Shown here piece by piece: positions 1 through 64,000 of a DNA stretch of 64,000 nt. Position 1 is the stretch's first letter. Each line of letters opens with the position of its first letter. The stretch comes from an uncultured SAR86 cluster bacterium (lineage in GTDB: Bacteria > Pseudomonadota > Gammaproteobacteria > Magnimaribacterales > D2472): contig CAJIYN010000002.1 of assembly GCA_905181645.1 (NCBI GenBank), positions 261,785 through 325,784 on the forward strand. The letters are read 5' to 3'. A program made the position numbers and the translations under genes. The notes beneath the pieces are model-generated. The model saw only the letters and a list, made by a program, of their open reading frames with translations. It was not told the origin of the DNA and did not search any database.

Positions 1-296
1 CAGTTAATTTTGTTGCAACTGATGCAGCTCATAACTCAGTTTCAATGGATGGCATGGTTCCCTCAGGAGCAACTAATTGGGCAAGCGAACTAAGTCAAGA
101 TATTAGTGTTACCTTCGATGTGGAAGGTCTTTATGCTTATCAATGCACTCCTCATTCTGTTATGGCAATGGTTGGGGTGATTCAAGTTGGAGAAAACCCA
201 ACTAATCTAAATGAAGTCTTGTCTCAAGCTGAAAGTATGAAAGCTATGTTTGTAATGAATAAAGAAAGATTAATTGACTACATTTCGCAACTATAG
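1..296 (+). CDS. pseudoazurin-type blue copper protein, 5' end outside window
   Basis: Frame is open from the window edge (VNFVATDAAHNSVSMDG...). C-terminus YAYQCTPHSVMAMVGVIQVG has the Cys-x2-His-x4-Met type-1 Cu loop of pseudoazurins; the upstream HN supplies the first His ligand. Confidence 0.8.
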   Translation, partial: VNFVATDAAHNSVSMDGMVPSGATNWASELSQDISVTFDVEGLYAYQCTPHSVMAMVGVIQVGENPTNLNEVLSQAESMKAMFVMNKERLIDYISQL

Positions 297-309
297 ATCT
301 TTAAAAAAT

Positions 310-388
310 TGGTAGACCCGAATGGACTCGAACCATCGACCTCCGCAATGTCAATGCGGCGCTCTAACCAAAACTGAGCTACGGGTCT
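310..388 (-). tRNA. tRNA-Val (anticodon GAC)
   Basis: 79-nt cloverleaf on the minus strand: acceptor AGACCCG/CGGGTCT, D arm GCTC..GAGC, anticodon stem CCGCA/TGCGG with loop TTGACAT, T arm GATGG-TTCGAGT-CCATT, encoded CCA. Confidence 0.9.
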
Positions 389-471
389 ATAAATAGTTTT
401 TGCATTATACAGACATTTCTTACCTTTTTTATTAGAGTTTAAAATTATCGTCAATAGTATAGAATCTAAGG

Positions 472-666
472 ATGTGGGTAGATTTTAAACATCTTAGTAA
501 AGCAAAAATTGGTTATATTCCCCACGCTTTAAGAGTTTCTCTTGTAAGTTTTAAATTAATACTAATTGGTATAGCAGGCTTGATTCATGCCTTAATGCCT
601 GTAATTTTTTTAGAAACGGTAACTAAAGGAATTAAAAAGCTTAATAATGAAATTAGTCACTTCTAG
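472..666 (+). CDS. small membrane protein of unknown function (resembles DUF6356-type proteins)
   Basis: 64-aa ORF with one long hydrophobic helix (LILIGIAGLIHALMPVIF). Family assignment is from memory of similar small proteobacterial ORFs; weak call. Confidence 0.4.
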   Translation: MWVDFKHLSKAKIGYIPHALRVSLVSFKLILIGIAGLIHALMPVIFLETVTKGIKKLNNEISHF

Positions 667-684
667 TCTAATAAATAGGAATTT

Positions 685-1614
685 TTAATTAATTGCTCCA
701 TTAATATCGTACTTAGCAAAGAAAGCCCAAATCTGTTCAGTCGCACTTAAACTATGATTATCTATAGATGGCCAAGTATGTCCCATAGTGCTGTGGAGAA
801 TAAGCTCAACACCAACATTATTTGAGCAATTTTGATACGAATCAAAGAGTATATAACTCCCATCTTCTAAATCAGCAATTACAGACAATGGCTCTGGATC
901 ACATGAGTTTGATGTCAACCAATACTCCATGACCGCAGGAATACTCAACGACCATGATGCTCCATCATAAGGTACAGTATTATCTGCTAAACCATGGATT
1001 TGCAAGATAGATATAGGATGATCTGGAGCACAATTATTATCTATTTCAGGAGTCATTGATCCAGTAACAGATGCAATAGCAGCAAACTTGCTCGAGTTGC
1101 ATGCCAGCCCAAAACTCATATAGCCACCATTAGACATTCCAGTAGAATAGATTCGATCTGTATTAATATAATATTCATTAGTGATTTCAATTATTAAATC
1201 GCCAATAAACCCTATATCATTAGAGCTACTTCCCGTTGTCCACGAACCAACATTCCAATGAGTTGAACCATAGAATAAAGACCCTTGCGGATAAACAAGT
1301 ATGAATTGTTCAGATTCTGATAAAGCACGCATATCACTCACATTCATTTGATCATTAGCGGACATATTCCAACCATGAAATATAAATAACAGAGGTGCAT
1401 TAGATGATGGTGTGTAAGATGAAGGCGTGTAGACATAATATTCTCTTAGAACTCCGTTATGTGTAAAACTACATTTTCTAGTATTTGTTTGATAGCTTGC
1501 ACAGGCTAAACCTGAAGGATTCTGAGTAACAGGCGGAGGTGCTATTGGTGAAGAAGATCCTCCGCCACCTCCACATGAAGATAAAAAGATTACTACACAT
1601 AAATACTTTGACAT
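685..1614 (-). CDS. secreted lipoprotein esterase, polyhydroxybutyrate-depolymerase (LpqC-like) family
   Basis: Intact 309-aa ORF. Lipobox with poly-Gly linker (FLSSCGGGGGSS), LLFIFHGW oxyanion region, nucleophile elbow GMSNGG, downstream IHGLADNTVPY. Confidence 0.75.
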   Translation of the reverse strand: MSKYLCVVIFLSSCGGGGGSSSPIAPPPVTQNPSGLACASYQTNTRKCSFTHNGVLREYYVYTPSSYTPSSNAPLLFIFHGWNMSANDQMNVSDMRALSESEQFILVYPQGSLFYGSTHWNVGSWTTGSSSNDIGFIGDLIIEITNEYYINTDRIYSTGMSNGGYMSFGLACNSSKFAAIASVTGSMTPEIDNNCAPDHPISILQIHGLADNTVPYDGASWSLSIPAVMEYWLTSNSCDPEPLSVIADLEDGSYILFDSYQNCSNNVGVELILHSTMGHTWPSIDNHSLSATEQIWAFFAKYDINGAIN

Positions 1615-1648
1615 TATTCATTCTTTTATTTAATAGTTAATATTAGAA

Positions 1649-3051
1649 TCAATCAACCAAAGTTTGCATTTTTTTAAGATGCTCCAAAGTATCTTCTAAA
1701 ATATTGGTTGTTTCTTGATCATCAGATTCGTCAAGTAACTTTGCGGTCTCATCTATTGAAGACTCAACATAACCCCATAAACCTTTGGTAGCAATGCGCT
1801 CATCAAATAACTCTTTATATCTATTTTTAAAGTCATCTGGAGCTTGTTCAAAATGCATTTGACAAATAATTCGTTCTGCAAAGATGCGAGTTCTTTCATC
1901 CTCAAAATTCCTAGCAATTTTAATTCTATGCTCAGCATCTTCTGTAAGATGAAATTCCTGCATGAGATCTTTATCTTTGTATGAAGGAAATCCACCAGAG
2001 TAGATGGTCTGTTCTATATGCTCTGGTTCAGGGAAGCTCATCATTCTATCTGACATAGCTTGAGAAACTTTTGTTTGAAAATCTTTATGATTTTTTACTA
2101 ACTGAGCTCTTCTATTTAATTCATCAAAATTAACATCAAAAAGAGTTCTATCACTTAAAAGGTCACTATGACAAATAGGTATAGTTTTATTAATTTTATA
2201 TTTCTTTAAAGGCCCACTTCTACCCCCAGAATTAATTAGTTTAAATATTTCAGATAGCTCTAATTCTAGAATTTCCTCTGGAAATCAAAGAAAACAATTT
2301 CATTTGGCCTAGATGGATCACCTCCGCAAAATACAACTGGATATCTAAACATCTGACGTCTAAATACTTCCCCTAAGGCTAAGAACCCATCAGTATTAAG
2401 TAAATTCATTACACCTGGTTTAGTTGATATGTTTAAAAAAGAATTAAAGACATCTGGTACTACTGCATTTATTTTTTTTGTAACATCTATCATCAAGTTA
2501 CAGTCTGCAATTGCATCATGAGCGCTATCAGCACTTATATTATTTGCTCTAGCTATATCTTCTAACTTGAGACTAATTTTAGGACCATCTTCAAATAATG
2601 GGATGTTGATTGCTTCAGGGAAAAAACACACAACATTGTGCATCATTAACATTAAATCTAATCTACCATTACCATTTGTATTAGTAGTATAAGGTTCAAG
2701 TAAATTCCAAAAAAATTGTCGTCTAACTAACTCTTCATCAAAAGAATGGCCATTATATGAAATAAATATACCTGGATTATCTAGCGTCCACTGCTTCCAT
2801 TGTCTTTGTAAATCTAAAATCATCTCATAATGAGATACATTTGAATTAAATAGATTGGTTTTTTTGTTAGTTAGCATAGCTCTTGGATTTGGAATAATCC
2901 AAGGTAACGGAGCGCAGCCTATATCTTGCTCACCTAGAGAATTAAAAGCATTATCTGTTAGTACTGATCCACATTGAAGAATCTGACTGAAATCTCGCTG
3001 GATTCCAGTCGTCTCAGTATCATAAAAAATTAGATTGTTATTGTCAGACAC
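1649..3051 (-). CDS. sbcB: exodeoxyribonuclease I, interrupted by one frameshift near 2285
   Basis: N-terminus FYDTETTG and HDAIADC (DEDD exonuclease motifs). Shifting frame at a T-run near 2285 joins ORFs 2266-3051 and 1649-2056 into about 467 aa of continuous ExoI-like sequence. Confidence 0.85.
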
Positions 3052-3058
3052 CTAAATG

Positions 3059-4311
3059 CTAGCTTCTAGATATATGCGAAGACTCTACCTCACCAGCCTC
3101 ATTGACTGTATATTTGCCTAATTCATGTCTTGCAACTGCTCTTCTGTGAACCTCATCAGGACCGTCTGCAAGCCTTAAGGTTCTCATATGAGCATACATT
3201 GATGCTAGTGGATAAACCTGCGAAACACCTGCGCCACCATGCATTTGAATAGCTCTATCTATAATATCGCAGCAAACATTTGGAGCTACGACCTTTAATC
3301 ATAGAAATTTCTTTGCGAGCAATTTTATTTCCAACCGTATCCATCATATAAGCAGCTCTTAAAGTTAATAGCTCTGCAGCATCTAGCTCAATTCTTGAAT
3401 TGGCAATAATATCCATATTTCCACCTAATCTTGCCAAAGGCTTGCCAAATGCAACCCTAGATAAACTTTGTTTACACATCATAGCTAGCGCTCTTTCACC
3501 TAAACCAACCGCTCTCATGCAATGATGGATTCTTCCTGGTCCTAATCTACCTTGAGCAATTTCAAAACCTCTGCCTTCACCAAGAATCATATTGCTCTTT
3601 TGGCACTCTTACATTAGTAAATTTCATATGAGCATGTCCGTGCGGAGCATCATCATATCCGAATACATGCATTGGGCGAATGACTTCAACACCCTCAGCA
3701 TCCATTGGAACAAGTATTTGAGACTGTCTTTGATGTCTATGATTATCTGGATTAGTAACACACATAAAAATGATAAATTTACATCTAGGATCGCCAGCAC
3801 CTGATGTCCACCACTTTTCTCCATTGATAACGTATTCATCACCATCTAAGACAGCTGAGGACGCTATATTAGTAGCATCTGATGATGCAACACCAGGTTC
3901 TGTCATTGCAAAACATGACCTTATTGAACCTTCTAGTAATGGTTTTAACCACTCTTCTTTTTGCTCTTCTGTGCCAAAATCATACAGAACTTCCATATTT
4001 CCAGTATCAGGTGCTGAGCAATTAAATACTTCTGATGAAATTCCATGAGCTCCCATAACTTCTGCTAAGTGAGCATATTCAAGATTGGTTAATCCAGCGC
4101 CATTTTCACTTTCTGGAAGAAACATATTCCATAATCCAGCAGCTCTAGCTTTAACTTTCATCTCTTCCATTATCGGCGGAACTACCCATGTGCCATCAGC
4201 ATCCTTAGATTGCTCATGGTATAAAGTTTCGTTATGTGCAACTTCCTTATTAATAAAATCTTGAACTCTATTTATAAGATCTTGTGCTTTTTGACTAATT
4301 TCATATTCCAT
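3059..4311 (-). CDS. acyl-CoA dehydrogenase (FadE2/ACAD10-like), split into 3 frames
   Basis: ORFs 3577-4311, 3255-3590 and 3059-3244 are consecutive parts of one roughly 417-aa ACAD ([24 protein letters not shown], ..HGGAGV..). Confidence 0.8.
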
Positions 4312-4334
4312 CTTTACTCTCCCTTCTAAACTGC

Positions 4335-4347
4335 TACCAATATGGTA
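4335..4347. promoter_or_regulatory. candidate LysR-type T-N11-A operator
   Basis: TACCA-ATA-TGGTA dyad (T-N11-A) in the divergent intergenic region between the LysR gene (4434) and the ACAD gene (4311). Confidence 0.4.
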
Positions 4348-4433
4348 ATATAAGTTTCGTGAATGTCTTGTTTATAGCTTATACAATGATAACTTCACAT
4401 CACTTTCAATACTAGTTAGGAATTAAAAAAACT

Positions 4434-5339
4434 ATGAAAATAAGCACTTTTGACCTTAACTTATTTGTAATATTAAATGCTATTTATACTCAAGGAAGTC
4501 TTACTAAGGCTGCAGATGTTGTGGGTATTACTCAGCCTGCTGTAAGTAATGCTTTATCAAGATTAAGAGCAAAATTTAATGATGATTTATTTTTAAGAAC
4601 TGGATCAGGAATGATCCCAACACAAAAAACTGAAAATATGATTGCAGATATTCAAAATGCTCTCATGCTTATGCAGCAAAGTGTTGATGAGCCTGATGAG
4701 TTTGACTCTTCAACAAGTATTAGAAATTTTAAAATATCTTTAGCTGATGTTTCTGAAGGAAGAATCCTACCCTACTTAATGGAAGAGATTGATAAAATTG
4801 CACCTAATATATCAGTGGGAAGCTTTCATTATGCAAGACGTGATCAGGTGCATGCTCTTGCTACCAACCAATTAGATTTTGTTGTAGATCCTGTTATACC
4901 AAGATCAAATGAAGTTAAGTCTCATAAAGTTTTTGAAGATCACTATGTTGTTGCGCACCGAAAGAATCATCCTCTAACTAAAATTGATAACATCACATTA
5001 GAAGACCTTCTCTCTCAAAGACATTTAAATATTTCACAAAGAAGAAAGGGTCCACATATTATTGATGTAGAGTTAGCGAAACTTGGTCTTGAAAGAGATA
5101 TTGCTCTTAGGGCTCAGCACTTCTTAATCGCTCCAGAGGTTGTTAGGAATACTGATATTGTTCTCTTCTGCACACATAGCTTTGCTATGAGGCATCAGCT
5201 TGAGTATGTTGATATACCTGCAGAACTTCCAACAATGGAATACTTTTTAATATGGCACGCAAGTGATGATATGGATGGTGCTCATATTTGGATGCGTAAT
5301 CTTTTAATTGAAGCTTACAAGAATGCTATAAAGATCTAA
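4434..5339 (+). CDS. LysR-family transcriptional regulator
   Basis: Intact 301 aa. N-terminal wHTH FDLNLFVILNAIYTQGSLTKAADVVGITQPAVSNALSRLR, followed by a LysR substrate-binding region. Confidence 0.9.
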   Translation: MKISTFDLNLFVILNAIYTQGSLTKAADVVGITQPAVSNALSRLRAKFNDDLFLRTGSGMIPTQKTENMIADIQNALMLMQQSVDEPDEFDSSTSIRNFKISLADVSEGRILPYLMEEIDKIAPNISVGSFHYARRDQVHALATNQLDFVVDPVIPRSNEVKSHKVFEDHYVVAHRKNHPLTKIDNITLEDLLSQRHLNISQRRKGPHIIDVELAKLGLERDIALRAQHFLIAPEVVRNTDIVLFCTHSFAMRHQLEYVDIPAELPTMEYFLIWHASDDMDGAHIWMRNLLIEAYKNAIKI

Positions 5340-5341
5340 TT

Positions 5342-6139
5342 CTAGCCTAAGTTATGACCACCTAACTTAACTACACCGCCATCACAGGTAATAGTCTCTC
5401 CTACAGTAAACGCGCCGGCTCTTGAGCATAAAAATATTGCTAAACCTGCCATATCCTGAGGAGTACCAATTCTTTTTCTAGGGTTTCTTTTAGCAATCTC
5501 GCTGTAGTCATGAGCAACAGCAGCACCTAGCATATTGCTTGGAAATGGTCCTGGGGCTATTCCATTTACTAGAATATTTTCGTCAATTAATCTTGCAGCA
5601 AGATGCCTTGTTAAATGATGGACAGCTGCTTTAGATGCGCCATATGAATAAGTTTCAAATGCTGCAACATTCATTCCATCTATCGAACCAATGTTAATAA
5701 TCCTTGAAGGATCATCTGGTGTTCCATTTATTCTTAATAATGGAGCTAGCTCTTGAGTTAAGAAGAAGATACTTTTAACATTTAAATCCATCACTTTATC
5801 CCAGCCACCTTCAGAAAAAGCTCCAAAAGGCTCAGCCCATGCTGCTCCTGCATTATTGATTAAAAAATCAATATGCTCTTCTTTATCCTTAATTTCATCA
5901 GCAAAAGCCTTAATACCCTCTAGAGTACTAAGATCACTTGCAATTGAAATACATTCTCCACCATATGTATTACTTAACTCATCAGCTTTTAAATGAAGCT
6001 CTCGCTCTTTTCTTGCAGTTATATAAACTTTTACACCATTGGCAAGAAAACCTGCGGCTATCATTTCTCCAATACCTCTTGAACCTCCGGATATAACAGC
6101 GACTTTACCTTCAATACCAAATAGGTCATTTATTTTCAT
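5342..6139 (-). CDS. short-chain dehydrogenase/reductase (SDR)
   Basis: GGSRGIG cofactor motif, NNAG, YGASKAA (YxxxK). I place the start at the internal ATG (MKINDLFG..., 6139) because the longer ORF adds an AT-rich, non-conserved leader. Confidence 0.85.
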   Translation of the reverse strand: MKINDLFGIEGKVAVISGGSRGIGEMIAAGFLANGVKVYITARKERELHLKADELSNTYGGECISIASDLSTLEGIKAFADEIKDKEEHIDFLINNAGAAWAEPFGAFSEGGWDKVMDLNVKSIFFLTQELAPLLRINGTPDDPSRIINIGSIDGMNVAAFETYSYGASKAAVHHLTRHLAARLIDENILVNGIAPGPFPSNMLGAAVAHDYSEIAKRNPRKRIGTPQDMAGLAIFLCSRAGAFTVGETITCDGGVVKLGGHNLG

Positions 6140-6277
6140 TTGAAAACTCCTAAGAAATAATAAATTTAAATAATTATATATATTTTTTATATAAATAAAA
6201 AAATCGATTGATTGAAGCAAATAAAGAAAAATATCTAGATAAGTGTTTGATATTACAATCCAATGTAAAATGTTAAA

Positions 6278-7228
6278 ATGGATTTATTTACAAGTGCTGC
6301 GTGGCTCACCTTATCTCTGACTCTTCTGATATGGGGAGCTAATAAATTTATTGATAGTGCCTCCTCTATTGCAGGGAAATTGGGTATAAGTGATTTTATT
6401 ATCGGATTGAGTGTTATCGCCTTGGGAACTTCTTTTCCAGAAATATTTGTTGGAATATCATCTATTGTTAACAATAATGAAGAGCTTGCACTTGGTGCTA
6501 TTGTTGGATCCAATATTTCTAATGTTGCATTAATTTTTGGTGTTTCATGTATTGGTTATACTGCTGCAATAAATCCATCTTCGAATAAAAATTTTGTTGC
6601 TCTTGCGATGAAGTGTCATTATTGCTATTTATGCCCTTAGCGACCTAAATATTAGTCAGCTTGATTCTTTATTGCTTCTTTTAGTTCTTGTAGAATATGC
6701 ATTTCAGTCTTTAAATCTGAAACTATTTTTTTATAATTAAAATAAAGTGTAGATGATGCAACTTTTTTAAATCTTTTTACTTTTCTTGTTATTGGTCTGA
6801 TTGCTCTTGTAATTGGTTCAAATTATGCAGTTATTCATGGAGAAAAAATTGCCTTATTGATGGGAATACCGAAATTAATAGTGGGTCTTACGGTTCTAGC
6901 TATAGGAACAAGCTTGCCTGAGCTTGCTGTAACGATAAGCGCTCTAGTTAAGAAGAAGAATCAAATGGTGCTTGGAAATATAATTGGTTCAAATGTTTTA
7001 AATATTGCAGTTGTAATGCCTATTTTGGGTCTATTCTCAGATCAAACTTATGATGCCTCTATAATGACAAGAGACATGATTGTAATGTCTTTTACAACTC
7101 TGGTATTTATTCTTATAGCTTTAAGCTTTAACTATAAAAATATATCTACCAATGTGTATCGATTCATAGGAGTTGCTCTTGTAACTGGCTATGTTATTTA
7201 TATTGCAGTTCTAAGCGGACTTCTTTAG
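6278..7228 (+). CDS. Ca2+/Na+ antiporter (CaCA/YrbG family), frameshifted in the middle
   Basis: Both alpha-repeats are present (GLSVIALGTSFPE and GLTVLAIGTSLPE). Region 6600-6860 reads as membrane helices only after 2-3 frame changes. Confidence 0.8.
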
Positions 7229-7633
7229 CGGCTTAAAGAGCAATAAAGTAACTAAGCAAAAAGTAAAAGTTAAAATTTCAAATAGAAAAAAGGTATTAAC
7301 CAGAGGTGGTGTTGAGGGTATTGCAGCAAATATTATTCTTCCTGCAGCAATACTTCCTGTAAGAAACATTAAAAGTTGGAGAGAGATTTTCATATAATTT
7401 AATGAAAAAATACCAATAAAACATAAAATTCCAACACCAAGATTCAGACCGCCATATATACCAGCAAGTTCAGAGTAACCAATCATGCTTGAGATACTTA
7501 GACCAATATATTCAGTTATTGAAGGGTAATCTGCATCTACTGCAGCAAATAGTGGCGATAGTATTGCCCATACACCAATACCAAAATACATAAGTGTCAT
7601 TGATAAAAGAAATAATCTAATAATCCAAATCAT
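7211..7633 (-). CDS. DUF4345-like membrane protein
   Basis: 140 aa, 4 predicted TM helices, SELAGIYGGLNLGVG motif. Confidence 0.55.
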   Translation of the reverse strand: MIWIIRLFLLSMTLMYFGIGVWAILSPLFAAVDADYPSITEYIGLSISSMIGYSELAGIYGGLNLGVGILCFIGIFSLNYMKISLQLLMFLTGSIAAGRIIFAAIPSTPPLVNTFFLFEILTFTFCLVTLLLFKPLKKSA

Positions 7634-7696
7634 CGTAAGCTCCCTATTTTATATCTATTAAGCTATATTACATGCTTATGAATTATTCTAATATAA

Positions 7697-8188
7697 ATGT
7701 ATAAATATTTAACTTATTTATTAATACTGATTATAAGCATGAATGGATATACAGACTTTAAAAATCTAGGACCTGATGATGTCTTAACAACGCCTCTGCC
7801 CTTGCCTTATGATGAAAAGGTAGTTGATTCATTGCAACTAGATGAATTTATTGACCTGTCTATCAGCAAAGGTAAGCAGCCTGTTGTTATATTTGGTGGT
7901 AATTGGTGCCCTGATTGCAGAATTTTAGATGGGACTTTAAAAATGCCATCGATTGAAAGCTTTATGTCAGAGCACTTTGAGATTATGCATATTGATGTTG
8001 GAAGATATGATAAAAATATGGAACTTATGGATTATTTTGGAGTTGCTAGAGAAAAAGGAGTGCCTAGAGTTATTGTATTTGATAAAGAAATGAATATTCT
8101 AAATAGCTCATCTACAAAAGAGTGGACCACCGTAAGAGACAGAAAGATGCAAGATGTATTTGATTACTTTCAGGAACTAGTTAAATAA
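7697..8188 (+). CDS. thioredoxin-fold protein with signal peptide
   Basis: 163 aa, N-terminal hydrophobic leader, GGNWCPDC redox motif. Confidence 0.7.
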   Translation: MYKYLTYLLILIISMNGYTDFKNLGPDDVLTTPLPLPYDEKVVDSLQLDEFIDLSISKGKQPVVIFGGNWCPDCRILDGTLKMPSIESFMSEHFEIMHIDVGRYDKNMELMDYFGVAREKGVPRVIVFDKEMNILNSSSTKEWTTVRDRKMQDVFDYFQELVK

Positions 8189-8191
8189 GTT

Positions 8192-8961
8192 TTAATATTT
8201 AAAATGCTTGATTTCTTCTCCACTTTGACCAATATCTGTCATTGCCTTTAATACCTTTTCCAGATGAAGATCTACCCATTCCTGGGTAACTGCTTTATCT
8301 GATTCTTCTGTTTTGACTCCATCTAGAGTAAGAGGAACATCTGATACCAGCAATAAAGCACCTCTTGCTATTTCATTGTAATGACCAACAGAAAAATTAA
8401 TTGCTATTTATGTAGTTTTTAAAATAATAGTCTCTTTGCTTAAGAAATTTCTTATCATGCTCCCAGACTCTTCTATTAGTTGTGAAAATAACTCCTGTTC
8501 TGTAGTCACTTTGTTTTTCAATAATAATATCTGAAACAAATTTATGAAGTTTAAATGACGGAAGTGCTGGAACTTCAGGTGGAAAGTAATCATTTGATGT
8601 TCCATCACCTCTAATTGCTCCTATAGGAAGGATAAAGTTACCAATTTCTGAAGAGCCTTTTTTTAAACCTCCACATTTACCTAAAAATAAAACACCTTTT
8701 GGCTGAACTGCTACCAGTAAGGTCCATAATAGTTGCTGCATTTGGAGATCCCATTCCAAAGTTAATAATTGTTAATCCATCTGAATTAGTCGCAGCTTGC
8801 ATCGCGCGGCCTTCCCCATGAATTTCAACAGAAAATCGTTCAGAGAATTTCTCAACATAATTTTTAAAATTCGTTACGAGGATGTACTCGCCAAATTTTT
8901 CTAAAGGCATTCCTGTATATCTTGGAAGCCAGTTTTTTGCTATTTCTAATTTTGTTTCCAT
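8192..8961 (-). CDS. amn: AMP nucleosidase-like (short form, PNP/UDP family), frameshifted
   Basis: WLPRYTGMPLEKFGEYILVTNF, GVLFLGKCGGLK, AIRGDGTSNDYFPPEVPALP, TTNRRVWEHD and GALLLVSDVP are spread over three frames. Confidence 0.75.
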
Positions 8962-9046
8962 CCATCATTATAACTCCATACGACTTTCTTAAAAATTAAA
9001 GAATGAAGAAAAAAGTATTTATAAGAAATATTATTACTAAAAATCT

Positions 9047-10283
9047 TTAATCAAATTGCTTAGTTGTACTCGCGAAAGTTAAATAAAAGATACCGCCAAA
9101 TAATAAAATAGCAGATGAAAGATAAAATACACTATCAAAAGAGCCAGTAAAATCCACTAAAAACCCTGATAGAGCAACACCCACTATCCCAGGAATCGTT
9201 GCTATAGTTGCGCTGATCCCCATTATAGAGCCTGTATGCTTAGGACCTATATCAGCATGATTTACAGAGTAACCTCCAGTACCAAGACCTGCACAGATAT
9301 TAGTAATAGAGAGCATTATCATTACGCCAATAATAGAATCAGTAGATGGAAGAAGACCTAACGCAAGTGAAGACCCGCCAAACCCAATAACTGTACAGGT
9401 TCTTCTGACAGTTAAGATGCGGTGCCCTTTTTTAATAAAAAGATCTGACAAGTAGCCACCTAGGTTAACAAAGACAACAGATACAATTGATGGGACTAAT
9501 ATGAGTAAAATAAATGTAGCAGTATCCTCCTGATAACTAATTCCAAGCCCGTCTCTAATAAAAATAGGTAGCCAAGATATAAGAACAAATAAGGGCCAAT
9601 TTACACAAAAATGGGCAACAATAATTGCCCACAATGGTTTGTTTCTTATTAGTTTGTTAAAAGCAGGAAGTTTTGCATTTTTTTTATCATGTGCTCAGAT
9701 AAATGACACCTAACTCCAAGCTCTTTTTGAGAAATATCAGGATGATCGGTTGGAAGCGAAGTAATATTTCTATGCCAAAAAAAGAACCAAACTAGCCCAA
9801 GAGCTCCGAATGAATAAAAAGCCCACTCCCACCCAAACATAATCATAATGATCGGGGTCATAACATATGCAAAAATACTTCCAAGAGGTATGCCGCTATT
9901 AGTAAAAGCTATGGCTCTTGTTCTTTCTTGATATGGAACCCATCTAGCATAAAGGCTATGCCAAGCTGGAAAAGTAATACCTTCACCTAGTCCCATAAGG
10001 ACTCTGGTAGTTAATAATAAGAAGAAGCTATGATGAGCAGCAGCCGGAGTCAGAATTGTAAAAAGAGACCATAGTAAAACACCATATCCAAGAACTCTTT
10101 TGCCACCATACCTATCAGCCAAGAACCCACCCAAATATTGAGTAAATATATAACCTACAAAAAAAGAAGAAATTAGTATTTTAAGCAAAAAAAAACCCAG
10201 CAAATGGCTGGGTCTAATTTACAAATAGATAGATCCAGCTATATTGGCAGTACCCGTCTTTCTTGTATTTTAAAGTTATTCAT
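9047..10283 (-). CDS. MFS transporter (anion:cation symporter-like), frameshifted
   Basis: GGFLADRYGGKRV loop motif and 12 TM-like segments across ORFs 9649-10203 and 9047-9634. The likely true start, MNNFKIQERRVLPI, at 10283 is in a third frame. Confidence 0.75.
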
Positions 10284-10338
10284 TTCGGGTCAAGTATATC
10301 TAAATAAATTAGATTGTAAACTTAACTAAATAATCAAA

Positions 10339-10423
10339 TGGTAGGGATGGAGGGGATCGAACCCCCACGCCTTGCGGCACTAGGTTCTAAACCTAGCGTG
10401 TCTACCAGTTCCACCACATCCCC
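10339..10423 (-). tRNA. tRNA-Leu (anticodon UAG)
   Basis: 85-nt class II tRNA: acceptor GGGGATG/CATCCCT, 3-bp D stem GTG/CAC, anticodon loop TTTAGAA, 13-nt variable arm, T loop TTCGATC, encoded CCA. Confidence 0.9.
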
Positions 10424-10505
10424 AAAAACTTGTTATCTTCAAAAAAAAGATTAAAGAATATTTAAAAGTTTATGAAAAATTAAATAATATTTTTAATATA
10501 TAAAT

Positions 10506-13500
10506 TTAATTTTTTATTATCGTTAATTTAGATTTGGTATTTTTTGCCTCAGCTTCATTCTGTACTTTTAATTTAGAGAGCATAGAAGATGCACTTAGAC
10601 CTCCTCCGCTTGATCGAGTCTTAAGATATACACTCGTAGCCTCAACATCACTATCAATTAGAGTAAAGAATTCATATTGTGATGTAACCTCAGGATACTG
10701 CTCCCAAATCTCTCCTGTGCCTCTAATATAGCCATCGCTATCAATATTGGTAGAGAAAAGCCAATAATAACTTCCTATATCAATATCACTAACGTTAAAT
10801 GTTAAGCCACCAGCACCTAGTTGAACTCTCCAACCCCTATAATAATCACCATTTTCATCATAAAGATATGCTAGTACATATCCAATCTCCGGACTAGTTC
10901 TTTCTGCACCAGATGAATATGTGAAGGTAACATTCGATTTAGTACCGTCACTTAATTCAGCAATAATGCTTCCAGTATAAGTGCCATCAGGAACTTCTCC
11001 TCTTGTAAGAGTAACTTTATAAGTTCCATAACCATCGCTATCAACATCGATTGTTGAAATTGATGTTAATGAAGAATTTGATGAAACTAATTGAGTAACA
11101 GTAAGATCGCCAGTTCCCACTTTACTTACAGTTATTATCTTTTCAGTGTCTGTATAACCAAACACAAAAGAACCAGGAGTGATGGTTGCATATGTAAAAT
11201 CAAGCCCGCCATCAATTAGATTGGTAAAGGCTTTATCAAGGTTTATTAACCCATAACCGAACTCATCATCCTTGCCTTCTGTTCCTATGTCATCAGTAAA
11301 GAAACCAGATTTAATAAATGCTTCCATTTTAATAAAATCATTGACAATACTAACTGCCAATTTTCTACTCCAAATGGAAGTCTTACCATCATAATTACTG
11401 GAGATGTAAGAGGAATAATTGACAGCCAAAAAGCAAGAATTCCATCAGACTGACCATCACCATTTAAATCAGTACCTGTAGTTCCACCTGGAGCTGCTAC
11501 ATCTACCGCATCATTGTAAGTTGAATAATATGCTCTTTGTGAAAGAGGATTAACTGCTGCAACTGAAATAACATTATCGCATGATGCAGGATAACCCTTA
11601 ATTCCAGGAGATTCTTCAGCACTATTACCAGATGAAGCAACAACAGTTACACCACTATTAGTAACATCTAGAATTGCATTTCTATAAGCTGTGCTACAGC
11701 CACCACCTATACTTCCTAAGCTCATATTTACTACTTTTATAGGTACTGAGCCTCCATAAACTTGGCCAGTAATATTAGGAAGTCCAGCGGCAAATAACAT
11801 AGAGTTTGTAACATCTGACTGTGAAGCTCCTCCACTAGGACCAAAAACCCTAAATGGAACTGTATGAATTCCAAATCCGTTTATATTATTTCCATCATTT
11901 GCCGCAGAAATAGTTGTAGCTACATGGGTTCCATGAGAGTTACTTGCAACATCAACAGCATCAGTAGGATCAAAATCATTATCAATAAAATCAAACCCGC
12001 CATCTAGGAAATGAGAAGTTGTCCATGCAGAAGATGTTATCAGTGGAGAGCCAGAATCAATTACTGCAACAGCAACATCTTTAACCTCTTGACCTGATGC
12101 ATTTAGAACTTTCTCCAAGCCCATTAATTGAAGACCCCACTGATAATCCCAGTATGTATCTTTAGTAAAACCAAGTTTTTGGTAAATCTTATTAAACTCG
12201 AGATTTAATTTAGGATTAATATTTTTATAATGCTGTAGAATTTTCCATTGTTTTAAATATAAAACTTGTTCAGAATTATTGGCTATTAAATCTTTAGAAT
12301 CTAAATATGTTTCACTTCCAAATATAGTTGAATATTCATTCTCAAGATTGAATTCAATAACTCTCAATCCCATGAAATCTGAATTATCGATATAAGAAAG
12401 TTTTTGATTTAAATCTTCATTCTGATTAAATTCAGGATATATATCCTCATAGGTATCAAGTTTACCTGAGAAGGATCTGTAAGATATAAACTCTCCTTTA
12501 ACAAAGGCGTCTTTGGAAGGAGTAAAGCTTGTACTGGATGCAGAGCCACCTGGAGCTAGCAGTAAAGTATATTTACTAGCGCCTTGATCTTTAGCAACTA
12601 CTGCATAAAAAATACCTGTATCAGGAAGGTTAATTTTTTGGTATTGCTCTGATGAGCCTACTGTATATGAGAAATCAGTTAAAACTCCATTTGAGTTATA
12701 TAAAAGAAGTGTGGCTTTGTTAGTAACTGTTGAAACATTTCCATCAGCATCAGTAACCTCTTCTTGATAATCTTCAATTGCTAATTCAATTTGAAGTCCT
12801 GGAACTGTATTTAATTTATACCAATCTTCTGGATCAATTGTCTGAAGAGCTGTGATAACAGCATTCCCCTCTGCATCAAAAATAACATTACCATCTTCGT
12901 CTCTACTATAAACATCTATAAGCTTGTCTCCAATAAAACCAGTAACCTCACTAGGGGTTATTAATGCTTTAGCATCCTCAATTACGTCATTAGGTGTTTT
13001 TGTGTAACCCACTCCATTATTCATTGGTGTTGGCACATCCCCATCTAAGACTGTTGTATTAGAGGTAAGAATGGTTTGTGTTAACGAGAAGGTATCTTTT
13101 AAATCTGTAACCTGAACTGTAAGATTTTGTTCTCTTGTTAAGCTATTGGTGGTGTCTGTTACTGAAAAAGTAAGTTCGTAGTTATTATCAGCATCAGCAT
13201 CTGTTGGACCTTCATAATTGGCGCCTTCCAGAGCATTAAATCTTAAGAAGCCGTTAGAGCCAAGTAAAAATTCAGCTGCATCAACACCAGTCATGGTTAC
13301 ACTTCCAAAGTCATCACCCTCAGGATCGGCAACTTCTAAAGTTAGAACAGTATTATCATTTTCCTCTATTAAGAAAATAGCAGGAAGGCCTACAAACTCT
13401 GGTGCCTCTGAAACATCAGTAATAATTATGCTAACTGCTTGGGCAACTTCATTACTTCCATCAGAAATAACAACATTAATTTCATATGTATTATTTGTAT

Positions 13501-14092
13501 TAGCATCTGTTGGAACTTCATAATTAGATGTAGCTGCAAAAGCTAAAACTCCACCTGTTGATAGAGTAAAGTCATCCGCATCATCACCAGTAAGTGAGAA
13601 TGTTATTGCATTGCCATCGGGATCTGAAGCGCTAACAGTAACAACATCAATGGTATTTTCTTCTAGCGTATAAGAGGACTCTAAATCAGAGAATGTTGGA
13701 GGATCATTTGTTTCAAGAACAGTAACAGTTCCTGATTTTGTTGATGTATTAACTGAATCATCTGCTTTTACAGTAAATTCATATACGTTATCACCATCAG
13801 TATCAGTTGGTGATGCAAAGGAAGGGCTTGAATTAAATACTATGACTCCTTCTGAAGAAATAGATAACGCTGCAGCATCTGCACCAATAAGTGAAAGCGT
13901 TGGGGTGTCGCCATCAGCATCTGTAACTGTTACTGTTAAGACTGAAGTTTGTCCGTTAGAAACTTCTGTATTTGCAGCAAAGTCTGCAATAACAGGAGCA
14001 TTGTCAATAGGCGTATAAACATTAATAGGAATAGTTTATTTAAGGTTAAACCTATTATAAATAGGAATAATAATTTTGTGTTATTTTTATAA
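10506..14092 (-). CDS. giant secreted protein: cadherin-like repeats + PPC domain + subtilisin (S8) peptidase + C-terminal beta domains (frameshifted; start not resolved)
   Basis: Three to four cadherin-like repeats (..DADGDTPTLSL.., ..PTDTDGDNVYEF..). PPC-like DPEDWYKL...GIFYAVV...KYTLLL. S8 motifs VAVIDSGS (Asp) and SHGTHVATT (His); GYGLINLDKA at the domain end. The frame changes near 11290-11430. Confidence 0.8.
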
Positions 14093-17050
14093 TAACTCGG
14101 CTTCAGTTAATGCAAAGTCAGCTGCATCTGACTCCAGCTAGAGTTGTACTGAAAGTAGGTGTTGATCCATCTGCATCAGTAGCTGTAACTGTTCCAATAG
14201 CTGTTTGGTTTTCCGCAGCGCTAAATGAAGCAGATGAAGTAAATACTGGTGAATTATCATTTAAGTTATTAATACTTACTGTAATATTTTGTGTAGCTGA
14301 AGCTACACCATCACTCACAGTAATAGTTGCTGTATATGAAGATTTAGTTTCATAGTCAGGTGCTGATGCAAAGGTTAAGACGCCTGCATCTGTAATAAGC
14401 AGCTCTGATCCCGATACGCTAAAGCTTAACGAGCTATCATCAGCATCACTTGCTGTAACTGTAGCTATGGAAGTTTGATTTTCATCTGCGCTCAAGCTTG
14501 TAGAAGATGTGAATACTGGTGCATTGTCATTTAAGTTATTTACATTAACAGTTATAGCTTGTGTAGCCGACAGATCACCATCAGATGCAGTAACTGTTGC
14601 TGAATATGATGTTTTTGTTTCATAGTCAGGAGCTGTTATAAAAGACAAAGTTCCATCTGAGGTTAAGGCTAAATCTGATCCTGAAACACTAAATGTTATA
14701 GATGAGCTATCAACATCATCTGCTGTAACTGAACCAATAGTTGTTTGATTTTCATCTGCATCAAAACTCGCTAAAGAAGTAAAGGTTGGCATCTCATTAA
14801 CATCGGTAACATTTACAGTAATACTTTGAGTAGATGAATTAATTCCATCTGTTGCTGTGAGAGTTGCTGTGTATGAAGGAGTTGTTTCAAAATCAGGCGC
14901 TGTTACAAAAGTAATAACACCTCCTGAAGTTACGGCTAGATCTGTCCCTGAAATGCTGAATGTTATAGATGAGCTATCAACATCTGTTGCAGATCGCAGT
15001 TCCAATAGTTGTTTGATTTTCTGGTGCACTAAAGGTTGCAGAAGATGTAATCACAGGAGCGACATCATCCACATCTGTAATTGCTACTGATATAGCTTGA
15101 GTAATAGTGGTTGCTCCATCAGTTACTGTTACAGTGGCAGAATAGCTTGTTGTTGTTTCATAATCAGGTGCTGTTACAAAAGTTAGGATTCCTGATGAGG
15201 TTATAGCTAGCTCAGAACCAGTAATTGAGAATGTTAATGAAAGATTATCAGCATCAGAAGCTGTAACAGTGCCAATGGTTGTCTGATTTTCAGCAGCACT
15301 AAAACTGGCTAAAGAAGTAAATACTGGAGGGTTATCATTTAAGTTGTTGATACTTACTGTTAGATTCTGATCAGTTGTAGCAATTTCACCTGTAGCTGAA
15401 ACTATAACTGAGTAAGTAGATTTTGTTTCATAGTCAGTTGCTGAATTGAATACCAACACTCCAGAACTAGAATCAAGAGTCATTACACTAGCGTCAGTTC
15501 CTGAAAGCGCGTAGCTGACAACTGCATCGAACGGATCGACTGCTAATACTGTACCAATTTCAGTTTGATTCTCATCAGCATTTAGAGTTGCTGGTGTAGA
15601 GAAAACTGGGCCCTCAACATCAACATCAGAAATGTTTACCTGAATATCTTGATCAGTTGTATTTACTCCATCAGAAGCAGTAACTTTTGCTGAGAATGAA
15701 GCTAGAGTTTCAAAATCTGGTCTTTGGCTAAATGTTAAAGCTCCTGAGTTAGAGGCGCTTATTGTAGGAAAGCTGTTAGAACTTGAGCTTACATCGCTAC
15801 CCATTCCAGGATGAACGCTACAGTAATAATATAAAGCTGCAGGTGTATCTGCAGATACTGTGATAAGAGTAACTCCATCTGTTGAAGTATCAACACCGGC
15901 TGTATAAGCCTCACCACTAGCATGCGTTCCATCAGAAGTTGTTGAAAATCTAAATGGGTGAGCTGTTGGATGTTCGAGTCTATAAGTTTTACCAACTTCA
16001 AGGAAAAGTTGTTTCTTTTGGGCTCCACTAATTACATAAACATTGCCAGAGCCACTTGCATTAGCGGCTACAGATACTTCTATTTTTTGAGTAACAGAGT
16101 TATCTACAGAATAGGTAATTGTATCTCCATTATCAGCGTCAGTAGTTGTAACTGAACCAATATCTAATTGATTTTCGGGTATGCTAAATGTTGTTTCAGA
16201 TGTAAATACAGGAGCATTATCATTAACATCGATAACGCTTACAGTAATATCCTGAGAACCTGAATTTACTCCATCTGATGCAGTAACCGTTGCTGAATAT
16301 GAAGTTTTGGTTTCATAATCAGGAATATCTACAAATGATAAAACTCCATCAGATGTAATTGATAGCTCAGAACCAGAAATGCTATATGTCAGTGACTGGG
16401 TGTCAGCATCTGTCGCTACAACAGTACCAATTGAAGATTGATTTTCATTTGCGCTAAACGTTGATGAAGAAGTGAAATTAGTTGGGTTGTCATCTAAGTT
16501 CGTTATATCAATAGTTATATTTTCAGTTAACTGATTTAGACCATCGGATACCGTTACCGCAGTTGTATATGATGATTTTGTTTCATAATCTGGAGCAACT
16601 AAAAATGTTAATAATCCTCCATTTGAAATAGATACTTCAGAAAAACTGTGAAAGTTACACTATCCTCATCAGCATCAGAAGCAGTTACTGTTCCAATAGC
16701 AGTTTGGTTTTCAGCAGCACTAAAGGTAATAAAGCAATAACAGGATTATTATCATTAAGATTATTTAAGTTAACTATTACATCTTTACTTAATGTATCTA
16801 TTCCATCTGTAACAGAGACAGTTATGGCATATGAGCTTTGCTGCTCATAATCCGGTGATGATGCAAAACTTAAAACATTTTCAGAAGATAAATTGAAACT
16901 TGTAGCATCTGCTCCATTGATTGAAACCGTAAGAGGCTCACTTTCTGCATCACTTACATCAATACTGGTAACTGCTGTCTGATTTTCGTCAACTGTATAA
17001 TTTGTAAGTAAATTATTAAAAGTTGGGGCATCGTTCACAGAAGTAACAGT
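13100..17050 (-). repeat. tandem coding repeats of about 300 nt (cadherin-like, about 100 aa each), roughly 13 units across both giant genes
   Basis: Recurrent F(T/S)S..F.A.ENQT.IGTVTA.DAD...L(T/S)FS.SG..L....G.L.F...PDYE.K.SY...VT..DG.....Q.I.V.I.NLNDN.P(V)F. Units are diverged at the nucleotide level. Confidence 0.85.
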
Positions 17051-18465
17051 AATTAATATACTTGAAATAGAAGTTTGTCCTGCCTGGTTTAAAGTATATT
17101 TAATCTTCGATCGCTTAAAATTATCATTTGGTGAATAGGTTACAACATTATTTAGAATACTTATTGAGCCACTTGAAGCTGCACCTGCAGTTAAAGTAAC
17201 TGGCAAGGATGTCTGATAGGAATCATTTGCTAGAACATTTAATGTTACAGAAGTATCTTCAGCTGTAGTTGCTGAATCGGCTAATGATGCAACGAGATCA
17301 TTCACATCCACATTTTGATCAGTGGCAACATAATTAAGAATATCTGTTTGATAACTAACAAGAGTTGCATCCGAAGCTGTTCCATTGGCTATTGCTTGAG
17401 CATCTGTTTGTAGGGTACTGGTTGCAAAATCAAATATAGCAGTCGTATTCTCATTATTTGCTTTGACTTGAACTACAGGAAGCACAGCAGCTAGAGCACT
17501 TATAGTATTAGCTTTATTTGTGGCATCTAAGGTTAAAGATTTAGATTCAACAACATTATTTAGAACTTTAGTTATAAAAGCTTCCGTTTCAATATTAACT
17601 CTGGTTTCAGTAGCTGTATATTCTGTATCAAGCTCTTCGGCTATAGCTTTAAAATAATCCTGAGTAGTCTCAGTTGTGGTATTCAGATTATTCGTAATAT
17701 TTTGCAGTGCGTAAGCAAGAATTGTGAGCTGGTTACCTTTTTCATATAGATAATCATTGATGCCGCCATCACCCTTTCCTACAACCGGATCAACAACACT
17801 AATATCAAGACTTGAATCTATACCAAGAGCTGCATTAACTAGACTGGCATCAGTCATAAATGCTGCAACTGAGGTAACTGGAGTAACAGCTTTAAAATCT
17901 GAGTGACCAGTCAGTTTATGAACAATTAAAAGATTATCTAAAGCATTACCAGAATCAAGATCGGTTCCACCTAAACTAATCAGATTTCCATCTGAGTATT
18001 TAATGGTGAATTTACCATCATTATCTGAAGTTGTTGAATCTTCATCACCATCAGCAGTATAGGAATCATTGGTATCAATAAAAATATCAGCTTGACGAAT
18101 ATAACCATCAACAGAAACACCATCAGTATTTCTATAACCTTCAACGATAGCTGAAGCAGATGCAGAGCCGCCAGCACCAGTACAATTAATTCCAAAAGTA
18201 TTATCACCTGGAGTCGAGATAGTTACATCCTCAGTTCCACTAATAGCTTTAGTACCTGTCCAGGTTCCAGAAGCAGAACATGAAGTCGCATTAGTAGAAG
18301 ACCAAGTTAAGGTAATAACCGTATCAAGAATAACAGAAGAAGATGATGCGGAAAGGCTTGCAGTTGGACTTGGTTCTGGTGCTGGACGCCACCGCCACCC
18401 CCGCCACCGCCACATGAAGCTATAAATACTAAAGTTACTTCATCTATTAAATTATTTTTAAACAT
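14087..18465 (-). CDS. giant surface lipoprotein with Ig-like N-terminal domain, about 10 cadherin-like repeats and an embedded cupredoxin-like module (about 5 frameshifts)
   Basis: GGAG 8 nt upstream of ATG 18465. MFKNNLIDEVTLVFIASCGGGGGGGG is a lipobox plus poly-Gly linker. The frame slips in the G-run and continues PAPEPSPTASLSASSSSVILDTVITLTWSSTNATSC..., then into the repeats. Breaks lie near 16735, 16645, 15000 and 14100. Confidence 0.8.
15799..16044 (-). other. cupredoxin-like (type-1 copper) module embedded in the giant lipoprotein
   Basis: My own codon-by-codon translation: NVYVISGAQKKQLFLEVGKTYRLEHPTAHPFRFSTTSDGTHASGEAYTAGVDTSTDGVTLITVSADTPAALYYYCSVHPGMG. His(HPF), then 46 aa, then Cys-x2-His-x2-Met. 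Confidence 0.6.
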
Positions 18466-18502
18466 AAAAAAGACTCCTGTAAGCCTGATATTTTAGAAAA
18501 TT

Positions 18503-18898
18503 TTATAAGTAATAGTCTATCTTATTTTTTCGGTTTTTGTGTGCAAAACATACCAAAATAAGGAGACATAATTCAAGCATCCAAGAGTAAAAAGTAAAAG
18601 TAAGATAACCTTCATAAAAAAGACTAATAATTCTTCCAATATTGATGCAAACCAGGATATATATGATTACTGATGAAACCGTTACGTTTGATGATGAAGT
18701 AAGAAATCTAAGTAATAAATAGCCAAATGCTAGCAAAGATCCGCCAAAAACAGCCCTTAGCTCACCTGCAGTCTCCAGATTGTTAATAGTGAAGGGAAAT
18801 ACAGTTGAAGATAGGTCGCTTTTTAACATTATGTAACAACCCATAAGTAGAAAAAAACAAGTAAATAAACCTAATAAGAATTTAACTATTTTTTCCAT
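18503..18898 (-). CDS. DUF4345-like membrane protein
   Basis: 131 aa, 4 TM helices, GELRAVFGGSLLAFG motif (compare the paralog at 7211-7633). Confidence 0.55.
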   Translation of the reverse strand: MEKIVKFLLGLFTCFFLLMGCYIMLKSDLSSTVFPFTINNLETAGELRAVFGGSLLAFGYLLLRFLTSSSNVTVSSVIIYILVCINIGRIISLFYEGYLTFTFYSWMLELCLLILVCFAHKNRKNKIDYYL

Positions 18899-19107
18899 TA
18901 AATAGCTCCCAGCATCTTGAGTGCAAGAAGAAATGAAACAAAGCCAAGAGCAATCCAGAAATACATTTCTTTGGGATTCTGAAATCTATAAGAATTTATA
19001 GCTTTAATACAACAAAAAATAGGTGCAAAAACTATCACCCCATAGCCTATTAATATAGCTAAGGGTATAAAAGCTAAAAAGAGAAAAAGATAGTAATTTA
19101 CTAATCT
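18898..19107 (-). CDS. possible small 2-TM membrane protein (start codon unclear)
   Basis: 69 open codons (..LFLFLAFIPLAILIGYGVIVFAPIFCC...YFWIALGFVSFLLALKMLGAI). The stop overlaps the next ATG as TAATG. No in-frame ATG upstream; only an internal GTG. Confidence 0.3.
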   Translation of the reverse strand, partial: RLVNYYLFLFLAFIPLAILIGYGVIVFAPIFCCIKAINSYRFQNPKEMYFWIALGFVSFLLALKMLGAI

Positions 19108-19890
19108 TTATTAAAAACGCTTCTCATTACAATTTGTATGATATCCGGAGTTCCAGAAGTTGGTTTAATTAGTTCAACTGGTGTATACTCAACTTCTTCA
19201 ATTATCTCTAAATCGACCAAACTATTATTATTATTTGTAGATGGGTTATTTGAGGTAATAATTGATGCTTTCAGCAATCTAATTTCATTTTGTAACTGAA
19301 GTATGACTGCATTATTTTGTTTTCTATAGTTATTAAAGGCTTGAATAGACTCTTCCATTAGTAATATATCGGTATTTAATGATTTAATATCTTTTTGTAG
19401 TTGAGGAAGTGATTTAAGTGTGGACGCTACTAATTCTAATTGTTTAATGTGATCGTTAAGTATAGAAACAAAATTTGGTATGGAACGATTTATCAGAGGG
19501 TTTTTAGATTTAAGCTTATTTTTTAACTACTGAATCATATTTTATAGTTTCCTCAATTTTAACTTTGTTTCTTTTATTACTTAGGTCCCAAAGCTTCCTT
19601 ATCTCTTTATCTAAGAACTGTAGTTGCGATGCAACACCAGTCATAGAGTCAGCATTGACTGAATCAACAATGCTTAATTGTTCCTCTAGTAAAGCAATTC
19701 TATCTTCGTAACTATTTACAAGCTCTTGACTACTGGTTGAGATTTGATTGACCCATAAAGCCAGGGCCATAATGCTTGAAAGCATAAGAACAAATACAAA
19801 ACCTAAAAATAAGCCACCAGTTTGCTGACGTTTATCTAAATAATTACTATCTTCCTTGTTTACTTTTATTTGTGAATCTTGGATTGTCAT
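19101..19890 (-). CDS. membrane-anchored coiled-coil protein, unknown function (one frameshift near 19516)
   Basis: N-terminal TM (GGLFLGFVFVLMLSSIMALALWV) followed by heptad-rich sequence. The frame stays open upstream of ORF 19101-19358 as far as 19515. Confidence 0.5.
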
Positions 19891-19982
19891 CTTTATTTAA
19901 ATGAATATAAGTTTAATGAAAATATAGTAATTAGAATTATATTCTATTACCATTTATTAACATTATATTACTATAAAAAATT

Positions 19983-21101
19983 ATGAATTTAGATTTTTCA
20001 AATGACCAAAAAGTTCTTCATGATGAGGCTCGAAAGTTGTCTAATGGACCAAGAGGGTTCATCTTAAAAGAAATAGATCGGTACTGGATGATAAAAATAG
20101 TCTAGATAAAGAGTTGTGGGAAGATTATGCTGATGGGATGGACTGGCATCAGAATTCCAGAAGAGTATGAAGGATTAGGTTTGGGACATTTAGAGCTTTG
20201 CGTGGTTGCTGAGGAGCTTGGTAGATCTCTAGCTCCAGTGCCCTTCTCGTCATCTGTATACCTCTTTACCGAGGCAATCATTAAATATGCAAGTGAAGAA
20301 ATCAAACAAGAGATATTACCCAAGCTTGTTTCAGGGGAATGTGTTGGAACCCTTGCGGTGACTGAAGATTTACTTGCTCCTACTGAAAATAATATAAGCG
20401 TTACATCTTTAAATGAAGAGATTAATGGTAAAAAGATTGCTGTTCCAGATGCTGGAATTGCAACTCATGCAATCGTTGTTTGCAGAGGTGATAGCGGGAT
20501 TGAGTTAAGGCTTGTTGATCTCAATCAATCAAGTTGTAATATTGATAACCAAGAAAATATTGACGAAAGTAGAGGTCATTTCTCTATTGATTTTACAAAT
20601 ACCAAGAGTCAAATAGTTGGTGAAGCCGGAAATGGTTGGGAATTATTACAAAGTATTTTAAATCAAGCTGCAGTTTTATTTAGTTTTGAACAAATTGGTG
20701 GCTCTCAAGCCTCATTAGATATGGCAACAAGTTATGCAAAAGAGAGATTTGCATTTGGACGAGCAATTGGATCATACCAAGCTATTAAACATAAGCTTGC
20801 AGATATGTATATATCAATAACTCTTGCAAAATCTAACTCTTTTTATGGAGCATGGGCACTCTTAACAGATTCATCAGAATTAGATGATGCAAAAATGGGA
20901 TGAAATTTTAGATGCATTTAATTATGCTGCCCAAGAAAATATTCAAACACATGGTGGTAATGGTTATACTTGGGAGTATGACTGTCACCTTTTTTAAGTT
21001 TAGATTTATTAATATCCTCTTTAAATATAGGATCATTATCTACATGGAAAGAAAAGCTAGTCAGCGGTTTAGAGAAATCAAACTTAGTTAATTCAAATTA
21101 A
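19983..21101 (+). CDS. acyl-CoA dehydrogenase family protein (several frameshifts)
   Basis: MNLDFSNDQKVLHDEARKL.. start; GIRIPEEYEGLGLG; ERFAFGRAIGSYQAIKHKLADM; ..THGGNGYTWEYDCHLF.. in shifted frames up to the stop at 21099-21101. Confidence 0.75.
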
Positions 21102-21112
21102 AGGGGTATTCA

Positions 21113-22344
21113 ATGGATTTTAATGATTCGAAAGAGCAAGCAGAATTTAGGGCTGAATGTAGAAGTTGGTTAGAGCAAAATGCTGAACTTAAAACCGCAG
21201 CGCCTAAAGATAAAAGAGAGGGTATGGTAGGCGAGGAAGCTTTTTTAGACTCTGCTAAAGAATGGCAAAGAAAAAAGTTTGATGCTGGCTGGGCAATGCT
21301 TCATTGGCCAAAAGAATATGGCGGAATAGCAGCTTCTGCTATTGAAAGAATTATATGGGGACAAGAAGAATCAAAATTTAGTGTGCCTAGAGGTATTTAC
21401 GAAATTGGTCTTGGAATGGCTGGTCCTGTAATGATGCAATATGCATCAGAAGAACAAAAAGCTAGATATTTACCACCTATGGCAGAAGGTAAAGAAATTT
21501 GGTGCCAATTATTTTCAGAACCATCGGCTGGCTCAGATGTAGCTGGACTTAGAAGTAAAGCAGTTCAGGATGGGGATAAGTGGATAGTTAATGGTCAAAA
21601 AGTTTGGACATCTGGAGCTCAATTTTGTGACTATGGAATTTTAGTTGTTAGGCATGATGCCAATTTAGATAAACACAAGGGTTTAACTTTCTTTTTTGTA
21701 GACATGAAGTCACCGGGAATAACTGTGAAGCCGATTAAGCAGATTACCGGTCAATCTGGCAGTGGCTCTGGTTTTAATGATGTTCGTATTCCTGATACTC
21801 AAAGATTAGGTAATGAGGGTGATGGTTGGAAAGTTTCTTTAACAACGTTAATGAATGAAAGACTTGCAGTGGGAGATCCTGCAGGACTAGATTTTGATGA
21901 AATATTTGAAATAACTAGAGACTTAGAAGTCATGGAGAACCTTTGATTCAAAGTAGAGCTGTAAGAGAATCTATTGCGGACTGGTATTGTCAGGCTAATG
22001 GGCTAAAGAATACCAAGTTAAGAACAATGTCAGCACTCTCAAAAGGAGATACCCCTGGACCAGAGGCATCTATTACTAAGGTGGTTAGTGCTAATAAACT
22101 CCAAGCAATTGGTAATTTCGGAATTGATTCCCTTGATATGGCAGGAATGCTAAAAACAGATGACTCTGATGTTCATGGTTTTCAAGGAGCGTGGCTAGGA
22201 TCACCAGGATTGCGAATAGCTGGGGGCACTGATGAGATTTTAAGAAATATTATTGCTGAGAGAGTTTTAGGTTTGCCACAGGATCCAAGAGCGGATAAGG
22301 GCGTGGCATATAAAGATATACCATCAGGCACTAGTAAAGATTAA
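21113..22344 (+). CDS. acyl-CoA dehydrogenase family protein (one frameshift near 21943)
   Basis: AAAGGGG RBS-like purine run (Shine-Dalgarno). WPKEYGG, FSEPSAGSDVAGL, GQKVWTSGA, C-terminal GGTDEILRNIIAERVLGLP. Confidence 0.8.
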
Positions 22345-24040
22345 TTTCTAAATTTTGATAAGAACATAAGAAACTCTGCTGACTTACCGTTAGTATTAAT
22401 TTCTCCGGATGCAACCTTGCTTATAGGGTTATGAATTCCAGCTAAAGTTTCTTTAAATAAACTATCATTAGTCTCGATATTTAAATCGCAATCAGTTGAT
22501 GCAGATGATATTTCAGCAATTTTGTTTCTTAATGTAATAGTTTTCTTAAGACCTGAATCAAAGGCAAAGCATGCTCTATATATACCAGTTTCAACCTTTT
22601 CAGGATTTAAAGTAACAGACAGGATATTAAAAAAGTTATCCATTGATAATTGCTTTAATAGGTATGCATCACTCTTAATTATATTTTCCAATTCGAATCC
22701 TGGCTCTAGTTCAAGAGCAGAACTAAGTAAATAATTTCTCTTATTGGGATTGGGTGATCGCTGACCAATATACTCTGCAGCAATTGATCTTAATTTATTT
22801 ACGTCATTAACTTTATGATTAAGTGCTATCAGATGATCACTGAGTTGAAGCGCCCATTGCATATCTTTTGCTGTGACTGCAGCTTCAAGTTGTAAGTAGA
22901 TATTCTCAACACCTCCAACCATTAAAGCCAATCTTGAAGCTTCTTCTTTTCTTGATAAAGGATCAAGATCTGAGATATTGCCATTAAACCAACCCAAATA
23001 TCCATTAAAAATACTTTTTACAGACCACCTGATAGTTCCATAAAATTCATTAAGAAATGGGGAATCTGCAATCTCAGATGGCAACTCGATTAATTCAATA
23101 ATTTGATCAGGATACAGGCCTTGATTCATTAATCTGATTGTCTGATCATGGACATACTGAATAGCATCTCTGTAAATAGTCAGAGTTGCCATTACCTCAT
23201 CGCCCTCTAGAGGTTTAGTATGGCTTGGAAATAGAAATTCTGGATCTAAGGATCTCATGTGATCAAGGCTATTTACCCATCCCGCAACATCTCTATGAGT
23301 AGTTCCTCTTATCGTATATAAGTTAGGAAAGGTTTTATATATATTATCTCCTGGCATAAGAGATAGATGATCTGGAAGCCAGACAAAAAGCTGATCATTA
23401 GTTTCTCCAGGAGCATGGTAAAGCTCAAGATTGATACCAGCTATATTTAACAAAACCATCAATATCCATACTAGCTCTTGCTCTTCCTAATGCACGCATT
23501 GGAAATTGACCTTTTTTAAATTCAATTCCATCATTAATTAATTGCTCTTCTGTTTTGCCAACTGAAGCTACTTCAGGCCATGTGTAGATTACATTTGGAA
23601 TTAAATTATAATTTATATATAAAATGCAGTGGTCTCATGCGCAATGATCTGCGGTTTTTCTTCACTAATGCTGTCATAGTAGGCTGCACCAAATGTATGA
23701 TCGCCATGATTATGGGTATAAATAACTGCTTTGATTTATTTTTTATATTCTTAAAAAATTTATATATTTTTTCTGCCTCAACAACACTATCGGCAGCATC
23801 AATTATTATATTGCCACCCTCGCCTTCAACCATGATTGAATTAGCTATGCCGAAGCCAACAGCAATATGAATGCCATTATCGTATGAGTAAACTGTAGGA
23901 ATAAACTCTTCGCTATGTTGAACGAGTTTTTCAACTGAGGATGTATACTCAACAGGCTGGGATCTAGTGACATCATCTGAGCACGAGCTTAGTAAAAATA
24001 TTAATGGCAGGATAGAAATATAATAGAGTTTTGTATTCAT
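22341..24040 (-). CDS. alkyl/aryl-sulfatase-like MBL-fold lipoprotein (SdsA1/Bds1 type), disrupted
   Basis: Lipobox LLSSCSDD. MBL motif AVIYTHNHGDH (shifted frame). HAPGETNDQLFVWLPD...FPNLYTIRGTTHRDVAGWVNSL, and an SCP2-like C-terminus. An internal segment is replaced by foreign sequence (see 23447-23613). Confidence 0.75.
23447..23613 (-). other. fragment of a dihydrolipoyl dehydrogenase (lpd) gene embedded in the sulfatase gene
   Basis: Translates as NYNLIPNVIYTWPEVASVGKTEEQLINDGIEFKKGQFPMRALGRARASMDIDGFVK. This is the conserved interface-domain block of Lpd (..IP.VIYT.PE.A.VGKTE..L...G......FPF.A..RA......GFVK). Confidence 0.8.
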
Positions 24041-24115
24041 ATTTTTTTAAAAGAGTTAAAAATTATTATAGAACATTGTATAAAATAATTAATAGTAGAA
24101 TGCTAAAGATAAATA

Positions 24116-25899
24116 ATGAATAAATTACATCCTCTTAAAATAAATTCTAGAAAGTTGAGCTGGGAAGATAATCAGCCGCATAGTCTTGATTACGATGACA
24201 GGTTTTTTCAAGCAAATGTTATAGATGAAACTCAAGAGGTCTTTATCACAGCAAATAATCTTAAAGATAGATGGCAAAACCTAGAAAAAGATAATTTTAA
24301 GATAGCGGAACTTGGCTTTGGCTTTGGCTTAAATTTTCTAATTACAGCAAAATTTTGGCATGAGCATAATTTAAATAATAAAAAATGGTTGGATTATGTT
24401 TCCATTGATTGCTTTTCATTAAATATTGAAGACTTTAAAAAAATTGTTAAAAACTATCCGCTGCTTAAAGAGTATGGTGATGAGTTGGTCCTAAATTTTC
24501 CTATTGAATGTAATGGCTTTACTAGAATAGATTTTCCTAAATTTAAAATTAGGTTAACTCTTATCATAAATAATGTTGATGATGCCTTGGTCTCATTAGT
24601 CGGAAATGATAATAATAAATTTGATGCCTGGTATTTTGATGGTTTTGATCCTAGTAAAAATATATCCATGTGGTCACCAAATGTATTTAGTAACATTAAT
24701 TTACTTAGCAAAGAAAATACAACTTTTGGAACATACACTGCTGCTGGCTTTGTAAGAAGAGGTCTAGAAGAAAATAACTTTAATGTAAGTAAAGTTAAAG
24801 GTTTTGGTAATAAGAGGCATAGATTGCAAGGAGTTTTTTCCAAAAAGGACAAGACAACACAATTAGAACTCACACCTAAAAAAGTAGCTATTATAGGAGC
24901 AGGACCAGCGGGAATAGCTTGTGCTTACAAGCTAGCAAATCAAGATATCAGTGTTGATATTTTTGATAAAAAAAAGGATTTAAATTTAAATCCATGGGCT
25001 GCTATGTATCCTAAGTTTTCACTAGGACTAGACCCTAGAAGTGATTTATTGGTTCAAGGTTACCTTTACGCTCATAGATTTTATACAAAAGTACTGAGTG
25101 GATATAAAAATACAGGTATTTTATTTTTAAATAATGGTGAGGATAGAGATTCTTGGATTAAAAGAATTTTAAAGCTTGATAGGGATGATCTTTTCGTAAA
25201 ATTAACTGCAGACGAAATAAATACTCAAAATAAAGTTAGTCAAGATTACGATGGGATCAAGATAAATATAGTAATTCACAATCACTTAAATTATTATAAT
25301 CTACAACATTTTCTAATATAAACTTCATATCTGAAAGTGGCGCTTGATAATTCAATTGGATTTACAAGTGAATATACTGTTAATGGTAAAACTTTTAATG
25401 GTATGAATTTATATGTATGTGGAATTCTTTAAAATCAGCCATACCCAATATTAGACTGAAGCATGGAGCTATAGCTGGCTTTGACAATAAACTTCTTAAA
25501 AATATTCAATACCCAATTAACAATAATGGCTATGTGCTACCAGAATGTAATGGCATTAATTGGGCTGGTTCCATATATAGCAATGATGAGATGAATACTG
25601 GGGATTCAATTAATTATCAAAATATAATTGAAAAAAATAATCATCTTTTAATTGATGAAGATATCTCTCATATTAAATCTAGATGGATTGGAACAAGAGC
25701 TTCTCTTCCAGATTATCTGCCTGTAGTTGGACCAATCGATCAGGATAAAGTTTTTGTGTTAGGCGGCCTTGGGTCAAGAGGTTTAAGTCTAGCTCCCTTG
25801 TTAGCTGAAACAATCATGAATGATATATGTAATATACCAAGCCCTATCAGCCAAGAAGTTAAAGAGGCTATAAGCCCCTTAAGATTTAATGATGATTAA
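24116..25899 (+). CDS. mnmC: bifunctional tRNA (mnm5s2U34) methyltransferase / FAD-dependent cmnm5s2U34 oxidoreductase (frameshifts 25260-25420)
   Basis: ELGFGFGLNFL and DAWYFDGFDPSKNISMW (methyltransferase half); VAIIGAGPAGIACAY and GLGSRGLSLAPLLAE (FAD half). Confidence 0.85.
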
Positions 25900-26415
25900 C
25901 CAGAAGATTTTCTATCAATAACTCTGCTGAAGGCATATCTACTGGAGCAAAACTTGATCCCTTTCTCCATTTTGTTAAACCAGTCCATAAAGTTTTTTGG
26001 CACTAATATCTTTTATATTTACTCTTAAGATAAATTGCTCAGTGGTTTCAAGCTCATTTAGATTCCAAGCATCATAACCATACATGTATGCATTATCTGC
26101 TCAGGTCTTCCTAAAACTATTAACTGAGAATCAGCAACCAACTTTATATTTGCTTCTGGATTTATAAGATACTCTTTATCTGGATTTCTAAAACCAATAA
26201 CTGTTTAACTTTTCAAATTTAATAGGATTTACTTCAGCACTTAAATTAGATTGGTTCATATTTAATGAGAATTCGTTATAATCTGCCAAGTTGAAACTTT
26301 CAAGAGAATCAGTTTCAAAATCATAAGTATTTAGATTTAAAGCACAACTTTGAATAAAGACTAAGCTTATAATTATTGAAGTTTTTTTGAATTGTTTTAT
26401 TTTATTATTAATCAT
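25886..26415 (-). CDS. lipoprotein of unknown function (3 frameshifts)
   Basis: Signal plus lipobox IIISLVFIQSC. Four consecutive open frame segments run down to a stop at 25886-25888, overlapping the mnmC 3' end. Confidence 0.45.
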
Positions 26416-26449
26416 TTCTTTATTTTAAAGAAAAAAACATATTTAGCCA

Positions 26450-29262
26450 ATGTTCAAATTAGAAGAAAAAAAGTTTATCCCTTTATTAAATCTCGAAGCT
26501 CAGGTTTTTACTGAAAATGAGTTTAATTGCCAACATATTCATTTAGCATCTGAGTCTACTGAAAATGTTTTTATGGTTGCATTTAGAACAGTCCCTCAGG
26601 ATTCTAAGGGTATTGCACATATTCTCGAACATACGGCCTTGTGCGGAAGTGAGAAGTTTCCAGTAAGGGACCCTTTTTTCATGATGATAAGACGTTCTTT
26701 AAACTCATTTATGAATGCTTTTACCTCAAGTGATTGGACGGCTTATCCATTTGCAACTCAAAATAATAAAGATTTTCAGAATTTACTTGATGTTTATGTA
26801 GATTCAGCTTTTTTTCCTAAATTAGATCCATTGGATTTCTCTCAGGAAGGTCACAGACTCGAATTTGCAGAAAAACTCGAAATAAAAGGTGTTGTTTACA
26901 ACGAAATGAAAGGTGCTATGAGCTCAATACCTAGTCAGCTTTGGCATGGTCTTTCTAAATACCTATATCCAGACTCAACATATCAATTTAATAGTGGCGG
27001 TAATCCAGAAAATATTCTTGAGTTAAGTCATGAAGAGTTAGTAAATTTTCATAAAAAACATTACCACCCTTCCAATGCAACTTTTTTTACATTTGGTAAT
27101 CAATCATGTAGTAATATAAATCCTCCTTCATTTAAATGTTTTAAAGAATTTTGAATATCAATATCTACTTGAGTTGTTTCGTGTAACCCATCTATAAAAA
27201 TTACATCATATTTTTTATTTTGTATTTTTTCTAATGCAAAAAACTCATTCGATGTCATTTCATAATTTATTTCAGGACACCTAACATTTACTTCAACTAC
27301 TGGATCAACTGCATCACCATTAAGGAAAGCTCTAGAAAGTTCTGAATTGGGCATAGCGCCCTCTCCTTTAACTGGATTAGAGACAAGCCATAAAGAAATT
27401 GTATTTGCTGCTGGTCTTGAAGGGGTGTCTGCTGGCAATCAAACTGAGGTTGAGAATTTAATTCTCAATACATTAAATGATCTCATGGAAAATGGGGTTT
27501 CAAAGGATGTTATAGATTCTTCAGTTCATCAATTGGAGATTAAGCAAAGAGAAGTTTCAGGAAGTGGAATGCCATATGGTTTAGAGTTAATGCTAGGCTG
27601 TCTTCCTGCATGCATTCATAGAGATGATCCGCTTGAGATTCTAGATTTAGATAAAAGTTTTACTCAGCTAAAAGAAAATCTAAAGACTGAAAGGTATCTT
27701 GAAAAATTTAATTGAAAAACATCTTATTAATAATCCTCATAGAGTAAATTATGAATTAAAGCCAGAAATTGGTTTAAATGAAAAGAAGGAAGAAGAAATT
27801 AAAAATTTTCATGAATCAAGAAACATGTATTTAAGTGCTATTGAAAAAGATGAAATTAATACACTCGCAAAAGATCTCAAGAACAGACAGGATGCAAAAG
27901 ATGATCCTGGAATTCTTCCGCAAGTTACCGTTGCAGATATACCTTTAACTAGAAAATTTCCAACGGCTATCCTGAATGATGTAACTGAAAAGAATAGAGA
28001 CTTTTATTACAAAACTGGAACAAATGGAATTGTTTATCATTCACTAATATATCCGTGTGAAGATCTAAATCTGGATCAATTAAGTGCTACTCACACTTAC
28101 TCTGACCTGTTAACGGATCTTGGATTAGGCAATAAGTCATTTGAAGAAATTCAAAAATGTCAGGCATCTATAACTGGTGGCATTGGTGCATCATTTATTT
28201 TACTTCCTGGTAATGAAGCTGAAACAAGAAAAATGGGTCTAAAGATAACAAGCAGTAGTCTGGAAAAAAATGCAGAAGCTATGCAGGAACTTATGATGGA
28301 AACTGTAAGTAATGCTAATTTTGCTAATCCAAAAAGAGTAAAAGAAATTATTGAATTTAGTTCTGCAGACGCTGAAAAATCTCTAACCCAAGGTGGTCAT
28401 AGCTTAGCAATGAGCAGCGCTGCTGCTCAAATTAGCAAAAGAGCTGCTACTAATGAGCTTACATCAGGCCTTACCTTCGTAAATAGTCTTAAATCACTTA
28501 AGGATTCCGTTAGTGATGATGCTAATCTTAATAGATATATTGATTCCCTAATTGATATACAAAATAAAATTTCAAGCACTCCTATGTATTCATTTACAGC
28601 CTCCTCCTTGGAGCAAAAAGGGCTAAATTTAGGCATACCAAGCTTTATGTCAGAGATGCAGTTTGATAATCAAGTATTAGCCCCTACTCAGCAAAGAGAG
28701 CTTGGGTGGATAACTGGATCACAGGTATGCTTCTGCGCAGAGGCATTTCCAACCGTAAATGGCTCTCATCCAGATGCTCCAATATTGAGTGTATTAGCAA
28801 CAGTTTTAAGGAATGGATACTTACATTCTGCAATTCGTGAAAAAGGTGGTGCTTATGGAGCTGGAGCTTCTCATGATAGCAAATCACAAGTTTTTCTTTT
28901 CTACTCTTATAGAGACCCTAAATGCAAAGAAACTTTTGCTGAATTTTCTAATTCAAGAGAATGGGCTCTTGAAAATATTTCAAGCGCTCAGCTTGAAGAA
29001 GGTATTTTAGGCGTTATTTCTAGTATTGATAAGCCTATGTCACCTGCAGGAGAAGCAGGCAATGATTTCTTAAATTTAATTCAAGATAAATCTCAAGATG
29101 AACGTTTAGAATTTAGAGCTAGGGTTAAAGAATGTTCGCTAAGTGACTTAAAAAAATATGGCTGCAAAATATTTTAATACTGATCCTAAAAGAGCAGTCT
29201 TGGCAGGTGAAGGTTTCCAGAAAATCTTAGAAGAAGAAGGATTTGAAATTAAAGTAATTTAA
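26450..29262 (+). CDS. M16C zinc metalloprotease (PreP/falcilysin-like), disrupted
   Basis: HxxEH = IAHILEHTALCGS. YNEMKG, HYHPSN, ..ASPLRKALESSELG.., GLEGVS, C-terminal GGAYGAGASHD. Frameshifts at about 27700 and 29165, plus a foreign inverted insert at 27101-27290. Confidence 0.8.
27101..27290 (-). other. inverted fragment of a class I SAM-dependent methyltransferase gene inside the PreP-like gene
   Basis: Minus strand reads ..INYEMTSNEFFALEKIQNKKYDVIFIDGLHETTQVDIDIQNSLKHLNEGGFILLHD, the post-motif-II region of Methyltransf_24/CmcI-like enzymes. The flanks on both sides are PreP on the plus strand. Confidence 0.7.
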
Positions 29263-31984
<2,722 letters not shown>

Positions 31985-32030
31985 AATATATCTCTGAAAA
32001 AACTTGTTTTTAAAGTTGAAAAAACGTACT

Positions 32031-32605
32031 TTATCTGATATGGGAGATCATTTGTTTAGTTAAAGGGAGTCTGTTTCCGTCACAAATGCTCGCATGGAAG
32101 TTTTCACTAAACTGTGTTGCAAAATCTAACATTAAATTAACTGTAAGAATGGCATCATCAACATCATTAAGATCAGCCACAAGCAAAATAGCATGGGAAC
32201 TAGTGTCTGTATCAAAAGTTCCCGGCTTGAGTGCATTAGCTACTCTAAAAATCTCTTTGTTATTATTTGTATAAGAAAAATATCCATTACGAAGTTTCGC
32301 ATTATAGTTCGCTAAAAATCCAAATAGTTGGTCCATCGCATACAAAGAACCATCCATCGAAATTAGATTAAAGACAATCAACTCTTGCTCATAATCCTGA
32401 GAATCTTTAGATTTTTCTGAGAAATTAAAAGATGATTGAGAGCGACGTTCAGCCTCACTTTAAATCTTTTAAATCATCAGGAATTTCTTCAATTTTAACT
32501 TTTAAATCATTTAAAGCTAGCAATTTTTTTAAGAAAAAAGAAAGTAATAACTAAAAATAGTATGATCGAAAGACCAATTAAGTATATATCTGAATTCGCC
32601 TGCAT
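32031..32605 (-). CDS. zipA: cell division protein ZipA (short, frameshifted)
   Basis: N-terminal TM MQANSDIYLIGLSIILFLVITFFF. C-terminal FtsZ-binding domain-like ORF 32031-32381. Conserved smc-zipA-ligA order. Confidence 0.7.
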
Positions 32606-35582
32606 TTAATCTGAATTAGCTAACTCAAGTGCTTCATTAACATCGACTGAAACGAGTCTTGAAACGCCTGCTTCTTGCATAGTAATACCCATAAGATGAT
32701 CGCTTGCTTCCATCGATATTTTATTATGGGTAATAAAAATAAATTGAACTCTATCCGACATTTCCTCAACCAAGTTACAAAATCTTGTTACATTAGCATC
32801 ATCTAGCGGAGCATCAACCTCATCAACATACAAAATGGTGCTGGATTCAATTTAAAGATCGCAAACACCATGGCAATCGCGTTAAAGCCTTCTCTCCACC
32901 TGATAGTTGTGAGATAGATGCATTCTTTTTACCTGGCGGTCTTGCCATCAGAACAACACCACCATTTAAAGTGTCGTCATCTTGAAGGGTTAATTCAGCA
33001 AATCCACCTCCAAAAAGAATTGGAAAAACTTCTTTTAATCTGTTATTGACTGCATCAAAGCTATCTTTAAATCTTGATTTTGTTTCAACATCAATTTTCT
33101 TAATAGCTCCAGTTAGCTTATCCAATGCTTCGGTAAGTTCATTGTATTGCTCTTCTAATTTCTTACCTCTTATAGATTCTTCTGCAATCTCGTCAGGAGC
33201 AGCAAGATTAATTGCGCCAAGTCTAATAATTTTAGCCTGAATATCTGTAAGTTGATCTTCGATATCTTTAATAACAAAATCTTCATAATCTTCATAATTT
33301 ATATCTTCTATATTGATTCCAGATTTCTTTATTCTTGCATTAGCATTTTCTAAATTAATCTCATAGGTCTTAAGTTCTAGTTTTATATTGGTAACTTTTT
33401 CAGAAATAGCTCTTAGGTCTAATTCAGCAATGGATCTTTTATTTTCAAGATCTCGAAGCTCTTGATCAACTTTAGATTGCTCTTGTCTAATATTTACAAG
33501 CACTCCTTCGGCAGAAGAGCTTTTTTGCACAAGCTCAGCAATACTTTGCTCTAATTTTTGTTTTTTACTTTCAGTTTCAGTAATTATTTTAGATAGATCA
33601 TTTTGTCTTGTTAAATATTCATCAGGTGAAGCAAGGTTAATAGAGCCTAGAGCTGAAATACTTTCCTGAATTTTTTCTAACGAACCTTCTAGCTCTAATA
33701 AATTCATATCTTTAAACTCAGAGGAGTTAAGCTCAGCTGGATTAATTCCTTCTTTAGTTAAGGCGTGAGAGGCATTCTCTAGATTTACTTCAAAAGTCCT
33801 TAATTCTAGCTTTAATGCATTTATTTGTGCTTCAAGAGTCCTTAAGTCAGCTGCTGCAACAGAGCGCTTATTTTCCATTTCTCTTATAAGATCATCTGCT
33901 TGTGTTCGCTTGCCTCTAAATTCCTCTAACTCAATCTCAATAGTTGATTTGCTTTGAACTAATTCACCTAACTCTCTTTCGGTTATAGACTTTTTCTCAG
34001 CATTATCTTTAAGAAGTTCAGATAAGCTATTTTGTCTATTAAGGTACTCATCAGTTAGAGATTTAGATTGAGCTGAAGCAATATTTAATATTTGAGTTAA
34101 TTGATCTTTTAACTCAATAGCTTTTTGATAGACTCCATCACTTCCAGAACCCATAGCTTTGAGCGTATCAATAATCATATCTAATAAATTAATAGCTTTT
34201 TCTTTAGGACTTAAATTATCAATATTAGCTTCTTCTTCTAGTGCGTTTGCATAACTCTTTTTAGCCTTCTCAAGATCTATTTTGCTTTGAACCTCAATCT
34301 TATTTATATTTCTAAGATCAGCTTCATGCATGGCTATATTTGAACTAATTGAAGATGCGGAAGATCTGGCTGCCTCAAATCCGGATGCAACTGAAGCATA
34401 GCTTTCTTTTACTTCTGTTAATCTTGATTGCTGCAAATCAAGCTCAGCGGTTTTTTCTGCAATACCTAACTCTAGTGGTGATATTTTTAAATTAAGTTCT
34501 GCTTTTTTATCTAAAGCTTCTAATGCTTTTAAAATAGATATATTTAACTTTAATTCTTTAATATATTTTTTTGATTCAAAAGTTGATTCTTTTTCTATAG
34601 CTTTTGCATAACTCTCTTTAGCTCTTTCTATATCTGATTTGCTTTGAATAAGTGTCTTAGTTTCATTTTGAAGGTCGGCTTCTTGCCTAGCTATATCTGC
34701 TCCTACTGCATAAAAGTTCTTTTGAGCTTCGTCATAAGATGCCCTTACAGACTCATGTTCAGTTCTATATTTATCTATCTGTGATTGCTTGGTATTAGCT
34801 TCTGCATCCTTAATAGTTTGATCTCTAAGAGTTACATCTAATTTTTTCTGCAATGCATCTCTATTGTTTTTAGCTTCAAGGGAAAATAATATAGCTACTT
34901 TTAATTCATTTTCTTTTTCTTCAGCTTTGAGTTGATTATATTTTTCTGCAGCTTTTGCTTGCCCTTCTAGACGACATCAGCAATGACACGCTTTCGTCCT
35001 TACTCGAGATAAGTTTTCTTTAGTTTTCTTAATTCTGCTCTCAGTCTCTCTTCGTCTTTCTCTATATTTAGATACTCCAGCAGCTTCTTCAATATGCGCT
35101 CTTAACTCTTCAGGTTTTGCACTTACTAAATTTGAAACCATACCTTGTTCAATAATGGCATAGCTATTAGGTCCTAAGCCAGTTCCAAGAAACAAATCCT
35201 GAACATCCTTACGTCGACACTTAGTGCTATTTATAAAATATGTTGACTGACCATCTCTAGTCATAACCCTTTTAATGGATATCTCATTAAAAGAAGCATA
35301 TTCACCACCAATCTTTCCACTTGAATTATCAAATAGAAGCTCAATACTACATTGACCAGAAGCCTTTCTATTTTCTGAACCATTGAAGATGACATCTGAC
35401 ATAGAGTCGCCTCTAAGGTTCTTAGCAGATAGCTCTCCGAGGACCCATTTAACAGCATCAATTACATTAGATTTTCCACAACCATTTGGACCAACAACAG
35501 CCACTAAATTTGTAGGAAAAGAGATCCTCGTGCTGTCCACGAAGCTTTTGAAACCAGCCAGTTTAATATGTTTAAGCTGCAT
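32606..35582 (-). CDS. smc: chromosome segregation protein SMC (3 frame segments; no recognisable hinge)
   Basis: Walker [10 protein letters not shown], signature LSGGEKALT, Walker B/D-loop [11 protein letters not shown], and about 650 aa of coiled coil in between. Confidence 0.85.
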
Positions 35583-35653
35583 TGATATGAAAAATTTATT
35601 AAGGTTTATATTAAACTATTGTGAGTTTACAAACCAATCTTTTTCACTAATTT

Positions 35654-36401
35654 TTACCCCAAATAATGCTTTAGCTGGTTAAAAAATTTAGGGAATATAG
35701 ATGAAGAAAAACTCATACTATTTTGACAATTTACTAGGGAATTTAGAACAATATCCTCATCATTAATCAAAGCTGAAGCTAAATCAAAACCAGGAATTAG
35801 TGCATCCTGATTTGTAATAGAAATACTCATTATTTTTGAATCTTCTGATTGTATTTGTGCAATTGGAACAGCTGGACCCTCATTTTACAGACGTATCAAC
35901 TTGAAGACTTAAATAACTACTCGAACCTGCTGTAATAGTCATTGGTAAAGTCTGAGCTAAAGTAAGGTCTGGAAATTTTTTATCTCTAAGAATACTGTAT
36001 AAAGCATAAAAACGAATTTGTAGGTCTGCATCTTTAAAAATTGGCTCTGCAAATTCTACAAGCTGCTCAGCTGTAATTAAGCTATTGTTGTTGATAGCAA
36101 ATAAAATAATCTCTTCTAACCAAAGAATCTTTTTATCATCCTCAATAGATAGACTAAAATCATCAAAATATTTATCTTGAAGCTTGGTATTTTCATACAC
36201 AGCGTCCTTTAACTTATCTGACAGCATTTGCTCATGAACAGACCCAAGGATGGAAAACTTACTGATAAAACCAAAAAGAGCTAAGCCTAATACCATGAAA
36301 GAAAAACTAAAAACAAAGGCTTTATTGGAGGATTCTCTTGCAAGCAAAAAGCCAGCTACTGGAAAAAATGCTAAAAGCATTATTAGATAAAAAATTATCA
36401 T
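35654..36401 (-). CDS. ccmI: cytochrome c biogenesis protein CcmI/CycH-like (frameshift near 35880)
   Basis: Last gene of the ccm operon. Two N-terminal TM helices then a soluble helical region; start overlaps ccmH. Confidence 0.6.
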
Positions 36402-36775
36402 CCTAGCCTTCTTCTAAAAACAAAACCTATAAAAATAATTGCAAGAAAGATGAAGGGTCCAAACCATAATATATAAGTTGAGGTATTTACTTCAGGGTCA
36501 TATAAAACCCCACTTCCAAATCTATCTTTTGCATACTGCTTAATATCTTTATCTGAATAGCCATTATTAATAAGTTCTGCAATCTTATTTTTTAGATCTT
36601 CTGATACAGGAGCATTTGAGCTTGCTATAGATCCACTAGTGCATTTAGGACATCTAACCTCATGAATTAACTTATAAAATCTTTGCTCATCAACTTCTGA
36701 ATTAAATGTATAAACTTCAGATGTGAAACCAATAAATGATAAAAATATAAAGCTTAATAGAATTATTTTTTTCAT
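36398..36775 (-). CDS. ccmH: cytochrome c-type biogenesis protein CcmH
   Basis: RCPKCTSGSIASSNAPVSEDLK (CxxC plus SNAP motif), C-terminal TM. Confidence 0.85.
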   Translation of the reverse strand: MKKIILLSFIFLSFIGFTSEVYTFNSEVDEQRFYKLIHEVRCPKCTSGSIASSNAPVSEDLKNKIAELINNGYSDKDIKQYAKDRFGSGVLYDPEVNTSTYILWFGPFIFLAIIFIGFVFRRRLG

Positions 36776-37296
36776 TTAAACATCTCATTTTCAGTAATAA
36801 TTGGTATGAAGACTTTATCCCAAATAGTTTGATTTACTTCACCACTGTAGTGAACCAAAACAACACCATTTTTAATAAGAAAAGTTTCAGGAGCGCCTGT
36901 TACACCCATGTCTAAGGCCAATGAGCCTTTTAAATCATGGAGATTAAAATTATAAGGATTACCATAGGAGTTCAGCCAATTGATTGCATCAATTGATTCA
37001 TCTTTGTAATTTAGTCCTGTTACCCTGACGCCTTCAGAATTTAATTTCATTAAAAAGTCATGTTCAATTCTGCAAGTTATACACCAACTAGCCCAAACAT
37101 TAAGTAATAGCTCATTTTGTAAGTCTTCTTTTTTGAAAGATGAGGCCGAATCAAGACTTTGTAATTTGAAATTGGGAACATTGAAATTTTTAAAATTAGC
37201 CCCTGGATAAAATTTATCTTCTGTCAATAAATTATAAAAAAATAAAATACCCACAATTGGAATAATCAAAATAGAAAATCTTAACAAGGTATTCAT
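36772..37296 (-). CDS. ccmG: thiol:disulfide interchange protein DsbE/CcmG
   Basis: WASWCITCRIEH motif, GVTGAPETFLI. Confidence 0.9.
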   Translation of the reverse strand: MNTLLRFSILIIPIVGILFFYNLLTEDKFYPGANFKNFNVPNFKLQSLDSASSFKKEDLQNELLLNVWASWCITCRIEHDFLMKLNSEGVRVTGLNYKDESIDAINWLNSYGNPYNFNLHDLKGSLALDMGVTGAPETFLIKNGVVLVHYSGEVNQTIWDKVFIPIITENEMFK

Positions 37297-39173
37297 TTTC
37301 TTTTAAGTCTCTCCATGAGGGCTGCAAAACCACCAATACCCATGATTGCAGCTGCTATCCATATCCATCTAATTAGATAATTGTATTGTATATTTACTAC
37401 CCAATAACCATTATCAAGCTGATCTCCAAGCGTCATATAGATATCTTTATAAGGTGTTATTTTGATAGCTGATTCGGATGTAATCTGTCCTCTTATAAAA
37501 TATTTTCTTTTTTCAGGAAACATGGAGAAAGTTTTATTTGGAGTGTATTACCTATTGACAAAAATATTAGTGTTTCTGCATTCAAGTCGGGAGATAATTT
37601 TCAAAATCTATTAAATAAAATTCATAATCGCTGTCTTTATAGATTTCTCCAGGCTTTATATTTATAATTTTTTCATAACTCAAAGAAGCATTTAGAGCAG
37701 TTGCAAGTATAAGAACTCCGAATCCGATATGAGCAGTTGCACTTGATTTATTAAAGTAATTTTTCTTCATAAAGCTATCAGCTATAAGAAAGAAATATCT
37801 TATTAAAATTAAAAATCCTGAAAAAATACCGCCAATAAACCACCACTGATATTCTTGATATATATATGAGATGCAAATCGATGCAGCTGCTGCAAATAAA
37901 ATAGACATTGATAAAAAGCTTTTAAAATTTAATAGTTTTGAGGTTCTCTGCCATAAGCTACCTACTGAGAAGACTAAAAAAATTGCTGCTAAAAATGTTA
38001 ATGGTGCAAAAATTGTATTGTAATATGGCGGTCCAACACTAATTCTTTCATCGTAAAGATAATCAAATATTAAGGGATATAAGACACCAAGCATTACTGC
38101 AAAAATTGCGGCAGCAAAGAGAATGTTATTAATAGAAAGGAATGATTCTTATAGGACTAAATACAGCACTTGAACGTAAACTATTTGCTCTAAATGCATA
38201 CAAGGTTAAAGCACCACCTATAGCAATAATTAAGATAAGCAAAATAAAAACACCGCGCTCAGGATCATTAGCAAAGGCATGAACAGATGTAATTACTCCT
38301 GAGCGCACAATAAATGCTCCAAATAAACTTAAAGAAAATACTGAAATAGATAATAAAATTGCTTCTATGATAGAAACTAATCTAGCTGAAACATAAAGTG
38401 AATGGATTAATGCAGTTCCAGCAAGCCAGGGCATGAGTGCAACATTTTCAACAGGATCCCAAAACCAGTAACCACCCCAACCAAGCTCATAATATGCCCA
38501 CCAGCTTCCAAGAGTAATTCCTATAGTGAGGAAGACCCATGCAGCTATAGACCAAGTTCTAACCAAAGATTCCCATTTTATAGAAGAATTACCTTCGACC
38601 ATAAAAGCTATCGCATGAGCAAATGCTATAACAAAGCCAATATAGCCCATATAAAGAAATGGAGGGTGTATTGCCAAGGCTGGATCTTGAAGAACTGGAT
38701 TGATATCAGCGCCATTGATTGGTGCTATTGGCAATAATCCTAAAAATCCTAGGTGGGAAATAATAAGAAGATTAAAAAATCGTAAGCCGATTACTCAAAA
38801 TCTTTAGCTGGTGCTTTTAATAAATCATTTTTAGATAATAAATAATTAAATAATTGACTCCACCCAGCTAAGAACAAGATCCATAAAAACATTGAACCCT
38901 CGTGTGCAGTCAAATAGAAGAAATTTTATAAAAAGTTGGTAAGTCTTTATTGGAATGTTCGGCTATGTATCTTATGGAGAAATCGCTTTGAATTGCTAAC
39001 CAGACATAAAGAAGAAATGAGATAAAAATAAAATAAAATCCATAACTAAAGATTCTGTTTACAAGCAATTCTAGATTGTGATTCCCTTGATAGGTTCGAG
39101 TAGAAAAAATGAATGCGAGAAAAATCACCAAGGCAGATGCTAATGCTAGAAAATGAGCTATTTCTCCTATCAT
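37293..39173 (-). CDS. ccmF: cytochrome c heme lyase subunit CcmF (5 frame segments)
   Basis: DFSIRYIAEHSN, HEGS, WWD block WGGYWFWDPVENVALMPWL, and multiple TM segments across ORFs 38910-39173, 38129-38734, 37582-38094 and 37293-37523. Confidence 0.9.
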
Positions 39174-39580
39174 TTAGGCTCCTGTCTTGTTAGCTCTGGA
39201 GGCATATAGTTCTCGTCATGCTTGGCAAAGATATTTTCTGCAATAAGCCTATTATCAACAATCATTCCATAGGCAACTATGCCACTACCCTCTTTAAATA
39301 AATCAGGCACAACCCCATTATAGGAGACATTAATTGAATTACTAAAATCAGTGATATTAAAAGATATATTTGTACCATCCCTAATTACGGACTGCATTTG
39401 AACCATTCCACCAAGCTTTACTCTTTTATTATTAGGTATTTCAGCATTGATAATTTCTGAAGGTGTATAAAAATAATCCAAGTTCGAATTAAGTGCTGAA
39501 AGTATTAAGTAAACTCCTAAAAAGGAAGTTGCAATCAAGGTCATCACAGAGACTAATCTTTTTTTTCTTATCTTATTCAT
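39170..39580 (-). CDS. ccmE: heme chaperone CcmE
   Basis: Intact 136 aa, N-terminal TM, heme-binding FAKHDENYMPPE. Confidence 0.9.
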   Translation of the reverse strand: MNKIRKKRLVSVMTLIATSFLGVYLILSALNSNLDYFYTPSEIINAEIPNNKRVKLGGMVQMQSVIRDGTNISFNITDFSNSINVSYNGVVPDLFKEGSGIVAYGMIVDNRLIAENIFAKHDENYMPPELTRQEPK

Positions 39581-39733
39581 TAATATGCTTTTTTTTCAAT
39601 TTTTTCAGTTTATTTCTAACTTTTAGTTTAGATTTGATGCTAGTATCATTCCAAAAAAAACTGACCAAACATATATCCCATGACCATCCATGTAAATAAA
39701 AGTATCAAAACTATCAAAAGCAAAATTAAACAT
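39572..39733 (-). CDS. ccmD: heme exporter protein CcmD (frameshift in a T-run)
   Basis: MFNFAFDSFDTFIYMDGHGIYVWSVFFGMILASNL.. then a basic tail. ATG overlaps the ccmC stop, and its own stop overlaps the ccmE ATG. Confidence 0.65.
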
Positions 39734-40453
39734 GATCTTTGACCCAGGACTTATTTCCTTCACGATTAAAAATCTGGACTTTTGAAGATAAGATTACTAA
39801 GCAGATTATTAAACCGCTAAAACCTATCATTGAAAAGAATAATGGATATAGCATTGATGGGTCTATAGAAGGCTTGTCAGTCAATGTTATTGAAGCAGGT
39901 TGATGAAGCGTGCTCCACCAATCAACAGACTTTTTAATGATTGGTATATTAACAAAACCAATTAATACCAATACAGATATAAATTTATCTGCTTTCTCAA
40001 AATTAGTAAAAGAGCTATTTTCAAACTTTCTTCTTGAATAATAAATAGAATTAAAGTTCTAGTAATTCTTGCATCCCATTGCCACCAAGTTCCCCAAGTT
40101 GGAATCCCCCATATAGATCCAGAAACAAGTGCAATAAAGGTTACAAGAGCTCCAATTGGAGCAATTGATTTAATCATATAGGCTGCTAATTTGACCTTCC
40201 AGACCAAAAAGACTGCTGCGGCTATAGCCATTACAAGATATAGACTCTGAGATAAAAAGGATGCTGGGACATGCAAATACATGATCCTGAAAGAATTACC
40301 TTGAAGATAATCAGCAGGAGCGAATGCCAAACCCCATATCAAAGCGACAGTATAGATACATAAAGAAATGTAAAAAACATAGGGGTACATCTTATTAACT
40401 AAAACAATGTAGGTTTTTGGCGATGCAAATTGATGATAGAGTTTCTTTAACAC
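39726..40453 (-). CDS. ccmC: heme exporter protein CcmC (one frameshift near 39965)
   Basis: WGIPTWGTWWQWDARIT (WWD domain) and conserved His-containing TM segments. Confidence 0.9.
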
Positions 40454-41117
40454 AATTTTTTTAAATTTTTATCTGATCCCGATGCAGTCCGAATAATGAA
40501 TGAGATTATAAATGGAATAAATACAATTATAAGCAATAAAACACCAAGCATTAACAATAAAAGGTTAGAAATTTCAAAACCAAAGTTAGCATTTAAAACG
40601 ATCTTGCCTAATAAAATTAAAATTGGAAATAAATAGATTATTGATATGTTAAATACTATAAATACAACCATTTGTTCACTTAAGCCTTCTAAAAAAGGTT
40701 AATAAAAATATATGTGGAAATGAGCATAGATGGAAGAGCTATATAAAAAGATGACATCTCCCCTGTCATACTTACAGAAAAAAATGTTCCTAACAATGAT
40801 ATTGGGATACCAATTAATAGCCAGTAGATAAATATCTTGATTAGTACCATTGAAAATAGCGAATCATTTGCAACGCTGAAGTTTTCTAAAGTGCCATCTT
40901 CATAATCCTCTAAAAAGATACCTTCAACTGAAACCATTACGGTCAAAAGACTTGCAATCCACAAAATAGAATAAAAAACATTTTTTAAATCATCACTTGC
41001 TAGCTCAACGGTTAATGGAAATGAGATTGTAATTAGAAGAAAAACTAAAATAGGACCAAGCCATGCTCTTAATTTTTTACGTAACTTAAATAGTTCTAAT
41101 TTAAATAAATCAAACAT
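40447..41117 (-). CDS. ccmB: heme exporter protein CcmB (one frameshift near 40680)
   Basis: About 223 aa and 6 TM over two ORFs, positioned between ccmA and ccmC. Confidence 0.8.
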
Positions 41118-41455
41118 TACAGGATTCCTATTATCACTTCACTACTAGATAGTTCTAATGGTATATGTGATGTATAAATAATTGATTTATTTTTACCTAG
41201 TTCTGTTGTTAAAAAAGTAGTAATCAGGCGCCTTGTTTGATCATCTAGACCTATACCTGTGCTATCGGTAACAAATCTACCTCCTGCAAGAGGTGATTTA
41301 CCTAATTTTTTTTGCTGGCCATTGTAAACATTAAGTCTTATAGCTTCAGAAAAACCTCCATTATTTTGTTGACCACAGGATGTGCTACGTCTAATCCATG
41401 AAGATGTAAATTATCTGCTACTGATAGATGGTTTTTAAGAACATTTTTATGACCT
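41117..41455 (-). CDS. ccmA: 3' two-thirds of cytochrome c export ATPase CcmA (5' end replaced; internal frameshift)
   Basis: ..[22 protein letters not shown].., NGQQKKL (degenerate signature), GIGLDDQT (Walker B region), IYTSHIPLEL. Stop overlaps the ccmB ATG (TAATG). Confidence 0.7.
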
Positions 41456-41636
41456 AAGCAGATAAACTTTCAACATATCTTCTTTGTCCCTCAGCATAGA
41501 TAGTGTCAAATGCTAATGAAGATTTTCCAGAACCGGAAAGTCCAGTAATAACAACAAATTGATCTTTGGGTATTTCTACAGAAACATTCTTTAAATTATG
41601 CTCCTTTGCACCCTTGATAACTATCTTTTTGATCAT
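41454..41636 (-). other. uvrA: first 60 codons of uvrA fused in place of the ccmA 5' end
   Basis: [60 protein letters not shown] is a near-consensus UvrA N-terminus. The remaining 2.8 kb or so of uvrA is absent. Confidence 0.85.
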
Positions 41637-41689
41637 AATTTTAGTTGCTTTAAATTAGAGCAATGATACCTTAGAAGCACTTCTAGATG

Positions 41690-42085
41690 TTAATGAAGCG
41701 GAGGCTTTTGCGGATCAAGTCTTGAATATAATCTTTTTGATATTTCAGTAAAATAATCTGCTTTAAATTTACCCATTCCACCTATAGAAAAGTAGAGATC
41801 TTTAGTAAAGTAAATTCCTTGCTCAATTGATGGAGTTGTTCTGATAAACGTATTTAATTTTTTAAGATTAGATGACACTTTGTCCTCTGAATTAGGTAGA
41901 TCAAACCATCCCCAAACAGGATAATTAATCATAGCCATTTTTTTTAAAGATATTCTATTTTTTTTCTTAGGTATTGAACTTGGTGGTAACAATACAATTA
42001 TCGAGCCAAGGCTATCAGCAACAACGTTATCTAGTGTTTCTACAAATGATGCGTATTCCTTAAAGCTTAAAAAGATATTCTTCAT
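41690..42085 (-). CDS. hypothetical protein
   Basis: Intact 131-aa ORF with no motif I recognise. Confidence 0.4.
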   Translation of the reverse strand: MKNIFLSFKEYASFVETLDNVVADSLGSIIVLLPPSSIPKKKNRISLKKMAMINYPVWGWFDLPNSEDKVSSNLKKLNTFIRTTPSIEQGIYFTKDLYFSIGGMGKFKADYFTEISKRLYSRLDPQKPPLH

Positions 42086-42171
42086 ATTTATTAGCTGATG
42101 GCAGTTTAATATTTTTTAATCTAGATTCTGAACCAAGAACTATATAAGTTACTAATTCTTGGCTCAAGATG

Positions 42172-43467
<1,296 letters not shown>

Positions 43468-43669
43468 TTATCTCCTAAATAATAAATTTATTAAAGATGC
43501 AGCTTGCTAAAACATTAATTAGCAAGATTTAATTATCTGCACGCTAAATTATTTGATATTTAATTATATACAATTTTAAAACATTAAAAAAATTATTATT
43601 AGAACTAACAATAGCAACTTAATTTCAAATCTTTATAATGATAAAGTTAATTAATATTTAAAAATAAAA

Positions 43670-44068
43670 ATGGCTAAAAAATATGTAAATTTCCGAGTTG
43701 GTGGAACGCCGCAAAGAGAAACTGAAGACTACACTGTATGGACTAATGATCTTTTAAAAAGAATTATTGCAAGTAAGACAGTTATTCAGCCTGCAAAATC
43801 TACCACTGGGCATAAATTAATAAACTCTGATGTTGCTTATGTCATAACAAATGGCAGAGGAACAATGGAAATAGTTGAATATATGAATGATGAAGATGGT
43901 CACGGATCAAATCCATCTTATGGAATTGAACATAAAGACTCATATGACCTTTCTTCAGGTGATGTAATCCTTATAGAGTCAGGTGACTACTGTAAAGTGA
44001 TGAATGACTCTGACCATGATCAGCTTACATATCTTAGAATATTTGATAGAGGCGGATGGAGAAAATAA
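43670..44068 (+). CDS. cupin-fold protein, unknown function
   Basis: Intact 132 aa. Beta-rich with GHKL...NGRG...GDVILIESGDYCKV pattern. Confidence 0.45.
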   Translation: MAKKYVNFRVGGTPQRETEDYTVWTNDLLKRIIASKTVIQPAKSTTGHKLINSDVAYVITNGRGTMEIVEYMNDEDGHGSNPSYGIEHKDSYDLSSGDVILIESGDYCKVMNDSDHDQLTYLRIFDRGGWRK

Positions 44069-44091
44069 GAATTCTTTTCTAAGATTATTTC

Positions 44092-44454
44092 ATGAAAGAT
44101 AAACTAGGGATATTTTTTTCAGGACTCTGCGTTATTCACTGTGTCCTTTTTAGCTTATTGATATGGGGTGGAGTTGGATCTGCAAGTTTTTTAACCCTAT
44201 CTGAAGAGCTAGTTCACCCAATATTATTAGTATTAGTGTTTATAGTAGGCCTTGTTAGCTTTCCTTCTGCTTATTATGAGCATAAGAGGCTAGAGCCAAT
44301 GATTTTAGGATTAATTGGTACATTGGGCCTATTTATTGCACTGTTTCTCAGCACGACGCTTGAGGTTGTTACAACGCTACTATGTGGATCGATGCTTATT
44401 GCAGCGCTGGAACTACAAATTATCTCACTAAAATTTAGTTGCCTTAAAAATTAA
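44092..44454 (+). CDS. MerC-like membrane protein
   Basis: 120 aa, 4 TM, GLCVIHCVLFSLL (CxxHC-type motif in TM1). Confidence 0.5.
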   Translation: MKDKLGIFFSGLCVIHCVLFSLLIWGGVGSASFLTLSEELVHPILLVLVFIVGLVSFPSAYYEHKRLEPMILGLIGTLGLFIALFLSTTLEVVTTLLCGSMLIAALELQIISLKFSCLKN

Positions 44455-45427
44455 TCTTGGCAACTAGCGGAATGTGATCAGAGACTCCCTCTAACGTATC
44501 TACATCAAAACCTACTGGCTTAATATTGTCTTTATCCATGTTAATAGATGTCGTATGAAGCTTAATACTTTCAGGCATAAATGAAATATTTCTTCCCTTA
44601 GAAACAAGGATTGCGTCTAGAAATGACCAGTCATTATTGGGAGCGTAATAGTAGGTACCTTCACAAGTGCTACACCCAACATGGTGAGAGATTTCCCAAA
44701 ATATTTCTTGATTAAAAAAGGTATTTCTACTTTTTGCCTCTGTTCTAATAACATTGAAATCACCGAGTGCAATTGAGGGCTCTTTATTATTTATAAGTAG
44801 TTGATTTAAGGCTAAAAATGCTGATTCTCGCATTTGAAAATTAAGATATGGAGCGGGGAAATGAACTCCGTAAAATCTTACATTTGTACCATTTATGTCT
44901 ATCAATACATCTAGAATAGGTCTTGAATCTTTATTGCTAAATTCGCCGCTAAACTTAATGTAATGAAGCCTAGAATCTTTAATTGGATATTGAATATAAT
45001 TGCGTTATCTATACCCCTGTAATCATTACCTTCTAATAATTTATAGTCAGAATAACCGTAAGGTTCTAATAGATTAAACAACTGCTGGAGAACATTATTA
45101 TTCTCTATTTCCTGGAACACTATTACATCCGGACCAGAGTCTTCATATGCAATTATTAAGTTTAATATATTAATTAATTTGGCATCTTTAACTGTCTCAT
45201 TCCAGTCTAAATATAAGCAGGTCATTATATAATGAATCTTTATTTCTTAGATTTTCTAAGTTATTTAATTGTTTTTTTGAAAGCGGTAAGAAAGCTTTGT
45301 CATCTTTTTTATAGTCATCTTCGGTATCGAAAAGATTTTCTACATTAAAAGACATGACACTAAAAGAATCGGAATGAACATTCAGAATTGGAAAAATAAG
45401 AAGAGTTAAGTATATATATTTGAGCAT
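44444..45427 (-). CDS. endonuclease/exonuclease/phosphatase (EEP) family protein with signal peptide (2 frameshifts)
   Basis: SVMSFNVENLF, DVIVFQEIEN, GDFNV, SDHIPLVAKI over three ORFs. Confidence 0.75.
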
Positions 45428-45442
45428 TTTGTAATTAATAGT

Positions 45443-46675
45443 TTAATTTATAAAATTCAGAATTAATACATGATTTAGCTCAGCCATAAATCTTGCTCCT
45501 TCTGCTCCATCAATAACTCTATGATCATATGAAAGTGCTAAGGGTAGAGTTGGGGTTATATCTCCATTCATTAATTCTAAGGACTTAAATGTTTTTGAAA
45601 TACCCAGTATCCCAACTTCAGGAGGATTGATAATGGGAGTGAAGAATTTTCCACCAATAGCACCTAAAGAGGAAACTGAGAAAGTTGAACCCTTTAATTC
45701 ATCTACTTTAAGCTTACGATCTTTTGCTGCTGTAGCCATACGCCCTATTTCATTTGAAATCTCTGTTATAGATAACTTATTAGCGTCTTTTATATTAGGA
45801 ACAATAAGACCTTTTGGTGTATCAATTGCTATACCTACATTGATATAGTCCTTAAAAACAATATTTTCAGTATTTTCATCCAAAGAGGAGTTCATTAGAG
45901 GGAATTCTTCTAAAAGACTTGCCGCAGCTTTAACAAAAAAAGCTAAAGGAGATATTTTGAGACCAGATGCTTTATTTAGCTCAGTTCTTAGCAGCATTAA
46001 TTCATCTATATTAGCTTCATCATGCTGGGTTACATGAGGAATATTCTGCCAAGACTGTTGAAGGTTTTCAGCTGCAGTTTTTTGGAATTTTGTGAGGGGT
46101 TCTGTATTAATTTCCCCCCATTTTGCAAAATCAACACTTGGATTCTTAGAAAAAGTTTGAGCCTTAGGATCTAATCGTTGTTTTACGAAATGGTGAAGGT
46201 CCTCTTTTAAAATCCTTCCTCTAGGGCCTGAAGGTAATACTTCATTTAGATTGATTCCAAATTCTCTGGCTAATTTTCTTACTGCAGGACCAGCGTAGAT
46301 ACTGCCGGTATAATTAATACTAGCATTAGTCTCATTAGGCTTGCTTGCAACAGTTTGTTCTTCAATCGTAGGTGTTGCCTTTTTGGCTTCTTTTTCAATT
46401 AGGGTTTCTTTTCCAGCAACTTCCTCAACAACAACTTCTGCAGCTTCAATCTCAAGAAATATTACTCCTTCATTTACTGTATCGCCATTGCTAACTTTTA
46501 TATCGATAACTTTTCCAGCAACTGAAGCAGGAATTTCCATGGCTGCTTTTTCAGACTCTAAAACAATAATAGAGTCATCTTTAGAAACTGTGTCTCCAGG
46601 TTTAACGCATATTTCTATAACCTCTACATCTAATGCATCACCTAGATCTGGAATTTTTATCTTCTCAATTGTCAT
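45443..46675 (-). CDS. aceF: dihydrolipoamide acetyltransferase, pyruvate dehydrogenase E2 (single lipoyl domain)
   Basis: Intact 410 aa. Lipoyl site VLESEKAAMEIPA, E3-binding AGPAVRKLAREFGINL, catalytic SYDHRVIDGA. Confidence 0.9.
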   Translation of the reverse strand: MTIEKIKIPDLGDALDVEVIEICVKPGDTVSKDDSIIVLESEKAAMEIPASVAGKVIDIKVSNGDTVNEGVIFLEIEAAEVVVEEVAGKETLIEKEAKKATPTIEEQTVASKPNETNASINYTGSIYAGPAVRKLAREFGINLNEVLPSGPRGRILKEDLHHFVKQRLDPKAQTFSKNPSVDFAKWGEINTEPLTKFQKTAAENLQQSWQNIPHVTQHDEANIDELMLLRTELNKASGLKISPLAFFVKAAASLLEEFPLMNSSLDENTENIVFKDYINVGIAIDTPKGLIVPNIKDANKLSITEISNEIGRMATAAKDRKLKVDELKGSTFSVSSLGAIGGKFFTPIINPPEVGILGISKTFKSLELMNGDITPTLPLALSYDHRVIDGAEGARFMAELNHVLILNFIN

Positions 46676-49322
46676 CTAAACTTCCCATGGATTTGGTTTA
46701 GTAGGATCAACTTTTAAGTCTTTATAAATTTCATCAAGTTGTTTTTTTGATATCGTAGATTCTTTATATAAAGTAAATGCTGTTAACCTGACGATATGAT
46801 TTGTATTGATTTCAAAAAATTCTCTAAGCTCTTCTCTTGTATCGCTTCTACCAAAACCATCAGTTCCAAGACATTATATTTAGCCTTGATGTAAGGCCTT
46901 ATTTGTTCAGCATATGATCTCATGTAGTCAGTTGAGGCTATCACTGGAATAGACTCACCATCAAAACACTCTTCTACATAAGATATTTTTTCTTCTAAAT
47001 CGGGGTTTAATTGATTGAAACGCTCAACTTCCATTCCGTCTTTTCTTAATAAGTTAAAACTTGTTGCGCTCCAAACCTCAGCATTAATTGAATATTTTTT
47101 AAGGACTTCTTGAGCTGCTATAGATTCTTTAAGAATAGCTCCTGATCCAAGCAAGCGAATTTGTGGATTAGTGCATGAACTTACTTTATACAAACCTTTT
47201 ATAACATCTTTCTCAATGCCTTTAGGTTGTTCAGGTTGTTCATAATTCTCATTGGTAACAGTGATGTAGTAATAATAATTTTGTTGCTCAACAAACATTT
47301 TTTGAATGCCATCCTTAATTATGACTGCAACTTCGTATGCATAAGCTGGATCATAAGATAAACAATTGGGAATTGTGGCTGAAAAAAGATGGCTGTGGCC
47401 ATCTTGATGCTGCAACCCCTTCTCCATTTAAAGTAGTTCTTCCTGAGGTTGCGCCAATAAGAAAACCTTTAGCTTGTGCATCACCAGCTGCCCAAGCTAG
47501 ATCCTACTCTTTGAAACCCAAACATTGAATAAAAAAGATAAATTGGAATCATAGGCAGATCATAATTCGAATAAGCAGTGGCTAAGGCAAGCCAAGCTGA
47601 AAATGAACCCGCCTCTGTAATTCCCTCTTCAAGCATTACGCCTTCTTTTGATTCTTTGTACCACATAACTTTATCAGCATCTTCAGGCTCATATTTTTGT
47701 CCTGCAGATGAATATAATACCTATTTGCTTAAATAAACCTTCCATTCCAAACGTTCGAGCCTCATCAGGGACTATAGGAACAATCCTTCACCTATATTTG
47801 AATCTTTTAATAAGCTTGTCATAAGCCTTACAGTGGCCATAGTAGTGGAAACCTTTCTATCCCCCATACCTTGAATAAGGGGTTCGAAATGCTTTTCATC
47901 AGGCATCTTGAGTTTCTTTATTTTATTTCTTCGTCTTGGTATGAATCCACCAAGTTTTTTACGAGTTTTTTTCATATAGACTATTTAGATCTAAGCCTCG
48001 ATTGATTGCAAATTCAGTCATTGATTCAATTTCATCATCATTAACTGGAATATCAAAGTTATCTCTAAATGCCTTTATATTTTCTAAAGAAAGTTTTTTG
48101 ACTTGGTGGGTAGTATTGTCAGCCTCTCTTGAGCCTATGCCATAACCTTTTGTAGTTAAAGCCAAAATAACTGTTGGTGCTCCTGAGGAATTAACAGCTT
48201 TATGATATGCAGCATAAACTTTATAAGGATCGTGGCCGCCTCTATTTAATTTATATATATCTTCGTCGGTAAGATCATCTACCATTTCTAAAACATCAGG
48301 ATTTTTTCCAAAGAAATTTTCTCTTGTGTAAGCTCCGCCTTTGGCTTTGTAATTTTGCAGTTCACCATCGACGACCTGATCCATTATTTCTTGGAGCTTC
48401 CCTTCTTTATCTTTCGCAAATAATGCATCCCATTTTCTACCCCATACAACCTTGATAACATTCCAGCCTGAGCCTCTAAAGCTTCCTTCTAATTCTTGAA
48501 TGATTTTTCCATTACCTCGGACTGGCCCATCTAGTCTTTGAAGATTACAATTAATTACAAAAATTAGATTTTCAAGCTTTTCACGTCCTGCCAGCCCGAT
48601 AGCTCCCTTGGATTCAGGCTCATCCATCTCACCATCACCACAAAAAACCCAAACTTTTCTATCATTTCTTGGGACAAGGCCTCTTGCAGACATATATCTC
48701 ATAATATGAGCTTGATAGATACCCATGATAGGACCAAGCCCCATAGAGACCGTAGGGAACTGCCAATAATCTGGCATTAGCCAAGGATGTGGATATGAAG
48801 AAAGCCATAACTACCAGCTTCTCTTCTAAAACAAGGTGTGAACCCCGTTAACTTTATAGAGAAATTCTCATCTGGCAACATTCCTGGAGAGCAGTGACCT
48901 TGATAATAAATAAGATCCTCTAGTTGCCCTTCAGAACCTCTAAAAAAATAATTAAAGCCAACATCATACAAAGTGGCAGCTGAAGCAAACGTACCAATGT
49001 GTCCACCTAATTCATCATCACCCTTATTTGCTCTTAAGACTAACGCTAATGCATTCCATCTAATTAAAGACCTAATGCGTCGTTCCATAAAAAGATCACC
49101 AGGCATAGCAGCTTCTTCGTTTGAGGGAATAGTATTTCTAAAAGGTGTTGTTAAGTTATATGAAGGAACTTCGCCTGCTGCAGTAAGTTTCTTCGCAAGC
49201 TCTGTAAGAAGATAAGAAGCTCTTTCTGGGCCGGCATTTTTAATAACAGAATCAATTGCTTCAGTCCATTCCTGCGTTTCGATGGAATCTATATCTTTAT
49301 TATCTTTATTATCTTTATTCAA
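46676..49322 (-). CDS. aceE: pyruvate dehydrogenase E1 component (at least 5 frame segments)
   Basis: [63 protein letters not shown]. The stop abuts the aceF ATG. Confidence 0.9.
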
Positions 49323-49405
49323 AAGTACTCCTTTTTAAAATACAAAATCATGGTAATTAATATGTCATTAATTATAATACTTTTAAAATTTAATATTAAA
49401 AAATT

Positions 49406-49893
49406 ATGTCAGACATTTCATCAAGAGTTAAAATAGTATTTTGCCTGGGTTAAAAATAACTGAAGAGATGTTTTGGTCTTAATGGTCATATGAATGTTCT
49501 TTATTATAATCAAATAATGTTTTGCTTTTGGAAATTTTTTCATCAATTGATTTTGATTTTTCTGATGAGTATTTTGATTCAGGATTCTCATCCTTTACCT
49601 TAGAAGATAACTATAGATATATGAAAGAATGTCTATTGGGAGAAAAAATACTACCCAGATACAGGCTGCATAATGTTAATAAAAAGCTTATTCATATAGC
49701 TGGAGTTTTAACTAACGAAAGTGGAGATGTATGCGCATTGTATGAAACTGTTCTTGGACATATTGATATGAAGTCTAGAAAAACTTCAGAGATGCAAAAT
49801 GATTTTCTAAACAACCTACTTTTAATCATGAAAGACAATACCAAGCATCCAATTAATATGGAGCTTAGGCTTAAAATAAAAGATCTTACATAA
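49406..49893 (+). CDS. hotdog-fold acyl-CoA thioesterase-like protein (frameshifted N-terminus)
   Basis: MSDISSRVKIV.. start. ..FGLNGHMNVLYYNQI.. lies in a second frame and ORF 49522-49893 in a third. Confidence 0.5.
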
Positions 49894-49919
49894 AAAAGCC
49901 CGACATAAGCCGAGCTTTT
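49893..49919. terminator. possible bidirectional hairpin terminator
   Basis: AAAAAGCCCGAC-ATAA-GCCGAGCTTTT, 9 of 11 positions paired, A/T runs on both sides, between convergent genes. Confidence 0.35.
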
Positions 49920-49937
49920 AATTTATCTAATTTTAAT

Positions 49938-52710
49938 TTAGAAATTCAATCCAAACTTGATTCCATAAGTTCTAGGATTAGCAAATGTGATATGAAACCC
50001 ATACTCATCTTCCTTTTCCTCTTTGGAGTAAATCTTTTATCAGCTATATTCGTGATAAAACCACCAACATACCATTCTTCAGATGCAGGTGTGAATGTAG
50101 CTAATATATCCATATATTGTGCTTCAGGAAGTTTAAATCTAGCAGAATTAAAGAGATCTCCTTCTCTTTCACCTTTATGAACATATGTTAATTTAACGTC
50201 TGTTACACCACCTGATGTAGGGAATCTTTGTGAGATTGATAAGTTATAATCAAGATCAGATACCAAAGGAACTTTATTGCCTTCAAGTTGCTGCATAGCA
50301 TCACTTGAGAAGCCAGCTAATGTTTGAACATCTCCTTGAAGATTATAAATAATACCAGCGTCTGTTAAGCCCCATTGCACCAGTGATGCGTATGAACCAA
50401 AAGCATTTCCAACAGCTGCTGCTGTTCCAGCTGCTGTAGCTGCATCCATACCAGTTGCTTGAAGAATTCCTGCTAAAGCAGCATTACCAAAACCAGAACC
50501 TAGTATTTGAGTCGCTCCATTTGGATTATTTGGATCTCTTGCAAAACCTTTGCCCATTGCTGAATCAGAGGCTAAGAAATTGAAATCAAGTTGAGTATTA
50601 TCAGTTATAAAGAATTTCATTTGACCTTCAAAACCTTTGTTCATATAGTCAAAAGTTCTATTAACAACACCAGCTCTTTCAAGCTGACCATATTGACCAT
50701 TAGTAACATCAAATTCAAAGTAAGTAGCATTTATAAGCAATCTTCCGTCCATTAGAATATTTCTAGTTCCAATTTCTGTATTGACAGACTCTTCTTCACC
50801 GTAAGGTAAATTTACACCTAGCTCATTTGGAGATGTTCCACCAGCTTTTAGACCAGTTGTATAAGATGCATAAACCATGCTGTTATCATTAATAAAATGC
50901 TGAATAGCCATTTTGTATGTAAAAGCACTATTTTCAGATTGCTCTCTAGTTTGACCAGCATTATTTCTGCTGTATGTAGGGTTATATACATAATTAGGAT
51001 TAGTTGCATCACTTAGAGTACTAAATATAGTACTTTCATAAGTATCGTCGTTATATCTCATACCTAAAGTTAATTTAGTAGCATCATTGATGTCATAGTA
51101 GTACTCACCAAATAAAGCATTTGATTTAACTTTTGAATTTTGACTTGTGATTAATCCACCTAATTCATTTGGAAGAGTTCTATCACATAATCCACCATAA
51201 GCAGCACATGTGCCTAAAGTATTTTGAGTGATTAATCCTAAAGCAGCCGGAATTCCAATCGCAGGAATTGCAGGAGCTACAGCACCAAACACTCCACCGA
51301 ATACTGACCAAAATGCTATTCCGCCTTTACCATTCAAAGCTCCACCAAATAGAGAAGCGCTGTAAGGGTGAAGATCAAAAGATCTTAGCATTTGATAACC
51401 AGCAGTTTGAAGGATGTAGTTATTAGCATTATCATTTTCTCTCATATAAAGACCAGCAGTAAAGTTATGTGGCCCATCAAAATCTGAGATTAAATTAATT
51501 TCTGATTGTCTATTAATGTCATAGTCTTGTGAGCATTCTACAGACTCTGAACTATCAACCATTGCAGCATTAAAACACTGGAATTGAAGTTCCATTGCAG
51601 GTACAGGACCTAAAGCCATAGAAAATGTTTCACTTGCAAACGAATGATCTTGATCATCTGTATGCTGATAGTCTCTTACTGAATAAGAATATTTAGCTTT
51701 TAAAGTTATATCATTGATTTGTTTTATTGTACTCAATCTGAGAATTTTGAACAACCATTTGTCTATCTGGATCATGGTTTTTATTAACCCTATCAAGAGT
51801 TGCGAACTTTGTAGTATTTGCATAAGAATCAAAGCTAGATGATGGTCTTAAAAACGTTAGAGAATCAATAAATCCAATAATAGTTCCAGCTTCATGCGCT
51901 ACTTCACCTAATTGACCTTTTGCAAAAGGTGTGCATCATCCATTGCTATTACCACCAATATTCATTCTGTTGTCATCTGAAGAGTACTCAGCAGTATTAA
52001 AACGAATTCCGCTAGTATCAAGGAAGATCAACATCAACTGAAAGACGCACACCATAAGCATCTCTTCCATCAATATCATTACCAGTCCCTATGTTTTTTA
52101 CCCATCCGTCTTTAACAAAAGAACCATAAGCAAGTCTTGTTCTTACATTGTCACCAAATGGCATATTTAGAGCTGTAGTAACTCTATTGGATCCATAGTT
52201 ACCCATTTCAAAATTTTTATATCCACCAACTTCAGCTTCAGGTCTTGCAGTTACTAGATTAATAAGTCCGCCAACAACGTTTCTTCCATAAAGAGTACCT
52301 TGAGGTCCTGCAAGAATATTAACTTGCTCAACATCAAAGAAACCAATTTCACCAAAAGCACTTCCTGCTAATGTATGGCCATTAATAGCTGTTTGAACAG
52401 AAGTAGCAGTTCCTGCACCAACCGCAGCACTAGAAGCTCCTCTTATAGTATATAAAGATCCTGAGCCAAGAACGTTCTGGTATGAAAAACCTGGAACTAA
52501 TTCAGCTAAATCCTGAACTTCAGTTACTTGAGCATCAGCTAAAACATCTGCTGAAAGAGCTTGAACTGAAAGCGCGACATCCTGCACTGACTCAGCTTTT
52601 CTTGTAGCTGTTGTAACAACCTCTTCTATTTCTTGAGCGAAAAGATTTGTCGGTGTTAATAAAAAGATTGATGCTGTAGCACCCATTAAATATCTTAATG
52701 ATATGTTCAT
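49938..52710 (-). CDS. TonB-dependent receptor (frameshifts near 51830-52020)
   Basis: Signal peptide ending FAQEIEEVVTTATRK, plug domain motifs (GPQGTLYGRN), and a C-terminal beta-barrel ending ..ANPRTYGIKFGLNF in a shifted frame. Confidence 0.85.
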
Positions 52711-52821
52711 ACTTGGTTTTCCCTTTGTGTATATAAAAATTATCGCTATATTCTCATAAAAAGAGCTCTTAGTCATAATAAAATAGATTTAAATTTTAGG
52801 TATAAAAGATAGGTTTAAAAA

Positions 52822-53034
52822 CTACACTAATGGGTCATATCCGTTTTTGCTCCAAGGGTGGCACCTTGAAACTCTTTTAATACTTAACCAGCTGCCTTTT
52901 AAAGGGCCGTACTTATCTATAGCTTGAATTGAATACTCTGAACATGTTGGGGTGAATCTGCAACTTGGTCCTGTTAAAGGAGATATAAGATACTGATAAG
53001 CTTTAACAAGCTTTATAAAAAAACCTTTAATCAT
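52822..53034 (-). CDS. yidD: membrane protein insertion efficiency factor YidD
   Basis: Intact 70 aa. YQYLISP...[23 protein letters not shown]...RCHPW. Confidence 0.9.
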
Positions 53035-53042
53035 TGTAATTG

Positions 53043-54981
53043 CTATTGACTACTAGGCGATTTGGACTCATTTGAAATTTCATCAACGATAGTTTCTAGA
53101 TTATAGGAAATATTTTTATCACTTCCAAGACGTCTTACTGAAAGACTTCTTTCCTCAGCCTCTTTTTTTCCTATGACCATAATAACTGGAACCTTTGCTG
53201 CACTATGCTCTCTAACTTTATAACTAATTTTTTCATTTCTTTTATCAGTTTCTACTCTTACGCCTTGCGCTTTTAATAGTTCAGCGACTTCATCTACATA
53301 AGAATCAACATCAGATATTATTGAAGCTATAACAACTTGGCGTGGCGCAAGCCATAAAGGTAACCTACCTGAATAGTTTTCAATTAAAACACCAATAAAG
53401 CGCTCAAAAGATCCCAGAATTGCTCTATGTATCATTACAGGTTGATGTTTTGAGCCATCCTCACCTATATATTCAGCATCTAATCTATCTGGTAGATTGA
53501 AATCTGCTTGAAAAGTACCACATTGCCATTCGCGACCTATAGCATCAGTTAAAACAAAGTCGAGCTTTGGTCCGTAAAAAGCACCATCCCCTTCTTCTAG
53601 GGTATAAGGAAGACTGAGTTTCTTAATTGCATTCTCTAATGCTGCTTCAGCTTTATCCCAAACCGCATCAGAACCAACTCTCACTTCGGGTCTTGTAGAT
53701 AACTTAATAGAGAAGTCTGCAAAACCTAAGTCTTGATAAATGCTTGATAGAAGTTTTATGAATATGGCTGTCTCTGATTCAATTTGAGATTCAGTGCAAA
53801 ATATGTGGCCATCATCTTGAGTAAATCCTCTAACTCTTGTAATCCGTGCATAGTTCCTGATGCTTCATATCTATGACATGAACCAAATTCAGTTATTCTT
53901 AAAGGTAGATCTCTATAGCTTTTTAAGCCCTTGATTATAAATTTGAACATGGCATGGGCAATTCATTGGCTTAAGAGCATTTACTCTTTTTTCATTGGCA
54001 TGCTCTTCATCTATTTCAGTGATAAACATATTCTCTCTATACTTATCCCAATGACCTGATGCCTCCCAAAGTTTTCTATCAACGACTTGAGGTGTTTTAA
54101 TTTCTTGATAGCCATATTCTGCAGCATCAGGACAAGCTCCTCTTTCGTCTGCTAAATCTTTATAGTCCAACCATTTGGATGCCAGAAAACCATGCCAGGT
54201 GCTTCCTCTTGAAAATGGAATAAGTCCATTTCTTTTCCCTAGTTTTCTATGATCGCGTTTTTCAGCCTCTTCTAGCCTAAGAAGATAAGCATTTAATTCT
54301 TTATCTGATTTCCATGCAGTTCCATAGACTCTAGTCAACATCTCATTATCTGAATTACCACGCCAATAAGCTCCAGCTACCTTAGTAAGTTTGAAAGCGC
54401 CTATATGCTTTAAATTAGGTAAATGTGGCCCTCTGCACAAATCAATGAAGTCTGATTCGCCTTGCTGATATATTTGAAAATTATCTTCTTGGTCTGAGTC
54501 ATTAATAATGTCTACTTTATAACCTTCTTGTTTTGCCTTAAAAGTCTTTATAGCTTCTTTCTTTGTATTTAAAGATTTACTAATCGAATCACCTAAAGCA
54601 ATAATATTACGCATTTCGTTCTCAATTTTAGGCAAGTCATCAGATGAGATAGCTTTTTCAGTTAAGAAATCATAATAAAAACCATCATCAATGGTTGGTC
54701 CGATAGCTAGCTTTGAATTTGGATATAGGTTTTTAATTGCTCTTGCTAAAACTTGAGCAGTTAAGGTGTGACGCATTATTTCTAATCCCTCATTGGAATC
54801 TATAGTTACTATAGATACTTTTGAGTCATCAGTAATGGGGTCACATAAATCTCTTTGAGCGGTAATGATTACCGCTAATCTGCCTGCTTTTGCTAAACCT
54901 GGTCAGCGTATTGATGTCACCATAACCAGTTGAACCCTTTTCTAGTTCACGAATACTTCCATCTGGCAGTGTAATGTTCAT
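53043..54981 (-). CDS. thrS: threonine--tRNA ligase (4 frame segments)
   Basis: [12 protein letters not shown] (TGS domain), [16 protein letters not shown], class II motifs ([21 protein letters not shown]), anticodon-binding C-terminus. Confidence 0.9.
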
Positions 54982-54991
54982 ATCGATAATA

Positions 54992-56833
54992 TTATATAGG
55001 TAAATACACAACTGTATTAGTTGAAAGTATCATTATAAAAACTAATGTTGTCACCATAGGCCCAAGATAAACTCTGCCCGTCATATAAAAAAAATATCTA
55101 TTAAAGTAAGGAAGGATGAACATCATAGGAACAATAGCAAATAGTAAATTTACGCTTAGCCAGTTTGTTGTCCAAAAGACAGTCCCAGTTTTTGCAAAAG
55201 TTACATATTGAATAATTATTATTAAAAATAAGCCCAATGAATTTGCAATACCTGCAATGAGCATCGATTTCCATTCTGGTTGCCCTTCTATTCTCATTGC
55301 ACCGTTGACTCTTAGTGAATTAGAAAAAAAGAAAATAAAGAATAACGGAGCATACATTGCTAATACTAATAACATTTCGGGCTGGAATATTCTTACACCC
55401 ATAAACCAAAATCTATAATATCAAAAAATAGAATAAATAAAAAATAAAAATATGTAGTAAATACTAAAAACTAAAATAGATAAGGCTAATGTTTTTATTA
55501 TGTACTTAAAATCTGCAGCTAATCCCCATGATGAAGATACAACACCATGTTTTTTTCCAAAGAGTTGGTAAGAAAGTGTAAATAGAATTAAACCTACAAT
55601 GCCATTAAAAGAAGCCCATAACATAACTGAATTGTTCATACGCTGAGGGAAGAACCATGTCATTTCTCGGCTTGCAGCTGCCTGAAAAATACTCTTTGCA
55701 GCATCGACCATCGGTATATAAGACAAGCAAGCTATAGACGCTCCTAAGAAAAATATTAACCAGAAGACTACTTTTGAATTTCTGGTTTGAACTGGAAGAG
55801 GCTTTGGAATATCTTTGACCAAGGAGCTAAATGGTTTAAGAGATAATAAAACCCTCGATAAAGGCAGAAGCATTATCATGGCAGTAATCATGGATATTAA
55901 AGTCATTAACTCTTTGAATTGCCAAATCTGATTAGAAGAATCTATATTTGACTTAAGATCAAAGACTTTTTCAAAGTACTCTATTTGATTTGCAGTAGCT
56001 ATATTGTTGTATGGTTGAAAAGGATGAATTAATTCTTCAGCTATATTGTCACACAATATATTGTAGTGCTCTTGAGATATTATAGGTTTGTTAACCTCTT
56101 TAAGATCTTGCTTAGCTTTATTAATTCCCCAATTAATAACTCTTAACGATTCAGGAGCAATCTTCATATTTGATGCATCCCAACCATTTAATTCATTTCT
56201 AAAAGCTCCTTCATCATACAAAGCGTAGCTAACGCCTACATTGGAACGAATATCCTTAAGAACCTTATCTTGCAGAGTTAAAACATACCCAGATACAAAA
56301 ACAGAATGAAGTTTACTTAGCTCATTATTGTTTATAGCCTCTTTGCCAAAATAATTTGCTCCCCTAATAGCAGCATTGCCACCCATAGAGTGACCAGTAG
56401 ATGCAATTTTACTAGTATCTATATAATTTAAAAAATTTCCAGAATGCGCTTGTTCAACTAAGTGAAACATTCCATAACCCTCGGTGGTTGCTGATCGTTT
56501 GCTTCTTGAGGAACTAGAAAGACCCTGTGCATAGGGATCAATAAGAGCTATAACCATACCTCTTCGAGATAATTCTATTGCAATATTTGATAAAGCTTCT
56601 TTTGATCTTTGGAATCCAGGTACCACCACTACAAAAGGAAGTTTATTTTCTTCAGTTGCAAGATTGGGTTTGTATAAATCAAAAACTAAATGTTGCCCTT
56701 TTTGGGTAGACAATTTTACTGAATTAACTTCTACGCGACCAAAGTCTGATTGAATTAATGAGGCAATTAAGCTGCACGTCAATATGATGAAGAAGCAGGT
56801 AAAAAGAAATCTTGTATTTGAATATTGTTTCAT
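54992..56833 (-). CDS. alpha/beta-hydrolase fused to a polytopic membrane domain (one frameshift near 55410)
   Basis: N-terminal TM, nucleophile elbow GHSMGG, then about 8 TM helices in the C-terminal 270 aa. Confidence 0.6.
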
Positions 56834-56911
56834 TTTATTTGTAGTTTATTTTACTTGAATTCATGAATACGCACTGCTAGTCTTAGTTAATTATATTATT
56901 TAGGAGACATT

Positions 56912-57286
56912 ATGGAAGTTTATATTATCTTAGCTTTGGTTCTAGCACTACTACAAATTTGGATTATTCCAATGGTACTAAATCTAGATAATTTTGATTG
57001 GTTGCTCTCAAATAGAGAAGAGCAGCTTGAGGACTCACCAGTTCTTGTGAGGTCTAGAAAAGCTTATGCAAATCTTTTAGAGAGCTTGCCTGCTTTTTTA
57101 GCTTTAGCTCTTCTATCAATGATAAAAGGAATTGATGTAACAGATATGGCTTGTTGGTGGTTGGTCTTTAGAGGGGTTCATGGTATTTCATATATGGCAG
57201 GAGCAACCTACATGAGAACGCTTTCTTGGTTTGGAGCTTTAGGAGCACTTATAGGTATGGCAGTCCAAATTATTCAATTCTCATAA
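56912..57286 (+). CDS. MAPEG-family membrane protein
   Basis: Intact 124 aa, 3-4 TM, RKAYANLLESLPAFLAL loop motif. Confidence 0.5.
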   Translation: MEVYIILALVLALLQIWIIPMVLNLDNFDWLLSNREEQLEDSPVLVRSRKAYANLLESLPAFLALALLSMIKGIDVTDMACWWLVFRGVHGISYMAGATYMRTLSWFGALGALIGMAVQIIQFS

Positions 57287-57300
57287 GAGATATGTACTTA

Positions 57301-57327
57301 AAAGGCACCTCTAGGGTGCCTTTTTTA
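57301..57327 (+). terminator. rho-independent terminator
   Basis: AAAGGCACC-TCTA-GGGTGCCTTTTTT immediately after the MAPEG stop. Confidence 0.8.
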
Positions 57328-57444
57328 TATCTAATGGGTTTATTTATTGGCATGTAAATTGCATCTATACATGTGTACGTTGAGCATTTAGAATATATAA
57401 TAGACATTAGTATTTTGTGTATACATCATTTTTTGGAGAAACAA

Positions 57445-59815
57445 ATGAATAAATTAAACACTAGCCTAGCGCTGCTATTTGTAACTATTTCTGGAGTAAG
57501 TTTTGCTCAGGAAGTAGAAGAAATAATAGTGACAGCTAATAAGAGTGAACAAACAGTTCAAGAAATACCTATGAATATCTCAGTGATTACAGCTGGAGAT
57601 ATTGAAGATAGAGGCATTTCAAATCCTGAGGATTACTTGAGGACCCTTGCTGGCGTTTCAACGCCTGGAGGAGATTCATTTTTTATTATTAGAGGCTTAA
57701 ATACCTTCAGCTGCTCAAAGAAGTTCTGGAACAACCAATGTCTATACCGATGAAGTTAACATGGCCATGGTTAATATTTTTGATGTTGAGAGAATTGAGT
57801 TACTTGCAGGCCCTCAAGGTACCCTTTATGGATCTAATGCAATAGGTGGAACATTGAGATATATAACTAAAAAACCAGATCCTTCTGGTTTCGATGCTTC
57901 GGTTGAAATGATTGCTGGTAGTAAAAAATTTACTTCCAAGGCTATAAAAAATCTTAACGCAATGGTTAATATTCCATTAGCGGATAATTTAGCTATGAGA
58001 GTTATTTCTACTTCATCTTTTGATGCTTGTATTTATCAAAATGTTATGACTGGTAATAAGTCTGTTGGTGATGAGAAAGATGATCAAACAAGTGCCACTT
58101 TAGGGTTATATGGATGGCCCTCTTAGTGTCATGGTTAGGTACAGTGAAAAATCAAGAAAAGATAATGGTGTTCAGGAGACAGGAAACTCTTCCAAACCTG
58201 GCTCAGCAGATGTTTATGACCCAAATTGCACTTCAGATCTTTCTTATTGGTATAATTTTGATGGCTTGCCTAATTGTTCAAGAGTAGCTTCAATAGCAGC
58301 ATCCCTTGGAGTTGATACATCTAGCTATAATCCACTTTTATGGTTTGCAGATGCAGCTGATGAAGTTGGAATGACTGATATGAGTATGCTTGCAACAACA
58401 ATAACTTATGACTTTGATATGTTTTCTGCAACATTAGTTAAATCAAGCTCTGAGACAGATGTATTTGAAAAAACTGAATGGGGAAGAATAGATATGGATG
58501 ATCTTTATAGCGCTCCGCTATATAACGTTTCAACTGATGAAAGAGATACAACCGAAATTAGAATTTCTTCTAATCCTGGAACTTTAGAGTGGGTTATTGG
58601 TTATTATAAAGATGAACAAAGAGGTCTTCCTGGCAATAGACAAGATCAATTTGGAACATCACCTGAAGCATATGACTATATTGCAAATATAATTATGGGC
58701 TGGACTGGGTCATCGCCTACTGAATATCTGCCTTGGCAAAATTATAATCCTGGCTATCCAGGTTGGGATAACTCGAGGTTATATTATGGTTTTTATAGTT
58801 ATGGTAATTATGCAGATGAAGAAGCTATTTTTGGTCAAATTACCTACAACATGGATAAATTCGAATTTACAGCAGGAATAAGGGACTATGAACTTTCTGA
58901 TGGATTTAAATCAGAAAACTATGGTGTATTTTATGGTGGTGAATATGCTTGTGATGATCCAGATCAAACAGGGCCTGACGGTATTTCATGTGGTGAAGAG
59001 TCAGGATCTGAATCAGACTCAAGACCTAAATTTACAGCTAGCTATATGCCAAATGATGATCTAACATTCTTTGCAGTCAGTTCAGCTGGGTATAGAACAG
59101 GTGGAAATAATGCTGCCTTGCCTTATTTTTGTGCGGAAGATCCAGAGGCTGCCGCTTCATTCAATAGAAGATATACTTCTGACAAAGCTGAAAATACTGA
59201 ATTTGGTGTTAAGGCTAGAGGAGATGGTTTTTCTATAAATGCTACATATTTCCATATTGATTGGACCGACATTCAGATTATTTGGCATCGTATGGATTGG
59301 ATGGAGTTACTACTTTAAGTCCAGGAACATGGGCATAAAAAGATTCAAAGCTTTGCGAATCTTATGCCTTGGCTGATAATTTATATCTAGACTTCACTGG
59401 AAGCTCAATGACAGCTGAAACAAATACTGATATTGAGAGCTTGGGTGCATCTAAAGGAGACAGACTCCCTAATACAGTAGAAAAACAATACAACATAGGC
59501 CTTACCTACGAATATTCTTCACCATTAATGGGGTTAGCTTCTTTTGTAAGAGCTGATTATCTTTATTATGGCGATAGTTTTGCTACTTTTGAGCAAAGTG
59601 AAAGTATGTTTTCACCTGACTACACAAAAATTAATATTAACTGGGGTATGCAAATAGATGAGAATAATAGCATTCAATTATCTATAGATAATGCAACTGA
59701 CGAAAGGACTGAAGCATTTAAATATTCAGTAAGCTCGCCTAGTTGGAGACCTAGAGATTATATGCAATGGATACCACCAAGAAGTGTTACTTTTACTTAT
59801 AGATATAATTACTAA
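57445..59815 (+). CDS. TonB-dependent receptor (4-5 frame segments)
   Basis: Signal ending SFAQEVEEIIVTANK, plug (IRGLNT, AGPQGTLYGSNAIGG), barrel ending ..PRSVTFTYRYNY. Confidence 0.85.
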
Positions 59816-59832
59816 GGAGTTGTTTTGATTTT

Positions 59833-59860
59833 AAATGCCGGCGCTAGCCGGCATTTTTTT
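59833..59860. terminator. bidirectional rho-independent terminator
   Basis: AAATGCCGGC-GCTA-GCCGGCATTTTTTT between the convergent TonB-dependent receptor and cysS. Confidence 0.8.
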
Positions 59861-59865
59861 GCCTA

Positions 59866-61260
59866 TTAAATACTTTTCCAGATAGTTCCAGAAGATGTAT
59901 CTTCTATGTCTATTCCCATTGAGCTTAATTCATCCCTTATTGAATCAGCTAATTTAAAATCCTTATTAGCTCGAGCTTTATTTCTAGATTCAATTAGTTT
60001 TTCTATAACAATTCTTCGATAGTATTTTTAGTTATGCCGATTTTTAGCCAGCTACTTGGGTCTTCTTGAAGTATCCCCAATATATTTCCGGAGGATAAAA
60101 GACTGATCTTGATATTCTTCTTTTCATCATCTGTTTTATTAGAAATATCACCAAGCAAGGTATTTAATTCCATCAAAACTTTTGGTGTATTAAGGTCATC
60201 ACAAAGGGCTTCAATAATTTTCTTTGGGGGATTTTTTAAATCATCTTCATTTGGTTCTATACCCTCAAGATCTCTAAGTACTCTATAAATTTTATCTAGT
60301 AATTTTTTTGCTTGATGAAGAATTCCATCGTTCCAATCAAGACCTTGTCTGTAATGAGATGATAAGAGAGCAAGCCTTATAACTTCGCCAGGATAATCCT
60401 TTATGAGATCATCAACTAATAAAATATTATTTAAAGACTTAGACATTTTTTCTTATGATACAATTAAAACAGGTAAAGGTCCAGTAATTAGAATAAGAGT
60501 TAGGATTCTCTATATCAGCACTAGAGCAGCAGCTTTGTGCAATTTCATTTTCATGATGAGGAAAAGTAAGGTCTCTTCCTCCACCATGGATATCAAAAGG
60601 TAGTCCCAGTGTTTTCTCAGACATTGCTGAACATTCTGTATGCCAACCAGGTCTTCCAAAACCCCAAGGTGAATCCCAACCAGGTTGATCTTTTGAGCTA
60701 GGCTTCCAAAGTACAAAATCTGCAGGATCTTTTTTAAATGGAGCAATTTCAACTCTACTTCCGGCTATTTGCTCATCCCTGTTTCTATTTGATAAGAGTC
60801 CATAATTTGGATATGAAAGAACATCGAAAAGAACATGCCCTTCTCTCTCATATGCATGATCTTTATTTATTAAGTCTGAGATTAATTCAATCATTTCTGG
60901 AATATATTCAGTTGCTTTGGGCTGAATATCTGGAATTAAGACTCCAAGTTTTGCCATATCGGTATTATAAATATCCGCATACTTCTCAGTAATATCTTTA
61001 AAAGGAACATTCAGTGTATTTGCAGCATCAATAATTTTATCGTCTATATCAGTAATATTTGATACATAGGTTACCTTTGGATATAAATATCTAAGCAGCC
61101 TCACAAGATTATCAAAGACTACTGCCATTCTGGCATTACCTATATGAGCAAAATTATAAACAGTTGGCCCACATGCATAAATTTTTATGTGTTCAGGGTT
61201 TAAAGGATTGAACTCCTCTTTTTTACCAGAAAGAGTATTATGTATTTTTAAAGACTGCAC
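59866..61260 (-). CDS. cysS: cysteine--tRNA ligase (3 frame segments; probable GTG start)
   Basis: [30 protein letters not shown] (HIGH), KMSKSLNN. The C-terminal ..[37 protein letters not shown] lies in a shifted frame beyond the annotated ORF. Confidence 0.9.
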
Positions 61261-61700
61261 TATTTGCACCATGTTCAAAGACTTCTACAGAGAGTAATTT
61301 AACTCTTCCATTGGTTTGTTCATTTATATATTGGTTTGAAAAGTTATAGGTCATTTCAGCAAATTTTTCACACCCTACTGCATCTAGCTCAATGATATTT
61401 GCAACTCCTTTATTACCAAGTTTTCCACCAGATCTATTTAGCGATCTTCTCTGTCAATAATTGTTTTATGATCAAAGTGATCTTCAATCCAGTTCTTAAT
61501 ATTTATAAAGCCACCAAAATCATAAACCCAAGACTTATCATCAAGGTCTCTCCTTCAAACCACAGTTTAAAAGATACTCCATAACCATGTACGAATCGAC
61601 AGTGAGTTGTTTCTGCTTTCCATTGTCTAAAGACAACTGAAAAACCATCGTATACTTTTGATGACTATTTGTACCATGTTCAAAATTTTCAATAGTCTCT
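61238..61700 (-). CDS. 6-pyruvoyl-tetrahydropterin synthase/QueD-family protein (frameshifted; start unresolved)
   Basis: ..[20 protein letters not shown].., ..[26 protein letters not shown].., ..[22 protein letters not shown]-fold PTPS pattern (C..HG., W..DFG, DH..L/I). Confidence 0.6.
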
Positions 61701-61719
61701 AAATTTATTATATCAAGTT

Positions 61720-62327
61720 CTCTCAGTTGATTGAGCAATGGTAATTGCAGGAGGCATCCCTCTAGCTGGATCTGCAAGAGCCTTGCTACTGATTTAAATC
61801 AATTACAACCATTTAGAGAGTTCACAATTTGTATGCGCCAGCAGCTCCAATTGGATTCTTCTGCTCTGAACATAATTGATTATCTCTTGATCTGAAAGTT
61901 CATGCATTGTCATAATTGCATATTCTGAATACTTCCATATAGGTATATTATTTTGATATATACAAATACCACTGTATTGAAAATGTGAAGTACCAGAAAG
62001 TTTCTTTAAATTATTAATTGCATTTTGATGTGTTCCTGGCTTATCAAATATAGTTTCTCAAACACACATCTGATCTCCACCAATAACAAATGCTTCGGGA
62101 AACTGGGAGCTGACTACAGATGCTTTTGCTGCAGCTAATGCAATAACTTGTTCATTAAAGGGCAATGCGCATATTTTTTCTTTTAAGATTGCTTCATCAA
62201 CATCAGAAGTAACTACTTTAAAGTTAATGCCTGCATCTTTAAGCATAACTTGCCTGCTGGCTGAGCCAGAAGCAAGAATGAGAGGCTTTTTAGTTTGAAT
62301 AAATAAAGAAGCAGACCTGCTGGTCAT
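61720..62327 (-). CDS. maf: Maf-like nucleoside triphosphate pyrophosphatase (in-frame TGA plus frameshifts; 3' end approximate)
   Basis: LILASGSASRQVML.., IGGDQMCV-TGA-ETIFDKPG, LSGTSHFQYSG, ..GAAGAYK.., ..GMP..LPLLNQLREL. Confidence 0.75.
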
Positions 62328-62918
62328 TAACTTGAAGCATTACCAGAAGCTATTAAGTTCATAAACTCAGCTCTTGTTTTAGGATCTGCTTTAAAGAGCC
62401 CTAACATTCTACTGGTTACTGTGCTTGCTTCTGTTTTATGAATACCTCTTGTTGACATACATTCGTGTGCAGCATCAATTACCACCGCAACTCCTCTTGG
62501 CTGAAGAACTCTTTCAATGGTATCTGCAATTTGAGCAGTCATTGTTTCTTGTGTTTGAAGACGTTTTCCAAATATATCAACAACTCTGGCTAATTTACTT
62601 ATACCAACAACTCTTTTATTTGGTATATAACCCACATGAGCTACTCCAACTATTGGAACCATGTGATGTTCACAATGAGACTCAACTCGAATATTTCTAA
62701 CTATAAGTATCATCATAACCCTCAACCTCTTCAAAAGTTTTAGCTAATACGGCTTCTGGATCAATATTGTAGCCTTCAAAAAACTCATTATAAGATCTTA
62801 CAACCCTATCTGGAGTTTCGAGTAATCCTTCGCGAGTTGGATCATCTCCTGCCCATGAAATTAAAGTTTTAACTGCTTCCATTGCTTCTTCTTTAGTAGG
62901 CCTGATCATATCTGACAT
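62327..62918 (-). CDS. folE: GTP cyclohydrolase I (one frameshift near 62700-62735)
   Basis: [57 protein letters not shown]. Confidence 0.9.
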
Positions 62919-63012
62919 ATTTTTTCCTAAATGTGTAATCGGTTTGATGCCATTTTATCTGATATGAAATTAAATAAAAGTCTAAATTACATACCTTTAC
63001 TAATAATTTATA

Positions 63013-63974
63013 TTAAATAAGGTTTTTAATAGGTTTTTCATTAATAATATTTAATAGATTTTCACAAAATAATGCATTCATCCTAATAATTGCATGTAAT
63101 GAATGCGCTGAATCGTGAGGTGAAATATAACAATTATTAGCATTCCATAAACCTGATTGACTGGGTAATGGCTCTATTTTGGTTGTGTCAAGAGCGGCGC
63201 AGGCTATTTGGCCTGAATTTAGCGCTTTTATTAGATCGTCCTCATTTACTGCATTTCCTCTGCCTACATTAATAAACATAGCTGTATCTTTCATTAAAGA
63301 TAAAGTTTCTTTATTTATAATATTGTCATTTTCTTGAGAAGATGGAAGACAGGCAATAACAAAGTCTGCATGCGGTAAAAGCTCTAATGTTTTATCTGGG
63401 TGCTGAACTGAGTCGGCAAAAGCACATTCAAAACTAGAGCGCTTAGTTGCAGTTACATTCATGCCAAAGCTTTTAGCTAATCTTCCAACTTCTTGACCTA
63501 TGCCACCATAACCAAGAATTAATATGCTTTTGAAGGTAAGTTCACCATCTCCACCCCAAGCCTCCCAATTGGTATTTTTTTGCAGTTCAATATGTTTATC
63601 AATTCGTTTTGTCCACCTGAGCATTTGGGCAAGAACATAATTAGCAATAGGTATTGCATGTATACCACTTGCGTTAGCTACTTGTGCTTCTGTTTTAAGG
63701 ATAGTCTGTATTAAAGGGCTGTCTGTTCCAGCATAGCCAGTTTGAATAAAATCCATTTGTTTACATAAATCAATAAGGGGCTCGGTCAATTCAGGATTAA
63801 GATCGACGGCAAACATGAATTCATATGTAAGATAGAAAACATCACATTTGTCTGCGTCTCTCCATGCAGGACTTTCACAATTATTAGGATCAATTGCAAT
63901 TAACTCTATAGATGAGTCAATTTGTTTTATTTGATCACCAAAGAATTGCTTAGTGTTGTGACTAAAACTTTCAT
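63013..63974 (-). CDS. D-isomer-specific 2-hydroxyacid dehydrogenase family protein (frameshift near 63820-63950)
   Basis: NAD motif ILGYGGIGQEVGRLAKSFGM, FINVGRGNAVNEDDL, ISPHDSAHS. The likely start MKVLVTT at 63974 is in another frame. Confidence 0.8.
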
Positions 63975-64000
63975 AATTAATCTGTATCGATGTTCATGCT

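What the first reader, a model, noticed from the sequence alone, without database searches (positions are those of the whole stretch)
15799..16044. Cupredoxin-like (type-1 copper) module spliced into a giant cadherin-repeat lipoprotein
The frame stays open inside the repeat array, but about 82 codons do not look like repeat sequence. They read NVYVISGAQKKQLFLEVGKTYRLEHPTAHPFRFSTTSDGTHASGEAYTAGVDTSTDGVTLITVSADTPAALYYYCSVHPGMG. The order and spacing are those of a blue-copper site: His (in HPF), 46 residues, then Cys-x2-His-x2-Met-Gly. The loop is as short as amicyanin's (CTPHPFM). Upstream, G-K-T-Y-x-L-E-H resembles the cupredoxin beta-strand that precedes the first His ligand. A redox copper centre displayed on an outer-surface lipoprotein about 1460 aa long, between adhesin-type repeats, is not an arrangement I can place in a described family. 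The window also starts with a soluble pseudoazurin gene and carries a full ccm operon, so periplasmic and extracellular electron carriers are clearly in use in this organism.
Basis: partly seen in the sequence, partly recalled or inferred. Interest (0 to 1): 0.65.

Follow-up and report, generated by a model that had tools for sequence, protein, structure and literature searches.

The report
Blue-copper-type domain in SAR86 surface protease
A small domain with the fold and the four metal-binding residues of blue copper proteins sits inside one repeat of a giant surface-anchored protease of the marine bacterium SAR86. The same unnamed domain occurs in thousands of marine proteins, including the tail fibres of abundant ocean phages, where a copper site was not expected.

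Summary
The quoted 82 residues are real: minus strand, 16044-15799. They form the core of a ~105-residue domain.

- **Fold:** AlphaFold2 models it confidently. The best solved-structure matches are almost all cupredoxins (pseudoazurin, amicyanin, plastocyanin).
- **Metal site:** His, Cys-x2-His-x2-Met align with the type-1 copper ligands. They are kept in 66 of 74 copies from 61 genomes and 4 phages, and in 198 of 243 copies among the best 150 family representatives. No copper was measured, and the ligand geometry in the model could not be inspected.
- **Databases:** Pfam, NCBIfam and PDB sequence searches give nothing for this copy.
- **Gene:** In this window the gene is broken in at least six places, as are most long genes here. 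Close SAR86 relatives carry one intact 2,668-aa ORF: lipoprotein signal, 14 cadherin-like repeats, a subtilase domain.
- **Position:** the module lies inside the fourth repeat, not between repeats.
- **Family:** large and unnamed, with 3,420 representative proteins at E ≤ 1e-10. It is marine and shared with cyanophage and pelagiphage tail-fibre and baseplate proteins.

Presence on phage tails argues against a respiratory electron carrier. A copper-stabilised surface recognition module is my preferred reading. An extracellular redox role remains possible.

The parts
10506..18465 (-). Whole gene: an interrupted copy of a 2,668-aa lipoprotein-anchored, cadherin-repeat subtilase of SAR86
   Evidence: The reading frame runs in at least six pieces. 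The DNA is 94% identical over 8.4 kb to L007, where the gene is one ORF of 2,668 aa. The protein's 90%-identity cluster has 62 members; most of the 15 listed are exactly 2,668 aa, and JGI names them 'subtilisin family serine protease'.
18412..18465 (-). Lipoprotein signal peptide ending in the lipobox I-A-S-C, followed by a poly-Gly and Pro-rich linker
   Evidence: Window: MFKNNLIDEVTLVFIASCGGGGGGGG. L007: MFKNNLIAIVVSLVFIASCGGGGGGGSPTPPEPSPT. That this is a lipobox is read from the sequence and was not tested.
13091..17029 (-). Array of cadherin-like repeats of about 90-104 aa each (14 in the intact orthologues)
   Evidence: Pfam Cadherin, Big_9 and Cadherin_4 hits. Repeat alignment A2. An HMM built from the repeats finds 14 units in L006 and L007.
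16105..16215 (-). N-terminal half (37 aa) of the host cadherin-like repeat, ending in ...ITYSV
   Evidence: It aligns to the first 37-38 columns of nine other repeats. pLDDT is 90-96 in the model of the whole unit.
15766..16104 (-). Inserted segment of 113 aa.
   Evidence: It appears as a single gap block in all other repeats. AlphaFold2: mean pLDDT 84.9, core about 95, eight strands. Foldseek against the PDB: the top hits are cupredoxins. Foldseek against BFVD: E 2.8e-11, TM about 0.7 to phage tail proteins.
15613..15765 (-). C-terminal half (51 aa) of the host repeat, starting TISASNSGALTF
   Evidence: It aligns to the second half of the other repeats. Mean pLDDT per 10-residue block is 80-96 over residues 151-200 of the unit. 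The best PDB matches of the whole unit are protocadherins and cadherins.
15958..15960 (-). His ligand 1 (the His of HPF; His843 in L007 numbering)
   Evidence: Invariant in 68 of 68 homologues. hhalign places it on the His ligand of amicyanin, plastocyanin and pseudoazurin.
15802..15822 (-). Ligand loop C-S-V-H-P-G-M: Cys 15822-15820, His 15813-15811, Met 15804-15802
   Evidence: Cys 61/64, His 62/63, Met 58/60 in A1. The HCHM set is kept in 66 of 74 genome and phage copies and in 198 of 243 copies in the best representatives. This is the only Cys in roughly 2,170 residues (Cys96 to Cys2269) of the intact protein.
15922..15933 (-). D-G-T-H, part of the family signature F-S-T-T-x-D-G-T-H. It has no counterpart in classical cupredoxins and its role is unknown
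   Evidence: His72 is present in 67 of 67 sequences in A1 and in 182 of 206 aligned copies among the representatives. It is absent from the T4-like cyanophage baseplate copies, which still keep the copper ligands.
11250..12082 (-). Peptidase_S8 (subtilase) domain. Its 3' part is frame-broken in the window, so the end coordinate is approximate
   Evidence: Pfam PF00082: E 2.1e-21 in the window piece and E 1.1e-34 over the full profile in L007, aa 2141-2421. The sequence motifs AVIDSG, HGTHVA and GTSMAAP are present in L007.
3..293 (+). Partial pseudoazurin gene (context only; not part of the giant protein)

Best explanation
Window 16104-15766 (minus strand) encodes a ~105-residue cupredoxin-fold domain. 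It carries a complete type-1 ('blue') copper ligand set: His, then Cys-x2-His-x2-Met. The loop is as short as the shortest described one, that of amicyanin.

The domain is a nested insertion. It interrupts the fourth cadherin-like repeat of a 2,668-aa protein, between the '...TYSV' strand and the '...ISASNSG' strand. The two halves of the repeat are still predicted to fold together.

The host protein has a lipoprotein signal, an N-terminal Ig-like region, a Big_9 domain, 14 cadherin-like repeats, a subtilase (S8) domain and C-terminal beta domains. It belongs to SAR86 bacteria. The copy in this window is broken by frame errors, but relatives carry it intact.

The module belongs to a large, unnamed, marine family. 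Members occur in SAR86, SAR92/Porticoccaceae, Woeseiaceae, Flavobacteriia, Planctomycetes, Verrucomicrobia, Marinimicrobia and archaeal MAGs labelled Methanobacteriota. They also occur in the tail-fibre and baseplate proteins of cyanophages and pelagiphages.

Inferred mechanism: the domain binds one copper ion through the four residues. It is held away from the cell on the repeat stalk. There it acts as a metal-stabilised extracellular recognition or adhesion module, the same job it would do at the receptor-binding end of phage fibres. I do not think it is a link in the respiratory electron chain.

Shown: fold, ligand conservation, nesting, distribution. Inferred: copper occupancy, surface exposure, function.
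For: **Fold**
- AlphaFold2 mean pLDDT 84.9, core about 95.
- Of the top 50 Foldseek matches in the PDB, nearly all are cupredoxins. The best is pseudoazurin carrying the amicyanin loop: E 3.8e-4, probability 1.0.

**Ligands**
- hhalign of the family profile against classical cupredoxins: probability 86.5%, E 4.5e-6. His/Cys/His/Met fall on the canonical ligands.
- Conservation: 68/68, 61/64, 62/63 and 58/60 in A1.
- HCHM is kept in 66 of 74 copies from 61 genome and 4 phage loci, and in 198 of 243 copies in the best 150 representatives.
- The exceptions fit a functional site. The axial Met is replaced by Gln, Leu, Phe, Val or Glu. Copies that lost Cys have usually also lost one or both of the His and Met of the ligand loop.
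- Cys889 is the only Cys across the repeat region of the 2,668-aa protein.
- One relative passes the Pfam Copper-bind gathering score, 22.1 against 21.2. 28 of 68 homologues hit that family at E <= 1.

**Constraint**
- The module is 65% identical between SAR86 relatives whose remaining sequence is 36-41% identical.

**Nesting**
- Alignment A2.
- HMM coordinates in L006-L008.
- Both repeat halves are modelled with block-mean pLDDT 80-96, and the best matches of the unit are cadherins.

**Intact gene**
-.

**Phage link**
- BFVD matches: E 2.8e-11, TM about 0.7, rmsd 2.1-2.5 Å.
- 195 phage records.
- PHROG tail families at E 6e-13 to 7e-15.
- The phage copies keep the ligands.
Against: - No copper was measured.
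- The model's coordinates are not returned, so I could not check that the four residues converge in space.
- Pfam, NCBIfam and PDB sequence searches give no hit for the window copy.
- Foldseek TM scores to solved cupredoxins are modest, 0.44-0.49.
- The Asn that follows the first His ligand in the classical cupredoxins compared here is a Pro in this family.
- The recognition or adhesion role rests only on where the domain is found.
- The strict conservation of a redox-type site, and the axial-ligand variation like that which tunes potential in known blue copper proteins (my own knowledge), would fit a redox role at least as well.
- Surface exposure of the lipoprotein is assumed, not shown.
Confidence: 0.6

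Rival explanations
1. The module is a working one-electron redox centre outside the cell. A surface-displayed blue copper site oxidises or reduces an extracellular substrate, such as Fe(II)/Fe(III), Cu(I)/Cu(II), superoxide or an organic substrate. It would do this for metal acquisition or in support of the protease, as proposed for the cupredoxin domain of EfeO.
For: - The complete type-1 ligand set is strictly conserved.
- Axial variants Gln, Leu, Phe and Val occur. From my own knowledge, these are the residues that tune potential in stellacyanin and laccases.
- In Porticoccaceae UBA1117 the module is fused to an imelysin/M75 domain, between DUF4856 and a TonB-dependent receptor. That is an EfeO-like layout in an uptake locus.
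- The organism makes pseudoazurin and c-type cytochromes.
Against: - The same domain sits on phage tail fibres and baseplates, which have no electron donor or acceptor.
- No other redox cofactor domain was found in the 2,668-aa protein.
- The gene neighbourhoods in SAR86 and SAR92 show no redox partners.
- A single copper centre about 800 residues from the membrane anchor has no evident wire to the cell.
Confidence: 0.25
2. The module is a metal-free, or other-metal, beta-sandwich spacer. The cupredoxin fold is used only as a rigid extracellular building block, as Ig-like domains are, and the four residues are relics or bind Zn or another ion structurally.
For: - The domain is found as one unit among many beta-sandwich repeats, in tandem arrays of up to nine copies.
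- Some copies in tandem arrays have lost the ligands and are still retained.
- From my own knowledge, cupredoxin folds without copper are known.
Against: - About 90% of complete copies keep all four residues across bacteria, archaea and phages down to about 30-40% identity.
- A lone Cys conserved in an oxidising extracellular setting is hard to explain without a metal.
- The module is much more conserved than its flanks.
Confidence: 0.1
3. The gene is a decaying pseudogene, so the module has no function in this organism.
For: There are at least six frame breaks, and stops in all frames at 14121-14040.
Against: - Most long genes of the window are broken in the same way: MFS, acyl-CoA dehydrogenase, CcmF, SMC, LigA.
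- The breaks lie in short patches of 40-60% identity, within sequence otherwise up to 100% identical to L007.
- The protein's 90%-identity cluster has 62 members from many independent assemblies, and most of those listed are intact at exactly 2,668 aa.
- The module region itself is intact and 90-100% identical to the orthologues.
Confidence: 0.05

Closest known systems
Small blue copper proteins of Pfam PF00127 (amicyanin, pseudoazurin, plastocyanin)
   Same: - Eight-strand Greek-key sandwich.
- Ligand order His ... Cys-Xn-His-Xn-Met near the C-terminus.
- The loop length C-x2-H-x2-M equals that of amicyanin.
- A Tyr precedes the Cys.
- A 'G-x-T-[YV]-x-[FW]' strand precedes the first His.
   Different: - It is not a free periplasmic carrier but a domain inside large extracellular proteins.
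- Pro replaces the Asn that follows His1 in the classical cupredoxins compared.
- It has an extra, near-invariant F-S-T-T-x-D-G-T-H ... E-Y-T-x-G-V signature.
- The Pfam model does not detect the window copy.
- Structural similarity to solved cupredoxins is modest, TM 0.44-0.49.
Tail-fibre and baseplate proteins of marine phages: PHROG 677 'baseplate wedge tail fiber protein connector', PHROG 30742 and 693 'tail fiber protein', PHROG 27200, PHROG 6005. Examples: S-SSM4 YP_007677250.1, S-TIM5 AEZ65678.1, Pelagibacter phage HTVC028P gp32
   Same: - The same domain by sequence (E 6e-13 to 7e-15) and by structure (E 2.8e-11, TM about 0.7, rmsd 2.1-2.5 Å, 30-42% identity).
- The ligands are retained.
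   Different: - There the domain lies at or near the C-terminal end of a virion fibre or baseplate protein. Here it lies inside a repeat of a cellular protease.
- The public records do not annotate the domain as copper-binding.
- T4-like baseplate copies lack the DGTH motif.
EfeO (cupredoxin 'Cup' domain plus M75/imelysin domain) of the EfeUOB iron uptake system
   Same: One relative, L012 of Porticoccaceae, has this module N-terminal to an imelysin domain, next to a TonB-dependent receptor. It is an extracytoplasmic cupredoxin tied to metal uptake.
   Different: The window protein has no M75 domain and no uptake genes beside it. No sequence relationship to the EfeO Cup domain was tested.
Laz, the lipid-modified azurin of Neisseria (from my own knowledge)
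   Same: A cupredoxin tethered to the outer membrane by an N-terminal lipid anchor and a flexible linker.
   Different: Laz is a small single-domain azurin. Here the cupredoxin is one inserted domain about 800 residues into a 2,668-aa repeat protein with a protease domain.

Membership tests
Cupredoxin, type-1 copper (Pfam PF00127 Copper-bind and its clan) | Greek-key beta-sandwich of 7-8 strands | tested here: met
   AlphaFold2 gives eight strands and a core pLDDT of about 95. The top Foldseek hits in the PDB are pseudoazurin, nitrite reductase cupredoxin domain, plastocyanin, amicyanin and rusticyanin: probability 1.0, E from 3.8e-4, TM 0.44-0.49.
Cupredoxin, type-1 copper (Pfam PF00127 Copper-bind and its clan) | Ligands His (strand 4) plus Cys-Xn-His-Xn-Met in the C-terminal loop, in register with known proteins | tested here: met
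   hhalign: probability 86.5%, E 4.5e-6. All four residues fall on the ligands of amicyanin, plastocyanin and pseudoazurin.
Cupredoxin, type-1 copper (Pfam PF00127 Copper-bind and its clan) | Ligands conserved across homologues | tested here: met
   HCHM in 66 of 74 copies and in 198 of 243 copies.
Cupredoxin, type-1 copper (Pfam PF00127 Copper-bind and its clan) | Score above the curated threshold of the family HMM | tested here: not met
   The window copy has no Pfam or NCBIfam cupredoxin hit at E <= 10. 28 of 68 homologues hit PF00127 at E <= 1, best 2e-4. One relative, L030, passes at 22.1 against 21.2 bits.
Cupredoxin, type-1 copper (Pfam PF00127 Copper-bind and its clan) | The four ligand side chains converge on one site in three dimensions | not testable with these tools
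Cupredoxin, type-1 copper (Pfam PF00127 Copper-bind and its clan) | Binds Cu with the ~600 nm charge-transfer band and a small parallel hyperfine splitting | not testable with these tools
   This needs an experiment.
Marine phage tail-fibre and baseplate domain (PHROG 677, 30742, 27200, 6005, 708) | Significant sequence match to the family profile over the domain | tested here: met
   E 7.4e-15, 5.9e-13, 8e-11, 5.2e-08 and 3.2e-05. tblastn finds 195 phage records.
Marine phage tail-fibre and baseplate domain (PHROG 677, 30742, 27200, 6005, 708) | Same fold as the predicted viral structures | tested here: met
   BFVD: 59 matches at E <= 1e-3. The best has E 2.8e-11, TM 0.69-0.75, rmsd 2.1-2.5 Å.
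Cadherin-like repeat (PF00028, PF17803, PF17963) as the host of the insertion | Both flanks together make up one repeat unit | tested here: met
   Alignment A2. The repeat HMM gives split hits on either side of the module in L006-L008. The flanks are modelled with block-mean pLDDT 80-96. The best PDB matches are cadherins, with weak E values from 2.6e-3.
Bacterial lipoprotein | Signal peptide with a lipobox [LVI][ASTVI][GAS]C | tested here: met
   The sequence reads ...VFIASC followed by a Gly-rich linker, in the window and in L007. No signal-peptide predictor was available. Lipidation and surface exposure were not tested.
EfeO (Cup plus M75) | An M75/imelysin domain in the same protein | tested here: not met
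   There is no Peptidase_M75 hit in the 2,668-aa protein. It is present only in the relative L012.

The most novel reading that the evidence does not exclude
The family is a copper-loaded module that marine bacteria, archaea and their phages use in common as an extracellular recognition domain. On this reading the virions of abundant ocean phages (T4-like cyanophages, pelagiphages) carry blue-copper sites on their tail fibres and baseplates. Copper is then part of how they, and giant surface proteins such as this SAR86 protease, dock onto targets. It would be a copper counterpart of the iron-in-tail-fibre 'Ferrojan horse' idea, and a previously uncounted pool of biologically bound copper in seawater.
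Probability: 0.15. Interest if true: 0.85.

Novelty: new variant of a known kind. Interest (0 to 1): 0.62.

Why it matters
Blue copper sites are textbook electron carriers of respiration and photosynthesis. Here the same site, with ligands intact, is a building block of extracellular giant proteins in some of the most abundant marine bacteria. It is also found in the receptor-binding apparatus of cyanophages and pelagiphages. The family is large: 7,770 representative clusters at E <= 1e-3 and 3,420 at E <= 1e-10. It has no Pfam or NCBIfam model, and I found no paper describing it.

If the sites are loaded with copper:
- virions and cell surfaces become a copper pool relevant to trace-metal biogeochemistry;
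- copper availability could affect phage adsorption and SAR86 surface biology;
- the shortest-loop blue copper site gains thousands of natural variants, including axial Gln, Leu, Phe and Val.

The nested insertion inside a cadherin-like repeat is also a clean natural example of domain grafting. Cultured material exists for testing: cyanophages S-SSM4 and S-TIM5, pelagiphage HTVC028P, and the SAR92 isolate H921.

Tried and rejected
- **Sequence searches with the window copy alone.** Pfam, NCBIfam and PDB gave no cupredoxin hit. A family profile against PDB sequences gave only pseudoazurin at E 1.6.
- **Ligand geometry.** It could not be inspected, because coordinates are not returned.
- **One alignment holding both the repeats and the module homologues.** I wanted this for a better model of the nested unit. 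MAFFT always pushed the repeats onto the module columns. The nested unit was therefore modelled with the repeat paralogues only. The host halves came out confident and the insert poor.
- **Gene neighbourhoods.** In the window, L009 (SAR86) and L025 (SAR92) they gave no functional link. Only L012 did.
- **Pseudogene reading.** Rejected, because frame breaks are window-wide and relatives are intact.
- **Recent phage insertion or contamination.** Considered and rejected. SAR86 copies are 55-68% identical to each other but only 30-47% identical to phage copies. The module also sits in frame inside a cellular repeat.
- **Literature.** Searches for cupredoxin or plastocyanin together with tail fibre, cyanophage, pelagiphage, cadherin or SAR86 found no description of the domain.
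- **Not followed.** The weak Pfam hit to PF25489 (At5g54830-like domain).
Full report
**1. The observation**

The finding lies on the minus strand. Translating 16044 to 15799 gives exactly the 82 residues quoted. The spacing is as stated.
- His of H-P-F: codon 15960-15958.
- Cys, 46 positions later: 15822-15820.
- His: 15813-15811.
- Met: 15804-15802, followed by Gly.

It is more than chance.
- In the six-frame translation of the whole window, the relaxed pattern H-x35-55-C-x2-H-x2-4-M occurs only here and in the partial pseudoazurin at the window start.
- Only 1 of 20,000 shuffles of the surrounding 560-residue piece produces it.

**2.

The open frame that holds the module is 560 codons long (16659-14980). 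The coding sequence as a whole runs in at least six pieces in different frames, from the start codon at 18465 to the stop at 10506.

A scan of one genome per species found 61 loci that encode the module. Two of them are orthologues of the window gene:
- L007, a SAR86B MAG: module 95% identical, DNA 94% identical over 8.4 kb.
- L006: module 96% identical.

In both, the gene is one intact ORF of 2,668 aa. Its 90%-identity cluster has 62 members from many independent assemblies. Most of the 15 listed are exactly 2,668 aa, and JGI names them 'subtilisin family serine protease'.

Against L007, the window is 100% identical over long runs. It has 16 indel events and five short patches of 40-60% identity, and the frame breaks fall in those patches. 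Most other long genes of the window are split in the same way: MFS transporter, acyl-CoA dehydrogenase, CcmF, SMC, LigA. The breaks are therefore most simply errors of this assembly, not decay of this gene. Only the reads could settle that. The module region itself is intact and 90-100% identical to the orthologues.

**3. Architecture of the protein (L007 numbering)**

| Region | Feature |
|---|---|
| 1-19 | Signal peptide ending in the lipobox I-A-S-C, then a Gly- and Pro-rich linker |
| following | Small Ig-like region with a Cys pair |
| about 110-390 | Region with no family match |
| 397-478 | Big_9 domain |
| about 490-1810 | 14 cadherin-like repeats |
| 2141-2421 | Peptidase_S8 domain, with the motifs AVIDSG, HGTHVA and GTSMAAP |
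| C-terminus | Beta-rich region |

There are only six cysteines in 2,668 residues: 19 (lipobox), 64, 96, 889, 2269 and 2308. Cys889 is the module's Cys. It is the only Cys between positions 96 and 2269.

**4. The module is nested inside a repeat**

I aligned the window's repeats with each other (A2). The segment 16104-15766 (113 aa) appears as a single insertion in the repeat at 16215-15613.
- The 37 residues before it, ending ...ITYSV, align to the first part of nine other repeats.
- The 51 residues after it, starting TISASNSGALTF, align to the second part of those repeats.

An HMM of the repeat gives split hits on either side of the module in L006, L007 and the more distant SAR86 locus L008. 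I modelled the whole 201-residue unit with the paralogous repeats as the alignment. Both halves of the host repeat came out with block-mean pLDDT 80-96. The insert had no alignment in that run and is poor. The best PDB matches of that model are protocadherins and cadherins, with weak E values.

Other relatives carry the module in the linker between two repeats instead (P0011, P0025/L001). The module has therefore been grafted into repeat arrays more than once.

**5. What the module is**

Searched alone, the window copy matches nothing in Pfam, NCBIfam or PDB sequences. A homologue search returned 67 proteins. Most are short marine-metagenome sequences, several of which JGI names 'plastocyanin'.

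With these as the alignment, AlphaFold2 gives a confident eight-strand sandwich: mean pLDDT 84.9, core about 95. Foldseek against the PDB puts cupredoxins in almost every one of the top 50 places. These include pseudoazurin with the amicyanin loop, pseudoazurins, the cupredoxin domain of nitrite reductase, plastocyanins, amicyanin and rusticyanin. E values start at 3.8e-4, probability is 1.0, and TM scores are a modest 0.44-0.49.

A profile-profile comparison of the family with five classical cupredoxins gives probability 86.5% and E 4.5e-6. The comparison aligns the His of HPF with the first His ligand, and Cys, His and Met with the loop ligands.

Among homologues, 28 of 68 hit Pfam Copper-bind at E <= 1. 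One relative, a 276-aa Woeseiaceae protein, passes the curated threshold at 22.1 against 21.2 bits.

**6. Conservation of the site**

- In the first alignment the four residues are present in 68/68, 61/64, 62/63 and 58/60 sequences.
- In 74 copies taken from the 61 genome loci and four phage loci, 66 have H-C-H-M.
- In 243 copies within the best 150 family representatives, 198 have it, and most of the rest are truncated.

The exceptions are informative.
- The axial position is sometimes Gln, Leu, Phe, Val or Glu. Several of these are the residues found at the axial position of other blue copper proteins (my own knowledge).
- Copies that lost Cys, typically extra copies in tandem arrays, have usually also lost one or both of the His and Met of the ligand loop.
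- Between the window protein and the SAR86 relative L008, the module is 65% identical while the rest is 36-41% identical.

The family also has a signature absent from classical cupredoxins: H-P-[FL]-x-F-S-T-T-x-[DN]-G-T-H ... E-Y-T-x-G-V, with Pro in place of the usual Asn after the first His. The second His is present in 67/67 and 182/206 copies. It is missing from T4-like baseplate copies, which still keep the copper ligands. Its role is unknown, and I could not locate it in the model.

**7. Where the family occurs**

A profile search of 1.84 billion representative proteins finds 7,770 at E <= 1e-3, 3,420 at E <= 1e-10 and 210 at E <= 1e-30, with up to nine copies in one protein.

The genome loci come from SAR86 (most), Porticoccaceae/SAR92, Woeseiaceae, Flavobacteriia, Planctomycetes, Verrucomicrobia, Marinimicrobia, Marinamargulisbacteria and archaeal MAGs labelled Methanobacteriota.

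The structural matches to predicted viral proteins are far better than those to solved cupredoxins: E 2.8e-11, TM about 0.7, rmsd 2.1-2.5 Å, 30-42% identity. They fall on tail-fibre, baseplate-wedge and virion structural proteins of cyanophages. Other phage evidence:
- tblastn finds the module in 195 phage records: 137 Synechococcus, 32 'Cyanophage', 18 Prochlorococcus and 4 Pelagibacter phages.
- The module matches PHROG tail families at E 6e-13 to 7e-15.
- The 'Pelagibacteraceae' genome loci turn out to be T7-type tail fibres, that is, phage DNA in single-cell assemblies.

Other architectures seen:
- C-terminal to a PEBP-type domain, in the cultured SAR92 strain H921.
- C-terminal to collagen repeats, in one of those archaeal MAGs.
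- Inside 3,000-5,000-aa proteins of Bacteroidetes.
- N-terminal to an imelysin/M75 domain, between DUF4856 and a TonB-dependent receptor, in a Porticoccaceae MAG. This layout recalls EfeO.

**8. How it most likely works**

Shown:
- a cupredoxin-fold domain with a conserved type-1 ligand set;
- nesting in a cadherin-like repeat of a lipoprotein-type subtilase;
- membership of a large marine family shared with phage tail proteins.

Inferred:
- It binds one copper ion.
- The protein is exported and anchored by its lipid, with the repeats holding the module and the protease away from the cell.
- The module serves as a metal-stabilised recognition or adhesion unit.

I prefer the recognition reading to a respiratory or electron-shuttle role for three reasons. 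The same domain sits at or near the distal end of phage fibres, where no redox partner exists. The host protein has no other cofactor domain. The gene neighbourhoods show no partners.

An extracellular redox role remains a serious rival, for example in metal acquisition. It is favoured by the strict retention of a redox-type site, the axial variants, and the imelysin fusion next to a TonB-dependent receptor.

**9. Comparison with what is known**

It works like, and by fold and ligands belongs with, the small blue copper proteins. It fails the curated Pfam threshold and forms a distinct branch with its own signature. By sequence, its nearest described relatives are phage tail-protein families in PHROGs, whose records do not mention copper.

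I found no paper that links cupredoxin or plastocyanin-like domains to phage tail fibres, or to cadherin-repeat proteins of SAR86. The library searched is open-access only, so this is not proof of absence. Some automated pipelines already label short members 'plastocyanin'.

**10. Verdict**

The description of the gene needs correcting. The implied tie to the cell's electron carriers is not supported.

The feature is a new variant of a known kind: a known fold and site, in an undescribed and very large extracellular and phage-borne family, in a nested arrangement. Copper binding itself remains untested.

Noticed in passing
window-wide, e.g. 10203-9047, 20127-21946, 38734-37582, 35582-32847, 31615-29839, 2056-1649: Most long genes of the window are split into two or more frames: MFS transporter, acyl-CoA dehydrogenase, CcmF, SMC, NAD-dependent ligase, an sbcB fragment. 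In the giant gene the breaks lie in five short patches of 40-60% identity to L007, within otherwise near-identical sequence. This points to assembly or consensus errors rather than gene decay.
   Followed up: partly
window 3-293 (+): Partial pseudoazurin gene running off the window start (…AHNS…CTPHSVMAM…). E 6e-18 to solved pseudoazurins.
   Followed up: yes
window 310-388 (-) and 10339-10423 (-): tRNA-Val (GAC) lies just after the pseudoazurin gene. tRNA-Leu (TAG) lies 83 bases downstream of the stop of the giant gene.
   Followed up: no
L012 5256-7145, with neighbours 3294-4874 and 7102-9309: In Porticoccaceae UBA1117 the module is fused N-terminally to an imelysin/M75 domain. The gene sits between a DUF4856 protein and a TonB-dependent receptor. 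The layout is EfeO-like and lies in an uptake locus.
   Followed up: partly
L033 8315-10423 and L036 8696-10447 (tested); L037, L044, L046, L050 (not tested): In L033 and L036, labelled Pelagibacter/Pelagibacteraceae, the module sits in a protein with a T7 tail-fibre N-terminal domain. This looks like pelagiphage DNA within single-cell or MAG assemblies. Four further Pelagibacteraceae loci have module ORFs of similar length but were not scanned.
   Followed up: partly
L055 1890-8054; L052 9806-20278; P0068: Tandem arrays of the module exist, up to nine copies in the 958-aa protein P0068. In arrays, extra copies have lost Cys and usually also the His and/or Met of the ligand loop, while one copy stays intact.
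   Followed up: partly
L040 2-1015 and L054 9089-14239: Natural axial-ligand variants of the site: Gln in place of Met in L040 and Leu in L054. Phe, Val and Glu variants occur among the best representatives.
   Followed up: partly
L001 / L020 (GCA_038146925.1, 1.39-Mb contig labelled Alphaproteobacteria): A related giant gene in this long-read, pilon-polished MAG is also fragmented, with a frameshift inside the copper loop (…YYYCSIHSRYYCN…). Here the module sits between two repeats, not inside one.
   Followed up: partly
alignment A1 members (e.g. P0049, P0066): 15 of 68 homologues hit Pfam PF25489 (At5g54830-like domain, from a plant cytochrome b561/DOMON protein) at E <= 1, best 3.3e-4. This may indicate a distant relationship.
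   Followed up: no
L053 1699-2961 (MAG labelled Methanobacteriota archaeon): A protein with collagen triple-helix repeats, DUF7151 and a C-terminal module. It looks like a fibre protein in an archaeal MAG.
   Followed up: no
window 14121-14040 (-): An AT-rich stretch with stops in all three frames replaces the second half of a cadherin-like repeat that is intact in L006 and L007. Identity to L007 here is only about 40%.
   Followed up: partly

What the first reader, a model, noticed from the sequence alone, without database searches (positions are those of the whole stretch)
34134..34157. SMC with no recognisable hinge: a Gly/Ser loop sits at the coiled-coil midpoint
Joining the three smc fragments gives about 990 aa, against about 1150-1200 for canonical bacterial SMC. 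Both head halves are normal (GPNGCGKSN; LSGGEKALT; DEVDAPLD). The 668-codon middle ORF is uninterrupted, so nothing is hidden by frameshifts there. I can find no hinge-like sequence in it: no Gly-rich dimerisation motifs and no ..GRATFLPL..-type block. The region between the heads is about 650 aa, which equals two normal arms. At its arithmetic midpoint is [17 protein letters not shown]. The size deficit of about 170 aa matches the size of a hinge domain.
Either this lineage has an SMC whose arms fold back through a simple loop, or the hinge-coding segment was lost in assembly, as in the other patch and deletion events in this window. A loop-only apex would require dimerisation and DNA entry or exit to work differently.
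Basis: partly seen in the sequence, partly recalled or inferred. Interest (0 to 1): 0.55.

Follow-up and report, generated by a model that had tools for sequence, protein, structure and literature searches.

The report
Naturally hinge-less SMC of SAR86 bacteria
The chromosome-organising SMC protein of the abundant marine SAR86 bacteria really has no hinge domain: its two long arms turn back through a short helical cap, and the arms come in two discrete lengths, which makes it a natural test of what the hinge and arm length are for.

Summary
The smc gene (window 32606-35582, minus strand) reconstructs to 992 aa. It has normal ATPase heads and no hinge: Pfam SMC_hinge is absent at E<=10, and a profile comparison with canonical hinges gives 0.4% probability. 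It is not an assembly loss. More than 200 intact orthologue clusters from SAR86 single-cell genomes, MAGs and Tara/JGI/ENA metagenomes have the same architecture, under strong purifying selection (dN/dS 0.03). The breaks in this window are local sequence errors or lesions in divergent, indel-rich blocks.

The "170-aa deficit = hinge" arithmetic is coincidental. About 500 aa (hinge plus distal arms) are missing relative to canonical SMC, as the 727/732-aa SAR86 forms show. The 995/996-aa form has one extra repeat in each arm (120 + 143 aa). That duplication arose once, yet long and short forms interleave on the gene tree.

The gene is the positional orthologue of canonical smc (ccm-smc-zipA-ligA).

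The cap helices have an unusually broad hydrophobic seam. I infer cap-to-cap dimerisation in place of the hinge; this is not shown.

A 2025 paper already reported abundant oceanic "hinge-less SMC", attributed to Actinomycetes.

The parts
32606..35582 (-). smc gene of a SAR86 (Magnimaribacterales) bacterium. It is the hinge-less long form, 992 aa after correcting the breaks; intact orthologues are 996 aa.
   Evidence: ORFs; reconstruction; 95% identical intact orthologue P0001 and more than 100 others; TIGR02168 scores 828 bits against a cut-off of 567; synteny ccmF-ccmH-x-smc-zipA-ligA.
35469..35492 (-). Walker A motif (GPNGCGKS)
   Evidence: invariant in 120 orthologues
34976..35002 (-). Garbled patch with an in-frame TGA (34977-34979). 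It lacks 9 nt relative to orthologues. This is break 1 of the gene.
34488..34844 (-). N-arm repeat unit, copy 1 (residues 250-369 in orthologue numbering). It contains a compensated frameshift patch at 34562-34577.
   Evidence: Dot-plot offset 120; family-averaged diagonal score; DNA repeat D1 at 73% identity; absent from the 727/732-aa forms.
34170..34487 (-). N-arm repeat unit, copy 2 (residues 370-475). It runs into apex helix 1.
34155..34226 (-). Conserved helix break NLSPKE (457-462) followed by apex cap helix 1 (463-480)
   Evidence: AF2 secondary structure; LSPxEKA invariant across SAR86; hydrophobic e/g positions 0.64.
34137..34154 (-). Apex loop MGSGSD (481-486), the point where the chain reverses.
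   Evidence: AF2; least conserved and indel-prone segment.
34068..34136 (-). Apex cap helix 2 (487-509), ending in the conserved QSK break
33648..34076 (-). C-arm repeat unit, copy 1 (507-649). It includes a second joint-like [12 protein letters not shown] motif.
   Evidence: Offset-143 diagonal; absent from the short forms; C1 copies monophyletic at 99%.
33219..33647 (-). C-arm repeat unit, copy 2 (650-792), head-proximal. It includes the joint motif [11 protein letters not shown].
   Evidence: colinear with canonical SMC from residue 656.
32880..32906 (-). ABC signature motif (LSGGEKALT)
32825..32887 (-). Break 2: indels at 32886, 32878, 32874 and 32827 relative to an intact orthologue, giving a net -2 frameshift
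32801..32824 (-). Walker B / D-loop (DEVDAPLD)

Best explanation
This is the genuine, functional SMC (condensin) orthologue of the SAR86 / Magnimaribacterales lineage. Its hinge domain and the distal halves of both arms (about 500 aa of canonical SMC) are replaced by a ~50-aa helix-loop-helix cap.

Shown:
- The heads, the head-proximal arms and the joint are canonical and colinear with hinge-bearing relatives.
- The arms form one antiparallel coiled-coil hairpin that reverses at a short variable loop, encoded at 34137-34154.
- The core form is 727/732 aa. The 995/996-aa form in this window carries one extra repeat unit in each arm (120 aa N-arm, 143 aa C-arm), which brings arm length to about that of canonical Smc.
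- The duplication arose once, but long and short forms are interleaved on the gene tree.
- The three-ORF fragmentation in this window is a local sequence defect, not a property of the gene.

Inferred:
- The protein still works as an ATP-driven SMC dimer.
- Because it has no hinge toroid and no zinc hook, the two subunits are held together at the far end by cap-to-cap packing of the two hairpin tips into a four-helix bundle. This would resemble RecN's apical helices, or the engineered B. subtilis Smc in which the hinge was swapped for a simple dimerisation module.
- DNA entry and exit would then have to occur at the head/kleisin end.
For: Orthology:
- TIGR02168 scores 828 bits against a cut-off of 567.
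- hhalign gives q1-335 = t1-335 and q388-727 = t834-1173 against 40 canonical SMCs.
- Best PDB matches are bacterial Smc heads, at E = 3e-103.
- The ccmF-ccmH-smc-zipA-ligA order is conserved with Porticoccus, Microbulbifer and others whose smc is 1160-1170 aa and carries a hinge.

Hinge absent. No Cys in the arms of 234 of 235 proteins and no CxxC.

Real and functional:
- More than 200 clusters, including one with 960 members.
- Contigs of up to 1.0 Mb, and SAR86-labelled SAGs.
- dN/dS 0.032 overall, 0.06 for the cap.

Hairpin: AF2 and Foldseek.

Repeats and the two length classes.

Single origin with interleaving:
- C1 copies monophyletic at 99% and N1 copies at 92%.
- Clade A, which mixes long and short forms, has 100% support.
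- 995b + 732b has 96% support.
- All-long and all-short groupings each get 0%.

Cap as an extra interface:
- e/g heptad positions are hydrophobic at 0.64 and 0.48, against 0.14 +/- 0.13 in 55 arm windows.
- Large hydrophobic residues make up 0.35-0.38 of the cap helices, against 0.21-0.29 in the long arm helices.
- Motifs at the base of the cap are invariant.

Precedent that a hinge can be replaced: the functional Smc(Zh) chimera (PMC5344682). RecN dimerises through apical helices (PMC4255302).
Against: - No dimer model could be computed, so cap-cap dimerisation rests on hydrophobic-seam statistics and analogy only.
- Overall cap conservation (0.68-0.70) is no higher than that of the arms (0.57-0.72). 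The loop tolerates a 5-aa deletion.
- ScpA and ScpB were not found in the window or in the ~20-kb SAR86 loci held. They could not be searched genome-wide, so a kleisin partner is unverified.
- In this particular window the gene is broken, so a real strain-specific pseudogene cannot be fully excluded.
- The trees are NJ on one gene. Recombination between lineages could mimic repeated length switching.
Confidence: 0.8

Rival explanations
1. Apex does not dimerise. The hairpin tip is a passive cap, and two SMC subunits are joined only through ATP-engaged heads and a kleisin, or by zipping of the arms along their length. The complex would be open-ended tweezers rather than a closed ring, and it would hold DNA only in a head/kleisin compartment.
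For: The loop is variable and tolerates indels, and the cap is no more conserved than the arms. No dimerisation domain was detected by Pfam, NCBIfam or the PDB.
Against: The hydrophobic e/g seam of both cap helices is 2.6-3.8 SD above arm windows. The LSPxEKA and QSK motifs at the cap base are invariant. Every other characterised SMC-superfamily protein with long arms has an apical dimerisation device (PMC10586767; PMC4255302).
Confidence: 0.3
2. Assembly artefact: a hinge-coding segment of about 500 nt was dropped from this assembly.
For: The window is visibly error-ridden: a stop codon, frameshifts, and mosaic blocks of identity.
Against: The same hinge-less architecture is found in more than 200 independent protein clusters and in 12 GTDB species genomes, including single-cell genomes. 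The 1.4 kb around the apex is 100% identical to an intact contig. The defects lie in the head-coding parts, not at the apex.
Confidence: 0.01
3. Strain-specific pseudogene: in the organism behind this window, smc (with zipA and ligA) is really decaying.
For: One in-frame stop, two frameshift sites and two scrambled patches in smc. Neighbouring zipA, ligA and the ccmI-like gene are also broken.
Against: ligA and zipA are normally essential. All breaks fall in blocks that are 82-88% identical and indel-rich, alternating with 100% identical blocks; this is typical of a chimeric or low-quality consensus. Orthologues are under dN/dS 0.03.
Confidence: 0.07
4. Paralogue with another job: the gene is an SMC-like repair or defence ATPase (RecN/Rad50/Lamassu-like), and the true condensin is encoded elsewhere.
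For: It lacks the hinge, as Rad50, RecN and LmuB do. Complete SAR86 genomes could not be searched for a second SMC, MukB or MksB.
Against: It passes the SMC equivalog model, while RecN scores 18 bits against a cut-off of 408 and Rad50 models score 29-69 bits against cut-offs of 700-1087. It sits in the ancestral smc slot between ccm and zipA-ligA. It has no CxxC. The 2025 survey found no co-occurrence of its hinge-less variants with regular SMC in GORG-Tropics single-cell genomes (PMC12153180); whether that cluster is this one is unresolved.
Confidence: 0.05

Closest known systems
Canonical bacterial Smc (Smc-ScpAB condensin; NCBIfam TIGR02168, Pfam SMC_N + SMC_hinge)
   Same: The ATPase head halves and all motifs match. 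The head-proximal coiled coil and the joint (LGxINLxAP) are colinear and about 45% identical. The genomic slot is the same (ccm-smc-zipA-ligA). Arm length in the long form is comparable.
   Different: There is no hinge domain. The distal arms are not homologous to canonical distal arms; they are built from an internal repeat of the proximal arm. The apex is a 47-aa helical hairpin. There are two discrete length classes (727/732 and 995/996 aa).
Oceanic 'hinge-less SMC' cluster of Tara OM-RGC (Environ Microbiome 2025, PMC12153180)
   Same: SMC heads plus a coiled coil, no hinge, no CxxC. The cluster is monophyletic, very abundant in surface-ocean metagenomes, and not paired with a regular SMC in single-cell genomes. 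P0001 also occurs in Tara data.
   Different: That paper attributes the cluster to Actinomycetes. Here the genomes are SAR86 Gammaproteobacteria (record titles, zipA synteny). Whether it is the same cluster could not be tested. The paper does not describe the arm repeats, the two length classes, the cap or the orthologous position.
Engineered B. subtilis Smc variants (Burmann et al. 2017, PMC5344682): Smc(Zh), with the hinge replaced by a Rad50 zinc hook, and Mini-Smc
   Same: They show that an Smc can function with a simple apical dimeriser in place of the hinge, and that only particular arm lengths work (steps of about 100 aa). The SAR86 forms differ by one block per arm (120/143 aa).
   Different: Those are artificial constructs that still carry a dedicated dimerisation domain (hook or hinge). 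The SAR86 protein is natural and has neither.
RecN
   Same: An SMC-superfamily ATPase with no hinge and no zinc hook. Its dimer interface lies in the apical helices of the coiled coil (PMC4255302).
   Different: RecN has a much shorter coiled coil and no kleisin, and acts in DSB repair. The SAR86 protein scores 18 bits against a cut-off of 408 on the RecN model.
Rad50/SbcC, archaeal ASRP/ClsN, Lamassu LmuB
   Same: Head plus antiparallel coiled coil, without an SMC hinge.
   Different: These dimerise through a CxxC zinc hook (PMC9389158, PMC10586767). SAR86 SMC arms contain no cysteine, and the heads are SMC-type, not Rad50-type.

Membership tests
Bacterial SMC (TIGR02168 / Smc-ScpAB) | Split ABC ATPase head with Walker A, Q-loop, signature, Walker B/D-loop and H-loop | tested here: met
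   Pfam SMC_N at both ends. Motifs located in the window and invariant in 120 orthologues.
Bacterial SMC (TIGR02168 / Smc-ScpAB) | Whole-protein score above the curated equivalog cut-off | tested here: met
   P0001 scores 828 bits and P0029 861 bits, against a cut-off of 567.
Bacterial SMC (TIGR02168 / Smc-ScpAB) | Long intramolecular antiparallel coiled-coil arm with a joint near the head | tested here: met
   AF2 helices 171-480 and 487-861, with breaks at the joint motif. Fragment pLDDT 89.5. Best PDB matches are Smc coiled-coil segments.
Bacterial SMC (TIGR02168 / Smc-ScpAB) | Central hinge dimerisation domain (Pfam PF06470) | tested here: not met
   No hit at E<=10. hhalign probability 0.4%. 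Relatives P0125, P0126 and P0135 do hit it.
Bacterial SMC (TIGR02168 / Smc-ScpAB) | Orthologous genomic position | tested here: met
   ccmF-ccmH-(x)-smc-zipA-ligA in SAR86. ccmF, ccmH and ligA flank hinge-bearing smc in Porticoccus, Microbulbifer, Gilvimarinus and Halieaceae.
Bacterial SMC (TIGR02168 / Smc-ScpAB) | Kleisin ScpA and KITE ScpB partners in the genome | tested here: inconclusive
   tblastn with Marinobacter ScpA/ScpB and motif scans found nothing in the window or in 16 SAR86 loci. That is under 5% of a genome, and whole SAR86 genomes were not searchable.
Rad50/SbcC/ASRP/LmuB (zinc-hook coiled-coil ATPases) | CxxC zinc hook at the coiled-coil apex | tested here: not met
   0 of 235 SAR86 SMCs have CxxC in the arms, and 234 have no Cys there at all.
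RecN | Score on the RecN equivalog model (TIGR00634); short coiled coil | tested here: not met
   17.9 bits against a cut-off of 407.85. The arms are 190-340 aa, not about 100 aa.
Oceanic hinge-less SMC cluster (PMC12153180) | SMC heads, coiled coil, no hinge, no CxxC, abundant in ocean metagenomes | tested here: met
   (Tara, JGI and ENA sources; one cluster has 960 members).
Oceanic hinge-less SMC cluster (PMC12153180) | Sequence identity with the published cluster 9; Actinomycetes origin | not testable with these tools
   The paper's sequences are not held. The genomes here are labelled SAR86 / Gammaproteobacteria and carry zipA, which contradicts an actinobacterial origin for this clade.

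The most novel reading that the evidence does not exclude
SAR86 Smc is a natural hinge-free condensin. Its two subunits are joined at the far end only by a four-helix bundle of two 47-aa hairpin caps. Its arms have switched at least twice between two quantised lengths, by coordinated gain or loss of one repeat module in each arm. It would thus be an evolutionary replay of the engineered Mini-Smc / hinge-swap experiments. It would imply that neither a hinge toroid nor hinge-DNA contacts are required for SMC function, and that arm length is selected in discrete steps.
Probability: 0.35. Interest if true: 0.85.

Novelty: new variant of a known kind. Interest (0 to 1): 0.68.

Why it matters
The hinge is treated as a defining and essential part of SMC proteins. 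It is the constitutive dimerisation site, a DNA-binding site, and in some models a DNA gate.

An abundant free-living lineage keeps an otherwise orthodox Smc without it, under strong purifying selection. This gives a natural system for asking which SMC activities really need a hinge: loading, loop extrusion, or DNA entrapment.

The two discrete arm-length classes differ by exactly one module per arm and appear to have interconverted more than once. They are an independent, evolutionary line of evidence for the quantised arm-length rule that was inferred from B. subtilis engineering.

A SAR86 isolate (HIMB1674) now exists, and heterologous complementation is feasible, so these questions can be tested directly.

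The analysis also bears on the taxonomic attribution of hinge-less oceanic SMCs. This clade is from SAR86 Gammaproteobacteria, whereas the hinge-less cluster published in 2025 was assigned to Actinomycetes; whether the two are the same cluster could not be tested.

Tried and rejected
1. A profile search with the 98-aa apex module (A3) returned only 65-167-aa fragments and no full-length proteins. It was useless for surveying length variants and cost one capped search.

2. The idea that apex helix 2 is a third copy of the joint helix, so that the long form arose by nested insertion of a whole hairpin, was rejected. The offset-143 similarity starts only at residue ~507, and the offset-286 diagonal is at background.

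3. I tried to find ScpA/ScpB. Motif scans and tblastn with Marinobacter ScpA/ScpB (extracted from L073) found nothing in the window or the SAR86 loci. Whole-genome searching was not possible with the remaining caps.

4. The full-length AF2 model has poorly predicted heads (pLDDT below 50), because the MSA is shallow (63-99% identity). Its Foldseek hits are generic SMC complexes with low TM scores. Only the arm and apex parts were used.

5. PDB sequence search with the apex profile gave only marginal hits to designed helical repeats (E = 0.013).

6. Supplements of the SAR86 isolate paper hold no mention of SMC or ScpAB.

7. A Biopython bootstrap run timed out and was redone with numpy distances.

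8. P0176 (990 aa) and P0229 (1003 aa) looked like further hinge-less candidates by length, but both have a hinge with shorter arms.
Full report
**The observation.** On the minus strand the window carries three consecutive smc ORFs: 34977-35582, 32847-34853 and 32606-32833.
- The first break is an in-frame TGA inside a garbled patch, not a frameshift.
- The second break is a net -2 frameshift caused by four small indels.
- A third, compensated frameshift sits at 34562-34577.

Joining the pieces gives 992 aa. Pfam finds SMC_N on both ends and no SMC_hinge in the 668-aa middle ORF.

**Is it real or an assembly loss?** A search of 5.8 billion proteins with the corrected sequence returned more than 120 intact orthologue clusters of 995-996 aa at 63-95% identity and 100% coverage. 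None carries PF06470. They come from NCBI, JGI, ENA, Logan and Tara, on contigs of up to 1.0 Mb.

Four of these orthologues were re-scanned at E<=10 and still show no hinge. The nearest non-SAR86 relatives (1150-1180 aa) do have one. A profile-profile comparison of the apex module with the hinge columns of 40 canonical SMCs gives 0.4% probability.

At the DNA level, window 33100-34499 and 34600-34899 are 100% identical to an intact orthologous contig. The head-coding flanks are only 82-90% identical and carry all the indels. The hinge was therefore not lost in assembly. The breaks are local defects of this sequence.

**Whose gene is it?** A scan of GTDB species genomes places the close relatives in the SAR86 cluster: SAGs AG-325-C22, AG-349-N21, AG-893-O10 and others, plus several MAGs.

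The gene order ccmF-ccmG-ccmH-(261-aa gene)-smc-zipA-ligA is shared by all SAR86 loci. ccmF, ccmH and ligA also flank the hinge-bearing smc of Porticoccus, Microbulbifer, Gilvimarinus and Halieaceae. So this is the positional orthologue of canonical smc.
- It passes the NCBIfam SMC equivalog (828 bits against a cut-off of 567) and fails the RecN and Rad50 models by a wide margin.
- Its best PDB relatives are bacterial Smc heads, at E = 3e-103.
- dN/dS between two intact orthologues is 0.032 overall, 0.03-0.05 in the arms and 0.06 in the apex cap.

**Anatomy of the apex.** AlphaFold2 on the 996-aa orthologue (120-sequence alignment) predicts poorly resolved heads but confident arms. The predicted elements, in order, are:
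- helices 171-334
- a break at 335-341
- helix 342-456
- a break at 457-462 (NLSPKE)
- helix 463-480
- a loop at 481-486 (MGSGSD)
- helix 487-509
- a break at 510-512 (SKS)
- the C-arm, with breaks at 615-631, 651-656, 758-774 and 794-799

A 240-aa fragment translated from the window itself (33801-34520) gives pLDDT 89.5 and pTM 0.62, with the same single loop. Its best PDB match is the antiparallel coiled-coil segment of Pyrococcus Smc (5xg2, TM 0.59). B. subtilis Smc arm fragments and chemoreceptor hairpins follow. There is no globular domain between the arms.

The loop is the least conserved part of the protein. It is 5 aa shorter, with a proline, in the 727-aa forms. The arms contain no cysteine in 234 of 235 proteins, which excludes a zinc hook.

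**What was actually lost and gained.** The GTDB loci revealed a second, shorter class of intact SAR86 SMCs of 727 or 732 aa. This class is widespread: 19 clusters of the 727-aa form, one with 960 members on more than 150 contigs.

Alignment shows that the short forms lack exactly one 120-aa block in the N-arm and one 143-aa block in the C-arm, while sharing the apex module. These blocks are internal tandem repeats of the long form:
- Residues 250-355 resemble 370-475.
- Residues 507-665 resemble 650-808.
- Both similarities lie far above background on family-averaged diagonals, and the N-arm pair is still 73% identical over 124 nt.

Against canonical SMC, the short form aligns colinearly over residues 1-335 and 388-727 (canonical 1-335 and 834-1173). 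About 500 canonical residues, the hinge plus both distal arm halves, correspond to only ~52 residues.

**History of the two forms.** On NJ trees of 709-718 shared columns:
- SAR86 SMCs are monophyletic (100%).
- The 727 forms branch first.
- Long and short forms interleave. One clade joins long P0317/P0319 with short L009/L016 (100%). Another joins the 995 group with the 732 group L010-L015 (96%).
- Monophyly of all long forms, or of all short forms, is never recovered.

In trees of the repeat units, the distal C copies of all long forms are monophyletic (99%), as are the proximal N copies (92%). So the duplication happened once.

The simplest reading is one coordinated elongation followed by at least two coordinated reversions. 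The alternative is transfer of the central cassette by recombination. I could not separate these.

The step (120/143 aa per arm) is of the order of the ~100-aa periodicity in permitted Smc arm lengths reported by Burmann et al. 2017 (PMC5344682).

**How it probably works.** *Shown:* an orthodox ATPase head, neck and joint; a hairpin arm; no hinge; no hook.

*Inferred:* the protein still acts as a dimeric SMC, and something must replace hinge dimerisation.

The two cap helices are unusual. Their e/g heptad positions are hydrophobic (0.64 and 0.48), against 0.14 +/- 0.13 (maximum 0.50) in 55 windows of the arms. Their content of large hydrophobic residues is 0.35-0.38, against 0.21-0.29 in the long arm helices. 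The motifs at the base of the cap (LSPxEKA and QSK) are invariant across all SAR86 forms.

A hydrophobic seam this wide is what a helix needs in order to pack against more than one partner. I therefore favour a cap-to-cap four-helix bundle as the dimerisation device. This is analogous to RecN's apical helices (PMC4255302) and to the functional B. subtilis Smc in which the hinge was replaced by a Rad50 hook (PMC5344682).

The main rival is that the tip is passive and the dimer is held only at the heads and kleisin. Whether ScpAB exists in SAR86 could not be established.

**Prior knowledge.** No paper in the library links SAR86 with SMC, and the SAR86 isolate paper does not mention it.

However, a 2025 paper (PMC12153180) describes a small, monophyletic and very abundant cluster of "hinge-less" SMC variants in Tara OM-RGC. 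These lack CxxC and do not co-occur with regular SMC in GORG-Tropics single-cell genomes. The paper attributes them to Actinomycetes.

That cluster may be the clade described here, which would make the taxonomic attribution wrong. It may instead be a second, convergent case. Either way, the bare observation of hinge-less oceanic SMCs is not new. The following are not in that report: the SAR86 assignment, positional orthology, the cap, the arm repeats, the two length classes and their interleaved distribution.

**Verdict.** The assembly-loss alternative is refuted.

It is a real and functionally important variant of a known family. It has a partly published precedent, and a mechanism that is inferred but directly testable.

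Noticed in passing
window 22700-45500: Relative to an intact SAR86 contig (L001), the window alternates between 500-nt bins of 100% nucleotide identity and bins of 82-88% identity that are rich in indels. All gene breaks fall in the divergent blocks. This suggests a chimeric or low-quality consensus of several SAR86 strains, or a recombination mosaic.
   Followed up: partly
window 30875-32600 and 35654-36401: The neighbours of smc are also fragmented. ligA is split into three ORFs (30875-31615, 31575-31760, 31793-31984). zipA retains only its C-terminal ORF (32031-32381). The 261-aa ccmI-like gene upstream of smc is split (35880-36401 and 35654-35830).
   Followed up: partly
P0317 (protein): This long-form SAR86 SMC of 1024 aa carries an exact 29-aa tandem duplication in the N-terminal head ([29 protein letters not shown] twice). 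It is probably an assembly artefact. Its heads resemble the 732-aa lineage L009/L016.
   Followed up: partly
P0009 (protein): A 977-aa variant of the long form lacks 18 aa within the distal C-arm repeat. It comes from a single contig, so it is unclear whether it is real.
   Followed up: no
L059, L063, L072, L073, L076, L079, L084 (about 2-5 kb upstream of smc): In Marinobacter and Halomonadaceae genomes the cluster trpS-scpA-scpB-rluB lies just upstream of smc (in L073: scpA 5611-6444, scpB 6441-7103). SAR86 loci have the ccm operon there instead.
   Followed up: partly
proteins P0271-P0294: A profile of the apex module retrieved only 65-167-aa fragments. Some lie on contigs of 0.06-1.4 Mb, so smc is split into small ORFs in other public assemblies too.
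   Followed up: no
window 33648-33720 and 33198-33272: The long form carries a second copy of the joint-like motif ([12 protein letters not shown], residues 649-660) at mid-arm. It lies opposite the N-arm break ENLTPKE (335-341). This creates a duplicated discontinuity that could act as an elbow-like flexible point.
   Followed up: no
window 32606-32833 vs L009: The C-terminal head segment of the window ([18 protein letters not shown]...) resembles the 732-aa lineage L009/P0317 more than the 996-aa lineage, even though the window's central region is 100% identical to the latter. This is further evidence of mosaicism within the gene.
   Followed up: no
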